A stretch of 62,919 nucleotides of DNA from a virus. Taxonomy: Duplodnaviria > Caudoviricetes. A model generated the notes under the pieces. That model worked only from the letters and a program-made list of their open reading frames with translations, searched no databases and was not told the origin of the DNA. Made by a program: the position numbers and the translations under genes. Shown in pieces: positions 1 through 62,919 of this stretch (position 1 is its first letter; each line of letters starts with the position of its first letter). The stretch spans positions 1-62,919 of IMG/VR virus record IMGVR_UViG_3300021962_000100; one strand, written 5' to 3'.

Positions 1-2370
1 CTCACCTACACTATAATTGTGACCTGTCCATGAGGAACTTCCATTTGCTAGTTCAGTATTGTCAGGTGAATTACCAGAAAAATAATTCCATAAACCTTCA
101 ACTGCTCCAGTAAGAGCATAAGCACCCCCTCCAATAATAGCACCACCAATAGCACCTGGGACAGCACCAACACCTGCAAATACACTACCTGCGGCACCAC
201 CACCTGATGCACCACCCATGACAGAATTCATAAAACCACCCCATGACATACCATCATTGTTCAATACCTCATCAGGTTTGTATGCTCTAATATTTGCTTG
301 AAATTCTTCTGGTGTACTTACCATTTCATATCCAGGACCAAATAAAAATTCGGCATATTTAAAACCATCAGCTTTTAATCTATCACGTATTTCAGTAGCC
401 TGTTTCTTTTTATTTTCAAGATAAGCTTTTCTAAATGCTGCATAATCATCAAGCGTATGACTCATGTCTACAAGCTCTGCTATATCTGAATTATTTCTAA
501 TTTGTGGTAAGGCATTTTTCTTTTGAATAACTTCCATTAATCTTTTAGTCATTCTAGTAATTGCTTCTGGACTAAGATTATCTAAAGATCCTCTAGCTGC
601 AGCTAATAATTTTGCTTGAGCTTCATCTCCACCGGCTGTACCAGGTAACATAGATTCTCTTTCAAGATCTGTTGTATAAATACCCTCTTCAACAAGCATG
701 TTTCTAATCTTCTTATCAATAGGTTTTCCATTAGCTTTTTTGCCATCTTTTTCCAACCAGTTGATTAATGGATTCATATTAAATCCTGAGTAATCTTTAT
801 CAGATAATACACCAAGAAGTTCAGAATTAGAAATCACTCCTTCTTGATTTAATGCTTGAAGAACATTAATCATTTTTGTCTTAGCACCTTCAGCATCATT
901 TTTATAAATGTCATTGATAGTAGCACTTAATTTTTTAGGATCTGTTTGACCAGTTTTAGCCATTAAATCCATAACCGCCTGTACTTCAGCTAGTTCAGGT
1001 TTCATTTCAACCTTACCTGTTTCAGGATCTTTTTGATATAAACCAGATGCAAGTTTTTCTTGAGTGTCTAATTTATCCATATCAAGAAGATACTTATAAT
1101 ATGCTACATCTTTTTGTGCGGCAGCTCTTTGAGATATTAATGATGAATCATACAAATACTTTTGTTTTTGTACTGCAAATGGATTAGCATCATATTTTAA
1201 CTCATAGTCTAATTTAGAAAAGTCTCTAGCAGCTTTATCTAAATCACCCTGTAGGAATGTAGAAGCCATAACTGCATCTACTCTTGATCTTAATTCATTT
1301 GTATCATCTAATGACAATTTACTACCACCAGTACTTGTCATTGTCTTATTGATGTTATCTGTAATAAGATTTCTATCAGAATCATTCTGCTTAAGCATTT
1401 CCTCAATCTGAGCATTTGCTTCTTGGTATTTCTCTAATGTACTTTTTGTATTCTCAACATCCTCACCATTAGCAATTGATTTTTCTAACTTATCAATCAT
1501 TTTTTGATTTGTCTGTTGCTCACTAATTAAGTTAGTACGAGTTAATTCAGTTTGCTTTTGAAGCATTTTTAAAGCACTATTTAAATAAGTCTTTTCTGCT
1601 AACTCAGCACTTCCACCAAACTCTGGTGTATCTTTCTTAGCTGCTACATAGTTCTTTCTTTCTAAGTAAGCACGTGTAGCATAAAAGTCTTTTACCTTAG
1701 GGTCATTACCTAAAGCAGAATAAAATATACTTTGTAACTGTGGTATAATAGGATCACCATTTTGTTCTGTAATGATCCAATCTCCTTGTGGTGTTGTTCT
1801 TTTAACTTTGATTTTCATCTTAGTTGCTAACTCCATAGCAGCTTTTTCTACATTCACATATGGTGTATATTTTACATCACCAAAAGAAGCAAGTTGATCA
1901 TATGGGGTCTCTTTAAATTCTTGTACTCTATAATCAATTGCTTTTATACCTTCATCCCAATATTCTGAATTAACTTTTTCATCAGTAGAAATTCTTTTAC
2001 CTTCACCTAATGCTTTTTCAAAACCAACATTTTTAGTAAAGACCATATCTCTCATTAGGTTTTGATCTTCATAGAAAGGTCTAAAAAGTTGTGTAGCTTG
2101 TTGTACATTTTGTTCCAATGACAAATCCATGCCAGTGATTCTTTGCAAATCAAAGTCAATTCTCTTGATTGTATTATCTCTTCTTTTTATACTTTCATCA
2201 TGAGTCAATGGAGCATTTAAAAGCTGTCCATACATGCTATTTAACCTATTCCAGTTTTGGTCATATTGAGTTTGCTTTAACTGCAATACATTTGCAGTAA
2301 AGTTTAAATCAGGCTCATATGGCTGATAGTCTGGGATAAAAGTGTTGACTCCTTGTGGATATTGTGCCAT
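1..2370 (-). CDS. Large cargo/ejection-type virion protein, truncated at the window edge (not in ORF track)
   Basis: ATG at 2370 reads MAQYPQGVNTFIPDYQPYEPDLNFTANVLQLKQTQYDQNW... and the same frame at 76-255 gives a glycine-zipper segment, so it appears to run to base 1. It follows the other cargo genes. Confidence 0.75.
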   Translation of the reverse strand, partial: MAQYPQGVNTFIPDYQPYEPDLNFTANVLQLKQTQYDQNWNRLNSMYGQLLNAPLTHDESIKRRDNTIKRIDFDLQRITGMDLSLEQNVQQATQLFRPFYEDQNLMRDMVFTKNVGFEKALGEGKRISTDEKVNSEYWDEGIKAIDYRVQEFKETPYDQLASFGDVKYTPYVNVEKAAMELATKMKIKVKRTTPQGDWIITEQNGDPIIPQLQSIFYSALGNDPKVKDFYATRAYLERKNYVAAKKDTPEFGGSAELAEKTYLNSALKMLQKQTELTRTNLISEQQTNQKMIDKLEKSIANGEDVENTKSTLEKYQEANAQIEEMLKQNDSDRNLITDNINKTMTSTGGSKLSLDDTNELRSRVDAVMASTFLQGDLDKAARDFSKLDYELKYDANPFAVQKQKYLYDSSLISQRAAAQKDVAYYKYLLDMDKLDTQEKLASGLYQKDPETGKVEMKPELAEVQAVMDLMAKTGQTDPKKLSATINDIYKNDAEGAKTKMINVLQALNQEGVISNSELLGVLSDKDYSGFNMNPLINWLEKDGKKANGKPIDKKIRNMLVEEGIYTTDLERESMLPGTAGGDEAQAKLLAAARGSLDNLSPEAITRMTKRLMEVIQKKNALPQIRNNSDIAELVDMSHTLDDYAAFRKAYLENKKKQATEIRDRLKADGFKYAEFLFGPGYEMVSTPEEFQANIRAYKPDEVLNNDGMSWGGFMNSVMGGASGGGAAGSVFAGVGAVPGAIGGAIIGGGAYALTGAVEGLWNYFSGNSPDNTELANGSSSWTGHNYSVGE

Positions 2371-2428
2371 AATATTTTTTATATTATAAAACTATCAAAA
2401 TTTTTTAAGTTTATTAAACCTATAATGT

Positions 2429-4846
2429 TTAGAGGATGAATGGATAGGTAGTAGTTCCAAAAACATACCCTCCATCTGCAAATGGCTCACCACCATATTG
2501 ACTCTTGATTCTAGCTTCTTTGTAAGCCATATCAAATGCTTTTTGATAGTCACCAGTTTTAGCTAAGTAATATTGAATTCTATCCTCTAATGTTTGACCA
2601 TTAGCACCAGTTAATGGTTTTTCTATACCAGTAGGTGTAACAAATCCATAATCATACTCTGACATATACTGTGGAGTAGTAACATTCATGTTTTGTCTGC
2701 GACCCATTTCTAAATCAGCATCCATAGCGGCACCAAAAGTACCAAACGTTCTTCTATTAACATTAGCTGTTCTTTGATCTTTACGTCCTTTTTGAGAGTC
2801 TAAAGCTTGATTAAGTAACTGTGTTCTAGCAAGCATATTAGAATTATTAATAGCTGCTTGCTGTGCATTTGTTTCTCTTTGTCTATCAACGTTTCTAGAT
2901 TGCACTCCAGCAACAGCATCCATACTAGCTCTTAAACTTTTACCAAGCATGTCTTTTAACATAGCTTGTTTTTTACCAGAAGAACCAGAAGTACCAGACA
3001 TAATTGAATCAGCAACTTGATTAAAGAGAGCATTAGCTTGATCAGTTTTAGTTTGATATTCCTCATATGCACCTGGTAATTGCGCACTACCAGGAAGTAC
3101 CACATTTGATGCAGCAGGATTAACTTGCATAAGAGCATTTCTCATGACATTTTTTTGAGCAGCTTTACTCCAATGAGGCATAGGTTGCATCATTGCTTTT
3201 TGCACCTTACCTCTTTTACCATTACAGTTACATTCTTCCATGTTAGTAACAGGGAATCTTTTAACTTCTCCAGTAACAGGATCTTCACAAACACATTCTA
3301 ATTCTTCAGTAGTACTTTGACATGACGGATCCATAGGTTGACAAACTCCATTTGCATCTTTTGGTGCAGGTTTTGTATTACCATTTGCATCTTTATAAAC
3401 AGATCCATCTGCATTTTGACAAAGACATGGAGTTTCTTCTGGCTCTTCATTTTCTAAATAAACAGCTTTTTCATTAAATGTTTCTTGAACCTCTTTTGTA
3501 TTACATCTATCAAAAATTGCTTTAGATGCAGCACCAGGTGCCATATGAGTACGTCTACTTCCTGTTTTTTGAAATGCAACTTCAGGATCTGTTAGTTCTT
3601 CATATGTTGCTCCATTTTTAATCATATTACAAATAGCATCTTCCCAACCTGAACTAGGTCTTCCACCTCCTACAGCACCTCTTGCAGGAACTCTTTCACG
3701 ACCTTGTTGATACCAACCTTGCGCATTTGGTCCAGCACCGCTAACTGTACCTGAGTTCCAACCTGCTCCGGGATTTGCTTGTACTTTAGTAGCTTTGATA
3801 TTATTTACAGTAACTTCACTATCACCTGGTCCACCAAATTTAGGCATACCACCCATAGCCATTTCTGGATTGTAAGGGAAATCATACCCACCCATTTCCA
3901 TACCGTAGCCTGCATAAGCAGCACCTCCATATGCCATCATACCTTGTTGCATCATTTCTGGAGGAGGCATAGAACCTTGTGGTACCATTTGATCCATGCC
4001 TTGTTCTGGCATAGCTACAGGAGCTCCACTAGGCATTTGTTGCGGATAAGCAGGTTGACCTTGACTTTCATTCATCATCATTTGCTGATCCTGCATAGCT
4101 TGTTCAGGAGCCATCTGTTGCATTTCTTGTGCCATCATAGGATTTTGTTCCTGTGGCATTTGAGGATTTACACCAGGATTGGCAGATTGTGCAAGTGCAT
4201 CAGCTTGAGCTTTTAGTTCTGGCATTAAATCTTCTTCAGAAATTCCATTTGCTTCCATGTATGGTTTTGCCATAGAAGGAACACCTTGTGGAAATCCTTT
4301 CATTGATTCTTGTACAAGAGCTAAAGCACCAAGCTTCATGATGTAATTCTTAATCATGATAGTAGCAGTATTTCTTTCTAACTTGCTAGTATCAGGATCT
4401 AATAGAATTGACTTATATTTATTGATGTTATATGGCTTTGCAAGTTCTGCTGGAGTATATCCGCCTTTCTTTGGGGTTTTATTAAACATTGCAAGTACTG
4501 CAGGATCATTTATTCTTAATGAAGATGTATCACTAAAAATAAAAGTATCATCAGGTAAGTTTAATGGAACGCCACCTTCATGGTGTCTTTTACCTTTGAT
4601 CTTAACATGATCTGGAATTGATTGTCCACTAATAGGACCAAATGCAGTTTCTCCACCTTCAGCTTCTAGGTTAGCTTCATCTCTTGGTACTGCAGAGATA
4701 CTATCTTTTACACCTTTATAAAAGGTTTTATCAGATGCTGTATAATCTGCGCCACCAAAAGCTCCAGGATTTAATGATAATGACCCATCCACCTGCTTAC
4801 CGTAAGCAGCTTTTTCTAATGGCATTTTTGTAATTCTAACTCTCAT
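2429..4846 (-). CDS. Putative virion cargo protein (EAEGGE...HHEGG domain, Met/Gln/Pro low-complexity linker, multiple xxGG motifs)
   Basis: 805-aa ORF in the cargo cluster downstream of the tail stabiliser gene. Confidence 0.6.
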   Translation of the reverse strand: MRVRITKMPLEKAAYGKQVDGSLSLNPGAFGGADYTASDKTFYKGVKDSISAVPRDEANLEAEGGETAFGPISGQSIPDHVKIKGKRHHEGGVPLNLPDDTFIFSDTSSLRINDPAVLAMFNKTPKKGGYTPAELAKPYNINKYKSILLDPDTSKLERNTATIMIKNYIMKLGALALVQESMKGFPQGVPSMAKPYMEANGISEEDLMPELKAQADALAQSANPGVNPQMPQEQNPMMAQEMQQMAPEQAMQDQQMMMNESQGQPAYPQQMPSGAPVAMPEQGMDQMVPQGSMPPPEMMQQGMMAYGGAAYAGYGMEMGGYDFPYNPEMAMGGMPKFGGPGDSEVTVNNIKATKVQANPGAGWNSGTVSGAGPNAQGWYQQGRERVPARGAVGGGRPSSGWEDAICNMIKNGATYEELTDPEVAFQKTGSRRTHMAPGAASKAIFDRCNTKEVQETFNEKAVYLENEEPEETPCLCQNADGSVYKDANGNTKPAPKDANGVCQPMDPSCQSTTEELECVCEDPVTGEVKRFPVTNMEECNCNGKRGKVQKAMMQPMPHWSKAAQKNVMRNALMQVNPAASNVVLPGSAQLPGAYEEYQTKTDQANALFNQVADSIMSGTSGSSGKKQAMLKDMLGKSLRASMDAVAGVQSRNVDRQRETNAQQAAINNSNMLARTQLLNQALDSQKGRKDQRTANVNRRTFGTFGAAMDADLEMGRRQNMNVTTPQYMSEYDYGFVTPTGIEKPLTGANGQTLEDRIQYYLAKTGDYQKAFDMAYKEARIKSQYGGEPFADGGYVFGTTTYPFIL

Positions 4847-4855
4847 TTTGTAAAG

Positions 4856-7800
4856 TTATATAAATTCTATTTGACCTCCAGCGGCAAGGATTCTACCAAT
4901 CTCTTCTTGTGTAAGATCATACTCTCCACCTTTTTGATATCCTAATTGACCCCCTCTTTTTACAAAGGCTGCATTACCTACTACAGAATTGAAACCAGTT
5001 GAACCTCTACCTTGTCCTTTAGACATGATTCTTTGATTCAAACCACTATAGCCACCTCTATAATCTAACTCATTTACAGGTTCTCTATTGTCTGCACTAG
5101 TTCTTGCATTAAGATAATCATCATTATATATGTTATCAATAGTTCTTGCACCAGACTGGATAGCTGATCCTGCTAATTGTTTACTGTTTAATATTCCATC
5201 AGGATTTAAAGTTCTTGCAGTATTGATATCATATGTAACTGAAAAATCTTGTGGTGCTATTGTGCTTGAATTATAGTTAGGGTTATAACAAGGACTGTTA
5301 GGATCCATAACATCTTTTTCTTCACATGGTCCCATTGCTTGACCATTTGTATTTTGATTTGGATCAAATGGACCTGTACCGCTAAATTGACCACCTGGAT
5401 CAAATGTAGGTATATAACCTCCAAACTCAAGCATCATAGGATTTCTCTGCATTGACTGCTGATTAATCTTTTCTTGCTCAGATCTTTGTTGCATCTCCTC
5501 TATACCTTGCAATCTTTGACTGCGAGTATTTAAAATATTATTTAAGCCTTCATCAATTTGACCTTGCTCAGTACTATTCTGTAAAATCTGATCTAATGAT
5601 TTTTGCTCATCTGCATTAAGGTCAGAGCGTACATCTCCCCAATTAGATTCAAGATAGTCTCTATTTGATTGTGTGCTTCTATTTGCTTTTACTTTTGCCA
5701 TATAATCAGCATCAGACATAGGGGCAGTTTGACCTTCTTGAGCAGGACCTTCATAGAAAGCATTAGGATCTTGACGCATCAATCTTCTATTGTTTCTATT
5801 CATTGCTCTTTCACCTGCTCTAATAGAAACTCTAGATTCATCTTCTAAACCTTTAACATTACTTCTTTGCTTTTCAGGAGCTTCAATACCACCTATTTGA
5901 TTATTATCATTTTGTAAGTAGTCTGGTATTTTATCAGTATTCTCATCAGCTTTAAAGGTAGGATTCGTATTATTATTTGTTGTAGTTCCAGTAGCATTAG
6001 GATTATTAGGATCTACCCATCTTCCAGTTAAAGTCATAGTTTTTTTACCTGACCACCATGGACCTTTCTCATATTTATAATCATACATGTATCCTGCTTT
6101 TCCAGGTTCAGCTGGTCCAGTAAGTCCTGGCATTTGACCAGAAGGCATTTGTAAGGGTTTACCATCAGCTGTAGTTGCAGGTCCTTGTTGTGACATCCAC
6201 ATAAAGTCATAGTTCTTTCCAGTATTAGGATTCATCTTAAATGGAGAAAACATATTTCCAAGTTGTTGTTTCAAACTTGGTGCCGTTGGATATGGTGAAT
6301 AACCACCACGTCCATCAGGATATACTTGTTGCTGTGTTTGTTGACCTTGTTGTTGTGTTGTAGTTTGTCCAGAAGGTGCTGTAGCATATGGTTTAGATGG
6401 GTTATAGGATTCAGTAATTACCCCTCTATTTTTTAAATCTAAATATGCTTGATAGTTATCTCCACTTGTTATGTTTTGATTGTATTGTTGGAATGCTGGT
6501 GATTGAAATGCTGGATCAACTTTATTATTAGCTGGATCCATTTTGCTAGAATCAACAACATAACCTGGCTCAGCTTTTATTAATCCACCTCTTCTATACA
6601 TAAAGGGATCATTTACATCCTTAGATTGAATATCATTGTTATCATATTCTACTATAGGACTGATAGACATTTCATCTCCACCATATACAAATTTTTGTAG
6701 GTTACCCATTTGATCCATTTGCGGATTAGTAACTGGACCTCCAAAAGCTTGTGTTGGTAAATTAGGATCTGGAAAGAACTGATCTTCTAATTGACTTTGC
6801 ATTGAAGCATTTTGCCAATTATTGTACAACTCAGCATTTCTTGCATTCCATTCTGGATTTGCAGAACCTGAAAGTGAGGAGTACTGATTACCTTGTGCGT
6901 CAGTTGTTAAATAACTTCCACTATTTATAAGTACTAATTCTTCAGGTGTTAATTCCTCGTTATTAAGTAATTTTTGATTGATTCTATTAAATTCTGCTTG
7001 ATCAACCGGACTACTCCATACTTTATCTTCCATGACTCCTGTTGATGGATCATCTGGTATCATTGACTGAACATAAGGTAATGTATTAAAAAATGCATCC
7101 TGTTCATTTTGTGCAGCTTCCGCTCTTGCTTTTGCTGTTGACGTTTGCCAATTACCAGCTGTAGAAAATACAAATGGTTCAATAACACAACCATTTTCAT
7201 CACACTGTTCTTCTTCAGATACAGCAGGATTATTATTTAATGGAACGTTGTTAGATTTAGTAGGATCTGCCGCAGAATTTATTGTAGCAGCTTGTTTTTT
7301 AACAATCTTGCCAGGAAAACTATAAGATTCTTCTGAATAACTATATGGTCCATAAGTTGTACCATATCCCATACCTGGCATTACTCCAGATCCCATACCC
7401 ATAAGCATTTGAGCAGGAATACCTTTAGCACTCCATTCTCTTTTACCTGTCCACCACGGTCCTTTTTTATATTCAAAATCTACAAAAGGACCTGTTTGAC
7501 CTTCTGTGGATTGATTAGTATTAGCAGATGAACTTGCAGGCATTTGTGGAGAAATAATTTGTAGATAATTAGGAAGTCCTGGAACACCCATATATCCTGC
7601 AGCAATATCTCCAAAAGCTTTTTGCCAATCCTTATTGGCTTGATTCATTTGTCTTTGTTCTCTTCCTCTTTTAGCCTGAGGTATTTCAAAACCTGCTCCA
7701 TGAACATCATTCATTGGCTGTTGAAATATATTTGATGTAGATCCAGTATATGCCTGTAAGTGATGCATTGGATTTTCTGTATCCATCTCCATACCTAGTT

Positions 7801-8503
7801 GAGCCATTGGAAAACCTGGTTGTTGTTGAGGTTGTGGTTGATTAGTCTTATCATATATTTCTTTAGCATAATATTCATTACCTAAATCTTTAATACCACG
7901 TCTAAAGTTATTTACTAAACTTTGTCTACCATTAATAGGTGTATCAGTTATACTAGCAGAATTTACATTATCCTGTTGCATTCCGTCCGCAGCTTTCTTA
8001 AGACCTCTTACTACAGTTTTAACAAATTTCTTTTTACTGATTGATCCTCCTTTTTTCATTTCTTCTGAGTCTTCTAGATTATCTTCATTAAAAGCAAGTT
8101 CATCACCCCAACCTTCGGCATCTTCTTCTGTTTCTTCAGATACCCATGGTTCATTAATGGTGTATAATGGCGGTGTTACTGGTTCTTCAGTTGTCTCATC
8201 TTCAATAACTTGCTCATCTTTGAAAGGTATTTGAGTATCTTGTTTATACAACATACTTACTACCTCATCAATTTTATCCATTGCATCATAATAACTTAAG
8301 CCATAAGTGTCTTGTAATACTGATGCAATATTGTCAGCATCCGGATCTAGAGTTAATTCATCAAGAATAGTATCAACTATATCTTGTTGCCCTCCACCAG
8401 TTTGCATACCATATTGTGCTTTCTGTAAGAATTTTGCAGTTTTATTTATATAAGTCCCTTGATTATTAGGATCTTTATAAATTCTTACCTTTACTTTTTT
8501 CAT
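4856..8503 (-). CDS. Putative virion cargo protein, largely low-complexity, with many xxGG/KAxxG motifs and a C-terminal DLT tag
   Basis: 1215-aa Q/N/P/G-rich ORF with an internal KGPWWxGK repeat. Confidence 0.6.
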   Translation of the reverse strand: MKKVKVRIYKDPNNQGTYINKTAKFLQKAQYGMQTGGGQQDIVDTILDELTLDPDADNIASVLQDTYGLSYYDAMDKIDEVVSMLYKQDTQIPFKDEQVIEDETTEEPVTPPLYTINEPWVSEETEEDAEGWGDELAFNEDNLEDSEEMKKGGSISKKKFVKTVVRGLKKAADGMQQDNVNSASITDTPINGRQSLVNNFRRGIKDLGNEYYAKEIYDKTNQPQPQQQPGFPMAQLGMEMDTENPMHHLQAYTGSTSNIFQQPMNDVHGAGFEIPQAKRGREQRQMNQANKDWQKAFGDIAAGYMGVPGLPNYLQIISPQMPASSSANTNQSTEGQTGPFVDFEYKKGPWWTGKREWSAKGIPAQMLMGMGSGVMPGMGYGTTYGPYSYSEESYSFPGKIVKKQAATINSAADPTKSNNVPLNNNPAVSEEEQCDENGCVIEPFVFSTAGNWQTSTAKARAEAAQNEQDAFFNTLPYVQSMIPDDPSTGVMEDKVWSSPVDQAEFNRINQKLLNNEELTPEELVLINSGSYLTTDAQGNQYSSLSGSANPEWNARNAELYNNWQNASMQSQLEDQFFPDPNLPTQAFGGPVTNPQMDQMGNLQKFVYGGDEMSISPIVEYDNNDIQSKDVNDPFMYRRGGLIKAEPGYVVDSSKMDPANNKVDPAFQSPAFQQYNQNITSGDNYQAYLDLKNRGVITESYNPSKPYATAPSGQTTTQQQGQQTQQQVYPDGRGGYSPYPTAPSLKQQLGNMFSPFKMNPNTGKNYDFMWMSQQGPATTADGKPLQMPSGQMPGLTGPAEPGKAGYMYDYKYEKGPWWSGKKTMTLTGRWVDPNNPNATGTTTNNNTNPTFKADENTDKIPDYLQNDNNQIGGIEAPEKQRSNVKGLEDESRVSIRAGERAMNRNNRRLMRQDPNAFYEGPAQEGQTAPMSDADYMAKVKANRSTQSNRDYLESNWGDVRSDLNADEQKSLDQILQNSTEQGQIDEGLNNILNTRSQRLQGIEEMQQRSEQEKINQQSMQRNPMMLEFGGYIPTFDPGGQFSGTGPFDPNQNTNGQAMGPCEEKDVMDPNSPCYNPNYNSSTIAPQDFSVTYDINTARTLNPDGILNSKQLAGSAIQSGARTIDNIYNDDYLNARTSADNREPVNELDYRGGYSGLNQRIMSKGQGRGSTGFNSVVGNAAFVKRGGQLGYQKGGEYDLTQEEIGRILAAGGQIEFI

Positions 8504-8521
8504 AAAACTAGTTCTATATAT

Positions 8522-8533
8522 TAATATACTAAA
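8522..8533 (-). promoter_or_regulatory. Putative late promoter element (GTATATTA class)
   Basis: Plus-strand TAATATAC 18 nt upstream of the ATG at 8503. The same motif precedes several other minus-strand genes. Confidence 0.5.
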
Positions 8534-8562
8534 TTTTAGTTTAACCGATAAACCTAATAAGT

Positions 8563-11500
8563 TTACTGTTCCTCAACTATATAACCTTTTGCAACATACT
8601 CTTGTATCTGTTTAGGAGTTAATTCCATTTCAATTATACCACCTTCTTTAAATCTTTTTGGAGGTGGTTTTAAATGTGGATTTTTAAGTAACATTCCTTC
8701 ACCCACTGTATGATGAGACTGTATTCCAGTACCATCTGGCCAAGTAAAACCTTTTAAGCTTCCTTTTGATTTAAAATACTTCTTAACGTAAGCTCTTTCT
8801 TTCTTAGATAATTCATCTGTTTGGAATACAGTATCAACTCCTTCTTTAGGTCCTTTGGTAACTCTATCGTATACTGTATCATAAGTTATTTTCCCAAGAA
8901 GTCCAAGTGTTGGGACAGCCAATATAAGAGGTACAATGACCTGTCTAAAACTTTTTATTTGATTTGCTTGCTGTAAATATTCTCTTTCAAGTTCATTATA
9001 CTCATTGACCTGCTTATGATAAAAATCTAATTGTGCTTGAATTTCATCATATTCTTTTTTTAATTCAGGGTTTCTTTTACCAGCAAGTCTTTCAGCTTTT
9101 TCATCAACAAGTTTATCTAAGTTTCTCATTAGCTGCTGCAATGAATCAGATCTTTCTCTAAGTTTTTGCAATCCTCCATTAATCATATTTTCAATTCTCT
9201 TATAGTCCTGAAAAGTTTTGATTAAATCTGAATCTATTTGACCAGAGGGTAAACTGTTTGCTAAGCTTTCAAAATTATAACGCCTTGTTAAAAGTGATTT
9301 TGGTTTTAAAGCAGTGTTAAGAATTGAGTATTGTAATAAGTCTTTAGCTTCATTAAAGTCACCTAAAATAGATGAGTAATATGAAGTTCCATAAGTATCT
9401 CCTTCAACTATTGATGCAGATCTTACACCAAGTCTTTCAGTTATTTCATTATATATCTTTTGTATATTTTTTTTGCTGGCATCACTCATTGCCATTTTTC
9501 CTAAAATACTGTTAGATAACAAGTCACCTGTTTTATTAATTGATGACATTGCTTCCTCATTATAAAGAGGACCACTATGATGCTTAATAATATCTGTAAC
9601 AATTTCTTTTTGTTCAGGAGTAAATACTCCACCACCGGATGTTGCAAATTTTACACTATTAACATATTCAACTGGATTAGTTGCATTAACATTTAATCCA
9701 TATTGCATTTGACCTAATATATTTCCTTGATGGTTTGGATTACCAAGTTTAACAGTATTTAAACCAAAACCTCTTAAAGTTCCTCCACCTTGTGTAATAT
9801 CCCATTTTTTAAATGAGTTCTCTAAATCTTCTATTGTTCCTCTATGTGATACTTGTCTATTGTGTACAGAATTATTTATATAAAAGTCATTTAAAGCAAG
9901 TTGCATTCTTTCAGGATTTTGTGCAACAGATTCTATATCTCCAATAAAATCCATTAATCTTAATGCTTCAATATTTGCATTAACGTCAGATAATGCCTCA
10001 GTAGATAACTGTGGTCCTATTGATCCTTTAGATCCTACTAAACTTTGTACATAAGTTTCTTGAGCTTTTTTAACAGTATTAACATTCCCATAATTTATAT
10101 AAGTGTCAATTCTATTAACATGTTTACTTTTACTTGATTCATACGCGTCTACAATTGTTTTAATTGCAGGATCAATTTTATCCATGAATTCTTTTGCAGA
10201 AATATTAATTTCTAAACCTAGCATTTCAGGATCAACTAAACTTGTTTTCATTAGGTTTATAAAACTTCCGGTTGAATTGGGATGTTTTTCTTTAATTTTA
10301 TTACCTAACCTTTCAATGGCTTTCTTTTGTTGAGCATAATATTCATCTGGAAAAAATTGTCTAAATAATTCTAATTCAATAGATCTTTTTTCTCCAGTTA
10401 ATGGATTAGAAGTCCAATTGACTTTTACTGTACCATTTGGATTAGTATGAATTATATTAAAATCAATATTGCCTTCCTCACCTGGAATACCAATATTATG
10501 AACTTTAGCAGGTCCTTTATCTAGTACATGCTGTAAAGTATTTTTTACTTTGTTATCATAATCTTTATCTAAAATAAGTACATCTACATCTCCAGTTAAA
10601 TGTGGTAAACCCCCTTCTGTAACACCAACCGCTGAACCATAAACTTTACCTCCAGTAAGTTGTTCAACATGTTTTATATTATCATTTAATGTTGTTAAGT
10701 ATTCTGGTGATACGACTGGATTACTGTTACCTTCATGGATATATTCTAGTTTTTTATCTTTAGGACTAATAACCATAGATTTAGATGGCATTTCAACTAA
10801 AGCTTGTACAGGTTTACCAGTTTTAAATGAAGTAATTTGACCTTCTCCTTTTGTGATTGCTTCGGATAAAGGAGAACCTTTTTCAATTTTTAAACCTTTA
10901 TCTGTTATTTGAATATTTGGAATATTTCTTTCAAGACGCGCAATCTCTCCTTGTTTTTTAAAACTATCTAGTAACTGTCGTGAATCTATTCCTGTACGTT
11001 CTAAAGCATGTGGTAAAATATTTTTTACTTTATCAACTTCTGCAAGATATTGATTTGAAACACCAATTGCTTTATGAGTTTGATCTATGTATTGATTATA
11101 AGCATTACGAGATATTTGATTAGATTCCTCAGCTAATTTTCTTAAAGCTTTATCTCTGAATGTAATTGCTTTTGCTGTATTTTTTGAGAAATTTTTTAAT
11201 CCTCTTTTACCCTTTCCAATAGCACCAATTAATAAACTTAAACCAGCTTCATTTACATTTGGGTTCTCCTCATCTAAGAAAGCATCAGCCATACCAACAG
11301 CAGATAATACAGTAGGAAGGTTGTTTAATACCTTACTCATTATATTAAAGTTCTGTGGTTTATCTTTTACAATATCATATAGTCTTAATGGGAATTTTTC
11401 TCCTGTAGTTTTTCTATAGTCTTTGTAACGATCCTTAAGCATTTTAGGAGTTATCTTATCATAAGCATTTTTGATAATACCCTGCTGTAATAGATCCTCT

Positions 11501-14136
11501 CTAATCTCCATAAGAAAAGGAACTTTTTCTGTACCCTTACTTTGATTTAAAAAATAATCAACGCTTTTACCTATATAATTTTTTCCCGGAGTCATTATAC
11601 CATATATACCTTTTTTTTCTTCTTCTAAGCCAGGTATAGTTAATTGTTCAGCAGCAGGAGTAACAAGATCAAGTTTAGCTAACTGATTATCTAAATAAGA
11701 TGGTCCTAGTTCTTTTGCACCATAGCTGTTTATTTTATGACCAAATTCATGAGAACCTACAAGACGTAAGTCTTCTGGTTTAAATGCTCCAGGACGTATA
11801 CCTATTGCATTGCCACTAGTAGAATAAAATGCTGCATGTCCACCAAGCATTCCTTCAGCTTTTGCTATAAGATTATCAGATTCCATCAATAAGGCATCTA
11901 GCTCATCTGCTTGATCTTGATATTCTGTCTTTGAAATTTTTCCTTCATTCAATGCAATTTCTAACTGATCATACTCTTCATTTAATGCGTCATTTACTTC
12001 TTTTTCATTTTTGTAAAAAACATTTACATTTTTTAAGTCATTAAGTCCCTGAACAAATGTTTCAGGTGTTTGTCCTTGAAGTGCTGGAGTATTATCTATT
12101 AAGTTTTGTAATCTTCTTTGACCCTCAGGTGTTTTCCATTGTTCTAATTTTTCTGCTCTTATTGTATCTAAAACCTCTGCTATTGTTTCATTTTCTTGAG
12201 CAGAATAATTTGGACCCATGTCATCTAACATATATTTAATAGGCTCATTTGCTTTATCAAAACCTAAAACTTCAGACTTTGCTAATTCCTCTTCAATATT
12301 AAGTGGTTTTTTAGTTGGGTATGGTTCTACAGTTGCAGCCGTTCTATATTCATCAGGAAGAATAAACTCTTTTTGAGGTTGTCCAGCAAACTCTAATGCT
12401 GCAGGATTATTACTTACATTATAACCCTGTAATTTAGAAAATGGAACATTAGTAGTCAATAAATTATTTACATCACCTCTTTGACCTGCCACAATTCCTA
12501 CTTCACCTTCTGTACCAAAAGGTTGATTTGTCCACCATTTACCTGCGGTTTCTTGTGGAAAAAATATACCAGCCATTTCAGTTCCTTCTGGATACATTGG
12601 GTTATATAATTCACCACTATTTAAATATGTTTTTACATTAGGGGATTGTAATTGTTCAGGAGTTAATTCTGAAACTGCACCTAATTCATAATCATGGTAT
12701 TCAGCAGCTAAAGGATTTTTACTAAAACTTTGATTAGGAGGTTCTACTCTGTACAATGGAACTCTAGTATCAATAGCTCTAACTGTTTTAGCTAATGGAC
12801 TTCCTGTAGATGAAGTAGATCCTACTGGTAATAAACCAGTACCCGTATTACCTGGATTAGGGCGCATAGGACCAGCTTGGCCCCATTCACCATAAGAAGA
12901 TTTTAATATATCACTTTCAACCATTGCCATTTTATAGGCATTTGCTTCTTCTGATAATGCTACTAATGGATTTTTTCCTCCAGCAAGAGTTAATGCATTC
13001 ATACCAATATCAAATGCTGCAGTTCCTGCATTTGCCCAACTTGGATCATCAACAAACTTTTGAGTTGATTCTACAGTTTCTGGAAGCATCTTCATTCCTT
13101 GAGCATATAAACCAACAGGATGCCACCATGAAGCAAAATCAATAGCTCCCGTAACAAGATTCTTATCAGCCCCGTCTTGATATCCTGTTTTTGCTTTCAT
13201 GTCTTCATATGCTTCATAGTTATAAGGCATAGTTTCTGTCGGAGACATTGCATAATGAAAAGCATCTAGAGGATTTAATAGAATAGAACGTGCTCTATTA
13301 TAATAACCTTCAGCTGAATTTGGGTTTTCAAATGATACATGATTAGGATCTCCAAGATTTAGTTGTTCCATGGTAACTTTACCAGGACCACTTTGACTAT
13401 TGTATCCATTTTCATCTGCCACTCTCCTTAATACATCTGGATCTTGACTAACATAAATATTAAGGGCTTTTTTCTTAAGCCTTTCATAATCCTCCTTTGC
13501 TTTCTGGATAGATTCTTCAACGCTTAATTTAGAATTTTGGGATCTTAAATCTTGAGCTACTTGATATACAACATTATCATAGTTATCATTAAGAGCTTTT
13601 TCAGCCAAGAAACTTCTTTTATTGTTATACTCTTGTTTAGCAGCTTCCACATGTCCCCATTGTTCATCTGTAGTTGGAGCTAATTGAGCTAAAGTACCTT
13701 GAATTGTTTCTGATTGAAAAGCATTTGGGTTAGCTATAGCAAAAGCTTGTTCTTCTTCTAATTTTCTTTTTGCTTCAGCATCTAACTTTTGTTGAAGTGC
13801 TAAAGCTGCATCTTCTTTTTTCTTTTGTTCAGTAGCTGTTTTAAGAGCTGTGGCATTTGCTCTTGTTGGTGGTCCTTGAGAGGCAGCCTGTACTTTCATA
13901 GCACCAGTTCTAATATCTGGTTTACTGTATATAGATTGCACACTAGAAGAACCTACAGGTTGCCCCATACCAGCATTAAGCTTTTGCAATATCATTGCAT
14001 CTCTTACAGGAGCACCATCCGAATAAATCCAGTTACCTGAATTATCTTTTTTAAATTTATTTCCAGGATAATCTCTAAGCTCCACTTCACCTCCTACTGG
14101 AAATTTTGGGATACCAACAATTTTATACTTTGCCAT
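8563..14136 (-). CDS. Multidomain cargo/effector protein: ART-like, zincin (HEFGH), nucleotidyltransferase-like, C-terminal TM and ELT tag
   Basis: 1857 aa. Motifs LYR...GKWWT...QKEFILP; HEFGH; VYGS-x13-DVD...ID; hydrophobic VIVPLILAVPTLGLLG. Confidence 0.6.
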   Translation of the reverse strand: MAKYKIVGIPKFPVGGEVELRDYPGNKFKKDNSGNWIYSDGAPVRDAMILQKLNAGMGQPVGSSSVQSIYSKPDIRTGAMKVQAASQGPPTRANATALKTATEQKKKEDAALALQQKLDAEAKRKLEEEQAFAIANPNAFQSETIQGTLAQLAPTTDEQWGHVEAAKQEYNNKRSFLAEKALNDNYDNVVYQVAQDLRSQNSKLSVEESIQKAKEDYERLKKKALNIYVSQDPDVLRRVADENGYNSQSGPGKVTMEQLNLGDPNHVSFENPNSAEGYYNRARSILLNPLDAFHYAMSPTETMPYNYEAYEDMKAKTGYQDGADKNLVTGAIDFASWWHPVGLYAQGMKMLPETVESTQKFVDDPSWANAGTAAFDIGMNALTLAGGKNPLVALSEEANAYKMAMVESDILKSSYGEWGQAGPMRPNPGNTGTGLLPVGSTSSTGSPLAKTVRAIDTRVPLYRVEPPNQSFSKNPLAAEYHDYELGAVSELTPEQLQSPNVKTYLNSGELYNPMYPEGTEMAGIFFPQETAGKWWTNQPFGTEGEVGIVAGQRGDVNNLLTTNVPFSKLQGYNVSNNPAALEFAGQPQKEFILPDEYRTAATVEPYPTKKPLNIEEELAKSEVLGFDKANEPIKYMLDDMGPNYSAQENETIAEVLDTIRAEKLEQWKTPEGQRRLQNLIDNTPALQGQTPETFVQGLNDLKNVNVFYKNEKEVNDALNEEYDQLEIALNEGKISKTEYQDQADELDALLMESDNLIAKAEGMLGGHAAFYSTSGNAIGIRPGAFKPEDLRLVGSHEFGHKINSYGAKELGPSYLDNQLAKLDLVTPAAEQLTIPGLEEEKKGIYGIMTPGKNYIGKSVDYFLNQSKGTEKVPFLMEIREDLLQQGIIKNAYDKITPKMLKDRYKDYRKTTGEKFPLRLYDIVKDKPQNFNIMSKVLNNLPTVLSAVGMADAFLDEENPNVNEAGLSLLIGAIGKGKRGLKNFSKNTAKAITFRDKALRKLAEESNQISRNAYNQYIDQTHKAIGVSNQYLAEVDKVKNILPHALERTGIDSRQLLDSFKKQGEIARLERNIPNIQITDKGLKIEKGSPLSEAITKGEGQITSFKTGKPVQALVEMPSKSMVISPKDKKLEYIHEGNSNPVVSPEYLTTLNDNIKHVEQLTGGKVYGSAVGVTEGGLPHLTGDVDVLILDKDYDNKVKNTLQHVLDKGPAKVHNIGIPGEEGNIDFNIIHTNPNGTVKVNWTSNPLTGEKRSIELELFRQFFPDEYYAQQKKAIERLGNKIKEKHPNSTGSFINLMKTSLVDPEMLGLEINISAKEFMDKIDPAIKTIVDAYESSKSKHVNRIDTYINYGNVNTVKKAQETYVQSLVGSKGSIGPQLSTEALSDVNANIEALRLMDFIGDIESVAQNPERMQLALNDFYINNSVHNRQVSHRGTIEDLENSFKKWDITQGGGTLRGFGLNTVKLGNPNHQGNILGQMQYGLNVNATNPVEYVNSVKFATSGGGVFTPEQKEIVTDIIKHHSGPLYNEEAMSSINKTGDLLSNSILGKMAMSDASKKNIQKIYNEITERLGVRSASIVEGDTYGTSYYSSILGDFNEAKDLLQYSILNTALKPKSLLTRRYNFESLANSLPSGQIDSDLIKTFQDYKRIENMINGGLQKLRERSDSLQQLMRNLDKLVDEKAERLAGKRNPELKKEYDEIQAQLDFYHKQVNEYNELEREYLQQANQIKSFRQVIVPLILAVPTLGLLGKITYDTVYDRVTKGPKEGVDTVFQTDELSKKERAYVKKYFKSKGSLKGFTWPDGTGIQSHHTVGEGMLLKNPHLKPPPKRFKEGGIIEMELTPKQIQEYVAKGYIVEEQ

Positions 14137-14138
14137 AA

Positions 14139-16625
14139 TTATATTTGTTCAATAGTGTAACCTAAACTTCTTAATCTTTTTACTTCAGCTTCTGTAAGTT
14201 CAACTTCATCTCCAACTTTATGTTCACCTCCTTTTTGTTTCTTAGGTTTATAATTATAGTTATAATCACCATTAAGATACTTTAATAAATCACCCTGTTG
14301 TGCTCCATATAAATCAAGTAATTGAACTATATCATATGGTAGTTTATCTTCATCGGCAAGTCTATAAAGATTGTCTAAAGTTTCTTTAGTTATTTTACCA
14401 GCTTCCCATGGTGTTTTATGTTCACTTAAATAAAACAATGTTGATAGTTTTCTTGCTTCAATTTCAGATGGATCAGATACATAGTTAAACTTTTCTTGAT
14501 CAAAACTGTCACTCCAAGGACCATCGTTAAAAGCTTTTAGATTTATTGGAGGAACTGTTTCCATAACATCCAAAAGAGCATCACCTTTATGACTTACTTC
14601 ATGAACATAAGTAGTATTAAATTTACCAGGATCAGCTTTTGTATATAAAAACATTTTGTTCTTTTCAGGATCCCAATAACCATCCTCACGCATGTCTTGG
14701 GGCTTTTGACTTGTAATTGAAAAATATGTTGGTCTATTTAAAGCACCAATGCGCTCATTTGATTTTCTAACATCTTGCTTTTTAAGTTGTTTATCATAAT
14801 ATTCTTGAAAACCTGAATTTTTTTTATTATAAATATCATTTTCTTCATTCATAATAGCAAATAATTTCTGATTTAAATCATATAACTTAGGATCATTAGG
14901 ATTGTTTTTTTCTATTGTTTCAATTTGTTTATATAAATCTAGATAAGTTGTTCCAAATTTATTTTTTATATAATCATCCTCTATGCCAGCGTTAGCATAA
15001 GGATCACGCTTTGAATATGGTTGTGTTTTGTAATAATTTTCTACAAAATCTTTACTCTTCCAATACATATCAGATTCTTTCTTTGGAACCTGTTTAGTAT
15101 TGTATCTTTTTCCTTTATATACAAATTCTTTTTCTCCGGACTCTCTTGCATTTCTAAAAGCTGAATTAAATGAACTATATTCTGAGTAATCATTCAATCC
15201 CCATTTTTTAGGATTCCAAGCTTCATACCATGATATATAATCCTTACCATACTTATCTTTATCTCTTTCCCATTGAGATTTTAATTTAACATCTTTTTCA
15301 GTTTTTACTCTTATACAATCTCCAAATTCATCTTTTGCATATCCTGGAGGACATGGACTTCCTCCTTCTTCCATTTGATTTAAAGAAGGAACAGAGATAT
15401 CTTCTACAATATAACCTCCTTTTCTATACTCTTCTATTTCTTCTGGAGTAAGTTCAGTTTCAATATATCCTCCATCATTATATGAACTCTTGTACTCACC
15501 AGGATCATTGGGGCTTTTTTTAAAGTACATGTTATTAGTCTGACCCTTTTTATTTTTGCCACCAACAATACCATCAGGCAATTTATTATTACTACTTAGA
15601 TATAATAGATAATTGGTTTTTTCTTCAGGTGTCATATTACTAGCTCCTGCCTTTGCACCTACATAATTATTATAAATATCTTCACCAGATTCTCTTAACT
15701 TATCTGTCCAATCTCTGTCATCCATCCCACCAAATAGAGTAGATAATTCATGACCTATTCCAGATAGATTAGAACCAATAAAACCTACTGCTGGAGCTAA
15801 AAATTGAAAATGACTCATAGGATTACTTACAGCATCTTCAATAGCTTCTGCAGTATATCTTCCTGCATTAGCATGTCTAAAGTTATCTACTGGATCATCA
15901 TTTGGTCCTGCAGCAGCTTCACCAGCTAATCTTGCTCTTTCCATTGGAAAACCAAGACTATTGTTTACTTTCCATTCTGCGGCTTTAAGATCACTCATAT
16001 TTTTTGGAGGCAATATCAATTGATCTGTTACATCAGGATAATATATATCTTGTTCTCTTTGTATCTCAAATAATCTATCTGCTTCTTGTTGATCAGATAT
16101 TTGTGGAGACATTCTTAAGTCACTTATTTTTTGTCTTCTTTCAGTATTAGACATTGGCACTTTAGCCTCATACTTTGGAGCATTTTGTACTACTGGAGAA
16201 CCTACTGGTTTACCTTTACCATAATTAAGATCTTGTAATATCATGGTATCTGTTACCGGTGCTCCAGATTCATATATCCATTTACCACTCTCATCTTTTT
16301 TAAACCTGTTTCCTGGAGCTCTATCTAATTGAACATATCCACCATTATCAAAAAACATTGGTGATGAACTACCTGGCGCTATTGGGCTATAAGTTTTACT
16401 TTTAACTTTTTTCTTTTTAAATAAAGCATTAGGTTTACTCAAAGCACTCTTCTTAAATAAAGAATTCTTTTTAAACAATCTATTAGTTGCATTTAAGTCA
16501 CTAGAAAACTTACTTCCACCCTTTTTCATTTGAGGGGTTGTATCTGTACCTACTGCTTTTTTAACTTTATTCTTAGGATCATTCAGATTTTTAAGAACAT
16601 CAATAAGTAATTTCTTATTATACAT
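14139..16625 (-). CDS. Multidomain cargo/effector protein: DxFRH...HE...DxxNN toxin-like domain, zincin (HEVSH), two ELT tags
   Basis: 828 aa. Domains are separated by MKKGG, FDNGG, YNDGG, MEEGG and KQKGG. Confidence 0.6.
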   Translation of the reverse strand: MYNKKLLIDVLKNLNDPKNKVKKAVGTDTTPQMKKGGSKFSSDLNATNRLFKKNSLFKKSALSKPNALFKKKKVKSKTYSPIAPGSSSPMFFDNGGYVQLDRAPGNRFKKDESGKWIYESGAPVTDTMILQDLNYGKGKPVGSPVVQNAPKYEAKVPMSNTERRQKISDLRMSPQISDQQEADRLFEIQREQDIYYPDVTDQLILPPKNMSDLKAAEWKVNNSLGFPMERARLAGEAAAGPNDDPVDNFRHANAGRYTAEAIEDAVSNPMSHFQFLAPAVGFIGSNLSGIGHELSTLFGGMDDRDWTDKLRESGEDIYNNYVGAKAGASNMTPEEKTNYLLYLSSNNKLPDGIVGGKNKKGQTNNMYFKKSPNDPGEYKSSYNDGGYIETELTPEEIEEYRKGGYIVEDISVPSLNQMEEGGSPCPPGYAKDEFGDCIRVKTEKDVKLKSQWERDKDKYGKDYISWYEAWNPKKWGLNDYSEYSSFNSAFRNARESGEKEFVYKGKRYNTKQVPKKESDMYWKSKDFVENYYKTQPYSKRDPYANAGIEDDYIKNKFGTTYLDLYKQIETIEKNNPNDPKLYDLNQKLFAIMNEENDIYNKKNSGFQEYYDKQLKKQDVRKSNERIGALNRPTYFSITSQKPQDMREDGYWDPEKNKMFLYTKADPGKFNTTYVHEVSHKGDALLDVMETVPPINLKAFNDGPWSDSFDQEKFNYVSDPSEIEARKLSTLFYLSEHKTPWEAGKITKETLDNLYRLADEDKLPYDIVQLLDLYGAQQGDLLKYLNGDYNYNYKPKKQKGGEHKVGDEVELTEAEVKRLRSLGYTIEQI

Positions 16626-19600
16626 TATCTAGGAGAATGTTGTGTTTTAGTATTGATAATTTTTAAAACCATGTTAGTATCTCTTGAATTACTTTTAGAA
16701 AGTTTAATAAAGTTAATATAATGTCTGAACTTCTTTCTTTGTAACTCAGGTTTAGAATAATCTAAATTTAACTGGTTTAAATTCTTAATATAACCATTAG
16801 GTTCTGTAATCCAAATGTTTCTTTCATCATAGTTACCAAGCAATACTGTAGAATCAGGAGAAGGTAAATACGGTCCAGGATTAGGTGGATATGGTGAACC
16901 AATTGGGAACTCACCTCTATTTTTAGTAATATCCCAAAATTGATTTATTCTATATTTATGTTCTTCTTTAGAATAAAGAATATCATAACTTGCTAAGTTT
17001 GGTGCAAGCTTAGGGAACTGTAATGATAAGCCTATATCATTCTTTGGATAGATATTTAAATTTAAGTATCCTGAAACCTGATCTGAATTATGAATTACAG
17101 CATGATCAAAGTTATAATCTAAGACATGGAACTGATCCACACATAAGTTTTTATCTCTTCTATAACATTCTAAGTAATACTCAATACTTTTAATTGTATT
17201 TACCATCTGACCAGTTGGCACAGGTAATTCTATTTCAAAAGGATGTTGTACTCCGTAGAAATTACAATAATCATTACAGAATGCATTATGCTTCCATATA
17301 CCATTATTTTTTGTAGTTAAGAATGTTCCTTTACTTGGTACATAGAAGTTAGGGTGCCAGTCATGAAAACTAATCCAGAATTGTAATTTAGGGTCATAAC
17401 TAACCGTCCAAGATGCATCATCAAAATATGTTGGATCACCTAGTTTAAATTTAACTACTAAGCCATTACCGTTTTGATATTGAAACTTATCAATTGATTG
17501 AATATAAGTTGTTTGACCTCTATACTTTTCTTTCAATCTAAAATCTCTTTTAGAAAAATAAAGCACACTGTTGTCATTATCATAACTTGCTGTACATGAT
17601 ATACCAGCTACTGGATTATCTGTATGTGGATAATTAGGGAATTCTTCCAAAAGTTTATATGGTAAGAATTCACTAAACCACCACTTCATTCCATCTTGAG
17701 AAATTTCTTTTAAACCATTTTGAAATGAAAATACTTTACCTTGGTTTTGTGAGATATAATAAAGTCCTGCAGGTGTAGATACAACCGCATATTTATTTTG
17801 TGATGATCCATATTCATATGGTCTCTCAGCTACTACAACATTTTGTGGAGCTTGAGCAAATATACCAGCATCTCCAACTGTTACTTTAGTGCCGCTATCA
17901 TCTAACTGTAATGTATCAACGCCTTGATAAATAATAGGACTATCATTTTCAAATGTGATAAATAAACCAGTTTTTGCAAAACTTTTTACTGAACTCAACT
18001 TGCTTTTAAACTCTACCATGTTAAGTGGTAAAAATGTTAACCAAGCGTCTACATTACTTGTTTCCTGTTGTTGTAATGAGTAGTTAATTCTATTAGGATA
18101 ACTTACATAACATAACTCAGCTACATTAGGATTGTAACTTGTACCTTGTAAAATACCAGCAGTAAAATATTGATTGAATAAAAATCTTGATGCACTTAAT
18201 GAATAATCATAAGCATAGTAGTTTCCTTTAGTAAGAATCTCTGGATTAGAATCAAATAAAACATCAAGGTTAGTATAATTATATTTATTGTAAGGTTGTT
18301 GCCAAGTAAGTGTACCCGGATCTCTAAAGTCTACAAGTACCTCAGATTCTACAAAGAAATCTCTAACACCATTGGCAGAAGTATAAAAATAAGAATTTCT
18401 TACTCCAATAAATCCAGGGTATAGTAATGATAAATTAGTCTGTTTATTAAAATAAACATTATCTAAATCATAGTAACTTCCAGGCAATAAACCATTACCA
18501 TAGTTTGGGTTATTACTAAATAAACTAAATAAGTTACTTATATTAAATTCACTGATATCCCAAGGTTGACTATTTACTTTAAACTTGGGTTCAGGAATCA
18601 TTTGATTTAAAAAATAATTCCATTCTATATTATCTGGAACATCATACAAAGTATCATAAAAGAAATGCATGATATTCTTTTCAGTAAATCTATTTACATA
18701 AGTGTCTCCTCCAAACATAGTTGGAGTTTCAGTTTTATTTTGAATAAAATTTGAAAATCCACAAGTGCTACCAAAAGACAAAGTTTGTACAGAGTTGGGA
18801 CCTGTAGTTATATTGTAATCAAGTTTTTGTTCACATGGTGTAGCAACTATTTGTTGTACAGTATCTAATTGCCCATATTGATTTTCAATTCTATATTTTA
18901 ATCCTACATAATGACTAGCAATTTTATTTATAAAATTTTTAGTCTTACCGTTTTCAGTCCAGTTAACTTTATTAGGAGTAAAATTACTAGCACCAGGAAT
19001 ATTAGCTATTGGATTAAATGTATCAATAGCATAACCAAGTGTCATCAATGATTGATCAACACTTCTTCCATTGGCGTTTAATAAAAAATGTGGGCCAGAT
19101 GTAGTTCCTGCTGTATCACCACGTTTTGTTCTTAATACAACTAACTTAGGTCTTTTAATATTATTTACTCTGTACTTTCTATTAACACCTGAAGAGTCTA
19201 CATATTCAGTTAAAGATTGTAATTGATCAAATATATATTGACCTTCTTCCATCACAAATCTTTTATCTTGAGAGTTATTAGGAATTACAAACTTATTGTA
19301 ATCACCATGTCCAACTAATTCAAGAGCATACTGCCTCTTTTTAATTACAGCATATAATGTATCTACGGCTTGTTGAGTACCTTCAATGAAATAATAAAAT
19401 AATTGACCACCTGTTGTTATAGTATTTAAATAACCTGAAATGCTGGGGCCAAGTAATTCATACCCACTATATGTTTTATCGTATTGTGGTAATGTATAGT
19501 AATGGCCTGTAGAACTAACACCATCTTGAGCATTTTCAAAAATGCTACTTAAACTCACACCTCCAGTAAATGCCTCAGCTATAGGACCACCTGCATTTGT

Positions 19601-22021
19601 ATACGCATTTAAAGCAGTATTAAATGCTGGAATAGGACCAACTACAGGAAGTGTTAATGCCGTTTCAGCTAGCGAATTTAACTGTAGACCAGTAGTTGTG
19701 GTTACAGTACCTGGAACAGGACCCGTAAATTGTAAACCATAGTTTGGTGAAAAATTACCTGCCGGATAATTAATTTTTAATTCACCTAAAGCTTTTATCA
19801 ATGCGTTGATTACACCATTTGCTAATGCAAAGGCAACAACCTTATTACTCATTAATTTAAACTTAGGATGCTTATTTGGTTCTATAAAATATTGCAATGC
19901 TTCTCCCTGTACACTTCCATATATTTTTACTTCTGATGTAGATAAGTAAGGATTAATAAAACTTGTATCAGGTGAGTGGAAAGAAATAATATCTAATGGA
20001 ATATTTTGATTTAGTTTATCACCATCATTATCAGTTTTAGTAATAAATGGATCATTGTATTGATAGTTAGCAAATGCTGGGATACTTGTATTATTTAATG
20101 CAGGAACAATAGTATTAAATGGATAGTTAGCATATAATCCTACAATGCCTGAATTTTCAGCACTACCTCTTGGGCTATAGTCACGGAAATTATTAATCAT
20201 TCCTTTAGCCAAGATACTTTTATTACCGTGTCTTGATCCTCTTAATATTTCATAACCTACAATACCGGGGATGTCTTTACCATCATTATCTTTTGGAAAG
20301 ATGATATTTTTAAATTGAACACCCATCAGTCTAATATAAAACTTACCATTAGGTTTTTTATAAAAGTGATTAACAGATGGATGTAATGCATTATCAGGGA
20401 ACTTGTGGTGTCTTATCTCTTTACCACATAGATCGTAATTTGTATTACTTGTTTTAGTCCAACAGTATTGAGTTGAGTTCCAAACTTCCGGTTGATTGTC
20501 AGGATAAATTTCTGTTGACTGCCAATAACCCATTTTACCTCTAGACAATATTACTCCACCATCAGGCAAAGGTGTATTGATAGAAGCTTGTAAAACAGAA
20601 GCTGTATTAATACTTTGAAAAAACATGGAATCTCCAGGCAGGGTAGTTCCAGGTACATTAGCATATGGTCCATTTTCTAAGTAACTTGTACCATTATATA
20701 CATAAGAACCTGCGGGTCTTCCTGGAATATGATAAGATGCAGATTTATCACCTGTATCATATACCCAGCGAATAAAAAATGAATATACTTCATCTCTTAA
20801 ATAACCAGCATTTTTACCACCGTCAATATAATATTCTTCTGGGTATTCTACTGAGACCCATTCAGCTTGTATAAGATTTGCTAAAGGTTGATAATTAAAA
20901 TCAAATTTACTAGTTGGGCCGATCCTAAGTAAATAATTATTTACTTCAGCCATTTGTTCTGATTTCTCAAATACAGGATTCTGAAGTAATAACTCTTCTA
21001 CAGGAACAGTTGCAGCTGTCTCAGGTATTTGATCTAGCACAATAGTTTTTATTCTTGTAGAATAATAGCCTACTCTTTTAGCACTTAAGTTTTGATCAAT
21101 AAATCTTATTACAACTAATTCAAATTCATCAAAATGTTCTGAGTCAGCATCAACAGCAATTTCAAAAGACCCTTTCTCATTTACATAATTAAATATAGGT
21201 TGTGTATAACCTGCAGAAAAATAGTTTGTAACCCTTTGTCTATTAATTGTATACGCTGCTGTTATTGCATAAGATCCATTTTCTATTACACCTTGTTGTT
21301 CAGAAGTTGTTAAATCCAAACAAGGAGTAATAACTAATGATGCTAATCTTATTTTATCACAATCTAAAATTCCTGGTAAAATAGGAGTACAAATATTACA
21401 GTTAGAACCAGGAATAGGATCACAATTTTCTTGCCACGGAACATTAGGCCAAAGCATGGTATCTCCAGAAGGTCCTGTGTATAAGTTACCATTACCTGTA
21501 AAAACATAATCACTTGGTGGCCATGTTTTAGGATCACCTATATTAAGATATCTATCTGGATTTAGTCCATCAGCCCAATATACTTGCCAAGTACAATCAT
21601 CTTTTAATTTTGATGCTCCAGTAATTAAGTCATGTTTAGTAAAGTTTAAACAGTTATCAATTACTATAGGTCTATATTTACAAAGATCAGATTCAAATAA
21701 ACCTATCTCTGAGTTAATTGGTTTCTCATCTAATGAGTTATATCCAACACTATATATAATCCATTTATCACTAAACAAATGTATAGCACCAATTATATAA
21801 ACATATGGTGCATTCATTTTAGTACCCGTTTGAGCACACAGAGCATTTGACTCTTCATTAGATAAAGTACCTAAATCCCCTTCTGCCGTATTATTAACAG
21901 CATTGCGGGCATGTGTCCACATACCTTCCTGTACAAATAATGGATCAGCATCTTTATTTAATCCCTTAATAAAAGAATTAGTTTGTACTTGTGAAGTTTC
22001 TTGACCTTGCTTCTTTGCCAT
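16625..22021 (-). CDS. Tail stabilisation / muzzle-like protein
   Basis: 1798-aa beta-rich protein. N-terminal FIKGLNKD...ARNAVN and C-terminal WTVSYD...WISFHDWHP motifs and its position after the ring genes fit crAss-like tail stabilisers. Confidence 0.75.
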   Translation of the reverse strand: MAKKQGQETSQVQTNSFIKGLNKDADPLFVQEGMWTHARNAVNNTAEGDLGTLSNEESNALCAQTGTKMNAPYVYIIGAIHLFSDKWIIYSVGYNSLDEKPINSEIGLFESDLCKYRPIVIDNCLNFTKHDLITGASKLKDDCTWQVYWADGLNPDRYLNIGDPKTWPPSDYVFTGNGNLYTGPSGDTMLWPNVPWQENCDPIPGSNCNICTPILPGILDCDKIRLASLVITPCLDLTTSEQQGVIENGSYAITAAYTINRQRVTNYFSAGYTQPIFNYVNEKGSFEIAVDADSEHFDEFELVVIRFIDQNLSAKRVGYYSTRIKTIVLDQIPETAATVPVEELLLQNPVFEKSEQMAEVNNYLLRIGPTSKFDFNYQPLANLIQAEWVSVEYPEEYYIDGGKNAGYLRDEVYSFFIRWVYDTGDKSASYHIPGRPAGSYVYNGTSYLENGPYANVPGTTLPGDSMFFQSINTASVLQASINTPLPDGGVILSRGKMGYWQSTEIYPDNQPEVWNSTQYCWTKTSNTNYDLCGKEIRHHKFPDNALHPSVNHFYKKPNGKFYIRLMGVQFKNIIFPKDNDGKDIPGIVGYEILRGSRHGNKSILAKGMINNFRDYSPRGSAENSGIVGLYANYPFNTIVPALNNTSIPAFANYQYNDPFITKTDNDGDKLNQNIPLDIISFHSPDTSFINPYLSTSEVKIYGSVQGEALQYFIEPNKHPKFKLMSNKVVAFALANGVINALIKALGELKINYPAGNFSPNYGLQFTGPVPGTVTTTTGLQLNSLAETALTLPVVGPIPAFNTALNAYTNAGGPIAEAFTGGVSLSSIFENAQDGVSSTGHYYTLPQYDKTYSGYELLGPSISGYLNTITTGGQLFYYFIEGTQQAVDTLYAVIKKRQYALELVGHGDYNKFVIPNNSQDKRFVMEEGQYIFDQLQSLTEYVDSSGVNRKYRVNNIKRPKLVVLRTKRGDTAGTTSGPHFLLNANGRSVDQSLMTLGYAIDTFNPIANIPGASNFTPNKVNWTENGKTKNFINKIASHYVGLKYRIENQYGQLDTVQQIVATPCEQKLDYNITTGPNSVQTLSFGSTCGFSNFIQNKTETPTMFGGDTYVNRFTEKNIMHFFYDTLYDVPDNIEWNYFLNQMIPEPKFKVNSQPWDISEFNISNLFSLFSNNPNYGNGLLPGSYYDLDNVYFNKQTNLSLLYPGFIGVRNSYFYTSANGVRDFFVESEVLVDFRDPGTLTWQQPYNKYNYTNLDVLFDSNPEILTKGNYYAYDYSLSASRFLFNQYFTAGILQGTSYNPNVAELCYVSYPNRINYSLQQQETSNVDAWLTFLPLNMVEFKSKLSSVKSFAKTGLFITFENDSPIIYQGVDTLQLDDSGTKVTVGDAGIFAQAPQNVVVAERPYEYGSSQNKYAVVSTPAGLYYISQNQGKVFSFQNGLKEISQDGMKWWFSEFLPYKLLEEFPNYPHTDNPVAGISCTASYDNDNSVLYFSKRDFRLKEKYRGQTTYIQSIDKFQYQNGNGLVVKFKLGDPTYFDDASWTVSYDPKLQFWISFHDWHPNFYVPSKGTFLTTKNNGIWKHNAFCNDYCNFYGVQHPFEIELPVPTGQMVNTIKSIEYYLECYRRDKNLCVDQFHVLDYNFDHAVIHNSDQVSGYLNLNIYPKNDIGLSLQFPKLAPNLASYDILYSKEEHKYRINQFWDITKNRGEFPIGSPYPPNPGPYLPSPDSTVLLGNYDERNIWITEPNGYIKNLNQLNLDYSKPELQRKKFRHYINFIKLSKSNSRDTNMVLKIINTKTQHSPR

Positions 22022-23079
22022 TATACTACTCTTAAGTTATTATAGTTTCTATAATATGGGTTATTAGGGGAATAACTTTCAAACATATAGTAATACTTGC
22101 CATACATTGCTTTTCTGTTTGCTTGCCACATTTGTTCAAGCTCTTTAAAGTTTGGAGTATTTACTACACTTAATGCATTATTTCTTGCTGCCTTAACTCT
22201 TTGTTCTATTAATTGCAATCTTTGCATTACATCCTCTCCATTCATATAAAGATTTTCAAGAATACGTGCCTTTAGTGCATACTCATAATATTCATTAAGT
22301 AAGTCATGATCTGGAACAAGAAGGTTTCCATCTTCATCTTCCATTTGACCTTGATAGTTTAAATACACTTTTCCTGTCTGAAAAGTAGTAAATAAAAACC
22401 CACCTTTGATCCATCCTTGATTTGCTGTATTCCAATAAAGATTTGGACAGTCACATTCTATTTCTTGACTGGCTTTCATTTGTAACGGAATTAAAGCAGT
22501 GTAAACACGTGTTGTTCCAGAATTATTTATAACTTGAATTAATTCCCATTTCTCACCTTTACAGTTCATAAAGACTCTAGGTCTTGTACAAACATCTCCA
22601 TAAGGAGCATTTGGATCATAGGCATCAGGAATAACTGATGGAGTACAAGTTGTAGGACAAGTATTATTTGGACATGCTGCTGTATGGTTGCATGGATTAG
22701 CATTACATACTGAACAATTTACAGTTGCTGGTGCACATACATCTACAGTAGATGGAGTTTCTACATACTGAATTTCTTGCATATTAGTTCCAGATGCCCA
22801 TCCATCATAACCTAAATGTTCTACATATTCGCCACAAATAAATGCAAAGTTAAATGTGTAAAAATCATCTGGAAGTTTAACCTTACCATGACACACATCA
22901 AGTATTACTTCTTTTTGCTGATTGATTCTTAAACCAAGATCATAGTTAATTTTCTTAGCAAGTTTAATTAACTGTTGGGGCTCTATCATATTTTCAAGAG
23001 CAAACGTATTTAAATCAATTGTTACATCTTCTAACAATTGGTCAAACGTTCTATATTTGAGTGTGTAATTAAAGTCCAT
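22021..23079 (-). CDS. Tail tubular/ring protein with Cys-rich insertion
   Basis: 352 aa. FTTFQTGKVYLNYQG...DEDGNLLVPD motif typical of crAss-like ring (P22 gp4-like) proteins, directly upstream of the stabiliser. Confidence 0.7.
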   Translation of the reverse strand: MDFNYTLKYRTFDQLLEDVTIDLNTFALENMIEPQQLIKLAKKINYDLGLRINQQKEVILDVCHGKVKLPDDFYTFNFAFICGEYVEHLGYDGWASGTNMQEIQYVETPSTVDVCAPATVNCSVCNANPCNHTAACPNNTCPTTCTPSVIPDAYDPNAPYGDVCTRPRVFMNCKGEKWELIQVINNSGTTRVYTALIPLQMKASQEIECDCPNLYWNTANQGWIKGGFLFTTFQTGKVYLNYQGQMEDEDGNLLVPDHDLLNEYYEYALKARILENLYMNGEDVMQRLQLIEQRVKAARNNALSVVNTPNFKELEQMWQANRKAMYGKYYYMFESYSPNNPYYRNYNNLRVV

Positions 23080-23741
23080 TATCTAAGTAAATTTTGACTA
23101 TCATCAGAAATATCAGTAGCTATTTGTAATGATATAGTTAGTTCTTTAACAGCAAACTGTTCAATTTCAGAAAATAAATATTCCGGAAATGGCAGCGGCT
23201 GATCTTGTTTTATTAAACAATCATCTGTAGTACATGTGTCTGCCTGTCCTTCAAAAATTGCTTCAGCTCTTACAGCTTCCCAGTCAATATTTGGAAAATA
23301 TAAATAACCATTTAAATACCAGAAATATCTATTCTTATTATACTTAAAGGTTGTAGTTTTAGTCATAGAAACCCAAGTACCAGGATCTGTACGGAAAAGC
23401 TCAATAGTACCATCTATTGAAGATACAGTACGTATAATAGGACCAAATACTCCATCTAAAATTGTAGGAAGTTTTTCTTTTGATCTTTTAAAATAACATC
23501 CAGAGTATACACCAACACAACCAGCTTCTACTTTGTCTACATCAATAAGTTCAATGTAAGGTAGTACTTGGAATATAGAACTAATCTTCATTAGTCTAAA
23601 CTGATTGTCTTCCCTCTTTAAAAGAGTTTGACCGTATTTAGTAAGTAAAAAATATATATTCCTATCGGTTAGGAATGCATCTTCTTTTACACCTTTTAAA
23701 GTAGTTCTGACTCTTGATATTGCTTCCCCAATTGTTGTCAT
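23079..23741 (-). CDS. Putative tail ring protein
   Basis: 220 aa. MTTIGEAISRVR...YFWYLNGYLY...PFPEYL pattern and synteny. Confidence 0.6.
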   Translation of the reverse strand: MTTIGEAISRVRTTLKGVKEDAFLTDRNIYFLLTKYGQTLLKREDNQFRLMKISSIFQVLPYIELIDVDKVEAGCVGVYSGCYFKRSKEKLPTILDGVFGPIIRTVSSIDGTIELFRTDPGTWVSMTKTTTFKYNKNRYFWYLNGYLYFPNIDWEAVRAEAIFEGQADTCTTDDCLIKQDQPLPFPEYLFSEIEQFAVKELTISLQIATDISDDSQNLLR

Positions 23742-24319
23742 AGATCAAATTCATTATAGCTTTTTAAAGCATGGTTTTGTTTATTTTTTGCAATATCTTG
23801 AAGTATTGCTTTTTGATATGTCTGCCTAAGTTTAGTAGTAGAATTAACTACAACATACATATTCCAATTTTCCGGATAGTTTTTAGAAACTGATCTTTTA
23901 AAATCTCTACATGCAACAAAACTCCAAAATTCTCTATTCTTCATTTTATGTTTTGGTGCATTGCTTGTAAAAAATATTTTAGCTAGCTTGCCATCAGTAT
24001 TAAAGTTGTTATTATTTACTGTCACACCATACTTATTTGACTTAGCATAATCAACATTTATCTTCTTACTTTTTTGACAAGTACCAATAAAAAGCCATCC
24101 AATAGTTTCAGGTAACTGAACACCATCTCTTTTCTCTATAACTGTGGTATACAGCAACTTATTAAAAGCTTTAATTATATTTCTCAATTCCATATTAGTA
24201 TAATCTTTATACTTAGGATGTTTCTTTTTAAAACTATCAAAGAACTTTTTATTCAATACACTATGCACGTCAGGTCTATACCTTGGTGCGGTTAAATCAG
24301 GTTTTTTAAATTCCTTCAT
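23738..24319 (-). CDS. HU/IHF-like DNA-binding protein
   Basis: Basic 193 aa with helix-helix then GVQLPETIGWLFI strands. IHF-like genes sit here in crAss-like phages. Confidence 0.55.
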   Translation of the reverse strand: MKEFKKPDLTAPRYRPDVHSVLNKKFFDSFKKKHPKYKDYTNMELRNIIKAFNKLLYTTVIEKRDGVQLPETIGWLFIGTCQKSKKINVDYAKSNKYGVTVNNNNFNTDGKLAKIFFTSNAPKHKMKNREFWSFVACRDFKRSVSKNYPENWNMYVVVNSTTKLRQTYQKAILQDIAKNKQNHALKSYNEFDL

Positions 24320-24330
24320 ACTATATAGAT

Positions 24331-24365
24331 TAATATACTAAAAATAACTCACTTTAGCAAATATA
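24331..24365 (-). promoter_or_regulatory. Putative tandem promoter elements (GTATATTA class and host-like TATATTTG)
   Basis: Plus-strand TAATATAC at 24331 and CAAATATA at 24358, between a terminator and the ATG at 24319. Confidence 0.5.
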
Positions 24366-24370
24366 CACAT

Positions 24371-24401
24371 AAAACAAAACCCCCGCGAGTGCAGGGGCTT
24401 T
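24371..24401 (-). terminator. Intrinsic terminator
   Basis: CCCC-GC-GAGT-GC-A-GGGG hairpin with an A-rich tract on its left (U-tract on minus). Confidence 0.6.
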
Positions 24402-24437
24402 GCCTTGTTGTCACAGAAACCAACAAACTGTAACTTC

Positions 24438-24983
24438 TTAAAATATAATTACAACCCTTACCCTCACAGGAGGATCTATTGGTGTTTGATTTAAAGTAAT
24501 TAATATGTCTCCTGTAGTATCATCTGTTGATGCATCCCAAGTTCCATTTGTACTATATGGTTGAATAAGTCTCCAGGTAGTTCCTGCAAGGTACCATATA
24601 TTTAAAACAAAATCTGAAAATTCAGAACCATCCTCACTACATAATGATGGATCTACACCACAAGCAATAAGTTCTGCTCTTGTAACAGAAAGAATATCAC
24701 CATCCAAATTTGAAGTAAATTCTTTTACAAATCTTAATTTCTTTGTTTGATTATCACAGAAATAAGTAACTACATTGTTTAATGCATCTGCTAAAGTTGT
24801 ATCTGTTGCTACAACAGTATCTGATCCACAATCAATAGCTGCACCAGTATAGACTGTACATTGTGCATCAGTAACAGTATAACATGGTTCCGGATCAGGA
24901 CATGCTGCTGGTGTAGGACATGGTGCTGGACTAGTTAAAAAACTATCTTCACACCCACAGTTAGAACATTTATTTATTGACAT
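24438..24983 (-). CDS. Short fibre/decoration protein with Cys-rich N-terminal anchor module
   Basis: 181 aa. N-terminus is homologous to that of the collagen-like protein (CPTP..CP...C..VTDA.C.VYTG). Confidence 0.5.
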   Translation of the reverse strand: MSINKCSNCGCEDSFLTSPAPCPTPAACPDPEPCYTVTDAQCTVYTGAAIDCGSDTVVATDTTLADALNNVVTYFCDNQTKKLRFVKEFTSNLDGDILSVTRAELIACGVDPSLCSEDGSEFSDFVLNIWYLAGTTWRLIQPYSTNGTWDASTDDTTGDILITLNQTPIDPPVRVRVVIIF

Positions 24984-24994
24984 ATCTTATAGTA

Positions 24995-26653
24995 TTATGG
25001 GCAAACAGCTGAGAATCCGGTTTCAGTATTACAATGACCTAAGTATCCTATTAAACCATCAAGAGTAAAATAAAATCCACCAATTTGGTTTTCATCTCCA
25101 GCATCACAAGAAAATGGCCATGTCAAATTAAATGTATCTGAAAGCAATGGAAAATTTGCATTAGAAGGAGCATTGTGAATATCTGTTCCACTACCAATGT
25201 AGTTAGGAAGATACTCTCCTGATCTAACATTACTTGTAATCAATCTTAATGGAGAGTTTCCTTGAATTCCGCTACCTCTTGTTGTACTAATTTCTACATC
25301 ATGTACAACTTGAACTGTAAGTGCTTTTGTTGAAGTAATACTAACTCTAATTGCAGATGTTAAACATGTACCATAAGTTGGATCAACATCAATAGGTCTA
25401 AGAGCAGTATCCCAAGCTTTATAATAAGTAGCATCTAAGTTTGCTGCTGTAACAGAAGAAGGAATAACAGAACCACCATTGTTAAATGAAATAGCACCAT
25501 TAGCATTAATAGAACAACCACCAACACCACTCCAAGTTGTACAACCAGAGATTGAATTATATGCAGAAGTAGATGATAAAGTAACAACACTTCCAGGAGA
25601 AGATGGATTTTCTAATGGAACATAAACAGTTCCTCTAAAGTGAATTTGATTTCCAATTCTTCTACACTGTGGTTTTGTTACTCCTGAATAATATGCAAAT
25701 CCTTCAAGATCTACCCAACCAGTATCTGTAATATTTGCTGTAACATTAAATGCAGGCCCTGAGGAAACTGATAAATTTACTGTAGCTGTATCTGAAACTG
25801 TAACTTCAACTGTTTGTGCATATTGATATACATCACAAAGTGCTACCCAAAGATTATTGATTGCATCTGCTACAGTAGCATAAGATCCTGCTTGTATCCA
25901 ATTTGAATTTGTAGAAAATGCAGTTCCTGTTGTTAATTGTAAATCTGTATCATCAATACAAATTGCAGAAATAGCAGAAATTAAATCTGATGTAGTTCCA
26001 GTAGTTGAATAATATGAACACCATATATCATTAATAAATGCCTCTAATACAACATCAATATCTTGAGTAGTACCAATGTTTAAAGAACCAATTGTACAAT
26101 CTAATGTAAATGATGGTAAAACTAATGTAGGAACTGGAGCGGCTTCTAGTGCTGTAACTCTTACTTCTAAATCTAATATGTTAGAATTTATTTCAGTAAT
26201 TTCTGTTACTAATGAACATACTTTAGTTCCGATTGCTTGTGCATATTCTGAAACAGTCATTACAGTAACTCTATCTACTATAAAGCAATCTGCTACTGTT
26301 ACTAATGTGTCAGCACTTGCTGACTTTGTAGAACCTGTAGTAAGTGGACTTGTAGCAGGATCTGATACAGTAGTTACTTCATTTTGTAAAGTACAAATTT
26401 GCTCAATCAAAAATTGTATAAGTGCTTGAAAATCATTTGGACCACAAGCAGTTAGATTGAAACATGAAAGATCATAGTTAGTTACATTTAATGTATCTAA
26501 CACTGCACATAATTCTGTTGCAAGTTTAAATATAACATCTGAAATTGTATCACCTGCGCACAGTTTGATACAAGGGATATCTGGTCCTTGCCAAATCACA
26601 CAGTTACTGGAGATTGGACTACAAGGTGAGTTATCATAATTAAGTGGCTTCAT
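24995..26653 (-). CDS. Putative tail fibre protein
   Basis: 552 aa. Cys-containing N-terminus, coiled-coil (ITEINSNILDLEVRVTALE), DTGWVDL...CRRIGNQIHFRG fibre-type domain. Confidence 0.6.
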   Translation of the reverse strand: MKPLNYDNSPCSPISSNCVIWQGPDIPCIKLCAGDTISDVIFKLATELCAVLDTLNVTNYDLSCFNLTACGPNDFQALIQFLIEQICTLQNEVTTVSDPATSPLTTGSTKSASADTLVTVADCFIVDRVTVMTVSEYAQAIGTKVCSLVTEITEINSNILDLEVRVTALEAAPVPTLVLPSFTLDCTIGSLNIGTTQDIDVVLEAFINDIWCSYYSTTGTTSDLISAISAICIDDTDLQLTTGTAFSTNSNWIQAGSYATVADAINNLWVALCDVYQYAQTVEVTVSDTATVNLSVSSGPAFNVTANITDTGWVDLEGFAYYSGVTKPQCRRIGNQIHFRGTVYVPLENPSSPGSVVTLSSTSAYNSISGCTTWSGVGGCSINANGAISFNNGGSVIPSSVTAANLDATYYKAWDTALRPIDVDPTYGTCLTSAIRVSITSTKALTVQVVHDVEISTTRGSGIQGNSPLRLITSNVRSGEYLPNYIGSGTDIHNAPSNANFPLLSDTFNLTWPFSCDAGDENQIGGFYFTLDGLIGYLGHCNTETGFSAVCP

Positions 26654-26666
26654 ATTTCTTCTATTA

Positions 26667-26682
26667 CTATAATATACAAAAA
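26667..26682 (-). promoter_or_regulatory. Putative late promoter element (TTTTTGTATATTATAG)
   Basis: Near-identical copies at 47729 and 58273, each just upstream of a start codon. Confidence 0.55.
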
Positions 26683-26686
26683 TTTA

Positions 26687-28621
26687 TTAAGATTGGCAAG
26701 TTCTACCAGTGCTTCCACAACCACAGTTACCTCCGCAAGAACCCCCACAATTACATCCAGTATTACATCCACAACTTGGGGTTGCACATGTATAATCTGG
26801 ATTAACTAATGCTTTTAAATCTATTAGTTGTTTTTGAATGATGTACTGTTGATCTTCTTCAGGACAACAATTAGATATACCATATCTTAATTCAAGAACT
26901 TGTTTATATAAAGCTTCTGCAGCTTTACATGAAATTTCTTCATATTTCCAAGTAGAACAATATGGTGTGTTGTATCCTGGCTTTAACGATCTTCTTGGAT
27001 AAATAGGAGGAGGACATGTATGAACATCACCATCTAATGTACAATCCCCAAAATATTCTACATAATCTGTAGGATAAGATGTAAGCCAGTGAGCCATACA
27101 TATTCTTTCTGATCTTTGACCTGAAAGTAATGTAATTGTTTGAACAGTACCTTCACAGTCTAGATAGTCATAATTATGACTAACAGTATCATGGTTTTTA
27201 ACTCTTGAGCATATACAAGGAAAACTTGTAAGACAGTCTTCACATGTTGTAAATGAGTTTGCTATATCTCCAAGAATTCCTGCTCCAACACTTGTCATTG
27301 CAACACTGACTCTCCAGCATGTTGTAGGACACCACTCAAGAATAATAATCTCTGTTACATATTCTGAAAGATCAGTTGAAGTAATTATACTAGTTTCAAT
27401 ACCATTACAATCTGTAAGCTCATAATAAGTTGTTTTACAAGCTTCACAATCATCATATGCAACTGAAACTGAAGTAGGAACATCTGATGGAATTGGATCT
27501 GGATATTCTTCAACAATCCAACATCCCGGACAGTCTGGATTTAATTCAACAACTTGTCCTACATAAGCACTGAGGTCAGATGATGTATAAATTATTGTAC
27601 CTAAATCATCACAATTAGTTAGTAAATAATTTGGATTAGGATTACATGAAGTACAATCATCATATGCTTGTAAAACAACTACATCAATAGCACAATCACA
27701 ATCTACTACACTATTAACTATCCAACAGTTATCATATCCATCTATTTGTACAACTTGACCAAGAATTGCATATTGACCAAGAGATTGAGCTGTTGTATAA
27801 ATTGGATCTAATACATCAGCACAATCAAATAATTCATAACATGGAGTTGGACATAAACCATCTACACATTGACCACCATCTATTACAGTATAACTAGAAG
27901 GAACTTGCGGATATACTAAAGAGCATCCTTTCCAATACCCACTGATTGTAGTAGATACTACTACACCATCACAGTCAATATAATATAATTTACCTGAACC
28001 AGTAATTTCATAACAAGTACAATCACATGAACAAGGAAGATCTCCATCAACTGCAACTGTAATTGGATTACTAGGATCTAAATTTGTATCAACAGACCAA
28101 TTAACTACATAGTAACAATCAAATCCTAAATCTGCATCAACTTCTATTGAAGCATAACCATTTACATATGCTGATAAATCTGTATCTGTTACAGTAGGTA
28201 CAAGTGAACTATCACATGGCCAAACAACATATAATGGAGTTGGACATGTAGGACATGTAATTACTTCATCTCCACATGGTGTTTCATATGTAGTAGTACT
28301 ATCCCAAGTATAAACACCACTTCCTGGAAAGTCTGTTGGAACAACATTAAGATTAAGATAGTTAGCCCCAGTAATTGGACTACCTGGATCTGCAGTTGTA
28401 CCAGTAAAGATTCTATAACACTGAACACTTAAACCTACATAACTATCAGTTAAAGGATCATATCCTACTCCTGAAATACCATTGTATATATTTATGCCTG
28501 GTGTAGGTGGATTTGTTGTACCATTAACACTAAAATATAATGTATTTCCACCACAACATGGTTCAAATGCAATCCATGAATTTGATGCGGGTGTTGTAAG
28601 TGTTGTTTTTGGTACTGACAT
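26687..28621 (-). CDS. Cys-rich repeat structural protein
   Basis: 644 aa with four YxLxxC...DLSxY...CW...CxxC repeats and a Cys/Gly-rich tail. Confidence 0.5.
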   Translation of the reverse strand: MSVPKTTLTTPASNSWIAFEPCCGGNTLYFSVNGTTNPPTPGINIYNGISGVGYDPLTDSYVGLSVQCYRIFTGTTADPGSPITGANYLNLNVVPTDFPGSGVYTWDSTTTYETPCGDEVITCPTCPTPLYVVWPCDSSLVPTVTDTDLSAYVNGYASIEVDADLGFDCYYVVNWSVDTNLDPSNPITVAVDGDLPCSCDCTCYEITGSGKLYYIDCDGVVVSTTISGYWKGCSLVYPQVPSSYTVIDGGQCVDGLCPTPCYELFDCADVLDPIYTTAQSLGQYAILGQVVQIDGYDNCWIVNSVVDCDCAIDVVVLQAYDDCTSCNPNPNYLLTNCDDLGTIIYTSSDLSAYVGQVVELNPDCPGCWIVEEYPDPIPSDVPTSVSVAYDDCEACKTTYYELTDCNGIETSIITSTDLSEYVTEIIILEWCPTTCWRVSVAMTSVGAGILGDIANSFTTCEDCLTSFPCICSRVKNHDTVSHNYDYLDCEGTVQTITLLSGQRSERICMAHWLTSYPTDYVEYFGDCTLDGDVHTCPPPIYPRRSLKPGYNTPYCSTWKYEEISCKAAEALYKQVLELRYGISNCCPEEDQQYIIQKQLIDLKALVNPDYTCATPSCGCNTGCNCGGSCGGNCGCGSTGRTCQS

Positions 28622-28627
28622 ATTTAA

Positions 28628-28810
28628 TTATTTATATCTATCTTTTCCCCAAACTTGATTTGTTTGAGATACTGTTGCCATTGTTTTTCTTTGCTTGAGT
28701 CCAGATTCATAAGATGTTAAACATCCTGAACATACTGTTTTACCATCTGATGCTGTTCTCTTCTGACATCCACATGATAATTTCTTTTTGCAGTTTGGGC
28801 AGTTAGCCAT
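28628..28810 (-). CDS. Small Cys-rich (zinc-finger-like) protein
   Basis: 60 aa with CPNC...SCGC...CSGC. Fills the gap between neighbours exactly and has AAAACCAACA upstream. Confidence 0.65.
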   Translation of the reverse strand: MANCPNCKKKLSCGCQKRTASDGKTVCSGCLTSYESGLKQRKTMATVSQTNQVWGKDRYK

Positions 28811-28831
28811 AAGTTGTTGGTTTTAAATAAG

Positions 28832-29374
28832 TTAACAATTAATACAATCCATTTTATTGAGGAGCTTCCAAGCATAATTGTAAAGTGACATTCCTTTCTG
28901 AGGTTCATGACAAAACTCTACTTTAGACTTAGCCGCTTCTAAATACATTTTGATAAGATTAAGTTCTTCTAACTTCTGTTTAATCTTAAATGGCGGATCA
29001 CAATCTGCCACATCTAATCTACAAAGAATATTGTAGTATCTATTTAATGCTTTAGTAATTCTCATATGATTGTATTCTACATATACCACATCATTGGGAG
29101 AAACACTGTATTTAATAATATAAATACCATCTGGAATATCTACATATTCAGTTCCGCAATTTGTTGTTTGCAAACCTAGATCACATGCGGTAATGTTATC
29201 TATGAATCCAGCATTTACATCTAACTGTACAGAATATTGAAAACCGGGAACAGTAATATTTAACTGTTCACATACAACAGGAATTAGATCTGTATAAACA
29301 CTAGTATCCATTACAGTAAGAATACAAGGATTCATTACTGTTGGAACTTCTAAACTTAATACGTGATTTGCCAT
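28832..29374 (-). CDS. Putative tail hub-like structural protein
   Basis: 180 aa, beta-sandwich-like (IPDGIYIIKYSV) then helical C-terminus; synteny. Confidence 0.45.
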   Translation of the reverse strand: MANHVLSLEVPTVMNPCILTVMDTSVYTDLIPVVCEQLNITVPGFQYSVQLDVNAGFIDNITACDLGLQTTNCGTEYVDIPDGIYIIKYSVSPNDVVYVEYNHMRITKALNRYYNILCRLDVADCDPPFKIKQKLEELNLIKMYLEAAKSKVEFCHEPQKGMSLYNYAWKLLNKMDCINC

Positions 29375-29385
29375 AAGTATTTAAT

Positions 29386-29425
29386 AAAAAAAGGGGATAG
29401 GAGTTTGTAACTCTTCTCCCCTTTT
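29386..29425 (-). terminator. Intrinsic terminator (possibly bidirectional)
   Basis: AAAAAAAGGGGA...TCCCCTTTT inverted repeat after the 549-aa gene. Confidence 0.75.
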
Positions 29426-29446
29426 AGATTTTTGAGTTTAGTTATC

Positions 29447-31096
29447 TTAGCAAGAAACTACATTGTAAGGATTGTACACAGGAAGTGTAGGGAAATTCAC
29501 AGGAACGTCACATACAGTATCACATGAGAATGCTTCAATGTTACAACCATTAGCACAACCATCTAACCAATCAGATACATCAGTATACAATGTACTTAAT
29601 GCGTTTTGAGAGAAAATAGTTAATGCATATTGATCATTATCAAATGTTCCACTTGGATTATTAAAACGTGGTACATTGTGAATAAGTACATATCTGTAGT
29701 ATAAAGCACCACGATCAATAGTACTGATAATTTGATTTCCTTGAGTAATCTCACGGATACGTAGATCAGTTGCTAAGAAGTTTTGTCTGTAAGATTCAGA
29801 AAGAGTAAGTTCTCTAAGAACTGTCTCACCAAGACCTTGTACTTGAAGACCAGTACACTCAGTAACAACACAAAGAGTTGTAAATGCACATGGATCACCA
29901 TTAAGATCTACTTCAGAAGCATAAAGTTTAACTGGCTCTTTTTCATAGAAGTCAGAAACTTGGAATGTACAGTCACCAAATCTAGTGTCAACATAAGCAC
30001 CGTTTAAGATCAAACCTGCACAAGCACCATCAGTGTGTCCAGCAGATACATAGTTATCCCAAGTATCAGCACCATTTGCAGCTAAGAAAGTAGCAGAAGT
30101 TCCTGGAGCATACCAGATAGTACCATCTTCAGCTTGAACAGCTGGTTGAATGAATGGAGAAACAATTGGATTGTTTACAATTGCATTAGCCCAAGCAATC
30201 ATTACAGTAGTTGAATCAACTGCTACTGGAGCAATTGCACCATCTGGGCAACATCCTGTGTATGCATCAACAGTTGCATAAGCATTGTGGTTTAAGAAAC
30301 GTAATGCAGGAGAACCTTTAACATCCAAACGGAGGTAGTAAGTTTCACCACATAAGAATTCTTTGCAGCACTCAGCTGTAGTACCACAACCTTCTTGTGC
30401 ATGAGCTGAAGTAATTGTAGCTACGTCTACAGTAGCATCATCATTACCACCAACAAGAGTAAGTGTATCATTTACAGTGTATCCTTTTCCTGGATTAATA
30501 ACTGTAGCTGAATCAACAGTACCACCAGTAACAACAATTTCTAAAACTGCACCAGTACCAGTACCACCAGTTACTTCAACAGTGTAAGTACCATTAGCAT
30601 AGCCTGTACCAGCAACCAAAGTATCAACAGTTAATGCACCGCCTCCATTTGTCCAGTAAGTAGAACCTACGTGAATTACATTGTTTTGTGGAGAACATGG
30701 ATCTACTGAATAGAAACGTGATACATATTTAGGGTTGATCATTTTAGACTTGTTAGTCTCTTGATAACCACCTGCTAATGGACCAATCTTGTCATTATCA
30801 TAAATTGCAGAACCTGCAATATAAACATTACAACAAGCTGTTGGAGTAATAGTTTGATTAAAAGTTGCACTACTAGGATTTGCATCGAAAATACCAATGT
30901 ATCCATTTTCATAAGTAGATGCTGCAGCTGCTTTCAACTGATTCAAACCATAGGTAGGAACACCTTCGGTGGTCACATAACCATAATCAGAATCTGTAGA
31001 AACAGTTGTGCCATCTAACAAAGTTACAGTAGCGTTATTAACACTTTCTCCTGTAGCTAAGAATGCTTTTTCAAAAGCATGATTAAAATAAGCCAT
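29447..31096 (-). CDS. Abundant structural protein, putative auxiliary capsid protein with GTGY-type beta insertion
   Basis: 549 aa with its own promoter motif and terminator and a TGYANGTY...GGTGTGA...PGKGY insert. Its position matches crAss-like auxiliary capsid genes. Confidence 0.5.
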   Translation of the reverse strand: MAYFNHAFEKAFLATGESVNNATVTLLDGTTVSTDSDYGYVTTEGVPTYGLNQLKAAAASTYENGYIGIFDANPSSATFNQTITPTACCNVYIAGSAIYDNDKIGPLAGGYQETNKSKMINPKYVSRFYSVDPCSPQNNVIHVGSTYWTNGGGALTVDTLVAGTGYANGTYTVEVTGGTGTGAVLEIVVTGGTVDSATVINPGKGYTVNDTLTLVGGNDDATVDVATITSAHAQEGCGTTAECCKEFLCGETYYLRLDVKGSPALRFLNHNAYATVDAYTGCCPDGAIAPVAVDSTTVMIAWANAIVNNPIVSPFIQPAVQAEDGTIWYAPGTSATFLAANGADTWDNYVSAGHTDGACAGLILNGAYVDTRFGDCTFQVSDFYEKEPVKLYASEVDLNGDPCAFTTLCVVTECTGLQVQGLGETVLRELTLSESYRQNFLATDLRIREITQGNQIISTIDRGALYYRYVLIHNVPRFNNPSGTFDNDQYALTIFSQNALSTLYTDVSDWLDGCANGCNIEAFSCDTVCDVPVNFPTLPVYNPYNVVSC

Positions 31097-31161
31097 TTTT
31101 TCTAAGTTTTAATTAATAAATATATACTATAATATAGTGAAAGTTTTTTAAACTTCCAAAA

Positions 31162-31617
31162 TTATTTTAAGAAAAGCAATTTGTATTTTGCTGAGTTAAT
31201 TGTATCCTTTAAAGTATCTAAACTATTTACAAGTTCTGAGTAAGGCATTTTTGCTTGAAGAGCATTTACCATTTGATACATATCTCTTAAATATGCAAGA
31301 CCTTCTTCTACTGTATTAAGAGTTCTTGGTGTAGCTTCTGTGTAATCTAAAATTTTTTCAGCAGCACCTTGATAACCTTCAATAAGAGTATCTGCATGTC
31401 CTGGTAATGCATCATATAAATCATTAAGAGCTTTATGTGCTGCATAAGATCCAGCTCCTTTTACTTTTAAGTGAAGTTTATGAAAACTTGATGCAGCATT
31501 CATAAGTTCTGTTGCACAGGCTGCTGTCATTGTATCACAATTAGCAGAAGATCCTGCTGTTGAATAATTTGCTGTTGATGCAGAAGCATCTCTTTTTAAC
31601 ATTCTAGGTTTGTCCAT
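31162..31617 (-). CDS. Ferritin/Dps-like four-helix protein
   Basis: FHKLH...SYAAHKALNDLYD...DTLIEGYQG...KYKL motif of phage ferritin-like proteins. Confidence 0.75.
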   Translation of the reverse strand: MDKPRMLKRDASASTANYSTAGSSANCDTMTAACATELMNAASSFHKLHLKVKGAGSYAAHKALNDLYDALPGHADTLIEGYQGAAEKILDYTEATPRTLNTVEEGLAYLRDMYQMVNALQAKMPYSELVNSLDTLKDTINSAKYKLLFLK

Positions 31618-31622
31618 TTTTA

Positions 31623-32321
31623 TTAATTATTGCGTTCTGCAGTTTCTGTACCTCTAGAGAACTGATTTCCTGATTCCATATCACCAGCAAGAATACTCAC
31701 TGCTTCATCAATTATTACTTCTATTATATCATCTTTAAATTCACATTCTACATTTTGAGTAGATTGTAGATTAGTATAAGGATCTACACAACCATCAATT
31801 TGAATTTTTATAGGTTGTCTATAGTAAATTATATTAGCTGATTCAATTTGAAAATCACCATTTGTATAAATATGTGTAGTATTTCCAATTAAAGTAGCAA
31901 ATGTTTCTCCCCATTCAAAACTAGGTTGTTTACCTTTATCTCTTAAAAGAACATTAAGATCTCCTTCCTGTGCTAAATAAACAGTCATCCTTCTTTTAGT
32001 ACAGCATTCTTGTTTAGCATATACATCTACTCTTTTCCATTGTAGATAATCTCCAGGAAGATTTCCAAAATAATAATATTCTTTATCTGTTAAATTAAGT
32101 GCTTGAGTATTTAGTAAAACTTGAAGATCATCTTTTCTTCTTGTTGAACCTTCATCACCTTCTTTTAAAATATTAATACCATGCAATTGTCTTCTAGCCC
32201 ACTCAACTTGTGCTTTATTAAAAGCTTCAACAATCTGCCAGCAAGTTATATTATCATAATCTTGACTATCCAGTTTATTTAACCGTTGCTTGATCTTTAT
32301 TTCAATTGTACTGTTTAACAT
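31623..32321 (-). CDS. Putative tail ring/connector protein
   Basis: 232 aa. LNKLDSQ...AFNKAQ...LPGDYL...YYRQP...EVIIDEAV pattern of crAss-like ring proteins. Confidence 0.65.
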   Translation of the reverse strand: MLNSTIEIKIKQRLNKLDSQDYDNITCWQIVEAFNKAQVEWARRQLHGINILKEGDEGSTRRKDDLQVLLNTQALNLTDKEYYYFGNLPGDYLQWKRVDVYAKQECCTKRRMTVYLAQEGDLNVLLRDKGKQPSFEWGETFATLIGNTTHIYTNGDFQIESANIIYYRQPIKIQIDGCVDPYTNLQSTQNVECEFKDDIIEVIIDEAVSILAGDMESGNQFSRGTETAERNN

Positions 32322-32755
32322 TATTTTTTCATTTTACTAAGTGTAATTGCAAGTCTTGCTCTTTGACCAAGCTTACCACCCTTTTTAGCAGCTGCTGCCA
32401 ATTTAGCTTTAGGAATAGTTTCTCCTTTCTTAACACCAAGTTGTTCTCTAAGAGCACCTGGCTTTTTAATAGCACCCTGAATCCAGTTACCACCCTTTTT
32501 TTGTTTTGGTACTTCAGCTGCTTTTTTTGCTTCTTTTTTAGCCGCTCTATTTTCTTTGATGTTTTTACCTACTCTAGTACCAATAGCGGATAAACCTGTA
32601 CCAATTATTGTTGCTGCAATTTTAGCACTTGGCGTACTAAATGCACCTGGTTTTTTAGGCCATGGAACACACTTACCATCTATACAAGCATGTTCTGGAG
32701 GACAATCATCACCATAATTACATCCTTGTTTTGATTTTGTACTTTTAACTGCCAT
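32321..32755 (-). CDS. Small basic protein (Cys mini-domain, hydrophobic segment, NWIQGAIKKPGAL module)
   Basis: 144 aa, Lys-rich. A KKGG motif precedes the C-terminal module. Confidence 0.7.
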   Translation of the reverse strand: MAVKSTKSKQGCNYGDDCPPEHACIDGKCVPWPKKPGAFSTPSAKIAATIIGTGLSAIGTRVGKNIKENRAAKKEAKKAAEVPKQKKGGNWIQGAIKKPGALREQLGVKKGETIPKAKLAAAAKKGGKLGQRARLAITLSKMKK

Positions 32756-32757
32756 AA

Positions 32758-32997
32758 CTATTTCTTTTTACGTTTATTTTTTAAAGCACCTGCAATAACA
32801 TCTGCTCTAGTAATTTTATTTTTAGGTGCAGCTAATGCAGCAAGTTTTGCTTTTTTAACTGAGCCACCTTTTTTCATAGTAGGGGCACTATAGTTTGTAG
32901 TTCCTGTTTGAGGAATACCATAAATTTCAGGTTTAGTCGTTGAACCACCTTTTGCCATTTTTTGACCACCACATTTAGCACATCCTAATTTTTTCAT
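32758..32997 (-). CDS. Small basic protein with MAKGG/MKKGG motifs
   Basis: 79 aa, Lys-rich, tightly packed in the operon. Confidence 0.7.
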   Translation of the reverse strand: MKKLGCAKCGGQKMAKGGSTTKPEIYGIPQTGTTNYSAPTMKKGGSVKKAKLAALAAPKNKITRADVIAGALKNKRKKK

Positions 32998-33009
32998 AAT
33001 ATATAATTT

Positions 33010-33255
33010 TTAACATTTCCATTTTCTCAAAGACTTATTGATTCTTGATTGAGGATCATTAGCAGTCTTAGCACTTGTAAGTTTTTTCTTCATTCCTGTC
33101 ATACGTGCACAGAAAGATTTCTTTCTTGGACCTCCTCCTGGTTGAGGAGCTTTAATATCATGACCAGCAGCCTTTAATGAAGCTCTACCTTTAGCATTAA
33201 GACCACCACTAGGTGACTTACCTTCTTTTCTTTGCCATGCTGGTGTCTTTGCCAT
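33010..33255 (-). CDS. Small basic phage protein (AWQRKEGK...SFCARM...RKWKC family)
   Basis: 81 aa. Motif widely seen in environmental phages. Confidence 0.75.
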   Translation of the reverse strand: MAKTPAWQRKEGKSPSGGLNAKGRASLKAAGHDIKAPQPGGGPRKKSFCARMTGMKKKLTSAKTANDPQSRINKSLRKWKC

Positions 33256-33481
33256 TCTTTTTATTTTTAGGATAAGGGTTTTCTCTATGCCATTTTTTAG
33301 TTGCTGCTATACCCTGTTTAATTGTTTTAGCTCCTGCTTTCTTGGTAAGATTGATTGTATCCCACTTTCCTTTATCTTCAGTAGGATGATTAACCATTAT
33401 ATCCCCAGGTTTACCTTTGCCTATCTTTGTAGTCTTTTTATAAATCCTGTGTTTTTCACCATCTGCAGTTACTCTTGCCAT
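33218..33481 (-). CDS. Small basic hypothetical protein
   Basis: 87 aa, Lys-rich, overlaps the next gene by 38 nt. Confidence 0.7.
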   Translation of the reverse strand: MARVTADGEKHRIYKKTTKIGKGKPGDIMVNHPTEDKGKWDTINLTKKAGAKTIKQGIAATKKWHRENPYPKNKKNGKDTSMAKKRR

Positions 33482-33483
33482 AA

Positions 33484-33708
33484 TTATCTACTGAATGTTT
33501 TAAGAACGCTCATTTGTTCTTGAGCAAGTTTTTTAACATCATTCATCATCTTAGCATCCTTACGGATTTCATCTGCTCTTTTAAGAGTACTAAGTGCTGA
33601 TTCAATTTCCCATTTTCTCATCTCTGCTTTAGCAGGTGCAGAAATAGACATACCTGTAGATGCTTTCTTTACAGGAGCCTTTTTAGTTGTTGTTTTTTTA
33701 ATTGCCAT
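33484..33708 (-). CDS. Small basic hypothetical protein
   Basis: 74 aa with a histone-H1-like KKTTTKKAPVKK N-terminus. Confidence 0.7.
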   Translation of the reverse strand: MAIKKTTTKKAPVKKASTGMSISAPAKAEMRKWEIESALSTLKRADEIRKDAKMMNDVKKLAQEQMSVLKTFSR

Positions 33709-33710
33709 AA

Positions 33711-33863
33711 CTATTTCTTTTTAGTTGCTGCTTTAATTTTCTTTTCTTGCTTAAGCATTTGTTTAGTAGGTTTCTTTCCAGAACCTTTATTATCACGGAT
33801 GTTATCCCAGAGACCTCTCTGGGAATAACTACCGTCTTTTCTTTTTAGCATTTGCTTTGGCAT
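33711..33863 (-). CDS. Small basic protein, 50 aa (not in ORF track)
   Basis: MPKQMLKRKDGSYSQRGLWDNIRDNKGSGKKPTKQMLKQEKKIKAATKKK fills the gap with 1-2 nt spacers. Confidence 0.75.
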   Translation of the reverse strand: MPKQMLKRKDGSYSQRGLWDNIRDNKGSGKKPTKQMLKQEKKIKAATKKK

Positions 33864-33864
33864 C

Positions 33865-34221
33865 TTAGCACTTTTTACCTCTCATACTGCCACCCATTTT
33901 TGCTTTAGGTACAGCAGTTCTTGGAGCAGAACTAGTACCACCAACTCTACCTTTAGTGGTTTTCTGTGTAGAAACTTTAGCATTTGAATTTACCATACCA
34001 CCAGTTTTCATAACTTTTCTCGTAGGTTTTAGATTATAAACTTCGGTTCCTCCTGTTTCTTTAACTTCTTTTCTACCAGCTTTAGTATAAGGCGTGTATA
34101 ATCCTTTAGTATTTGTGTAGCCCTCTACAGGAACATATAGTCCTTTACCTTTTGAAGCTTTTCTTTTTGCAGCTTTTTCACTCATAGTGCGTCCACCATC
34201 GTCATATTTTTTAAGTGCCAT
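33865..34221 (-). CDS. Small basic protein with YDDGG/MKTGG/AKMGG motifs
   Basis: 118 aa, Lys-rich. Confidence 0.7.
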   Translation of the reverse strand: MALKKYDDGGRTMSEKAAKRKASKGKGLYVPVEGYTNTKGLYTPYTKAGRKEVKETGGTEVYNLKPTRKVMKTGGMVNSNAKVSTQKTTKGRVGGTSSAPRTAVPKAKMGGSMRGKKC

Positions 34222-34233
34222 TTTATTTTAAGT

Positions 34234-35250
34234 TTAAGAATTCCAAAATTTCTCACAGGCTTTGTTGAGATCTGTTAGAACATCCTCATTGAGTGGGTTC
34301 TTCAAGTACTCTATTACATCTGAAACATTGCGTCCTAACATTGCATTAGTCTTAGCATGGTAGATGTAACCATCAGCCTTATTAATAATATACTTAAAAA
34401 ATACGGAATCTCTAACAATTGATTTAATTTTTAGTGTTTCCATATCCATTCCTACAGCTTCAAGGAAAGACTTAGCAGCTCTTTCTTTGTTGCCTTCAAC
34501 TCCTTCTCCATTAATGTACAAGTCCATGTTCTCATACATAACATCATTAGGTGTTGACTTTCTATATTGTGTACTGTTACCATCTACTACTTTAGCTACA
34601 TAGAATAGTTTAGTACTATTTTTGTCAAATAATTTCTGAAGTTCAGAAAGTGCCTTGTTACGCATTTTCTTGTATTCAGTTCTTGCAACAACAGTCTGCT
34701 CTTGTTTGTCTAAGTAAAACTTAGGTGGAACAGCTCTTGATCTTGCATCATCAAAACTTTTTGATACAATAGAAAATCCCCCAGCTTCAATAGCATAAAG
34801 TTTAATTCTATCATATGGATCATTAGGATCTAAGAATAAAGGTTCATTACCACATGCAATATGAATCTTATTCCAAAAATCTTTATTATCTGGTTTAAGT
34901 AATTTTACTTTATTCCAGAATTGAGGGTCCTCAATATCTAAAACATTTGCTGCTAACTCTGTCTCAAGTTCAGCAACAGCAGTTCTAATTTCTCTTACCC
35001 TTGCTTCCTTGTCTTCAGCTTTAAGAAGTTTAATCTCTGGTGCAAATTCATTTAAACCAGTAAGATATCTAATAACTCCATTTTGCTCAAGGCAAGCAAG
35101 TTGTTCAAAATGCTTAACTCCATCATATAAAGATAAGCCATAAGTTTCTAGTCCCATATTAGAGACTGAGTTGTCAAAGAACGGGCGGACTGCAATAGCT
35201 GTTTTTTTAACAGTTCCGTGTCCCATTTCTACCATTGTGAAATTTTCCAT
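34234..35250 (-). CDS. Conserved crAss-like capsid-module protein downstream of MCP
   Basis: 338 aa. LDPNDPYDRI...FYLD...LGRN...YLKNP pattern; synteny. Confidence 0.6.
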   Translation of the reverse strand: MENFTMVEMGHGTVKKTAIAVRPFFDNSVSNMGLETYGLSLYDGVKHFEQLACLEQNGVIRYLTGLNEFAPEIKLLKAEDKEARVREIRTAVAELETELAANVLDIEDPQFWNKVKLLKPDNKDFWNKIHIACGNEPLFLDPNDPYDRIKLYAIEAGGFSIVSKSFDDARSRAVPPKFYLDKQEQTVVARTEYKKMRNKALSELQKLFDKNSTKLFYVAKVVDGNSTQYRKSTPNDVMYENMDLYINGEGVEGNKERAAKSFLEAVGMDMETLKIKSIVRDSVFFKYIINKADGYIYHAKTNAMLGRNVSDVIEYLKNPLNEDVLTDLNKACEKFWNS

Positions 35251-35287
35251 GTTTTGTTGGTTTTATTTTTGTTGGTTAAAATTAAAG

Positions 35288-35321
35288 AAAAAAGGGAGGA
35301 GTTTCCCCCTCCCTTGTTTTT
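35288..35321 (-). terminator. Intrinsic terminator after MCP
   Basis: AAAAAAGGGAGG...CCTCCCTT inverted repeat. Confidence 0.75.
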
Positions 35322-35331
35322 CTAGTTTAGA

Positions 35332-36951
35332 TTAGAATGATCCACCAGTTACTGGGTTTCTCATAACAATTTTCAACACTTTAGTTGGGTCTTTAACCCA
35401 AATAGCTGGCATTGTTTGGCTCATCATTACACGGTAACCATTGAACTGACCAGAAGACTGGAAGCCTTGGCTACGTCCCATGTAGTCCATAGTACCATTT
35501 TGATACCACCATTTCAATTGATTATCCCAAGACAATTTCAATAAGAAGATATTGTCATTAGTATTATCAGTGATATCAAAGATAATGAATGAGTAAGAAG
35601 ATAATGGGAAACCATCAATGATTGGGTTCTCAATATCATTTGTATGAACATTGTCAAATGCTGGGTTCAACACAAACTTAACGTTAGCCAAGAATGGAAT
35701 AACATAAGAAGTGTAAGCAAAACCAAAGTTCAAGTCCATACCTTTACCAGTGATTGCACCGATATCAGCAGCCTGGATAAGAAGACCAGAAGAGATAGCC
35801 TCTTGTTTGATAGCCTCATTAACCATACGCATACCACCCATACCAGTTTGTACAACTAGACTACGTTTTGGATCTGGACCTTGGAACTCAACCTTACCAT
35901 TGAAGAAGTTGTAGATCTCAGAACGGAACAAGTCAAGTGTGAAGTTATTTTTATTGTATACTCTTTTGAATGAGTTATCCAACTGCTTCCAAAGACCCAC
36001 AGACAATCTAACATCATCTGGACCATCCTGACGTACTCTACCACCATGACCCCACATTAAGTAAGTTTCAATGTCAGTAGCAATTTTGCTCAAGTGAGCA
36101 GATTCCATTTGAGTTAAGAAAGTTCTTGAAAGGTCACCATTATCAAATGCCTTTTTAACTTTGTCTTTACCCATTACCTTAATCATGTCTTCCAAAGAAG
36201 CAATTGAAGGATCTTGGATGCTTTTGTCAAATGTTCTCCAGATCTCAGTTACAGGAACTGTACCATCTGCATTCATACCACCTTTGATCATCAAGTCAGC
36301 ACGGCTAGAGATAGAGTAGTGTACGTGAGCTTCTGCACCACCAACAAAGTTATAGAATTCACGGAATCCTGTTTTTGTAGTAATGTCAGAGAATCTTTCA
36401 CCATACTCACCTCTTGCAGAACCTTTACGGAATACTTTGGTACCGTTAGCTAAGTATTTGTTGTCAATGTATTTGTAGTTGTCATTGTTTACCAACTGCA
36501 CAGTATAGATATAACCATCACCTAATGGGAGGATATCTTCTTGTGTAATGTACATCTCAACACCATTGTATTTGTCATAAGTGATGATATCACCATGTCC
36601 AAATTCTCTTTTGTTAAGTTTGATACGGAATGTAGTACCATCAACACCTTTAAAGTCATTGTTTGGTTCTACGTCTTCAACAATGTAAGGAAGGTCAATA
36701 GAGACAGGAGTCTGCCATCTGTATTCCCCACGTGCGTTATCAACCATGATAACATTTTTTCCACCAAATGATGACATTTGATAAAGAGGCATTTCAACCT
36801 TTTGAGCCATAGCCCAAAGATCCACTGGACCCAAGTCCATTGGCTCTGCATCTTTCAGCATGTTCACCAAGTGGTAAGAATCCACATGGGAACTTGCGTT
36901 GTAAGCGGTATCCCTAAGGAATATACCATTGTTCATTACTGGAGTTGCCAT
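35332..36951 (-). CDS. Major capsid protein
   Basis: 539 aa with high-expression codon bias, followed by a terminator. SARGEYGE, GLWKQL, QTGMGG and WVKDPTK motifs fit crAss-like MCPs. Confidence 0.85.
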   Translation of the reverse strand: MATPVMNNGIFLRDTAYNASSHVDSYHLVNMLKDAEPMDLGPVDLWAMAQKVEMPLYQMSSFGGKNVIMVDNARGEYRWQTPVSIDLPYIVEDVEPNNDFKGVDGTTFRIKLNKREFGHGDIITYDKYNGVEMYITQEDILPLGDGYIYTVQLVNNDNYKYIDNKYLANGTKVFRKGSARGEYGERFSDITTKTGFREFYNFVGGAEAHVHYSISSRADLMIKGGMNADGTVPVTEIWRTFDKSIQDPSIASLEDMIKVMGKDKVKKAFDNGDLSRTFLTQMESAHLSKIATDIETYLMWGHGGRVRQDGPDDVRLSVGLWKQLDNSFKRVYNKNNFTLDLFRSEIYNFFNGKVEFQGPDPKRSLVVQTGMGGMRMVNEAIKQEAISSGLLIQAADIGAITGKGMDLNFGFAYTSYVIPFLANVKFVLNPAFDNVHTNDIENPIIDGFPLSSYSFIIFDITDNTNDNIFLLKLSWDNQLKWWYQNGTMDYMGRSQGFQSSGQFNGYRVMMSQTMPAIWVKDPTKVLKIVMRNPVTGGSF

Positions 36952-36979
36952 TGTATATATTAATTTAAATTGTTACTAA

Positions 36980-38248
36980 TTAAAATCTCTTGAACAAATT
37001 GTTTGGTCTTGAGATTGTTTTTTGTTGACGGCTTGGTGTTGTTGTCCTTCTTTGTTCTGGTTCTTCTTGAGTTGAAGAACCTATTTTTCTTGCCTCTTCT
37101 GTTTTTAACTGTCTTACTGTTTTTTCTACAGTTTGTTTTACTCCTTGGTCTCTTACTTTATTTCTGTAAGAATCTGGATCAGAAAGTAACCACAAAGCTT
37201 CTGCAATCAAACCGTGATTTGGTTCTACAAACTGATACTTTTCTAACAAGTGCCCAAGTAGGTTTGTAGGTTTACCAGAAATTGAAGGATAATTTGGCTG
37301 AACTAATCCTGAATATAATTGACTTTGTACCTTTCTATCAAGTTTAATACCACCAAGTTCACCAACTGCTAATGTATTGTATACATTATCTTGATAAGCT
37401 TTTGCTTGCTGAGCTTGTTGTTGTCTTTTATATTCTTGTTCTGCAAGTTGTCTATTTACAATATCTTCTTGCATTTTATCTAACTTCGGTTTAAACTGTT
37501 GAGCTTTTTGTGCTAGTCTTCCTAGTTCTGCGTAGTCTTCAACTTCAGCCTCAATCTCTTCTGCACTTCCAAATCCTGTTGCATATAGATACTGTCTTGC
37601 AATCTCTGCTTGATCATATTCATTAGAAGGATCTAAATCTCTAATCTCTTCTACTTGAGCTAATGTTCTAAAAAGACCTTTAAGATCTTGACCACCATCT
37701 GCTACATATTTAGCAGCATATTGAAGTTCTTGTGGTAAAGACTGAAAGAACTCTTTTGGAGTATTCTCTCTCACTGCAGCTTCTCTTTCTTGAAAGTTAG
37801 CTTCAAATAATTCACGGAAATCTTTAGTTGTATATTCTTCTAATGGTTTATCATCATCAAAAGGAATAAGCGTACCTTCCTCAATCATTTTACTTGCTAA
37901 CTCAGCAAGACCAGACTTATCTACTTTAGGTCTTCCTTTATTACCAGCATCTTCTTCTTGTGAAATTAGACTATCAAGTTCATTAATTGTCTCTTCAACT
38001 TCTATCTTTTTTTCCTCAGCTTCTTTCCTTTCTTCAGGAGTTTTAGCTGTTGGATTGTCAAAGAACGTCATGTCTGTTTTTTCCGCTGAGAAAACAGATT
38101 TTTTTTCTGGTTCATTTTGGTCATCAGGTAGCATAATACTATCTGCACCTGGGATACCAAAAATTGAATCAATATCTACATCAACTTGACCTACCGTTGT
38201 AGAATCTTGTACCTGAATCTCTTCAGGATTTTTATTGGTTTCTTCCAT
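36980..38248 (-). CDS. Acidic/coiled-coil protein between portal and MCP (putative scaffold)
   Basis: 422 aa, acidic N-terminus, helical, basic C-tail; synteny. Confidence 0.55.
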   Translation of the reverse strand: MEETNKNPEEIQVQDSTTVGQVDVDIDSIFGIPGADSIMLPDDQNEPEKKSVFSAEKTDMTFFDNPTAKTPEERKEAEEKKIEVEETINELDSLISQEEDAGNKGRPKVDKSGLAELASKMIEEGTLIPFDDDKPLEEYTTKDFRELFEANFQEREAAVRENTPKEFFQSLPQELQYAAKYVADGGQDLKGLFRTLAQVEEIRDLDPSNEYDQAEIARQYLYATGFGSAEEIEAEVEDYAELGRLAQKAQQFKPKLDKMQEDIVNRQLAEQEYKRQQQAQQAKAYQDNVYNTLAVGELGGIKLDRKVQSQLYSGLVQPNYPSISGKPTNLLGHLLEKYQFVEPNHGLIAEALWLLSDPDSYRNKVRDQGVKQTVEKTVRQLKTEEARKIGSSTQEEPEQRRTTTPSRQQKTISRPNNLFKRF

Positions 38249-38270
38249 CTGTGTTGGTTTTGTTTATAAT

Positions 38271-38283
38271 TTAATATACAAAA
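38271..38283 (-). promoter_or_regulatory. Putative late promoter element (TTTTGTATATTAA)
   Basis: Same motif class, 22 nt upstream of the ATG at 38248. Confidence 0.5.
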
Positions 38284-38338
38284 TAAACTTGGAAAATTTA
38301 AAAGTCAAAAATTAATTTTTTGCAATATATAGCTAAAC

Positions 38339-41089
38339 CTATTTTTTCTTTTTATCAGAAGATTTGCCATCATATTTATTCTTATTGACTCTTGCTATTT
38401 CTAGTTGTTTATTTGCTATGTCTTCTTGTGTTTGTAATTTCTGTTGTTCCATACTCATTTTCTGAGAATGTTTCACCATATCATCACTTTGCTTTTGTCT
38501 TTGGATATCTGTTTGAGCTTGGTATTGTTCAGTTGCTCTGATTTCTTTCATAGCATCTCTATAGTCAGACATTTGATTTTGATCAACATCTGCCATTGAT
38601 CCATAACCAGCAGCTCTAATTTCAGCAACAGTAATATCTTTTTGAATCATCTTATCATCTCTTTCAGCAGCAGCCTGGATATCCATTTGTTTTTGTTTCT
38701 CCTGAGATGCAAGTTGTTCTTGTTGCATTTGTTGTTGCTGTTGCATTTCTTGTTGTTTCATTTGCTGTTGTTTTTGCTCTGACATTTTAAGAACAGTATT
38801 TATTTCAGCAATTGAATCTGATTGAACAATCTTACCAAGATCATAAATAGAAGCTCCGGTTGTATTATTTTGAATAGCCATTTGTTTTAACTGCTCAAGC
38901 ACAGCTCTATGATTTGCAGTAGTACTACAGAAAATATTAAGATCTCTCATTAATAAATCTGTACCTTCAATCTGGAATGCAACTTTTTCATCAGCTTCAG
39001 TGATATATGTAAGTCTTGCAGAAGGTTTTGTACTGTGATAATACTGAGCTAAGTCTGTACGCATTTGGTGCACCCTAGGCATTAGATAATCACAGTGTTG
39101 AATAAAGAATACTTCTGTCTGTGCATAAGACGCTGCAGCAGCTTGTTCTACTCCAGTAGCAGTCATTTGAGATAACTGTTGCCCCATTCTTTGTGGATTA
39201 ACACCAATTACTTCATATGCTTGTTGCTTAAAGTGATTTGCTAATTGAATTCTAGACATTAATCTTTCTGTTTGAGAAAGATCAAGTTTTTGGAAATGCT
39301 GGAAGTTTAATGCATTTTCAGTATTTGAAATAGATGTATCCAAAGGAAGCATCTGGAAATTCTTCATTGCAACATATGCTTTAGCATAATTACCTTTACC
39401 CCAATCTTCTCCAAGAGAATGTTTAGGTAAAGTATTTTGGTCAAGCATGATAATTGTACCTAGTTCATCAACTAGAATATCTGCAATCTGATTATTTACA
39501 ATATTGTATCCAATCTGATATGGCTTCATTAAATCTAATAAAGCAGTAGAACGTGTATTTCTATCTGTAAATACAGCTCCTTCTACAGGAAGTTTACAAC
39601 CATATAGACTGTTATCACCTTTAAATTGGAATCTTAATGGTCCAATCTTATGTTTATCAACACCAATATATATTGGAGTAAATCCTCCAGGATTATTCAT
39701 ACCCCAGAATGAAGGAATGTTTGGTCCAATTTTTACACCACCCCAAACTTCATTAATCCAAATCCAATCTATATGCTCTCCATAAACTAAGTTGTCTCTT
39801 GTTCTATTTTTATACAGCCTTGTATCATAGATAGGTTTATCTGAAACTGAATAATCTTCACTTACAATTTCAGTTAGTACTTCTCCTGTTTCAGATATCT
39901 TTGTTAAGTGTCCTACTTTTTTCTGAGATTTCCAATAAGCTGTAGTTACTCTTAATAAATAAGCAGTTCCTTGATCGTAGTAGTCTTCTCCCTCAGCAAG
40001 TATTTGTGTAATAATATCAGAACCATCTAGCACATTACCTCCCATAAATGAGGTATACTGTCTATATGCAAGAGAAGGCATATTTGTATTCCAGTCATGA
40101 GACTTGGTAGCATCATAAAAAGAACCATCATTCTGTAAGCCACCAATATTATATGCTGCAGATCTAATTGGATAAATAGCTTCAAGAGCTGCCATTTGTT
40201 CTTCTGTCATTAAGTAACCATACTTATCAATAACATCAGAAGGAGTCATCATATCTGTTTTACCAGCCCAGTTTCCTTGAGAAATATATCTATTATCAGG
40301 AGACTTATGATAGAATGAAATAACTGGATTCCATAGTTCTACTTCATAATCATCTTCCATCATACGGAAGTGCCAGAACTCTCTATCAGTAATAAGCATA
40401 TCACGGAAACCTCTTTCCTCTAGCTCATCCATTTTAAATCTTTCAACATCAACTTTATGTTGGTGTGTTGCCCATTGCTCAATCATAGATCTATAATCTT
40501 TTTGAAAGAACTTTTCTATTTCAGGCAATGATTTAACTTTTTGAGGATCTAATTGTTGCTGTGCTTCTGGTGAATTAGGATCTAATCCTTGTTCAATTAA
40601 TGCTGCAATAATTTTAGTTTGTGCATCAGCCATTAATGTTTCTTCAACCAAAGATCTTTTTTGTTCTAACATTTCATTATATGAAACATCATCAACGGCT
40701 CTATATGTAAGTTTAGTAGATCTCTTAGCAAATTCACCTACTAAGACATTAATAACATTTGGAATAATTGGATAGAATTTAAGTTCTAAAGCTGAAGCAT
40801 CTTCTTTAGTAAGTAAATCTACAATATCTCTATATTCATTATTCTCTTCTACTATGTAATCTGTTCTATCAATAATTCCTTTTGCTAACTTATAGTTCTT
40901 CATAAGTCTGCGGGCATTTCTTCTAATCTGCTTTAGACCATTCCATTCTAACCAATCTAAATTCCATGCTGCCCAGTGCTCATCTTTTTCTTTTTTAGGA
41001 ATAAACTGCAATGGTTGAGTAACACTACCTAATCGGCTTTGCTCAACCTTTGCTCCCTTTTTTAATTGCATTGCGTTAAATACCTGCAT
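38339..41089 (-). CDS. Portal protein
   Basis: 916 aa directly after terminase. YPIIPNVINVLVGE, WINEVW.G.KIG and C-terminal Gln-rich coiled coil fit crAss-like portals. Confidence 0.85.
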   Translation of the reverse strand: MQVFNAMQLKKGAKVEQSRLGSVTQPLQFIPKKEKDEHWAAWNLDWLEWNGLKQIRRNARRLMKNYKLAKGIIDRTDYIVEENNEYRDIVDLLTKEDASALELKFYPIIPNVINVLVGEFAKRSTKLTYRAVDDVSYNEMLEQKRSLVEETLMADAQTKIIAALIEQGLDPNSPEAQQQLDPQKVKSLPEIEKFFQKDYRSMIEQWATHQHKVDVERFKMDELEERGFRDMLITDREFWHFRMMEDDYEVELWNPVISFYHKSPDNRYISQGNWAGKTDMMTPSDVIDKYGYLMTEEQMAALEAIYPIRSAAYNIGGLQNDGSFYDATKSHDWNTNMPSLAYRQYTSFMGGNVLDGSDIITQILAEGEDYYDQGTAYLLRVTTAYWKSQKKVGHLTKISETGEVLTEIVSEDYSVSDKPIYDTRLYKNRTRDNLVYGEHIDWIWINEVWGGVKIGPNIPSFWGMNNPGGFTPIYIGVDKHKIGPLRFQFKGDNSLYGCKLPVEGAVFTDRNTRSTALLDLMKPYQIGYNIVNNQIADILVDELGTIIMLDQNTLPKHSLGEDWGKGNYAKAYVAMKNFQMLPLDTSISNTENALNFQHFQKLDLSQTERLMSRIQLANHFKQQAYEVIGVNPQRMGQQLSQMTATGVEQAAAASYAQTEVFFIQHCDYLMPRVHQMRTDLAQYYHSTKPSARLTYITEADEKVAFQIEGTDLLMRDLNIFCSTTANHRAVLEQLKQMAIQNNTTGASIYDLGKIVQSDSIAEINTVLKMSEQKQQQMKQQEMQQQQQMQQEQLASQEKQKQMDIQAAAERDDKMIQKDITVAEIRAAGYGSMADVDQNQMSDYRDAMKEIRATEQYQAQTDIQRQKQSDDMVKHSQKMSMEQQKLQTQEDIANKQLEIARVNKNKYDGKSSDKKKK

Positions 41090-41094
41090 AGCTT

Positions 41095-43299
41095 TTATTT
41101 AATATTTTTGAAAGGTGATCTTTTAAAATTTTGAGAATTAAAAGATGAGTTCATTCCTAAATTACGGAATGGACTTCTATTTAATTTAAACAAATTATCT
41201 GACTTTTGCAAGTTTTTAGAGGCATCATCCATGATAACTCTTTTAGAATAACCCCTATTAGCTTGCTGGATTCTCATGAATGCAACTAATGCAGCAAATG
41301 ACACAAGTCTATCCACGTTGACTCCTTCTGCATATTCTTGCATTTCTTTAAGTAACATTGGATCAGGTATACGTTCTATACCATATTTAGTCCTTACAAT
41401 AGTACCATCAGTTTTTGTTTCTACATCTAATTCTTCTTTACAATATTCAATAGCATAACTTAATAAGTGAGCTTTAAATAATGTACCTGTGTTTTTCCAA
41501 CCATACTCCTGAAATACATTAGCATTGGCACCTAGATCTTTTAAGAATAAGATCTGACTCTTAGGTACTAAGTATCTTTGTTTCTTTCTAGATATCATGT
41601 ACTGAATAAATAATGAAATGTTATTTTCAATTACTGTCCACGCATTATACCATTCTATGATTAGTTCTAGTTTTTGGTGAGTTTTATTAATATCATCAAA
41701 TCTACCACACCAAGCAGCTACAATCTTATCTGGTTCTATATATGTTTCTGTTTCTCCCATAGTTACTTTAGTAACTTCTACTGGAGCTTTCATAATATAG
41801 ATTGAACAGAGTGATTCTGAAGTTGTTGTTTTACCTTCAGAGACAGGGTCAATAGAAGCATAGTACTGGCCAAATGTGGGATCCTTAATTGGTCTTTCCC
41901 ATACAACAAGTACTCCAGTTTTATCTTCTGTTTTTTTACTTATAGGAAATTCTTTGATAGGTTGTTTATCTGTATTTTTTACAGCTACTTTACCATTCTC
42001 ATCAGTAAAAATATCTAAGAACTCATAAGCATATTCTTTCTCTTCAATCCTTCTTCCTTGTGCAGCAACTAAATGTGCAGGGAATACTGATACAGATCTA
42101 TGAGCAAATGCTTCTTGAATATTTCTTGGGTGCTGAGAAATACGTAGTTGATAGTCTTCTGGAGAAAGTTCTTTTTTCCATTGTTCAAACTGTGCATCTA
42201 AAGCTATAAGAGCTTCTTCTACTTTAGAATTACCAAAGTCATCTATGTATGGGGGCATTGACCATTGTTCAGGAATAAACAAACCTGACAAACCTACAGT
42301 TCCTTTATTATCTAAAAGATTAGTTTCTACAGCATAAATATCTTTAGAAAGAGGATTAAGAATCATATCTCTTAGTGGATTACACTGAGACAAGTCACCC
42401 ACAGATCCTGCTGCAATAAACATACCTGTAGTAACCATACCTGAGCGCATAGCTGGACGCATGTACTCATATGTCTGATCCATCTTAGGTGCAATCCCTG
42501 CCTCCTCATGGAAGAAGTATTTTACCGGACCCCCTACACCATTTGTTGGATCTTTCTCAAATGACATACCTTGGATAGTACCTTTGAGACCAACTTCTGT
42601 TTTTCTATCTCCTTTTCTTACTTCAATCTTCTGTTGCCACATCATAACCTTATCTGGTGACATAGGTCTATACCATGCTGTATGCTCATTTAAGAAGGCT
42701 GCATATTCTTGTAAGAATTTCCAGGATCCTTTCTCATTGATGTAGTCTTTAAGACTTGCTCCCATCTTAAGGGTAACCCCTGCCTCAAACCATTGCTGGT
42801 TTATAAACTTACCCATATGATAATAAGAGGATGCAATCTGACGTTTCTTTAAGATGGCAGAATGCTTATAGTTTAACTCAGCTAATAACTCATAAAGAGC
42901 CATGTGATACTGAGCATCCCTAATCTTAGCAAAGTCAAACTTCTGTTGTTCCTTATCAAAGATTGGTAAGAAGTTAAGCCACATATAGTATTCTCTTGCA
43001 AGAAACCATGTATTGCTTTCATCTTTTATAATTACACCTTTTCTACATTTTAACTTTTGATCATCCCAATAGGATATAAAGTCTTTTGATTTGAATGGGG
43101 CTGTGCAATATACTCCAGTATCTCTAAACTTTCTTGACTCAGATATAAATACCTGATTAGTTGTATCGTTGAATCCGTACTTACCGGGTTCTTTGAAAAC
43201 CCCAAATATGAAGTTGCTGAAGTCCTCTCTGGATTCAAAACTTGTGGTTGTCCATGTTCCATTGTCATAGGTTGGTATGTCTTGATAAATCTCACTCAT
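41095..43299 (-). CDS. terL: Terminase large subunit
   Basis: Walker A-like LKKRQIASS, Walker B FFHEEAG, nuclease ASIDPV and C-terminal NVDRL. Confidence 0.92.
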   Translation of the reverse strand: MSEIYQDIPTYDNGTWTTTSFESREDFSNFIFGVFKEPGKYGFNDTTNQVFISESRKFRDTGVYCTAPFKSKDFISYWDDQKLKCRKGVIIKDESNTWFLAREYYMWLNFLPIFDKEQQKFDFAKIRDAQYHMALYELLAELNYKHSAILKKRQIASSYYHMGKFINQQWFEAGVTLKMGASLKDYINEKGSWKFLQEYAAFLNEHTAWYRPMSPDKVMMWQQKIEVRKGDRKTEVGLKGTIQGMSFEKDPTNGVGGPVKYFFHEEAGIAPKMDQTYEYMRPAMRSGMVTTGMFIAAGSVGDLSQCNPLRDMILNPLSKDIYAVETNLLDNKGTVGLSGLFIPEQWSMPPYIDDFGNSKVEEALIALDAQFEQWKKELSPEDYQLRISQHPRNIQEAFAHRSVSVFPAHLVAAQGRRIEEKEYAYEFLDIFTDENGKVAVKNTDKQPIKEFPISKKTEDKTGVLVVWERPIKDPTFGQYYASIDPVSEGKTTTSESLCSIYIMKAPVEVTKVTMGETETYIEPDKIVAAWCGRFDDINKTHQKLELIIEWYNAWTVIENNISLFIQYMISRKKQRYLVPKSQILFLKDLGANANVFQEYGWKNTGTLFKAHLLSYAIEYCKEELDVETKTDGTIVRTKYGIERIPDPMLLKEMQEYAEGVNVDRLVSFAALVAFMRIQQANRGYSKRVIMDDASKNLQKSDNLFKLNRSPFRNLGMNSSFNSQNFKRSPFKNIK

Positions 43300-43301
43300 A
43301 G

Positions 43302-43817
43302 TTAACTATCATAAGCTAATCCTTGCCCACCTCTTACTTTACTTGATTGCTCATCTTGAAGATCTTTATAGACTCCCTTAAATGATGCTCTAATCTGGTC
43401 AAAGTTTTTGGCTGCAGCTACTAGTGAATTAATATTTCCATCTCTTCCTGCAGTGATAGCTGTTGTTTCCATGTATCTAGCTAATCTATCTAGCATAGAT
43501 GCCATTCCTTTGTATGCTCTAGAAGTTGGTGTTTCATACATTCTTTCACAGAATAAAAGAGCTGTATGAATATCATCATCTTCTGTAGAGAATTCTGCTT
43601 CTATTTCTTTTAGAATAATATGTTCTTTATCTATCTCCGGAGTATGAAAGAATGGATTCATATCTGGATTAGGACATGTCATATAGAATAAGTAGAGATA
43701 TATTTTAAGATGATCTTCTGGATAATTATCCATGATATCCTTAAGTGCCTTTAGGGTATAGCAATGTTCTGTTGGAATCACTTTGCCATTTTGTACGTCA
43801 AATAGTCTGACTAGCAT
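43302..43817 (-). CDS. Conserved protein upstream of terL (possible terminase small subunit)
   Basis: Probable start MLVRLFD at 43817, 1 nt after the upstream stop. Helical; position only. Confidence 0.45.
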   Translation of the reverse strand: MLVRLFDVQNGKVIPTEHCYTLKALKDIMDNYPEDHLKIYLYLFYMTCPNPDMNPFFHTPEIDKEHIILKEIEAEFSTEDDDIHTALLFCERMYETPTSRAYKGMASMLDRLARYMETTAITAGRDGNINSLVAAAKNFDQIRASFKGVYKDLQDEQSSKVRGGQGLAYDS

Positions 43818-43818
43818 A

Positions 43819-44655
43819 TTATTTCTTTTTAATAATATAAGGATTCTCCTTAAGGTAATTGATAACAGAGATGACCTCATCATAAAGATAAGGCACTGGC
43901 ATTGGTATTACTTCTAATACTTTTGGCTCTCCATTCTCATCTAATTTAGCAATAGGATATCCATATTGATCTTCACCTTCTGTTTCAAATGTAATATGAT
44001 GTATAAATATTTTTCCTGGTTGAAGTTTAGGATTATGCTTTAAGATAATATACATATAGATACTCAACTGTAAAGCATAATGATTAAAATTACAATCATC
44101 TAAATGATCTACTGGAGAAAGCATCTTCTCTGACATTCCCTCCCAGTTTTTAAATGATTCTTTTTTAATCTCTTTATTAGTTTTGTAGTCAATGATATTT
44201 ACTCTACCATTGACTACTTCAACTAAATCTGATTGGCCACATAAGCCTGCTGACTTAAGATAGACCATATGTTCAGGGTACACGCCTGGATCAAGTTTTT
44301 GTGAAGGAGCAATCTTTAAACCATTTGGCTCTTCATACGGTTTAAATATAGGAACAGTAACCCCATCTCTTTCAATAGATGCAAGTGAACATAAGTCAGC
44401 TTCTCTTTGGTTGTGATAGAATGTTCCAAGTGTTGTAGCTCTATTAGCTTCATTATCCCAAATTTGTACAATAGTTTTTGGATCAATACCATACCATTTA
44501 GACTTCTTATTCTTACTGACTCTTTCTGCCACTTTCTTAGCATCAAAAGGTTTCTTAAGACTAGATAGTAAAGTAGTCACACTAACCCACTTGATTTCAT
44601 CATTAGGATCTACACTTTTGTAACTGTGATCATCTGCATTAAATACTATACTCAT
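43819..44655 (-). CDS. PD-(D/E)xK (RecB/Cas4-like) nuclease
   Basis: SVTT...GTFYH...E...GQSDL...IIDYKT...YALQLSIY motifs. Confidence 0.85.
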   Translation of the reverse strand: MSIVFNADDHSYKSVDPNDEIKWVSVTTLLSSLKKPFDAKKVAERVSKNKKSKWYGIDPKTIVQIWDNEANRATTLGTFYHNQREADLCSLASIERDGVTVPIFKPYEEPNGLKIAPSQKLDPGVYPEHMVYLKSAGLCGQSDLVEVVNGRVNIIDYKTNKEIKKESFKNWEGMSEKMLSPVDHLDDCNFNHYALQLSIYMYIILKHNPKLQPGKIFIHHITFETEGEDQYGYPIAKLDENGEPKVLEVIPMPVPYLYDEVISVINYLKENPYIIKKK

Positions 44656-44945
44656 AACTGTTCTAATTTATCTTCTTCCTCTTCTGTAGCAATTGCTTGC
44701 CATTTACCAAGAGGACACTCTGATGAAAGAGATCTAGTCTTAAAAGTTAATGAACATCCACATTCATTACAACATGGAGCTGTACCTTTTACAGCACACT
44801 TTTTACCTTTACTAGGACATTCATCACAAACATCATATCTCATTCTTGCAACATCCTCTACAAACTCATCTCTTACTACTGAATTTTTAATGCCTTCAAG
44901 AATTGCTTTTTTATTCTCCCAAATTGCTTTTAGTGCAGCTTTCAT
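44652..44945 (-). CDS. Small Cys-rich zinc-binding protein
   Basis: CDEC...CNECGC...CPLGKW. Confidence 0.7.
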   Translation of the reverse strand: MKAALKAIWENKKAILEGIKNSVVRDEFVEDVARMRYDVCDECPSKGKKCAVKGTAPCCNECGCSLTFKTRSLSSECPLGKWQAIATEEEEDKLEQL

Positions 44946-45300
44946 TTTTGGTTTTTTTAAATGTCTCTTTTTTTATTTTTTCTTCATCAAGTTTTTTATC
45001 TAAATTTTCAAGTAACTCTACTTTATCTTCTAACATTTTTTTATTATAGTATGCTCTAAAAGTAGAAGTATCATGAGATTCTAGAATTTTTTTAAACCTT
45101 TGAATAGATTTTTTAACAAGTGCTGGTCTAGCTACAAACTGACCTAATCCTTCAACATTAATTCTAGGATTAGTTAATCCTGTTAATTCAGTTCTTAGAT
45201 TTTTGTAATATACTTGAATTAAATCTTCAACAAGATCCGTAGGAACATTTAATTCCTCAGCAAGTTCTTTATATAAAGTGCTTGATTTTTTAGGAGTCAT
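44911..45300 (-). CDS. HU/IHF-like DNA-binding protein
   Basis: ELAEELNV...INVEGLGQF HU-fold signature. Confidence 0.7.
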   Translation of the reverse strand: MTPKKSSTLYKELAEELNVPTDLVEDLIQVYYKNLRTELTGLTNPRINVEGLGQFVARPALVKKSIQRFKKILESHDTSTFRAYYNKKMLEDKVELLENLDKKLDEEKIKKETFKKTKNESCTKSNLGE

Positions 45301-45656
45301 CTGCCAAAAAACTTATAATCTAATAATATATCACCTTCTATTTGAATTTTTAAATCTGGATTTAGCATTACAATTTTTTTATTATCGGCATCTTTTACAA
45401 CTAAAGAATGCTTTTCACATTTGTTAATACAATTTCTTACAGTTTGTTCTGATTTAAAAATTGTAAACTCATTTGATGCTTCATAACAAAAACTTGATAA
45501 TTCTAATGGGCCAATTGTACTAAGCAACGTCAAGCACTCAAAATCTGAATCACTCAATGATATTTTATTAATATAACAATGAGTGAGTATTTGATATTTA
45601 ATAATATCTTTTTTAGACATTATTACTTTTTTCTGTACTTGATTTACTAAAGCCAT
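45297..45656 (-). CDS. Hypothetical protein, possible winged-helix
   Basis: 119 aa with SEQTVRNCINKCEKHSLVVK helix-wing pattern. Confidence 0.5.
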   Translation of the reverse strand: MALVNQVQKKVIMSKKDIIKYQILTHCYINKISLSDSDFECLTLLSTIGPLELSSFCYEASNEFTIFKSEQTVRNCINKCEKHSLVVKDADNKKIVMLNPDLKIQIEGDILLDYKFFGR

Positions 45657-45658
45657 GA

Positions 45659-45952
45659 TTAATTTTTTCTAAGTCTCCTTGGTGGTTCTTCAGAAGTTTG
45701 TTGATCATTATTTACATTATCTTCTTCAACACCTTCTTCACCCATTTCTTGTTGTGCTTGCATCATCATTGCATACTGCATTTGCACATTTGTTCTTTTA
45801 AACCTTACCTCATCAATTTTAAATAGCATTTCTTCGTATTCAAATTGAGCCTTTAAATAAGGTAAAGAATCTTTATAGAATTTAAGCATTTCTTTTCTTT
45901 TTGCTTCTAATTCTTCAGGTGTAAAAACCTGTTCTACATGTTGATTTTCCAT
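45659..45952 (-). CDS. Hypothetical coiled-coil protein
   Basis: 97-aa ORF, first gene after a TATATTTG element. Confidence 0.65.
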   Translation of the reverse strand: MENQHVEQVFTPEELEAKRKEMLKFYKDSLPYLKAQFEYEEMLFKIDEVRFKRTNVQMQYAMMMQAQQEMGEEGVEEDNVNNDQQTSEEPPRRLRKN

Positions 45953-45975
45953 TTTTATATATTTAAGATTTATAA

Positions 45976-45988
45976 CAAATATACAAAA
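45976..45988 (-). promoter_or_regulatory. Bacteroidota sigma -7 element (TAnnTTTG)
   Basis: Minus strand TTTTGTATATTTG between a terminator and the ATG at 45952. Confidence 0.6.
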
Positions 45989-46014
45989 TAAGTTTAAATG
46001 TATATTGTTTAAAT

Positions 46015-46044
46015 AAAAAATCCAGGCACAGAAAGTACCTGGAT
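46015..46044 (-). terminator. Intrinsic terminator after lysis genes
   Basis: ATCCAGG...CCTGGAT stem with A6 on its left. Confidence 0.7.
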
Positions 46045-46063
46045 CACAGTATCTTGTATATTA

Positions 46064-46222
46064 TTATCTATTTTTGATAGTAAGATTTAAGATTGTAAAA
46101 AGATAAAAGTCTCTAGATATATCAACTTCAATTGCTAAGATGTCAATAAAAGAGATTCTTAATTTAATGTTTAATTTATCCCACTGTTTTGCTGAGGATA
46201 TCCAACTGTTTCTAAATTTCAT
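46064..46222 (-). CDS. 52-aa hypothetical protein coupled to the endolysin stop (not in ORF track)
   Basis: MKFRNSWISSAKQWDKLNIKLRISFIDILAIEVDISRDFYLFTILNLTIKNR. Start overlaps the endolysin stop (TAATG). Confidence 0.6.
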   Translation of the reverse strand: MKFRNSWISSAKQWDKLNIKLRISFIDILAIEVDISRDFYLFTILNLTIKNR

Positions 46223-46740
46223 TATGCTTCATTTTTACTGATTGCACCTTTAGCACTAAGTTGTACTTTACGAACATTAGCTGGTTGTGCTACTTTCCAT
46301 TTAGTTCTTCTTGCTTGATGTAATCTTGATTTTAATATTCTTGATACGGATACTGAGTTTCCTTGATTCCCACCAAGTACATGATAGCAATCTTTGTCTT
46401 CTCCTACATAGATACCTACGTGACCTCCTCCGTCTCTTTTAAATGTAAGTACATCTCCTAACATAGGTTCAGCTACTTTAGTGCCATATTTAGCCCAGTT
46501 TAAAGCCCAGAGAGGTTTGTCTACTACTTCTACACCGGCTTGATGTGCACAATATGCAACAAACAATCCACACCATGGAATCTCATCTGCTGTATAAACT
46601 TTATCTAACTTAAGTTCTTTAGCCCAGTCCATAATTACAGGATTGTGTTGTTTACCAACAACTTCTTTAGTACCAATAAGCTTTACTGCTTCAACTAAAA
46701 TTTTTGGAGATTTTTCTTCCTGTAAAAAACTATAACTCAT
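46222..46740 (-). CDS. Endolysin, NlpC/P60-CHAP-like (TIGR02594-type) peptidoglycan hydrolase
   Basis: DEIPWCGLFV...GDVLTF...GHVG...LGGNQ catalytic Cys/His motifs, next to the holin. Confidence 0.85.
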   Translation of the reverse strand: MSYSFLQEEKSPKILVEAVKLIGTKEVVGKQHNPVIMDWAKELKLDKVYTADEIPWCGLFVAYCAHQAGVEVVDKPLWALNWAKYGTKVAEPMLGDVLTFKRDGGGHVGIYVGEDKDCYHVLGGNQGNSVSVSRILKSRLHQARRTKWKVAQPANVRKVQLSAKGAISKNEA

Positions 46741-46743
46741 ACA

Positions 46744-47241
46744 TTAATCTTTTATGTTCTTGTAGGTATCTGATACTTTCTCAATACCTCCTCTAATAGT
46801 TTTAACTACTCTGAACACTGATTTAAATATATTATTACCTGTAAGATCAAACCAGTTTTCATTAATAGATGATAACTCTATAATTGCAAATATATAAATA
46901 AGTGCATTTGTAAAAATAGCTTTAGTTGGTATTAGAATATCATATCCGGTTGCTTTAAGTAATCCTTGAGTAAATGGTGTAAAACCATAATAATCTAACG
47001 GAAGTATTGCAATGGCTACTACATAATAACCTAAAGCTTTAAAAATATAACCTCTTCTAAGTATTTTGGATTTAAATACATCTCTGTATTTTCTATTTTC
47101 ATCACAAGCAATCTTTTTAAGAGAGATAAGTTTGATAATTGTATCAACTAAGATGACAAACATTAGGAGAATAGCACTTAGTTCAATTGGAGAAACAAAA
47201 GAAAGTATTGACAATGTAAAGAGAGTTATTTTAGTTTTCAT
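46744..47241 (-). CDS. Holin
   Basis: Probable start MKTKITL at 47241. Several TM segments and IELSSINEN motif of toxin-secretion/phage holins. Confidence 0.75.
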   Translation of the reverse strand: MKTKITLFTLSILSFVSPIELSAILLMFVILVDTIIKLISLKKIACDENRKYRDVFKSKILRRGYIFKALGYYVVAIAILPLDYYGFTPFTQGLLKATGYDILIPTKAIFTNALIYIFAIIELSSINENWFDLTGNNIFKSVFRVVKTIRGGIEKVSDTYKNIKD

Positions 47242-47726
47242 GGTAGTCTTCTTGAAATCAATTTGAATAATATATAGATTAACAAGATGAATAACACAAT
47301 CCCTCCTACATAAGCTAGAAAGATCACCCAACTAGGGATGTACTTAATTCTTTCCGGCTTAGATGTTTTGGTGACTACTTTAGTGTGGTATACATCATTG
47401 CCTTTAATTACTTTATAAACTGTGTCAACAGTTGCCTTTGAAGTATACACATTATTCTGGAGTTTAGTTTGTAAGCTTAAGATTTTACCATCCTTATCTC
47501 TAAGAACTCCATTTAGTTTAGATAATACATTACCAAGGGAGTCACAATACAATGTATCTTGTATGTAAAGTGTTTCTCCCGGCAAAGTTATTGTTGTGTC
47601 TCTATATTCTGTGATTGTTACAGTGCTGTCCTTCTGTGTACACAATGGACAATACTTTGCTAGTCTTTTCTCTAATGAACAAGAGGAAACTGAAACAATA
47701 AGTAATAGATATAAAAAATACTTCAT
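47238..47726 (-). CDS. Putative unimolecular spanin (lipoprotein with C-terminal TM helix)
   Basis: Probable start MKYFLYLLLIVSVSSC (lipobox), beta-rich middle, C-terminal TM; in the lysis cassette. Confidence 0.65.
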   Translation of the reverse strand: MKYFLYLLLIVSVSSCSLEKRLAKYCPLCTQKDSTVTITEYRDTTITLPGETLYIQDTLYCDSLGNVLSKLNGVLRDKDGKILSLQTKLQNNVYTSKATVDTVYKVIKGNDVYHTKVVTKTSKPERIKYIPSWVIFLAYVGGIVLFILLIYILFKLISRRLP

Positions 47727-47728
47727 AT

Positions 47729-47745
47729 CTATAATATACAAAAAA
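47729..47745 (-). promoter_or_regulatory. Putative late promoter element
   Basis: TTTTTTGTATATTATAG ends 2 nt before the ATG at 47726. Confidence 0.55.
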
Positions 47746-47747
47746 TT

Positions 47748-49967
47748 TTACAACATTCCTAGCATATATTTCTCTGCATTTTTAGTTGTATCATCTGCTG
47801 CAAGCATAATCTTAATAATTTCTGCATCAACATGCTTAGGATGTACATACCAGTCTTCATAAGGACAATCATCATTAGGAGAGATGTTACTTGCAATAAG
47901 CATATAACCTTTACTTAGTAAGAAGTTTCTAGACTTTGTTCTAAAAGATTTTGTTATGTCTGTATAGTAGTCATGTTCATATGTAATTACTCCAAAAGTA
48001 CACTGATCCCAAGGTAACATTGTAAGGATCTCATAAGTAGTTCCTGGTGGTTCACAGTCAACTTGCAAGTAGTCAATGTGACCTTTAAGTATAGAGTAAT
48101 CAAACTTTGTTGCGTCACATAATATAATCTCATTCTCTCTTTGTTGTTTAAACTTAGTAACCTCATGTTCTAAGATTTCTAATGATGTACCTGTCCAACC
48201 CCATTTTTCTAGCAATGCTGTGTTACTACCATGGAATGGATCTGCCGCACCAATTTCAAAGTATCTACCATTCTTCTTACCATTGAGCATGCTAAGTGTA
48301 AACATATCCTGATATGTTTGAGAAAAGTTTTTCATGATAGTTTCTGATCCAGGAAACTTGTATCTTAATTTATCATGCAAACCTTTATGATATCTTAAAA
48401 ATGGATCTGGTCCAGAACCTAATGACGTTATATTAGTCTGTACTAATTTTTTATATTTATCAGATAGTATATCCGCATTTGCAACAAGTTCTAAAAAGAT
48501 TTCTCTAGATTCTTTTCCTCTACCTATCCACCATGCAGCTACAGCTCTTTGAAAACCAAGTTGATAACCTCCTTCATATCCTAGATTAGTAGTTATAGGT
48601 TTTGCATAAATATGATTTCTTAAACCCATTACAGCATAACTATACATTTGGTGATAGTTCTTTTGTTTCTCATAATACTCACTTAAGAATAAATATGCTT
48701 CGGGTCTACCTGGTTCAAAATTTAGAGCATTTAACCAAAGACCAAGTTCAGTAACAGGTCTTCTTGTAAGTGTAGCCAAACACTTAGCAACCATTAATAT
48801 AGCCTCATATGTTCTATCAGCATTTTGAGAATACTCAGCCGTTCTTAGATAATAAGACATTGCTGATGCATAATGTCCTTGTGTAAAATAGAATTCTGCA
48901 AGTTCAAATGTTTTATCAGCATTGTACGGATCATTGATAAATGACTCTAGTTTATATGGAGTTGTTCCTTTAGAATTTACTTTATCAACTCTATCAGTAA
49001 AATTGCATACATCTTCAATTACATCTGCAGGAACTTTTAAGATATAAGCTGTTGAATCTTGGAATCCAAATGGAATAATAAAGTTTTCACCATCAAATGC
49101 TAAACCACATGAGAATTCAATAGCACCTGTCATAAACTTAAACTCATCTGAGTGGTGTATTATTTTCCAGTCTTTATCCCATACAATAAATCTGTGATAA
49201 TAATGAGCATCTTTTCTTCCTTGTTCATTATACCAAAGATCTACTTCATGGGTAAGTGCAATATACATACCACGGTATGGGATAACTTGTGAGCCCCCTC
49301 TTATATCTCTTGGAAATAGTATATCTTGTTCTACTAAATGAATAGTTTCTGAAGTGCCTTTCTCAGGATCTACCTTTACTACTTCTGTAGGATTAGTCCA
49401 TTTGACATAATGATAAGGCATATCAATAATTGGCATCCAGTTCTTTTCACAATATGATGCTTTTCCTGGAGGCTCAATTCTGACTCTCTTAGTTTCTGTA
49501 GCTTCTTTTTCTATTGTAGAAAGCTCCATTCTACCTTCACCATTAGTAGTTGTATCTCTACGTACTCCTGAAAGATATAATGTATCATCCCAGTAAACTA
49601 CTCTGGCATCTTCTAAACCAATAAATTCCCAAATAGGTGTTACATCTAACTTAGATGTGTTAACTCTCTGAAACTTATCTATAGTAAGCGTATTAGGATC
49701 TATCTGACATAGATAGTTAGTTGTTCTAAGAGTAACGTCATCCTCTGGATTAAGATATGCTAATGGTCCCCAGGGAGTTTGATATTTCTGTTCTCCTTCA
49801 CTATGATATAGTGCGTATTGAACATGTCTTAGATTCAAAAGATAATATCCATCTACTATAAGTAGAGAAGGGTTAGTTAGTCCTAACCCTTCTGTAAGAT
49901 TTGATGGTATTATTAAATAATTTACAGATCCTCCGTTTTGGAGTGCAAGTTGGCATAAGTTATTCAT
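47748..49967 (-). CDS. Fusion: beta-propeller glycoside hydrolase-like + TPR + FkbM-family methyltransferase
   Basis: GLEDARV, EKNWMP, RGGS, IEFSCGL (propeller GH); helical TPRs; SQTYQD, FEIGAAD..GSNT, IDYLQVD.E, EDWYV (FkbM). Confidence 0.75.
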   Translation of the reverse strand: MNNLCQLALQNGGSVNYLIIPSNLTEGLGLTNPSLLIVDGYYLLNLRHVQYALYHSEGEQKYQTPWGPLAYLNPEDDVTLRTTNYLCQIDPNTLTIDKFQRVNTSKLDVTPIWEFIGLEDARVVYWDDTLYLSGVRRDTTTNGEGRMELSTIEKEATETKRVRIEPPGKASYCEKNWMPIIDMPYHYVKWTNPTEVVKVDPEKGTSETIHLVEQDILFPRDIRGGSQVIPYRGMYIALTHEVDLWYNEQGRKDAHYYHRFIVWDKDWKIIHHSDEFKFMTGAIEFSCGLAFDGENFIIPFGFQDSTAYILKVPADVIEDVCNFTDRVDKVNSKGTTPYKLESFINDPYNADKTFELAEFYFTQGHYASAMSYYLRTAEYSQNADRTYEAILMVAKCLATLTRRPVTELGLWLNALNFEPGRPEAYLFLSEYYEKQKNYHQMYSYAVMGLRNHIYAKPITTNLGYEGGYQLGFQRAVAAWWIGRGKESREIFLELVANADILSDKYKKLVQTNITSLGSGPDPFLRYHKGLHDKLRYKFPGSETIMKNFSQTYQDMFTLSMLNGKKNGRYFEIGAADPFHGSNTALLEKWGWTGTSLEILEHEVTKFKQQRENEIILCDATKFDYSILKGHIDYLQVDCEPPGTTYEILTMLPWDQCTFGVITYEHDYYTDITKSFRTKSRNFLLSKGYMLIASNISPNDDCPYEDWYVHPKHVDAEIIKIMLAADDTTKNAEKYMLGML

Positions 49968-49996
49968 CTGCTGTTGGTTTTACAGCAAATATAACA

Positions 49997-50134
49997 TTAT
50001 TTTTTTTCTTCAGTTGTTTTAATTAACTGAAGTGCTTGAAGAACTTGATTAGCTTCAATTAAGTTAAACGCACCTTTCTGAGCTGCTTGATTTAAAGCAT
50101 GTTCTAAAATTTGTATTGCTTGTTCTTTATTCAT
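49997..50134 (-). CDS. 45-aa helical hypothetical protein (not in ORF track)
   Basis: MNKEQAIQILEHALNQAAQKGAFNLIEANQVLQALQLIKTTEEKK fills the intergenic gap. Confidence 0.65.
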   Translation of the reverse strand: MNKEQAIQILEHALNQAAQKGAFNLIEANQVLQALQLIKTTEEKK

Positions 50135-50139
50135 GTTGG

Positions 50140-50442
50140 TTAAGTTAAATCTATTGTTACTATATAATTTTTACCCTCTAGATTTTCAAGATATGTTTTT
50201 GCAAGTTCATGTGCAACTTGTAAGGTTTGCTGTTGACCAACACCACACTCTAATGTTACATTTAATGGAAAATCTAAATCTAATGGTTTAAGTTCTACAA
50301 ATTTATCTTTATTTTCAAAACAAGTCAAGTGAACACCTAATGTTTTTCCATTAGGCAATGCAACAAAATGCAATCTAACATAAACATTTTCAATTGAAAA
50401 GTCTATGTTTTTAAATTTTATACTATTTACTATTAGTGCCAT
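50140..50442 (-). CDS. Hypothetical protein (fibre-associated)
   Basis: 100-aa ORF in the fibre operon. Confidence 0.6.
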   Translation of the reverse strand: MALIVNSIKFKNIDFSIENVYVRLHFVALPNGKTLGVHLTCFENKDKFVELKPLDLDFPLNVTLECGVGQQQTLQVAHELAKTYLENLEGKNYIVTIDLT

Positions 50443-50451
50443 AATTTATTT

Positions 50452-50973
50452 TTATTGTAAAACAATATTATAAGTTGAACCATTTTCATCAACTACTCTC
50501 AAATATCTTTGTCCCATTATTTCAACAATTAGACTACTGGAAATATAAAATGCAGGTCCAAGTGATGCATATTGATTAAGTCCAATAAAAGACATTGAAT
50601 CAGTACCAATTTGAGCAATACCTGAATAAGGTTCAATATTTAACCAACCTAACCTATAAATTTGATTTATTTCTGATCTAAGCCAATATTCTGAACCTTC
50701 TGTAGTTATCTCAAAATACATGTTCCCAAAAGCATTTTTGTAATCACCAAATTTTATATAACTTGTTGACCATGGGCTACCATCAAAAGCAAAACTTAAA
50801 CCCCAAAAGGGAACACTACTAAAGTATTGATCTGGTGGAAATCCACCATCTAAAACACCTGGAGGAGCCCATACATATCCCATTCTTGTGTTTAATACAG
50901 AAAAACCATAACTTCCTTGAAATGAAGGAAAAGCTTCAAAAGGATCAACATGTACACCACTTATAGTTGCCAT
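50452..50973 (-). CDS. Hypothetical beta-rich protein (fibre-associated)
   Basis: 173-aa aromatic/Gly-rich ORF. Confidence 0.6.
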   Translation of the reverse strand: MATISGVHVDPFEAFPSFQGSYGFSVLNTRMGYVWAPPGVLDGGFPPDQYFSSVPFWGLSFAFDGSPWSTSYIKFGDYKNAFGNMYFEITTEGSEYWLRSEINQIYRLGWLNIEPYSGIAQIGTDSMSFIGLNQYASLGPAFYISSSLIVEIMGQRYLRVVDENGSTYNIVLQ

Positions 50974-50990
50974 TTTATATTAATTTATTT

Positions 50991-53900
50991 TTATAATAGT
51001 GTCCAAGTGCAATCTGGATCAAATCTAACTACTGAGTAATCTGTTCCTGCGGTTATATTATGACCTATTAGTCTGACATAATTACCCGAAGCACTTGGTG
51101 CAGTTTCAGTTACGTCACCTGCCGTTCTTGATACATATAGTGGTACACCATAATTACTTATTGGGTGTTGCTCGTGATAAGTAGTTGAATATATACCATT
51201 TAACAATACTGCAAATGTTCCGTTAGAACTAACATTATCAAGTGCAATACCTAATAGATTAATTGTATTTGATGTATCTGCATCTGCCAATTCCCAAGTT
51301 CCATCTGACCTTTGAGATACTAATTGTCCTTTAGAGGCTGAACCCGAAGTTGTAAAAGTAACATCAGTTAAAACAAGACCATTGTAGTAATTATCTGCCC
51401 ATCCTTGAAGTTGAGGGTATCTATTAACTTGAGAAGAACCCATATTTGCAATAGCAGTTATTCCCGATAAATCAGTTGCACCTGCCCAAAATGTATCTCC
51501 ACCTGTCCAAGTTAAGTTTTGTGAATTACCTATAAGACTTGTAGTACCAACCATTGTTAATCCACTACCATCAAATAATAAGTTTGATTCGGCAGTTGCT
51601 CCACCAGCACCATTAGATGTTAGTACTTCATTATCTGATCCTGGAATAGAACCTCCTCCACCAGTAGGCCCCTGAACACCCTGAGTACCTTGTGTACCAG
51701 TACCAATAATACCTTGTATACCTTGCGCACCAGTACTTCCCGTAGCACCTGTAGTACCTTGTGATCCTGTAGCTCCCGTTGATCCTGTAGTCCCTTGTGC
51801 ACCAGTGGCTCCAGTACTACCTGTTGTTCCCTGTGATCCAGTGGCACCGGTAGAACCCGTAGTTCCTTGAGAACCAGTAGAACCTGTTGCTCCAATAGCT
51901 CCCTGAGCACCAGTTGCTCCAGTAGTACCTATAGCTCCTTGAGCTCCTGTAGGTCCAGTTGAACCAGTTGCGCCTTGATTTCCTTGTGGACCAGTAGACC
52001 CAATGATACCCTGAATTCCCTGTGCACCTGTAGCACCTGTTGAACCAGTTGTTCCCTGACTTCCTGTTGCACCAGTAGATCCAACAGATCCTTGAGTACC
52101 TATGGCGCCTTGTGCTCCTGTACTTCCTGTACTACCTATAATTCCCTGGATACCTTGTGCTCCGGTTAAACCTGTAGTACCTGTTGTACCTTGTCTTCCC
52201 TGAATACCTTGTAATCCTTGAACACCTTGTATGCCTTGAAGTCCAGTGGCTCCTGTAGTTCCCTGTGCTCCAGTATTACCAGTTGCACCAGTAAATCCTT
52301 GAATACCTTGGGCTCCAACTCCACCAGTAGCACCTGTAGAACCTTGAGAACCTATAGTTCCTTGAAGACCAGTGCTACCTTGACTACCAGTTGCACCGAT
52401 AGAACCTTGTGTACCAATAGTTCCTTGAGAACCTGTACTACCAATTGCACCTTGTGCTCCCGTAGCTCCAGTTATGCCCTGAGATCCTACACTACCTTGA
52501 GAACCAGTAGCTCCCGTAGTACCTTGTGATCCGGTTGCACCAACACTACCTTGTGTTCCAGTTGTTCCTTGGGAACCAGTGCTTCCAACTGCTCCTTGAG
52601 ATCCAGTTGCTCCTACTGTACCTTGTGCACCTGTGATACCTTGAATACCTTGAGATCCAGTATTTCCAGTTGTTCCTGTTGTACCTTGACGGCCTTGAAT
52701 ACCCTGTACACCCTGAGTTCCTATAGTTCCTTGTGCACCGGTAGCACCCGTTGTCCCTTGACTTCCAATAGCACCCTGGACTCCTGTATTACCAGTTGTC
52801 CCTGTGGTACCCTGAGCTCCAGTGGTTCCTTGAGAACCGGTTGCTCCAGTAGTTCCTGTTGATCCTTGACTACCTGTTGTGCCTTGTGAACCAGTACTAC
52901 CAGTAGATCCTTGTGAACCAGTTGCTCCGGTTGTACCTTGTGAGCCTGTGGGACCTAATGGACCTGTTATACCTTGAATTCCTTGTATACCTTGGGAACC
53001 AGTAGCACCTGTGTTACCTGTAATACCTTGTATACCCTGAGAACCAGTAGATCCAGTTGCACCTGTAGTTCCTTGGCTACCTACAGTACCTTGAGCTCCT
53101 GTGGATCCGGTAGTTCCTTGACTTCCTGTTGCACCAGTGCTTCCTTGTGTTCCTACAGCTCCTTGAGTTCCGGTAGAACCAATTGCTCCCTGTGCACCTG
53201 TTGCACCAGTTTGTCCTTGTAAACCTGTTAAACCTTGAAGACCTGTAGTTCCCTGAGATCCGGTAGCCCCTGTTGTACCAGTGGTTCCCTGACTTCCAGT
53301 TGTACCTTGGCTGCCTATTGCTCCTTGTGATCCAGTAGCACCAGTAGTTCCAGTTGAACCCTGTGTTCCAGTAGTACCTTGTGCTCCTGTCAAACCAGTT
53401 GTACCTTGTGAACCTATAGCCCCTTGAGCACCTGTGTTACCAGTAGTTCCAGTGCTACCTTGTGATCCAGTAGTTCCCTGTGAGCCAGTACTTCCTGTAC
53501 TTCCTTGTGATCCGGTAGTTCCAGTAGTACCTTGAGCACCAACTGGACCTATTACACCTTGTATACCTTGAATACCAGTTAAACCTTGTAAACCAGTAGT
53601 TCCTTGAATTCCTTGTATTCCCTGAATACCTTGTGTCCCTTGAGATCCAGTTAAACCTGTAGTACCTTGAGACCCAGTTGTTCCTTGCGCACCCGTGGAA
53701 CCTGTAGATCCCTGACTACCCGTATTTCCTGTTGTCCCCTGAGCTCCAACAGATCCTTGTGATCCTGTTGATCCAGTAGAACCTTGCGCACCTGTAGCTC
53801 CAACAGTACCTTGACTGCCAGTTATACCTTGACTTCCTATTGTACCCTGTAAACCTACGGATCCTTGGGATCCAATAGTACCCTGACTTCCAACTGTTCC

Positions 53901-56807
53901 TTGTGCTCCGGTTGTTCCCTGAGTACCAGTATTACCAAGTATACCTTGAATACCCTGAATTCCCTGTAAACCAGTTGATCCAGTAGTCCCTTGTGAACCA
54001 ATAGTACCTTGCGCTCCAGTTGTACCAGTGCTACCTTGAGCACCAGTTGTACCTATTGCACCCTGTGTCCCAACAGCACCTTGGCTACCAGTTGAACCAG
54101 TACTTCCTTGAGAGCCTGTTGCACCTATAGATCCTTGTAATCCTAAAGTTCCTTGCACACCTTGGGATCCAAGAGTACCCTGTACACCTTGAGAACCGGT
54201 AATTCCTTGAGTTCCCTGTGAACCAGTTGTTCCTTGTACTCCTAATGTACCCTGTACACCCTGTATTCCTAATGTTCCTTGAATACCTTGGATGCCCAAT
54301 GTACCTTGAACTCCTTGAATACCAATAGAGCCTTGTGTACCTTGTGGACCTGTTACATTACCAACATCATCCCATTCAGTACCATCCCAAACCCATAAGT
54401 GTCCAGTATCTGTTGTAATATAACCATCACCTACATTTCCGGTATATGAGTTTGGATACCCAGGTAATGATGTTGAAGTAGATACACTACCTAAAATAGT
54501 TACTGAGTTACCTGAAATACCTTGTGTACCGGTTAATCCCTGAATACCTTGTATGCCTTGTAGACCAGTGATACCCTGGATTCCTTGAATTCCCTGTGTA
54601 CCTGTTGTACCCTGAGATCCAATCTGACCTTGTACTCCTAATGTTCCCTGAGTTCCTTGTATACCAAGAATACCTTGCGTGCCTTGAGCACCTGTATTTC
54701 CAGTTATACCTTGTGTACCTTGTGATCCATTTAAACCAGCAGTTCCTTGTGATCCTATAGCACCTTGTACACCAGTAGAGCCTGTAGTACCTTGACTACC
54801 AGTAGCTCCAGTAGTACCTTGATTACCTAATGTTCCCTGCACTCCTTGGATTCCCTGGACACCTTGAATACCCTGACTACCAATAGCACCTTGACTTCCA
54901 GTAACACCTTGTATACCTTGTGTTCCTTGGACACCAATAGGACCAATTTGACCCTGCACACCTTGAATTCCTTGTGATCCTACAGATCCTTGTGTACCTG
55001 TAGTACCTTGATTTCCTAAAATTCCTTGTATTCCCTGTGACCCAGTAGAGCCTTGGGTTCCTGTAATACCTTGTGAACCTGTAGAACCAGTTGTTCCTTG
55101 TGATCCAGTATCTCCTGTTATACCTTGTATACCAATAGATCCTTGAGCACCAGTGCTTCCTGTAGATCCTTGAGATCCTGTATTACCAAGTGTACCTTGT
55201 ACGCCTTGTAAACCAATACTTCCCTGAGAACCAACAGATCCCTGGGATCCAATTAGACCTTGGCTACCAGTTGTCCCTTGAACACCTAAAATACCTTGTG
55301 TACCTTGAGTACCTTGACTACCAGTAATACCTGTTGAACCTTGAGTTCCGGTTGTACCCTGACTACCAGTTGATCCTGTAGAACCCTGACTTCCAGTATT
55401 TCCCGTAGTACCTTGGCTTCCAGTCACTCCTTGTAGACCCACAGATCCTTGAGTACCCACACTTCCTTGTGTACCTATTGAACCTTGTGTACCTAAAGTT
55501 CCCTGAACTCCCTGAATACCTTGGGTGCCTTGTACCCCTTGGATACCTAATAAACCTTGTATGCCTTGAATTCCCTGAGAACCGGTTAATCCTTGTAATC
55601 CAGTGCTACCTTGACTACCTGTGTTACCTGTTGTTCCTTGTGGACCAGTTGTGCCTTGTACTCCCTGAGATCCAAGAGCTCCTTGTGAGCCAGTTGTACC
55701 TGTAGATCCCTGTGTACCAGTAGATCCTTGAGATCCAGTGCTACCAGTGCTACCCTGAGAACCTGTGTTTCCAGTGGTACCCTGCACTCCTTGAATACCT
55801 AATTGACCTTGTGTACCAGTACTTCCTTGAGTACCAGTAATACCTTGTGATCCAGTAGTACCTTGTAAACCTAATAATCCTTGAGTACCTTGAGTACCCT
55901 GTGATCCTGTAAGACCAGTTGATCCTTGAATACCAACAGCACCTTGTGAGCCAGTAGATCCAGTGGATCCCTGACTACCAGTATTACCTACAGTACCCTG
56001 TGGACCGATTACACCTTGCAATCCTTGTGTACCCTGAGTACCTATTTGCCCTTGAGTTCCTGTAGTACCTTGTTGTCCATTACTTCCTTGGACACCTTGA
56101 ATTCCTATTTGACCTTGTATACCTTGAGTACCTTGGATTCCTTGATCTCCTCTTTCCCCCTGTATACCTTGGATACCTTGTAGACCTACAATACCTTGAG
56201 AACCAGTGTTACCTGTAGTTCCCTGTGGGCCTGTAGTACCTTGCACTCCTTGTGAACCTAATGCTCCTTGAGAACCTGTTGTTCCAGTTTCTCCTTGGGC
56301 ACCTATTGTACCTTGAGCACCGGTAGATCCTGTGGTACCTTGTGAACCAGTATCACCTTTAATACCTTGTGCACCAACAGTTCCTTGAGCTCCAGTAGAT
56401 CCTACAGCTCCTTGTGGACCTATAACACCAATCTGTCCTTGAACTCCGGTAATACCTTGTACACCCTGAATTCCTAAAGATCCTTGTGTTCCTTGTGTAC
56501 CCTGAGCACCTTGTGTTCCTACTACAGTACCACTTGCAACCCAATCTACAATATACTGTAAACCTTGGGCAACTGTTGTATCCTGAGGAATAATAGTTTG
56601 TTGTGATGCATCTATATCTTCTCCTGTATATACAACACAATTAGCATCCGTTACTTCTGCACATTGTTCATCTTCAGGACAAGGATCAGGTGTAGGGCAT
56701 GCAGGCGGAGTTGTTATACCAGATGTACATACAGAACATTTTCCACAGTTATTACACCCTGTGTTAGTAAAAATACTTTCAAGTTGACTGGATCTTTTAG
56801 GGATCAT
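50991..56807 (-). CDS. Giant collagen-like fibre protein
   Basis: 1938 aa. Cys-rich N-terminus, two G-X-Y arms separated by a ~55-aa globular insert, C-terminal beta domain. Confidence 0.9.
51663..56519 (-). repeat. G-X-Y coding repeat (~520 triplets; G-x-Q-G-x-[QT] hexapeptide period)
   Basis: Arms at ~54513-56519 and ~51663-54350 show 9/18-nt periodicity with diverged third codon positions. Confidence 0.95.
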
Positions 56808-56816
56808 AGTAATATT

Positions 56817-57077
56817 TTATAGTTCTGCAATACTAAGATAAGCAACAAATTGAGGAGTTGCTGAGTCATAGATAACAGATTTAGATACTAAATACTGATT
56901 TGGGTTTAATGCAAATAAAGAATTGATATCAGCTTCAAGTCCATCTGCAGTTGCATTAGTCACAACAGTCTCAGTTATATTTGATAACTGACTGACACTT
57001 AAACCTTTAAGTACAGCTAACTGAAATGGGAAGTTATTCCCTTTATTTCCGTATGTCTTTAAATTTCCTATTGACAT
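56817..57077 (-). CDS. Small structural/fibre-associated protein
   Basis: 86-aa ORF in the fibre operon. Confidence 0.6.
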   Translation of the reverse strand: MSIGNLKTYGNKGNNFPFQLAVLKGLSVSQLSNITETVVTNATADGLEADINSLFALNPNQYLVSKSVIYDSATPQFVAYLSIAEL

Positions 57078-57079
57078 GA

Positions 57080-57775
57080 TTAAAATGTTTTATTTAATGT
57101 AAATAATTCTGAGTATATAGAATCTCCTGTACTTGCTGTACCCCATTGTGCAGTAACTGACAAGGTATTTAATACCGTAGTATCAAAGCCTGTACTTGTT
57201 TCTGTACTAAAATTAGTTCCTTCAAATGCATTAGAGGCATCTTTAGTATAGAAAAATATTCCTCCGGTTACTATTTCTGCGGTACCTGATCCACCAATAG
57301 CACGTACTGTAAAGTTAACATCTAATTTCCAGTGCTTATTTGTTGATCCTGCCATAGTTAATACTCCAGTATCAGCTAATACAACACTACCAGTTTTAAT
57401 TTTTATTCTAAGAGTATGGTTGTTTACAGATGAAATATGTCCAGTTGCTACTGCATGAAAACTATCTCCTACTTGAAATCCATTTGCAGGTACACTTAAA
57501 GTTCCTAAACCACCATCTAATAAAGATGATTCTGTTGTTGTATTAGTTACTGGTGTACTAGAGTTAGTCTGTGTATACAAACCGTAGTTTAATGTAGTTG
57601 GTATACCAGCATTTAACTGAGTAGCAAGATCAGAATATTTAATAATGGTAGGTTTATAACTACCATCATATTTTCCATCTCTAGTACCAACTACAAGTAA
57701 ATCATCATCTTCCAGGACAGTTTTCACCATCCTGGTTTTGATGAGATTAAATAAGTTGGTAAGATTATTTAACAT
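57080..57775 (-). CDS. Putative head/tail fibre protein
   Basis: 231 aa, Thr/Ser/Gly-rich beta C-terminus. N-terminus is paralogous to 57775-58248. Confidence 0.55.
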   Translation of the reverse strand: MLNNLTNLFNLIKTRMVKTVLEDDDLLVVGTRDGKYDGSYKPTIIKYSDLATQLNAGIPTTLNYGLYTQTNSSTPVTNTTTESSLLDGGLGTLSVPANGFQVGDSFHAVATGHISSVNNHTLRIKIKTGSVVLADTGVLTMAGSTNKHWKLDVNFTVRAIGGSGTAEIVTGGIFFYTKDASNAFEGTNFSTETSTGFDTTVLNTLSVTAQWGTASTGDSIYSELFTLNKTF

Positions 57776-58248
57776 TACGCAATAATCAAGAAATGAATTC
57801 CAACTGCAGCATTTAATGCAGCTGAACCAGCACCATTACTAAGAACTACTTTAAATGATCCATTAGCAATATCTGCAACACCTACAACTGGAATACCGGT
57901 AGCTGCTTCATCATATTCAACCGATACAAGAATTCTGGATCCAGCTGCAACAAGTGAATTGTTTACAGTGAATGAAGTTCTAGCATTAGCAGCAAGAGTA
58001 GATGATACAGTTCTGATAACACCATTTAATGCATTTACAGTAACTGCAGTAGTAATACTAGTAGCCTGAGTTACGTTTGCATCATTATATAATGATTGCA
58101 AAGGTGCTGCATTAACAGCAAGTGGAAGATATCCATCATCACGAGAAGGATCTTTTGCACCTACTGCAATTAAGTTGTCAACGTCTGTTGGAAGAGCTGC
58201 TCTATAGTTCCCAGCTTTAATCCAAGAAATAAAATTTAAAATGTCCAT
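57775..58248 (-). CDS. Putative head fibre/decoration protein
   Basis: 157 aa with VTQATSITTAVT.NA..G.I...FTV.N small beta fibre domain. Confidence 0.55.
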   Translation of the reverse strand: MDILNFISWIKAGNYRAALPTDVDNLIAVGAKDPSRDDGYLPLAVNAAPLQSLYNDANVTQATSITTAVTVNALNGVIRTVSSTLAANARTSFTVNNSLVAAGSRILVSVEYDEAATGIPVVGVADIANGSFKVVLSNGAGSAALNAAVGIHFLIIA

Positions 58249-58272
58249 GGTTATAAATATTAAATGTATACA

Positions 58273-58289
58273 TTATAATATACAAAAAA
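58273..58289 (-). promoter_or_regulatory. Putative late promoter element
   Basis: TTTTTTGTATATTATAA between a terminator and the fibre operon. Confidence 0.55.
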
Positions 58290-58303
58290 TATCTTTAATA
58301 AAC

Positions 58304-58332
58304 AAAAATCCCCGGCATAAACCAGGGACTTT
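58304..58332 (-). terminator. Intrinsic terminator
   Basis: TCCCCGG...CCAGGGA stem with A5 on its left. Confidence 0.6.
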
Positions 58333-58370
58333 CTTGACAGGGTAGGAATTAAAAAAAAAGTACACAATGA

Positions 58371-58574
58371 TTATCCTACCATATATCCAAATAAGAATGA
58401 AACTATTATAAGGGCTGCAATGGTGTAGTTTGCTATTGCACGACCTTTCTCATCCTCCATGTACATATTGTACATCTTGTTATAGATAGGTCTTGTCATG
58501 GCATTTATGACAATCCAAAACATTGCAATACATCCTATTGCAAAAGCCGCTAATAATATTTTCAACCAGATCAT
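58371..58574 (-). CDS. Small two-TM membrane protein
   Basis: 67 aa with two hydrophobic helices. Confidence 0.65.
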   Translation of the reverse strand: MIWLKILLAAFAIGCIAMFWIVINAMTRPIYNKMYNMYMEDEKGRAIANYTIAALIIVSFLFGYMVG

Positions 58575-58888
58575 AACGTATCTATTCTTCTTTGTAAATA
58601 TACTAAAGCTTTTTCTAAATCTTGTTTTTTTGTTGTCTTAGATTTCTTTCCAGCTCTAGCTAAATATTTAATTACATTACCAAGATAGAAATCTTTATCT
58701 AATTCCCAAGCTTCTAGAACATTAAAAACTTCATATGTAGAATCTTTTCCACCATAGTGATCAGGCCTGATAGGATCATTAAGAATAATAATCCTAGAAC
58801 TAACATCAATAGGTTTAGTAGTGATCTCCTCTTTAGAACAGGCAACTTTTTTGTACTGTTCTTCACTTTCTTGACTAAAGTTTACCAT
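58571..58888 (-). CDS. DUF3310 / T7 gp1.7-like protein
   Basis: PDHYGG...FYLGNVIKYLARAGKK...DLEKALVYL signature. Confidence 0.85.
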   Translation of the reverse strand: MVNFSQESEEQYKKVACSKEEITTKPIDVSSRIIILNDPIRPDHYGGKDSTYEVFNVLEAWELDKDFYLGNVIKYLARAGKKSKTTKKQDLEKALVYLQRRIDTL

Positions 58889-59175
58889 ATAATGACAACA
58901 TCTCCTTCATTAAGGACAAGTTTAGTTTCTCCGTCAATATCAATACGCTCAACTACTTCTAAGTTAAGTGCACTTGTACGGACATAAACTTTATCCCCTA
59001 CTTTAACATCTTCTACTTTGTCACCTACTGCAAAGACATTAAGCTTGTTCCACATCTTAACAGCTTCAGCCATCATTACTTCTTCATCTTTTGCGCTCAA
59101 CTGAATTGACGACTCTTTTCTTTTAGGAACATCTAACAAAATAGTTCTTCCTCTTAAACTTTTAAATGGTTTCAT
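58882..59175 (-). CDS. groES: GroES-like co-chaperonin
   Basis: Mobile-loop SSIQL, VFAVG...VKVGDKV, LVLNEGDV pattern. Confidence 0.75.
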   Translation of the reverse strand: MKPFKSLRGRTILLDVPKRKESSIQLSAKDEEVMMAEAVKMWNKLNVFAVGDKVEDVKVGDKVYVRTSALNLEVVERIDIDGETKLVLNEGDVVIIW

Positions 59176-59179
59176 TGGT

Positions 59180-59527
59180 TTATTTTAATGTAATTACTTT
59201 TACTACTGTCATCTGAGCATTAAGGATTTCTCCTACTGCATGATCAAACAACAAACTTTTTACCGGAGTCTTCTCATCATTAGAATATCTTCTCTTTAGA
59301 ATCTCAGCCATTTCTGCTGCTAATTCTTTTACTCTATGCACATCTTCATCTCCGCTTGGGTTAAAACTTAATCCCACTAACTGTTCTCCAAATGTAGGTA
59401 ATCTCTTTTCTTCAAATCCTACTGCTGCTTTCTCTTCCATATATTTATCATATTTAATACGCGCTTCCAAGTTGGTTTCTGACTCAGCTGTTAGTTTGCG
59501 CCATATGTCCAACTGATGCTTGGTCAT
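59180..59527 (-). CDS. Putative Acb2/Tad1-like helical-hairpin nucleotide sponge
   Basis: TFGEQLVGLSFNPSG...VKELAAE...ILNAQMTVVKVIT two-helix pattern; assigned from memory. Confidence 0.5.
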   Translation of the reverse strand: MTKHQLDIWRKLTAESETNLEARIKYDKYMEEKAAVGFEEKRLPTFGEQLVGLSFNPSGDEDVHRVKELAAEMAEILKRRYSNDEKTPVKSLLFDHAVGEILNAQMTVVKVITLK

Positions 59528-59775
59528 ACATTCTCATATGTCATAGCAAAGATATCTGGCTTGCATGCATAAAACTCTCCTGCTACTCCTTTGATAATAT
59601 AATCTCCAACATTGGCAAACATATCTCCCTCTAAGGTATCAATGTATAGATCTTTCACTACACCATGACTAGTAAAGTAACATGTCTTGCAAAAGTTTAA
59701 AACCTCAAACTGATTCTGCCCAGTCCACTGAACTGCCTCAATAATAACCGGTTTCTTTTTAAACTTCTGTGCCAT
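59524..59775 (-). CDS. KKPVxIEA...TLEG...GDYII...EFYxCKPDIF family protein (candidate Acb4-like sponge)
   Basis: The family motif is clear; the anti-CBASS link is recalled, not verified. Probable start MAQK at 59775. Confidence 0.55.
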   Translation of the reverse strand: MAQKFKKKPVIIEAVQWTGQNQFEVLNFCKTCYFTSHGVVKDLYIDTLEGDMFANVGDYIIKGVAGEFYACKPDIFAMTYENV

Positions 59776-59778
59776 GTA

Positions 59779-59791
59779 CAAATATAAAAAA
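59779..59791 (-). promoter_or_regulatory. Bacteroidota sigma -7 element (TATATTTG)
   Basis: TTTTTTATATTTG 3 nt before the ATG at 59775, just downstream of a terminator. Confidence 0.55.
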
Positions 59792-59802
59792 CTTTTTTAA
59801 AT

Positions 59803-59834
59803 AAAAAAGCTCACTAATAAAGTGAGCTATTTTA
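59803..59834. terminator. Intrinsic terminator (bidirectional-looking)
   Basis: AAAAAAGCTCACT-AATAA-AGTGAGCTATTTTT. Confidence 0.75.
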
Positions 59835-59885
59835 ACTAGTCATATAAGTATCAAATGTGCACTATGCTGCACCTTTTATGACACA

Positions 59886-60020
59886 TTATCCTTGTCCCCT
59901 ATAAAGTTTTTTATACTTCTTAGAACTTTTAAGTTTGGATGTCTTAGTCTTTGCATGTACACCCGGACGAGAAACTTTCTTTTTCTCTAGCTTTGTTGAG
60001 CTTTCTTTAATCTTTGCCAT
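59886..60020 (-). CDS. 44-aa highly basic peptide ending YRGQG (not in ORF track)
   Basis: MAKIKESSTKLEKKKVSRPGVHAKTKTSKLKSSKKYKKLYRGQG, with a promoter-like motif at 60037. Confidence 0.7.
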   Translation of the reverse strand: MAKIKESSTKLEKKKVSRPGVHAKTKTSKLKSSKKYKKLYRGQG

Positions 60021-60050
60021 AGTATATTAGTTTATACTATAAGATAATGA

Positions 60051-60461
60051 TTATTTGGTAAACTTGTCCAACTTTAAAAGCTTAACAATCTTATTTGCCC
60101 ATTCTTCTCCCTGAGATATGAAATCTTCTTCTGTATCTATATTATATCCATTAAGTAGAATACCCATATGTACAGCTTCATGCATTACCATAGTGATATC
60201 TTCCGCTGTCTCTTTAAAGTGTTTTTTATTCAAAAATAAAAAAGGTTTGTATGGTGCTTTTGCAGTAAGCTTTTTATCTCTTGGATCATAATTAGTAAAT
60301 CCATAGATATACACTCCATTACCAACAGTCTTATCTACTTCTTCAGCTTGGGCATCTGCACGGTTTAACCCATGCATTTCCTTAACCTTGTAATAATCAA
60401 ATATTTCAGTAGCATCTTTACCAATCAGTAAGATAAACTTACCCATGTCAATCTTCTTCAT
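60051..60461 (-). CDS. Small zincin-like metallopeptidase
   Basis: Probable start MKKIDM at 60461; HEAVH motif followed by TEE. Confidence 0.6.
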   Translation of the reverse strand: MKKIDMGKFILLIGKDATEIFDYYKVKEMHGLNRADAQAEEVDKTVGNGVYIYGFTNYDPRDKKLTAKAPYKPFLFLNKKHFKETAEDITMVMHEAVHMGILLNGYNIDTEEDFISQGEEWANKIVKLLKLDKFTK

Positions 60462-60485
60462 ACTATAAGATACAAAAAATATAGA

Positions 60486-60797
60486 TCCCCCGGGGGAGAA
60501 CAAATGAAAAAAGAACCCCCGGGGCAATCTACCTGTAGCATTGTAAAGGTAGGGATAAAGTTTGAAAGAAACTAGGGGATGGCAAATCTAATATATAAGA
60601 GGTTGTTGGGGCCCCTCACTCCAGACCCCCCGGGGCCATCCGCTCGGCAGGGGTACCCCCTGTTGCTGCCAGCTGGTCAAATGCATCTGACCATCTGTTG
60701 CAAGAAAATTTTCTTGGCAGAAAATGTTTCTATGACCTATGCCATGCTGTGCATGTCATGGTCTCTGTCTAGTCATGCTACACATGACATTAGACAG
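60486..60797. repeat. GC-rich palindrome/hairpin cluster at the strand switch
   Basis: TCCCCCGGGGGA, CCCCGGGG x2, GGGGCCCC, GGGGTACCCC, CAAGAAAATTTTCTTG, CTGTCTAGTCATG/CATGACATTAGACAG. Confidence 0.8.
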
Positions 60798-60805
60798 GTA
60801 GTCTG

Positions 60806-60814
60806 CTAGCCCTT
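60806..60814 (+). promoter_or_regulatory. CTAGCCCTT motif copy 1 (candidate early promoter)
   Basis: Three exact copies, each intergenic and upstream of a plus-strand unit. Confidence 0.5.
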
Positions 60815-60845
60815 GTCATAATATAAAATATTAAATTATTATATT

Positions 60846-61061
60846 ATGAATAGTATTATAACTCGGGTTATATCTAACCCTCATTCTAAGACTAGTGTGA
60901 TCTGCTATCCCAACGGTATGAAACCTTTTGTGATTAGCAAATCCAAAGCTAAAGCTTTGAAGGCTGGCAAGACCTACCTTGTAGATCTTAGAGCCAGCAC
61001 TGCAGGCTATGTCTATTCAGTCATAGTCCGCGGAGAACTAGCATTAAAGAAAGGGAAGTAA
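60846..61061 (+). CDS. Small basic early protein
   Basis: 71 aa with A/T-rich leader, followed by a terminator. Confidence 0.65.
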   Translation: MNSIITRVISNPHSKTSVICYPNGMKPFVISKSKAKALKAGKTYLVDLRASTAGYVYSVIVRGELALKKGK

Positions 61062-61076
61062 ATTCCCTTTTCTTTT
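61046..61076 (+). terminator. Intrinsic terminator
   Basis: AAAGGGAA-GTAAA-TTCCCTTT followed by a pyrimidine/T tract. Confidence 0.65.
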
Positions 61077-61087
61077 CCCTCTTTTTT

Positions 61088-61096
61088 CTAGCCCTT
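61088..61096 (+). promoter_or_regulatory. CTAGCCCTT motif copy 2
   Basis: TTCTAGCCCTTAA, 35 nt before the ATG at 61132. Confidence 0.5.
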
Positions 61097-61131
61097 AAAT
61101 TATATTGATAAATCAATAAATTTTATAAATT

Positions 61132-61647
61132 ATGGCTTTACAAGCAAAATTTCTAAGTATTGGCAAAGGTGGGACCTTAGCCATTTATGAAGTGCGTGGC
61201 ACTTCATCTGAACTTGCAACTTACGTAGCAAGCTTTAAAGACAGGGAACCTGCCTTTAAGAGCACCTTGGATGGCAAGCCTATCCTAGATGCTAAGGGAC
61301 AAAAGACTCCGCTTTTGTTCACGGCATATCCTATGCCTGGTAAGAATGTTTGGCATCCTTTGTACCAAAAGGCTGACGGCACATTCACTCTTGATAAACA
61401 AGACCTCAACTTTGAGATCTTGGTTTCCAAGAGTATGGGCGCTGACTTTGGTCAGGCTTATGCATCTGAAGCTGCACGCAGATATGCTGATAGCACATCT
61501 GTATCTTCTACAGCATCATCTATGCTAGCTGATGATGAAGAAGATGAGGCTGATGAAGAGGACTTCACAGCATCAGCATCTGAAGATGCAGAGTTAGATG
61601 TTGTTCCTGAAGAAACAACAGCTAAAGGAGCTAAAACTACCAAGTAG
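61132..61647 (+). CDS. Early protein with acidic C-terminal tail (SSB-like or DNA-mimic candidate)
   Basis: 171 aa, beta-rich N-terminus, DDEEDEADEEDF tail. Confidence 0.6.
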   Translation: MALQAKFLSIGKGGTLAIYEVRGTSSELATYVASFKDREPAFKSTLDGKPILDAKGQKTPLLFTAYPMPGKNVWHPLYQKADGTFTLDKQDLNFEILVSKSMGADFGQAYASEAARRYADSTSVSSTASSMLADDEEDEADEEDFTASASEDAELDVVPEETTAKGAKTTK

Positions 61648-61664
61648 TATTAGCTGAAAAATAT

Positions 61665-61702
61665 AAGAGTAACCACTAACGTGGTTGCTCTTTATTTTTT
61701 TT
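61665..61702 (+). terminator. Intrinsic terminator
   Basis: AAGAGTAACCAC-TAAC-GTGGTTGCTCTT followed by T8. Confidence 0.8.
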
Positions 61703-61729
61703 CCTACCTAAAACTATTCCCTTTTTCTT

Positions 61730-61738
61730 CTAGCCCTT
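61730..61738 (+). promoter_or_regulatory. CTAGCCCTT motif copy 3
   Basis: TTCTAGCCCTTAA after the terminator. Confidence 0.5.
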
Positions 61739-62053
61739 AACTAAATGTGCTATTGTATTCTTTATAGAATACTAATAGAGCCTACCATACAGTATATAGT
61801 ATATATATAAAACAATATGTACAGAATGCTGCGGGACACAGGCTCAATACTTGCTACTTGCTGGTAGATGGTAGGTGTTGTATCTTATATACTGTAAATG
61901 TGAGACAACACTACTTGAAACATGCTTGTATCTGCTTGATTCTGTGTGAGTTGCAGGAAATGAGTGTAAAACACTCTTCATTCCTATACTTGCATCAGTC
62001 TTCACAGATTTCTACAATAGTCTTTACTAATAACAATTAATATAGCTAAAACT

Positions 62054-62314
62054 ATGAACAAAACAACAGACTCATTGGTACTTGGTATTATACTTGGAAC
62101 AGTATTAACAGGATTACTATCCTATATACTATCTTCTTATATACTATTACCATATAAAGGAACAGAGTCATATCCTCCGGCAAAGATCAAAGTTGAATAC
62201 TACTTGGAAGTATCTCAAGATTCTATCAAGATTCAATCAGCTGATTCTAATGCAAGAGTATATGTAGGTAAATACTCTGACCTTGATTCCTTAATTACTA
62301 TTGATAACCAATAG
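62054..62314 (+). CDS. Small membrane-anchored protein
   Basis: 86 aa with an N-terminal TM helix. Confidence 0.65.
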   Translation: MNKTTDSLVLGIILGTVLTGLLSYILSSYILLPYKGTESYPPAKIKVEYYLEVSQDSIKIQSADSNARVYVGKYSDLDSLITIDNQ

Positions 62315-62379
62315 TATTTACTAATCAGTATTCTTGAACAAATGATAGATACAGATTACCTATGTAATTATACTTACAG

Positions 62380-62900
62380 AGTGAGAGGCAGTAATCCTCT
62401 CCGCAACTTGTACAGCTAACCAATAATGCTGTACCTCTTTACTGTTAGCAAACAGTGACAAACCTGTGGGGCTTCTATTGGGTTCTATATATACTCTGCA
62501 AATGTGTATATAGTGCTAAACAAATGGAGATGTGACATTGAATGACTTCCATCTATGCAGACATTTGTAATCCAAAGTTAGTGCAGACTTTAAAACCAGG
62601 TATTTTACACATAGTATATTGATAAAGCTATGTGAGTTTAATTTAAACTAGACAGTTTTATACACGGGAGCAATCTGGCAGTGTGATCCTGTTGACCACA
62701 GCAGTAATATGTGGTATGTCATTTATCTATTCTCCTCCACAAAGATTCCACTTGGGAGAATACAGCTGACTGAAGTGGAATTCAGTGTAATTCGGGTGAT
62801 GACTCAGCGGTCTAATAGCAATGTAGGATATTGTTATACACTTTGAATATTATGACATTATTACTAACAATTAAGTCCTGTGTACCTAGCACAGGCAAGT
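62380..62900 (+). ncRNA. Candidate large structured non-coding RNA
   Basis: About 520 nt without a >=60-aa ORF. At least 9 hairpins, several GNRA-capped, and a complementary loop pair TTCCAC/GTGGAA. Confidence 0.5.
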
Positions 62901-62919
62901 CCTCAAATTTAAATTTAAA

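Follow-up and report, generated by a model that had tools for sequence, protein, structure and literature searches.

An aromatic/Met-x-x-Gly-Gly element recurs at module joints and ends of putative cargo proteins in a divergent crAss-like phage

Large proteins encoded just past the muzzle gene of a divergent crAss-like phage, together with small basic proteins encoded beside its capsid gene, carry a short linear signal, [Y/F/M]-[K/Q/A]-x-G-G with a K-A-x-[Y/M]-G variant, which is selected at module joints and protein ends. We infer that a single factor, common to all of the proteins that carry this element, reads it in trans. It would most likely be a maturation-protease site, and may also target cargo to the capsid, a reading to which we assign a probability of roughly 40%. 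No description of an aromatic/Met-x-x-Gly-Gly motif was found in the literature searched.

Genome context and motif-bearing proteins

The window analysed here is an incomplete contig of 62.9 kb, cut at both ends, and a family not found in it is not thereby absent from the genome. The contig belongs to a divergent crAss-like phage whose relatives are uncultured. One gene block holds the Crassvirales virion module, with a crass-type major capsid protein, a muzzle and tail ring proteins, as indicated by Pfam matches to Crass_capsid (1.2e-32), CrAss_Ring_1 (3.4e-10), CrAss_Ring_2 (2.1e-23) and crAss_MUZ (Table 1), and the window also has PHROGs matches to portal (5e-97) and terminase (3e-55). The closest portal match, at 34% identity, is that of Leptolyngbya phage Lbo-JY46, whose structural region contains 3 motifs for 3.1 expected. 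A tblastn search of 50,697 phage records for named cultured relatives gave no match to the 828-aa, 1215-aa and 805-aa proteins. A 422-aa gene between portal and capsid appears to encode an acidic coiled-coil scaffold; these leads are weak, and we found no support for the gene as a protease. The CHAP/NlpC-P60 protein adjoins the holin and was taken as the endolysin, not as a maturation protease.

The four proteins encoded past the muzzle gene (828, 1857, 1215 and 805 aa) are putatively packaged and injected, judging from this gene position, which is the feature that matches crAss001. In the accessible part of the crAss001 study (PMC10172136, Bayfield et al. 2023), gp45, gp46, gp47, gp49 and gp50 are cargo of the virion, kept within capsid and tail and believed to leave partly unfolded, and their genes likewise lie directly downstream of the muzzle gene. 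The 828-aa family shows no detectable similarity to gp45 (hhalign probability 0.05).

Table 1 Features of the window. Residue numbers refer to the protein named in the row.
Feature	Position	Strand	Remarks
Muzzle protein, 1798 aa	16625..22021	-	Pfam crAss_MUZ, E 2.6e-35; context marker
828-aa mosaic protein, first gene past muzzle gene	14139..16625	-	MKKGG 33, FDNGG 92, YNDGG 382, YRKGG 400, MEEGG 418, KQKGG 796; homologues with swapped domains
Internal mini-module of 828-aa, residues 382-422	15360..15482	-	three motif copies 18 residues apart: YNDGG-YIETELTPEEIEEYRKGG-YIVEDISVPSLNQMEEGG
HExxH (zincin-like) domain of 828-aa, residues 451-790	14256..15275	-	HEVSH 675-679 = 14589-14603
C-terminal mini-module of 828-aa, residues 796-828	14142..14240	-	KQKGG-EHKVGDEVELTEAEVKRLRSLGYTIEQI
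1857-aa protein	8563..14136	-	FPVGG 12, MINGG 1651, FKEGG 1829
N-terminal module of 1857-aa, common to residues 92-145 of 828-aa	13942-14103 (1857-aa); 16191-16352 (828-aa)	-	homology
HEFGH of 1857-aa, residues 796-800	11737-11751	-	HExxH
C-terminal mini-module of 1857-aa	8566-8652	-	homologous to C-terminal modules of 828-aa and 1215-aa
1215-aa protein	4856..8503	-	GG sites 152, 588, 608, 639, 1028, 1037, 1150, 1184, 1192, 1209
KAxxG-type sites of 1215-aa	residues 28, 170, 233, 643	-	conserved in homologues
C-terminal mini-module of 1215-aa	4859-4939	-	
805-aa protein	2429..4846	-	KAAYG 12, MAYGG 304, MEMGG 316, MAMGG 329, SQYGG 782, FADGG 789
Seven small very basic ORFs beside capsid gene	32321..34221	-	pI 10.2-11.2; 3/7 carry motif
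158-aa ORF with third HExxH of the window	60051..60527	-	HEAVH at 116-120; no family match

The 828-aa protein has 145 homologues, among which domains are swapped; the contigs that carry homologues reach about 137 kb. Precomputed Pfam annotations on these homologues include SET, ADP-ribosyltransferase (including ART-PolyVal, PF18760, on homologues P0027 and P0074), VanY, glucosaminidase, SLT and LysM/YkuD domains. The 828-aa protein itself has no above-threshold Pfam match and its whole AF2 model no PDB match, the weak Atlas leads being LPD23 (0.83) and M78 and SprT-like (0.79). In the accessible part of Iyer et al. 2017 (PMC5512222), polyvalent proteins are described as long mosaics of many enzymatic domains carried into the host with the DNA, in which zincin-like domains are predicted to process their own polypeptide. 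The 828-aa family corresponds to this type as there described, being a phage-encoded mosaic with varied effector domains and an invariant HExxH plus Glu, and the mosaic, HExxH-bearing make-up of these proteins agrees with the preliminary description. A link between polyvalent proteins and Crassvirales was not found in the published literature searched.

All three motif residues of HExxH (H, E and H) in the zincin-like domain, and a Glu further downstream in 'SEIEARK', are invariant (13 and 18 sequences). The AF2 model of this domain (pLDDT 76, pTM 0.72) gives long structural alignments solely with zinc metallopeptidases, all of them weak, with Z of 5.4 and 5.2 for PepO, 5.1 for neprilysin and 4.9-5.5 for M1 aminopeptidases, and the best Foldseek match, IrrE, is also weak (E 0.68). 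No Pfam peptidase family exceeded the threshold for this domain, and a profile search against PDB sequences returned nothing relevant. Within the window, no protease-like candidates were seen other than the HExxH domains inside cargo proteins. Loci L015, L016 and L018, like most stand-alone forms of ~350 aa, have the zincin domain but not the motif, which weakens a strict zincin-motif pairing; the domain may therefore be an effector instead of the processing enzyme.

Mini-modules containing the motif lie both inside and at the end of these proteins: a regular expression for the mini-module gave 92 matches in 124 proteins, 49 internal and 43 ending at most 8 residues from the C-terminus. The C-terminal copy of the 828-aa protein scores 25.6 bits against Pfam DUF7210 (E 8e-6 when the piece is searched by itself), short of the 27-bit gathering threshold; neither the internal copy nor the modules of the 1857-aa, 1215-aa and 805-aa proteins match DUF7210. 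The YRKGG-Y copy sits in the middle of the conserved mini-module, at a place where the C-terminal copies show no more than x-G-Y, and at least some motif instances are therefore structural. A repeated and probably folded mini-module, as opposed to free linkers, accounts for part of the motif signal. The 828-aa, 1857-aa and 1215-aa proteins have homologous modules at both their N-termini and their C-termini. The 805-aa protein, which has a Met/Gln/Pro-rich low-complexity stretch at residues about 205-340, has parts in common with a 1769-aa protein from locus L002. Among the small basic ORFs, the motif is carried by those of 144 aa (QKKGG, AKKGG), 79 aa (MAKGG, MKKGG) and 118 aa (YDDGG, MKTGG, AKMGG).

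Enrichment, conservation and placement of the element

Motif counts were compared with 300 within-protein shuffles, a composition-matched background. In the four cargo proteins (4705 aa), [FYM]xxGG occurs 18 times, against 3.5±1.8 in the shuffles, and the wider [FYMAQ]xxGG 23 times, against 8.1±2.7 (0/300 shuffles in both cases), while bare GG occurs 45 times against 32.4±5.2 (2/300). No enrichment is seen for the control [FYM]xxG[not G] (36 vs 38.8; 215/300), showing that both glycines matter. The seven small basic ORFs (633 aa) contain 4 copies of the narrow form for 0.5 expected and 9 of the wide form for 1.5 expected, counts again reached by 0/300 shuffles. The remaining 31 proteins, which total 11032 aa and include terminase, portal, capsid, muzzle and tail proteins, are at background, with 5 copies of [FYM]xxGG for 5.1 expected (165/300); this set excludes the collagen-like 1938-aa protein (29% Gly) and, apart from the seven small basic ORFs treated separately, ORFs below 100 aa. 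The muzzle protein, with 6 GG for 9.0 expected, shows no motif enrichment, and a truncated 790-aa protein has one [FYM]xxGG for 0.4 expected. The preliminary description had assigned the motif to the cargo and small basic genes and, by eye, found it rarer in the major capsid protein, portal and terminase; both statements agree with these counts. All of the instances that it listed were recovered in their genes, and two more were found, YRKGG in the 828-aa and MINGG in the 1857-aa protein.

KAxxG, which had been put forward as a second form of the motif, is weaker overall, with 6 copies in the window for 2.1 expected (7/300) and no enrichment in 27 non-redundant zincin-protein relatives (13 vs 14.6). 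Nevertheless, the 21 colinear homologues of the 1215-aa protein retain all four of its sites of this type, in the form [LM][QK]KAxxG[MLI][QE], and one position of the small basic family is occupied by either '...AKYGM...' or '...AKMGGS...'. This conservation and this alternation indicate that KAxxG is a family-specific variant of the GG element.

The motif was defined after the window had been viewed, and its decisive support is replication in independent sequences. Matched ORFs of 13 independent related loci contain 72 copies of [FYM]xxGG for 12.1±3.3 expected, and the ORFs downstream of them 20 for 10.3 expected. In 27 non-redundant multidomain relatives, clustered at 50% identity, 103 copies were found for about 21.2-21.3 expected, and 65 homologues of the 118-aa small basic protein have 133 motifs for 12.2 expected, an 11-fold enrichment. 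[LIV]xxGG is not enriched in the 27 representatives (20 vs 30.1).

The sequence logo is compact, with information at positions -3 (Y.25, F.14, M.09), -2 (K, Q, A) and -1 (K, D, E) and at the glycine pair. It holds little information past GG, a compactness that resembles a protease site, and I, V and L together account for 0.34 at the second position after GG. In 21 colinear homologues of the 1215-aa protein, the GG pairs at motif sites are invariant or nearly so, with flanks 0.4-0.8 identical, whereas GG pairs outside the motif, at 36, 733 and 871, show no conservation. At site 588, GG is invariant and all neighbouring residues vary, which favors a protease site, but several other sites of this family sit within larger conserved blocks, which argues against one. 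Judged from these alignments, the motif is under strong purifying selection.

Internal BLAST breakpoints between the 828-aa protein and its homologues fall within 10 residues of a motif site in 164 of 291 cases (47.8 expected), confirming the earlier claim that the motif marks module boundaries. In the AF2 model of this protein, where the motif lies mostly between confidently modelled domains, 4/6 motif sites are inside segments with pLDDT <50 and 2/6 at segment edges, low values that may reflect a shallow, untidy alignment instead of disorder. Every one of the four cargo proteins has one site in its first 40 residues and another 14-30 residues from its end; large proteins show no clear concentration of the motif in the first 15 residues (12 vs 7.4; 8 vs 7.2; 9 vs 5.3). 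Where modules occur as separate small genes (loci L003 and L014), the element is kept at the very ends, as in ...YKKGGLLLKYR-stop, and since it persists at the extreme ends of single-module proteins, it is more than an inter-domain spacer.

The motif is a protein-level signal, not a DNA-level one. Its Gly codons (22 GGT, 19 GGA, 2 GGG, 1 GGC) show the same GGT/GGA mix as other Gly codons, and this ordinary mix rules out a recombination linker or a Shine-Dalgarno-like GGAGG. A DNA-binding hook is also unlikely, many copies being acidic (YQDGGE, MEEGGS).

Candidate functions of the element

The enrichment and its replication, the GG invariance, the location at breakpoints and the protein-level nature of the element are the demonstrated part of this analysis. 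For its function, the preferred reading is that a maturation protease would cut at or beside GG inside the procapsid or virion, trimming end pieces and separating modules. Long multi-enzyme polypeptides would thus enter by way of a single precursor and exit as smaller units. The element, or the adjoining mini-module, may double as a capsid-targeting tag, by analogy with the T4 capsid-targeting sequence. Known head-maturation proteases (T4, adenovirus) remove small terminal pieces, and the terminal sites of the four cargo proteins match such pieces. The lack of the motif in most stand-alone ~350-aa zincins is also consistent with a protease site.

The T4 head-maturation motif, read by gp21, is L/I-x-E and that of phiKZ is S/A/G-x-E, both ending in Glu. 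In T4, phiKZ and SPN3US, a short consensus recurs, as here, in head-packaged, ejected proteins, including propeptide-like ends, and the sites are read in head maturation by one phage protease whose gene is known. In the present phage, by contrast, the consensus is aromatic/Met-x-x-G-G, cleavage is putative, and neither a prohead protease nor a GG-specific protease family was found in the window, which counts against the protease-site reading.

Adenain sites in adenovirus core and capsid precursors read (M/L/I)xGG-x, and ASFV polyproteins are cut at GG-x. These systems share with ours a GG site that has a hydrophobic residue upstream of it and that is found in large precursors as well as in DNA-associated core proteins that are small and very basic. 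The register, however, is off by one: in the 27 representatives [FYM]xGG occurs 20 times for 21.7±4.3 expected, compared with 103 for [FYM]xxGG. The adenovirus parallel drawn in the preliminary description therefore does not hold for its hydrophobic-x-G-G register, the enriched one having an extra residue. A comparable likeness is seen with double-glycine leaders, of consensus L-S-x-x-E-L-x-x-I-x-G-G, after which C39 peptidases cut; the internal mini-module reads L-T-x-x-E-I-x-x-Y-x-x-G-G. Unlike those leaders, it has one more residue ahead of GG, the element lies internally or at the C-terminus, and its C-terminal copies are without the second GG. We rejected a C39 system, the copies not being N-terminal leaders and C39 having no match in the window. 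No Pfam or PHROGs match to an adenain (clan CE), ASFV or C39-type cysteine protease was found in the window ORFs of this incomplete contig.

Other observations also weigh against a protease site. Tandem copies lie 7-18 residues apart, and cutting there would free tiny peptides. The N4 vRNAP, which has an HExxH domain, is packaged unprocessed according to the accessible part of Iyer et al. (PMC5512222), where no cleavage motif is given and the words 'glycine' and 'linker' do not occur. In crAss001 cargo proteins the motif is near-absent (7 vs 3.5 expected), and the strings 'Cleav' and 'protease' have no occurrence in the accessible part of PMC10172136. A complex prediction of the zincin domain with the 79-aa basic protein and Zn (score 0.01, mark 0.32) weighs neither way.

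A non-cleaved docking or packaging motif is possible, if somewhat doubtful. The element, or the flanked ELTxxEIxxYxxxGY mini-module, would bind a common partner (scaffold, capsid interior, portal or other cargo), recruiting cargo and small basic proteins into the procapsid or ordering their exit, with repeats giving avidity. The many copies per protein, often in close tandem, would suit such a role, as would the retention of the element at the extreme ends of single-module proteins, the strong enrichment in small basic proteins of disordered appearance, and a mini-module that is C-terminal in 43/92 matches and moves among otherwise different proteins. Short segments of crAss001 gp45 bind the portal and tail barrel, with no cleavage reported in the accessible part of PMC10172136. 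Nevertheless, some copies have acidic residues around GG (YQDGGE, MEEGGS) and others basic ones (MKKGGS), a loose pattern for a single binding pocket, and the scarcity of the motif in crAss001 cargo implies that it is not a general crassvirus loading signal.

We consider it unlikely that the element is a structural hinge or turn that is not read in trans, in which small adaptor modules have their edge strands or helices, short ones, capped by Gly-Gly and a preceding aromatic residue, and recurrence stems from copying and shuffling of modules among mosaic proteins. The homologous terminal modules of the three largest cargo proteins are consistent with this, as are the sites within conserved blocks, the frequent hydrophobic residue two positions past GG and the strand-like variants 'LLYKKGG...' and 'GGLLLKYR' in locus L003. 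The central YRKGG-[YFW] of the mini-module also aligns with x-x-x-G-[YFW] in the C-terminal copies. A plain hinge, however, leaves the preference at -3 and -2 unexplained and accounts poorly for site 588, which keeps GG alone while all its neighbours change, and for the 11-fold enrichment in small basic proteins without sign of a fold; moreover, at none of the six sites in the 828-aa protein does AF2 predict a strand or hairpin.

An artefact of chance or composition, which the post hoc definition of the motif, the somewhat higher Gly content of the cargo proteins (7-9.7%) than of most others and the presence of some copies in Met/Gln/Gly-rich low-complexity stretches might suggest, is refuted by the within-protein shuffles (0/300), the unenriched [FYM]xxG[not G] control, replication in independent loci and in 50%-identity-clustered representatives, and the conservation of whole alignment columns.

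Implications for crassvirus cargo

An extended form of the maturation-protease reading, which is improbable taken as a whole, would make GG-punctuated polyproteins and small basic core proteins the ejected arsenal of a freshwater/environmental crAss-like lineage, matured in the head by a cargo-borne protease. The signature would then be both a capsid-loading ticket and a module-exchange seam, in an adenovirus-like scheme arisen independently in a tailed phage.

According to the accessible part of PMC10172136, it is not yet settled by what means crassviruses pack megadaltons of protein into their capsids and drive it out through the tail, and the cutting of polyvalent phage proteins into working units is, in that of PMC5512222, predicted only. 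A compact, countable signature at module joints offers a direct handle on both crassvirus cargo loading and polyvalent-protein processing. It predicts exact neo-termini, gives sites for mutation, delimits effector modules in thousands of uncultured phage proteins and marks small basic proteins that probably travel with the cargo. Even as no more than a docking tag or hinge, the element would still set out the module grammar by which a large family of mosaic phage proteins is built.

Gene order and the putative cargo region

Every long ORF of the window is carried by the minus strand. Because terminase, portal, crass-type capsid, ring and muzzle families were identified, we assign the contig, on its predicted proteins, to a distant crAss-like phage; a search of 50,697 phage records with the portal gave Leptolyngbya phage Lbo-JY46 as the closest match, at 34% identity. 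The phage genome is incomplete and is known from the 62,919-nt window alone. Between portal and capsid lies a gene whose acidic coiled-coil product has a basic tail and most resembles a scaffold.

Five large genes lie downstream of the muzzle gene, encoding proteins of 828, 1857, 1215 and 805 aa (here termed cargo proteins) and a truncated one of 790 aa. The virion cargo proteins gp45-gp50 of crAss001 are encoded at the corresponding place (PMC10172136), and gene order suggests that the post-muzzle proteins of the window would likewise be packaged and ejected; similarity between the 828-aa family and crAss001 gp45 was not detectable. The 790-aa protein shows no [FYM]xxGG enrichment, and has a glycine-zipper-like hydrophobic stretch (GGFMNSVMGGASGGGAAGSVFAGVGAVPGAIGGAIIGGGAY...), possibly a membrane-inserting segment of an ejection protein.

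The seven small basic ORFs are consecutive. One of them, at 33010-33255, matches Pfam DUF6321 (1.5e-17) and overlaps the ORF at 33218-33481 by 38 nt, and the 118-aa and 79-aa types are fused into a single protein in some homologues. Elsewhere, the collagen-like protein (29% Gly; Pfam Collagen, E 6e-226, 9 matched stretches) lies in a segment of 44-46% G+C, against ~33% in the rest of the window, and the 644-aa protein has Cys/Gly-rich ends, with PCCGGN near the N-terminus and CNCGGSCGGN near the C-terminus.

Features of the window and of related metagenomic loci (L numbers)
Feature	Position	Strand	Basis or detail
Collagen-like protein, 1938 aa	50991-56807	-	Pfam
Lysis pair: CHAP/NlpC-P60 (172 aa), adjoining holin-family protein (195 aa)	46222-47331	-	
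Large terminase	41095-43299	-	family search
Portal	38339-41089	-	family search
Crass-type major capsid protein	35332-36951	-	family search
Seven small basic ORFs	32321-34221	-	50-144 aa, pI 10.2-11.2 throughout
644-aa protein	26687-28621	-	no family match
Tail ring proteins 1 and 2	22021-23741	-	family search
Muzzle protein	16625-22021	-	family search
828-aa cargo protein	14139-16625	-	
Zincin domain, N-terminal part	within 14256-15275		
1857-aa cargo protein	8563-14136	-	
1215-aa cargo protein	4856-8503	-	
Repeat in 1215-aa protein	7418-7474; 6020-6076		residues ~344-362; ~810-828
805-aa cargo protein	2429-4846	-	
Low-complexity region, 805-aa protein	3827-4234		residues ~205-340
Glycine-zipper-like stretch, 790-aa protein	76-246		residues ~709-765
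Shared N-terminal GGE/QGGEI module	window 2429-4846; L002 15001-20310; L015 1211-3718; L016 3143-4960		residues ~60-130 in the window
Modules as separate small genes	L003 4441-6631; L014 3688-7066		

Enrichment of the motif

All motif strings listed in the preliminary description are present in the window proteins. Against 300 within-protein shuffles, the four cargo proteins (4705 aa) contain 18 copies of [FYM]xxGG for 3.5±1.8 expected and the seven small basic ORFs (633 aa) 4 for 0.5, values reached in 0/300 shuffles each, whereas 31 other proteins, excluding the collagen-like one (11032 aa), contain 5 for 5.1 (165/300), which confirms the contrast first noticed by eye. The control [FYM]xxG[not G] stays at background in the cargo proteins (36 for 38.8; 215/300), indicating that both glycines are required. 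The GGT/GGA mix of the motif glycine codons equals that of other glycines, which places the signal at the protein and not the DNA level. A chance origin of the enrichment is excluded.

Because inspection of the window preceded the definition of the motif, independent data carry the most weight. For the 828-aa protein, we found 145 metagenomic homologues; cultured phages yielded none. The 120 listed homologues provide 718 distinct GG contexts, and in 48% of these Y, F or M occupies position -3; K, Q and A are favoured at -2 and K, D and E at -1, with little information downstream of GG. For the 118-aa basic protein, 65 homologues together carry 133 motifs for 12.2 expected.

Loci sharing the zincin (HExxH) domain of the 828-aa protein numbered 13 after removal of L013, L017 and L014 (duplicates or near-duplicates). 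Their matched ORFs carry 72 motifs for 12.1±3.3 (0/300 shuffles), downstream ORFs 20 for 10.3 (1/300), and upstream ORFs, including muzzle and ring genes, 13 for 8.6 (28/300). A Pfam-confirmed muzzle gene directly precedes a motif-rich protein in L002, L004 and L005. From 1.84 billion proteins, we obtained 61 zincin-domain representatives (clustered at 50% identity; E ≤1e-30), with 103 motifs for 21.3 expected in the 27 of at least 600 aa and 19 for 4.0 in the 34 shorter ones. Stand-alone forms of ~350 aa mostly have none, L015, L016 and L018 have zincin proteins that lack the motif, and the count in crAss001 cargo proteins is weak (7 for 3.5). In L003 and L014, loci that gave no phage type, the same modules, including the zincin domain, are encoded as separate small genes, with strand-like motif variants at their ends ('MILYKDGE...', '...YKKGGLLLKYR-stop', 'LLYKKGG').

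The low-complexity region of the 805-aa protein is Met/Gln/Pro-rich and ends in a MAYGG, MEMGG, MAMGG cluster; the giant proteins of L004 and L005 contain comparable 'MMMANGGMM' stretches.

Placement, conservation and a recurrent mini-module

The 828-aa protein has mosaic homologues, and 164 of their 291 internal BLAST breakpoints fall within 10 residues of one of its six motif sites (MKKGG 33, FDNGG 92, YNDGG 382, YRKGG 400, MEEGG 418, KQKGG 796) for 47.8 expected, a clustering whose p-value overstates independence because the homologues are interrelated. This supports the earlier proposal that the motif marks domain boundaries. The AF2 model (mean pLDDT 62.8) places four of the six sites within segments of pLDDT <50 and two at the edges of such segments, between confident domains; since 302 of 828 residues are below 50 and the input alignment was untidy, this placement gives only modest support.

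The 1215-aa protein was compared with 21 colinear homologues: GG is fully or almost fully conserved at 152, 588, 608, 639, 1028, 1150, 1184, 1192 and 1209, with flanks 0.4-0.8 identical (at 588, GG alone is retained and all neighbours vary); conservation does not extend to the non-motif GGs at 36, 733 and 871. KAxxG, which the preliminary description treated as a second form, is conserved at all four of its sites in this family (consensus [LM][QK]KAxxG[MLI][QE]) but shows no enrichment across the zincin set (13 for 14.6); in the small basic family, it interchanges with ...MGG... at one position. The data show that the motif is a strongly selected, trans-family, protein-level signature at module joints and ends in one functional set of proteins.

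A unit of ~26-40 residues recurs, with aromatic-x-x-GG, 1-9 residues, then [ED]-L-T-x-x-E-I-x-x-Y-x-x-x-G-[YFW]-x-V-E. Its regular expression gave 92 matches in 124 proteins, 43 of them within 8 residues of the C-terminus, and it forms the C-terminal end of the 828-, 1857- and 1215-aa proteins, with an extra internal copy in the first. Internal copies retain the second GG (RKGG-Y) and terminal copies have G-Y only. The unit explains part of the motif signal: some instances are turns within a small adaptor that is probably folded, and so are not sites in free linkers. One copy scores 25.6 bits against Pfam DUF7210, just below the threshold of 27.

Two further repeats were observed. The 1215-aa protein contains two copies of 'Y[EK]KGPWW[ST]GK[KR]...', and neighbouring large proteins share a module, 'GGE..(I/V)..(N/G)...HxxGG.P..LP.DTFIFS' or 'QGGEI.IRN...D.AIIP', located at the N-terminus or close to it, even in loci without [FYM]xxGG.

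Candidate enzymes and possible function of the motif

HExxH occurs three times in the window, once each in the 828-aa and 1857-aa proteins and once in a 158-aa ORF. In the 828-aa protein, the domain at residues 451-790 has invariant H, E and H and, downstream, an invariant Glu, and its predicted fold (pLDDT 76) gives long structural alignments only to zinc metallopeptidases, all weak (Z 4.9-5.5; IrrE Foldseek E 0.68). The N-terminal part of this domain contains a ~45-residue piece, 'KKWGLNDYSxYSSFNSAFRNAR' (profile ~20-65), matched alone by dozens of otherwise different representatives (E 1e-7 to 1e-10), which looks like a separate mobile module. Family searches of the ORFs of this incomplete genome found no cysteine or prohead protease families; the CHAP protein was rejected as maturation protease and taken as an endolysin, as it adjoins the holin.

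We rank first, at a probability of about 0.4, a maturation-protease site, at which such an enzyme would cut and which may also target the cargo to the capsid. Several features are consistent with cleavage: the logo is compact, sites occur close to both termini, the motif is present in small basic proteins, and single-module genes of L003 retain it at their ends. Also consistent with it is the prediction by Iyer et al. (PMC5512222) that polyvalent proteins are processed by their own zincins. Against cleavage, family searches of the window gave no processing enzyme, zincins without motifs exist, and tandem copies would release tiny peptides if cut; Iyer et al. (PMC5512222) also describe the N4 vRNAP, which has an HExxH domain, as packaged unprocessed. 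A docking or packaging motif that is not cleaved comes second and is somewhat less likely, and a structural hinge of shuffled mini-modules, ranked third, is less likely still.

The adenovirus parallel drawn in the preliminary description is a resemblance and not membership: adenovirus sites have one spacer residue before GG, whereas [FYM]xxGG has two, and the one-spacer register is not enriched (20 for 21.7). Processing motifs are known in packaged proteins of T4 and phiKZ. One is likewise described for packaged proteins of SPN3US. In the literature searched, we found neither the motif nor DUF7210 described, and no account of polyvalent proteins in Crassvirales; Iyer et al. (PMC5512222) name no cleavage motif. 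The finding makes the question of cargo loading and processing directly testable.

Follow-up and report, generated by a model that had tools for sequence, protein, structure and literature searches.

A Hatchet ribozyme with a conserved 3' domain and a recurrent substrate-like second site in aquatic phages

The stretch at positions 62380-62900 of a 62,919-nt viral record (IMGVR_UViG_3300021962_000100; we call the whole record the window) almost certainly carries, on the plus strand at 62435-62601, a Hatchet ribozyme, recognized by its match to a covariance model. The ribozyme accounts for no more than the 5' third of a ~460-nt unit. The 3' ~300 nt of the unit are an undescribed, conserved structured domain, at the end of which lies a short sequence laid out like a second Hatchet substrate. 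The best explanation, which we regard as probable, is an RNA-processing cassette on a probably early phage transcript i.e. a Hatchet, its conserved 3' domain and a second site acting together. That both sites are cleaved, that a strand exchange links the two cleavages and that the released RNA has a role are further steps that we infer from how these parts are arranged.

Results

Genomic context

The window is the sole sequence of its own assembly. Long structural genes occupy positions 1-60,500 on the minus strand and a block of small plus-strand genes starts at ~60,580; within this block orf86 (62054-62314, plus strand), which encodes a membrane-like protein of 86 aa, lies upstream of the flagged stretch. 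In relatives the next small gene follows the stretch, and the window itself ends 14 nt past the element. Complete relatives are ~122 kb long, and one has direct terminal repeats. At 28.6% identity to Leptolyngbya phage Lbo-JY46 and 23.6% to two crAss-like phages, the major head protein has only distant relatives among known phages. A blastn search with 61650-62919 gave no match among 50,697 GenBank phage records. At least half of the stretch's sampled words occur in each of 14 DNA runs (11 studies; word matches only), whose labels are marine, estuary, freshwater, lake water and crustacean metagenome. The stretch is a plus-strand, probably early, region of the phage transcript.

Metatranscriptome contigs from two runs of different studies cover 62450-62871 (X17) and 62692-62863 (X19), and may derive from DNA. 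The contigs of four RNA runs contained no joints and no end pile-ups and, being assembled, are uninformative on cleavage ends; none of them lay over 62360-62449 or 62872-62919. One record of X17 (record 5) contains an odd back-joined piece.

A Hatchet ribozyme in the 5' third of the unit

When the whole window was scanned with Rfam 15 at gathering thresholds, the sole hit was to the Hatchet self-cleaving ribozyme (RF02678) at 62435-62601 on the plus strand. This hit scored 81.2 bits against a gathering score of 51 (E 3.1e-15) and spanned positions 1-133 of the 133-position model without truncation; the window holds one copy, on the plus strand only. Weak Rfam matches at 61600-62010 (psbA 3'UTR, MicX, STnc240, AdoCbl-II and others; E 0.2-8.6) were rejected as far under the cut-offs, and mostly overlap a terminator hairpin. 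The earlier note on this stretch had been unable to match it to any known ribozyme and had proposed an Rfam scan as a check; the scan overturns that statement for 62410-62601, which belongs to a known family.

The Rfam alignment locates the expected parts. P1 (UUACUG/CAGUGA, 6 bp, loop AGCA) pairs 62439-62444 with 62453-62458, followed by the CAA linker (62459-62461) and by the 5' strand of P2 (ACCUG, 62462-62466), which pairs with 62597-62601; all three are invariant in 24 of 24 distinct homologous units (described below). P1 can be extended to 8 bp, and its second pair is U-G. P4 (UUGGGUU/AAUCCAA, 62478-62575) carries a long, branched insertion in its loop (62485-62567) with two arms, hairpin 4a (62485-62513, three compensated pairs) and hairpin 4b (62521-62567, shortened in 15 of the 24 units). 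The conserved L2 bases, UGUGGGGC and GUGCAGAC.UUAAAA.CAGG, align to upper-case consensus positions, with a U in the window at a consensus G within GACGUUAAAAU. The L1 loop, whose consensus UGAgAAU is responsible for the L1-L3 contacts, reads UUAGCAAA i.e. it has a U at G8 and a 1-nt insertion; in three loci of other lineages (L053, L274 and L277) it reads UUGAUAAA. P2, P3 and P4 are 100% paired in all 24 units and do not vary within the clade, which makes covariation uninformative here; the assignment to the Hatchet family rests on the Rfam model because P1-P4 never vary within the clade.

In published Hatchets P1 has 3 or 6 bp and stands at the extreme 5' end, and cleavage falls at the base of this helix (PMC4604424 and the available text of PMC6561176); three conserved linker residues separate P1 from P2 (same text of PMC6561176), and about 90% have a P0 hairpin 5' of the cut (available text of PMC4604424). 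Self-cleavage in this class depends on Mg2+ and yields a 2',3'-cyclic phosphate and a 5'-OH. The ribozyme in the window resembles the Hatchet class (RF02678; Weinberg et al., 2015), as set out by Li et al. (2015; PMC4604424) and the accessible part of Zheng et al. (2019; PMC6561176), in its P0, 6-bp P1, CAA linker, P2-P4, L2 bases and predicted cut at the 5' base of P1. It differs from a typical Hatchet in its L1 loop (UUAGCAAA rather than UGAGAAU), its U-G at the second pair of P1 and its two-hairpin P4 branch.

The first cleavage site is predicted at 62438/62439 (CUCU/UUACUG, plus strand), so that the 3' product would start at U62439. This placement was obtained by mapping the env10 numbering (A3-U17, U7, G8-A9-G10, A11-U13; available text of PMC6561176) onto the Rfam consensus; the numbering fits only with nucleotide 1 at model position 5, which is aligned to 62439, and this sets the predicted cut.

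The hairpin P0 (GUACAGC/GCUGUAC, 62410-62434) ends 4 nt ahead of this predicted cut and has a minimum free energy of -9.6 kcal/mol, against -2.5 for shuffles. Its place is taken by non-homologous hairpins in all 19 representatives folded, with folds no better than shuffles in five of them (L001, L007, L008, L011 and L028). A further hairpin upstream (GAGAGG/CCUCUC, 62383-62401) lies outside the conserved unit: it is present with the same flank in the Hatchet-less locus L006, and other sequence stands there in L007-L011 and L001.

Distribution of the unit and a natural empty site

The neighbouring 171-aa protein led to 14 loci in IMG/VR, 10 of which have a Hatchet at the same place. Three of the other four end too early, and the fourth, L006, is long enough to be compared. 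L006 is 93% identical to 62319-62428 and keeps both upstream hairpins (with GUAUGAC/GUCAUAC at the place of P0) and the downstream gene, and it has nothing of the sequence that in the window runs from the Hatchet through the UCA motif of the second site. By this sequence comparison, L006 is a natural empty site.

We searched IMG/VR for further units using a 16-base pattern from H2, a hairpin of the 3' domain, and obtained 38 stretches. Hatchet cores and the tail containing hairpin PA occur at fixed relative positions in 27 of these, as does the terminal hairpin HC except in L020 and L050; the other 11 have none of these parts and were discarded as chance matches. The 27 units are 385-479 nt long (median 447) with a median GC of 35.2%, and leaving out duplicates and one truncated copy gives the 24 distinct units used throughout. 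The inferred excised unit of the window, between the two predicted cuts, is 464 nt long with a GC of 36.9% (62439-62902, plus strand). A looser three-block H2/H3/H4 pattern matched at least 119 stretches in IMG/VR and was abandoned as overrun by chance matches. A scan of genome contigs with the Hatchet 3' core gave 13 stretches, of which only L300, L303 and L306, all from MAGs, had the 5' core as well; these three share a gut-type downstream layout. L054, L061, L067, L087 and L088 were rejected as Hatchets, as only the 3' core pattern matched.

A conserved structured domain 3' of the ribozyme

The ~300 nt at 62602-62905 accompany this Hatchet in 24 distinct phage contigs, and 62602-62919 matches no Rfam family at E<=10. 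Folding of 62380-62919 as a single sequence gave a modest signal on the plus strand (z = -1.83, 3 of 100 shuffles as good) and none on the minus strand (z = +0.29, 60 of 100 shuffles as good). The comparative signal is strong. A hand-written structure was applied to an alignment of the 24 distinct units, with controls in which the partners were slid by 1-3 columns. Standard pairs filled 94.6% of 2033 cells, against 37.2-42.2% in the slid controls; 21 pairs had changed on both sides, against 3-7 in the controls, and none of 500 shuffles reached the observed covariation score. G-U pairs are invariant or common at columns 47-64, 78-191, 89-180, 219-241 and 436-452, and read from the opposite strand these would be A-C mismatches, which identifies plus as the strand of the RNA. 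We are highly confident that the 3' domain is a real structured RNA. The earlier note had favoured a plus-strand RNA on account of G-U pairs and GNRA loops, and a plus-strand structured RNA is supported here.

The domain begins with hairpin PA (CACATAGT/GCTATGTG, 62608-62634), which is 99.4% paired and in which column 219-241 is UG in 13 units, CG in 9 and UA in 1. PA is followed, through 62650, by a near-invariant AU-rich stretch, GAGUUUAAUUUAAACUA, and then by a variable segment (62651-62720) of which there are at least five unrelated versions and which is absent from L017 and L049. Among the first 14 loci only L007 matched the window here; the version with the hairpins GGA-GCAA-TCT (62667-62676) and ACCACA/TGTGGT (62695-62715) is common to 7 of the 24 units, as read from the alignment. 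Other replaceable segments between the conserved blocks are P0, the tip of P4 and the AU-rich spacer before HC.

Beyond the variable segment stand two hairpins with two compensated pairs each, H1 (TATTCTCC/GGAGAATA, 62728-62762, with TTCCAC in its loop) and H2 (ACTGAA/TTCAGT, 62769-62786, loop GTGGAA). These are followed by helix J (62790-62798 with 62839-62848), which in single-sequence folds closes a three-way junction around H3 (62801-62812, loop UCAGCG, two compensated pairs) and H4 (62815-62837, loop GUAGGAU, six of eight pairs compensated). An enclosing helix of at least 3 pairs was found in 17 of 20 distinct sequences, the J sequences differing among units. The domain ends with the terminal hairpin HC (CCUGUG/CACAGG, 62877-62895, loop UACCUAG), 100% paired and with three of its six pairs compensated. 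RNAalifold, applied to 17 of the 24 units, gave a candidate pseudoknot of GCUGA (62765-62769) with UCAGC in the H3 loop (62804-62808), both sides of which are invariant in the units analysed and so provide no covariation for or against it. As read from the alignment, UAGG of the H4 loop can pair with CCUA of the HC loop, and in L050 the corresponding pairing is UGGGAA with UUCCCA. Neither the pseudoknot nor the H4-HC contact was found in the other lineages.

All of the hairpins in the earlier note are present on the plus strand at the positions given there (62383-62401, 62410-62434, 62440-62457 as TACTGTT/AACAGTG, 62485-62513 with 10 bp, 62608-62634, 62667-62676, 62695-62715, 62728-62762, 62769-62786 and 62877-62895), and 62410-62434, 62440-62457 and 62485-62513 find their places as P0, P1 and a branch of P4. 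Their grouping into one RNA holds in part, as 62383-62401 and 62410-62434 are replaced by unrelated hairpins elsewhere, and the loop GCAA at 62498-62501, which had been taken for a GNRA loop, lies in a 9-nt loop. The first reading, in which the whole ~520 nt form one novel RNA of no known class that acts as ribozyme, decoy or scaffold, draws on the complex fold, the conserved loops and the lack of an Rfam match at E<=10 in the 3' 300 nt, and it is right in that these are an undescribed conserved domain. As an account of the whole it is nevertheless very improbable: 167 nt are Hatchet, which contradicts it for 62410-62601, the 5' third being of known type, and the first two hairpins are outside the unit and not conserved with the remainder.

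A DNA-level element (an origin, a promoter or protein-binding palindromes) or a set of short conserved peptides is barely credible as an explanation of this conservation. The sequence AGTTTAATTTAAACT at 62635-62649 is a perfect DNA palindrome and one sigma-70-like match lies nearby, but promoter-like matches number 6 against a shuffle mean of 8.4, the stems carry compensatory changes and G-U pairs are retained on the plus strand only. Against peptides, no ORF is common to the units and the indels are not multiples of three. The region is apparently an early one, in agreement with the early phage RNA of the earlier note.

Loop-loop complementarity across lineages

The loops of H1 and H2 are complementary (UUCCAC, 62746-62751; GUGGAA, 62775-62780), and this candidate kissing loop, proposed in the earlier note, is invariant in 24 of 24 units and hence uninformative within the clade. 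Further lineages came from a scan for Hatchets of the same sequence type without the tail of this clade; these lineages (L053/L101, L274-276 and L277) are all Hatchets by Rfam, L274 scoring 82.6 bits and L277 60.6 bits, and their downstream regions cannot be aligned with the window. The order of parts is kept in each i.e. Hatchet, H1 and H2 with complementary loops, a terminal hairpin and AGUCC/UCA. The H1 and H2 hairpins of these lineages were taken from single-sequence folds, a MAFFT alignment of H1-H2 across lineages having been discarded because L053 and L274 were misaligned in it.

In L053, L274 and L277 the stems of H1 and H2 are wholly different and the loops are still complementary. 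L274 and L277 have UUCCAU with GUGGAA, where the C-to-U change retains a G-U pair, and L053 has ACCAC with GUGGU, where the U-A pair has become A-U. One compensatory and one wobble change across lineages are suggestive support for the loop-loop contact at the level of sequence; the contact is plausible, with compatible changes between lineages and no covariation inside the clade.

A second substrate-like site

After HC comes a second substrate-like site (GUCC/UCA, 62899-62905, plus strand), with a predicted cut at 62902/62903. UCA at 62903-62905 is complementary to UGA at 62456-62458, the base of P1, and pairs with it better than the native UUA, which gives a U-G pair. The two sites share a layout, in which a hairpin and a short linker (U at -3, C at -2) are followed by a triplet compatible with the UGA of P1. 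HC is thus placed ahead of the second site as P0 is ahead of the first. Homology among the units stops at UCA, and the conserved region ends in a hairpin and AGUCC/UCA in all four lineages, with AGUCG/UCA in its place in four units.

We tested how often such a motif, defined by its compatibility with P1 as GUCN plus a P1-compatible triplet, lies within 450 nt downstream of a Hatchet. The test set comprised 153 distinct Hatchets, all flanked on both sides by 460 nt or more, among them two gut crAss-like types with P1 of 3 bp and 6 bp. The motif was present downstream of 151 of the 153, many of which are close relatives and far from independent; it was found for 25 of 153 in 420 nt far upstream and, when the downstream stretch was reverse-complemented, for 28 of 153. 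The motif is short, with ~6 informative bases and a chance rate of 16-18% of control stretches. When the Hatchets were grouped by similarity of the downstream region, 10 of 11 clusters had the motif and one lacked it. The distance from Hatchet to motif is lineage-specific, about 50 to 330 nt. In L300 (Hatchet score 90.9 bits) P1 is ACA...UGU and the downstream motif is GUCGUCC/ACA, where its relatives have UCA...UGA and GUCG/UCA.

From these sequence comparisons we put the chance that the second site is a real Hatchet substrate a little short of even. The chief competing account is that the RNA is cut only once, at 62438/62439, that the 3' domain is a stable structured 5' leader which shields the following early mRNA or regulates its translation, and that GUCCUCA is a pseudo-substrate, a protein site or a relic. 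In favour of it, the unit is always directly before a start codon, at 17-35 nt in most loci; the Hatchet stays on the 3' product (available text of PMC6561176; PMC8782182); and an 8-bp P1 disfavours strand exchange. A further point against the cassette is that the spacing between second site and next AUG is not constant, ranging from about 17 to 70 nt. This account leaves unexplained, however, why a substrate signature recurs after Hatchets of unrelated lineages and why P1 and the second site changed jointly in L300. The exact stop of homology at UCA also counts against it, as does the downstream gene, which differs among loci and in L006 is present without the leader. We hold a single cut possible, though on balance doubtful, and prefer the cassette with two sites.

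Comparison with circular Hatchet RNAs

According to the available text of Lee et al. (bioRxiv 10.1101/2022.07.19.500677), Hatchets occur in 34 clusters of 'viroid-like' circular RNAs (cccRNAs) of 357-567 nt; the largest cluster, of 440 nt, is almost all from freshwater, the GC has a median of 35% and only one polarity carries the Hatchet. Terminal repeats in assemblies served to call the circles, and that text mentions no DNA filter. The units described here are like these RNAs in length (385-479 nt), median GC (35.2%), aquatic origin and possession of one plus-strand Hatchet, a likeness by size, GC and habitat only; they are unlike them in that each is found once in the genome, of about 120 kb, of a dsDNA phage. 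This fit in size, GC and habitat suggests that the reported Hatchet circles are products of the phage cassette.

The same match also agrees with a selfish or passenger element, in which a viroid-like Hatchet circular RNA was copied into DNA and inserted in phage early regions, without function for the phage. Such an insertion would account for the presence/absence polymorphism, with boundaries near both sites (L051 compared with L006), and for the differing P0 hairpins and flanking genes. We nevertheless judge it unlikely, as there is one Hatchet copy per record in five large relatives (87-123 kb), and the same plus-strand gene block and orientation recur in every locus examined. A scan of IMG/VR for a GUCC-UUACUG junction gave two matches, both by chance, and no tandem or permuted copy was found there. 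Metagenome contigs were searched with AAGTCCTCA, a gap of 0-8 nt and the beginning of P1, and the 20 stretches returned all lacked a Hatchet core; the expected junction differs from this pattern, GUCC being joined directly to UUACUG.

Discussion

The probable cassette would act on the phage transcript as follows. By homology to other Hatchets, the ribozyme would almost certainly cut its own transcript at 62438/62439. The upstream orf86 mRNA would then have the P0 hairpin at its 3' end, closed by a 2',3'-cyclic phosphate, and the downstream RNA would begin with a 5'-OH at U62439. The ribozyme would stay joined to the ~300-nt domain of PA, the variable insert, the kissing H1 and H2, the junction of J, H3 and H4, and HC. 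With the 5' end released by the first cut, UCA at 62903-62905 could displace the weak bottom pairs of P1 (U-A, U-G and A-U), and the same ribozyme might then cut at 62902/62903, releasing a 464-nt RNA with 5'-OH and cyclic-phosphate ends and leaving the next early gene with a short AU-rich leader. The compact, cross-linked 3' domain could serve to return the 3' site to the ribozyme. A P1 able to form 8 bp should, however, disfavour invasion by the 3-nt UCA.

Parts of this scheme have parallels in known systems. HDV-like ribozymes set where R2/L1Tc retrotransposon RNAs begin, and theta ribozymes adjoin phage tRNAs; in both, as would be the case here, cleavage at the ribozyme's own 5' edge detaches an RNA from upstream sequence. 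The ribozyme in the window is of another class, and the unit contains neither reverse transcriptase nor tRNA. In T7, RNase III sites between early genes split the polycistronic transcript into hairpin-ended pieces; unlike that processing, which relies on a host enzyme, the cut here would be autocatalytic. RNAs of plant and animal retrozymes and of the engineered 'Tornado' twister cassette are cut twice, and RtcB-type ligases join ends of the kind that result, a 5'-OH and a 2',3'-cyclic phosphate. These systems use two ribozyme copies, whereas one Hatchet would here serve two sites.

All 210 Hatchets known at the time came from metagenomic DNA and none from a fully sequenced organism, according to the available text of Li et al. 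(2015; PMC4604424). The accessible part of a 2026 preprint (10.64898/2026.03.07.710320) reports that Hatchets are largely confined to Crassvirales genomes, and a Hatchet in a crAss-like-related phage is not new because this preprint already places them there. What goes beyond the Hatchet literature consulted is the attached 3' domain, the recurrent second site and the match in size and GC to the circles. The fixed 300-nt 3' domain and the downstream substrate-like site set the present unit apart from the Hatchets of PMC4604424 and PMC6561176, whose available text mentions neither. The literature consulted gave no biological role for Hatchets, and no paper in it was found to link them to a downstream second site or to phage-encoded circles.

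The Hatchet now has a defined gene context i.e. a plus-strand block near one genome end in ~120-kb aquatic phages that are distantly crAss-like-related, and the recurrent downstream site makes a testable prediction, two cuts and one released RNA, which bears on what Hatchets are for. A more speculative reading, to which we give limited credence, is that Hatchets are two-site excision devices whose ~460-nt RNA would be ligated into a circle, that the aquatic Hatchet viroid-like circles would be products of dsDNA crAss-like phages and not RNA replicons, and that the domain with the kissing loop and three-way junction would be either a functional cargo or a scaffold, delivering the 3' site to the ribozyme's catalytic centre. 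If the released RNA and the published Hatchet circles are the same, part of the aquatic 'viroid-like' RNA world would consist of DNA-phage transcripts, and the data sets in which it was described would be read differently.

Sequences upstream of the Hatchet unit

The plus-strand block of small genes that holds the Hatchet unit (the Hatchet ribozyme together with its 3' domain of about 300 nt) contains a 13-mer, TTCTAGCCCTTAA, which occurs exactly twice in the window, at 61086-61098 and 61728-61740. Both copies lie approximately 15-36 nt past a hairpin that resembles a terminator and has a T-run (61049-61071 and 61665-61692, respectively), and each has a plus-strand gene downstream. The equivalent position in L006, a related locus that lacks the Hatchet unit, reads TTCTAGCCCATAA. 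Within this gene block, TTCTAGCCCTTAA is a candidate for a promoter or a processing motif.

The ∼310 nt running from the second copy to the start of orf86, an 86-aa membrane-like ORF (window 61741-62053), are conserved, with 90-93% identity in the related loci L001, L002, L003 and L014. No convincing ORF was found within this stretch, and its sole Rfam match was a weak AdoCbl-II-like one, whose 16.3 bits fall short of the 36.5-bit cut-off. The stretch may be a second structured leader.

Hairpins at the Hatchet position

Comparison with L006 (7240-7470) revealed that the orf86-like gene, the two hairpins that precede the Hatchet cut in the window and the downstream gene are all kept when the Hatchet unit is absent, and that a GC hairpin followed by a T-run occupies the unit's place. 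The same GC hairpin recurs in another locus, L051, where it serves as P0, i.e. the hairpin just 5' of the Hatchet cut. In two other Hatchet lineages, L274 (∼10880-10920) and L277 (minus strand, just 5' of Hatchet), P0 leads into a stretch of 5-6 U that abuts the predicted cut, an arrangement that looks like an intrinsic terminator immediately 5' of the ribozyme.

Multiple Hatchets and a back-joined RNA contig

Among the gut crAss-like IMG/VR loci (L052-L159), more than one Hatchet was present in 58 of the 146 Hatchet-bearing strand-loci, the typical pair combining a 6-bp and a 3-bp P1 (the helix at the cut) at a spacing of 1.5-3.3 kb. A few loci, such as L103 and L110, carry an extra Hatchet 5' core only ∼210 nt upstream of a complete Hatchet.

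One 98-nt RNA-library contig (record 5 of metatranscriptome run X17) aligns to window 62493-62517 and then to 62450-62522, doubling back within the AU-rich branch of helix P4; this back-joining probably arose when the hairpin was misassembled.

Genome position

The window contains no tRNA gene, and stops short of the place at which relatives carry one, on the same strand as Hatchet and 3.4-4.7 kb 3' of the Hatchet position (L001 10052-10125, L014 5771-5844, L006 11687-11760, L007 11881-11952 and L009 11054-11127). Elsewhere in the window, on the minus strand, collagen-like tail-fibre repeats make up most of a 1938-aa ORF (50991-56807), whose matches span 40 PHROG families, with at most 24 matched stretches per family.

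The relative G004, from which locus L026 comes, is complete and carries direct terminal repeats; its Hatchet lies at 118814-118950 of 122794, leaving ∼4 kb to the right genome end. Such a location is consistent with a region that is injected early and transcribed early.
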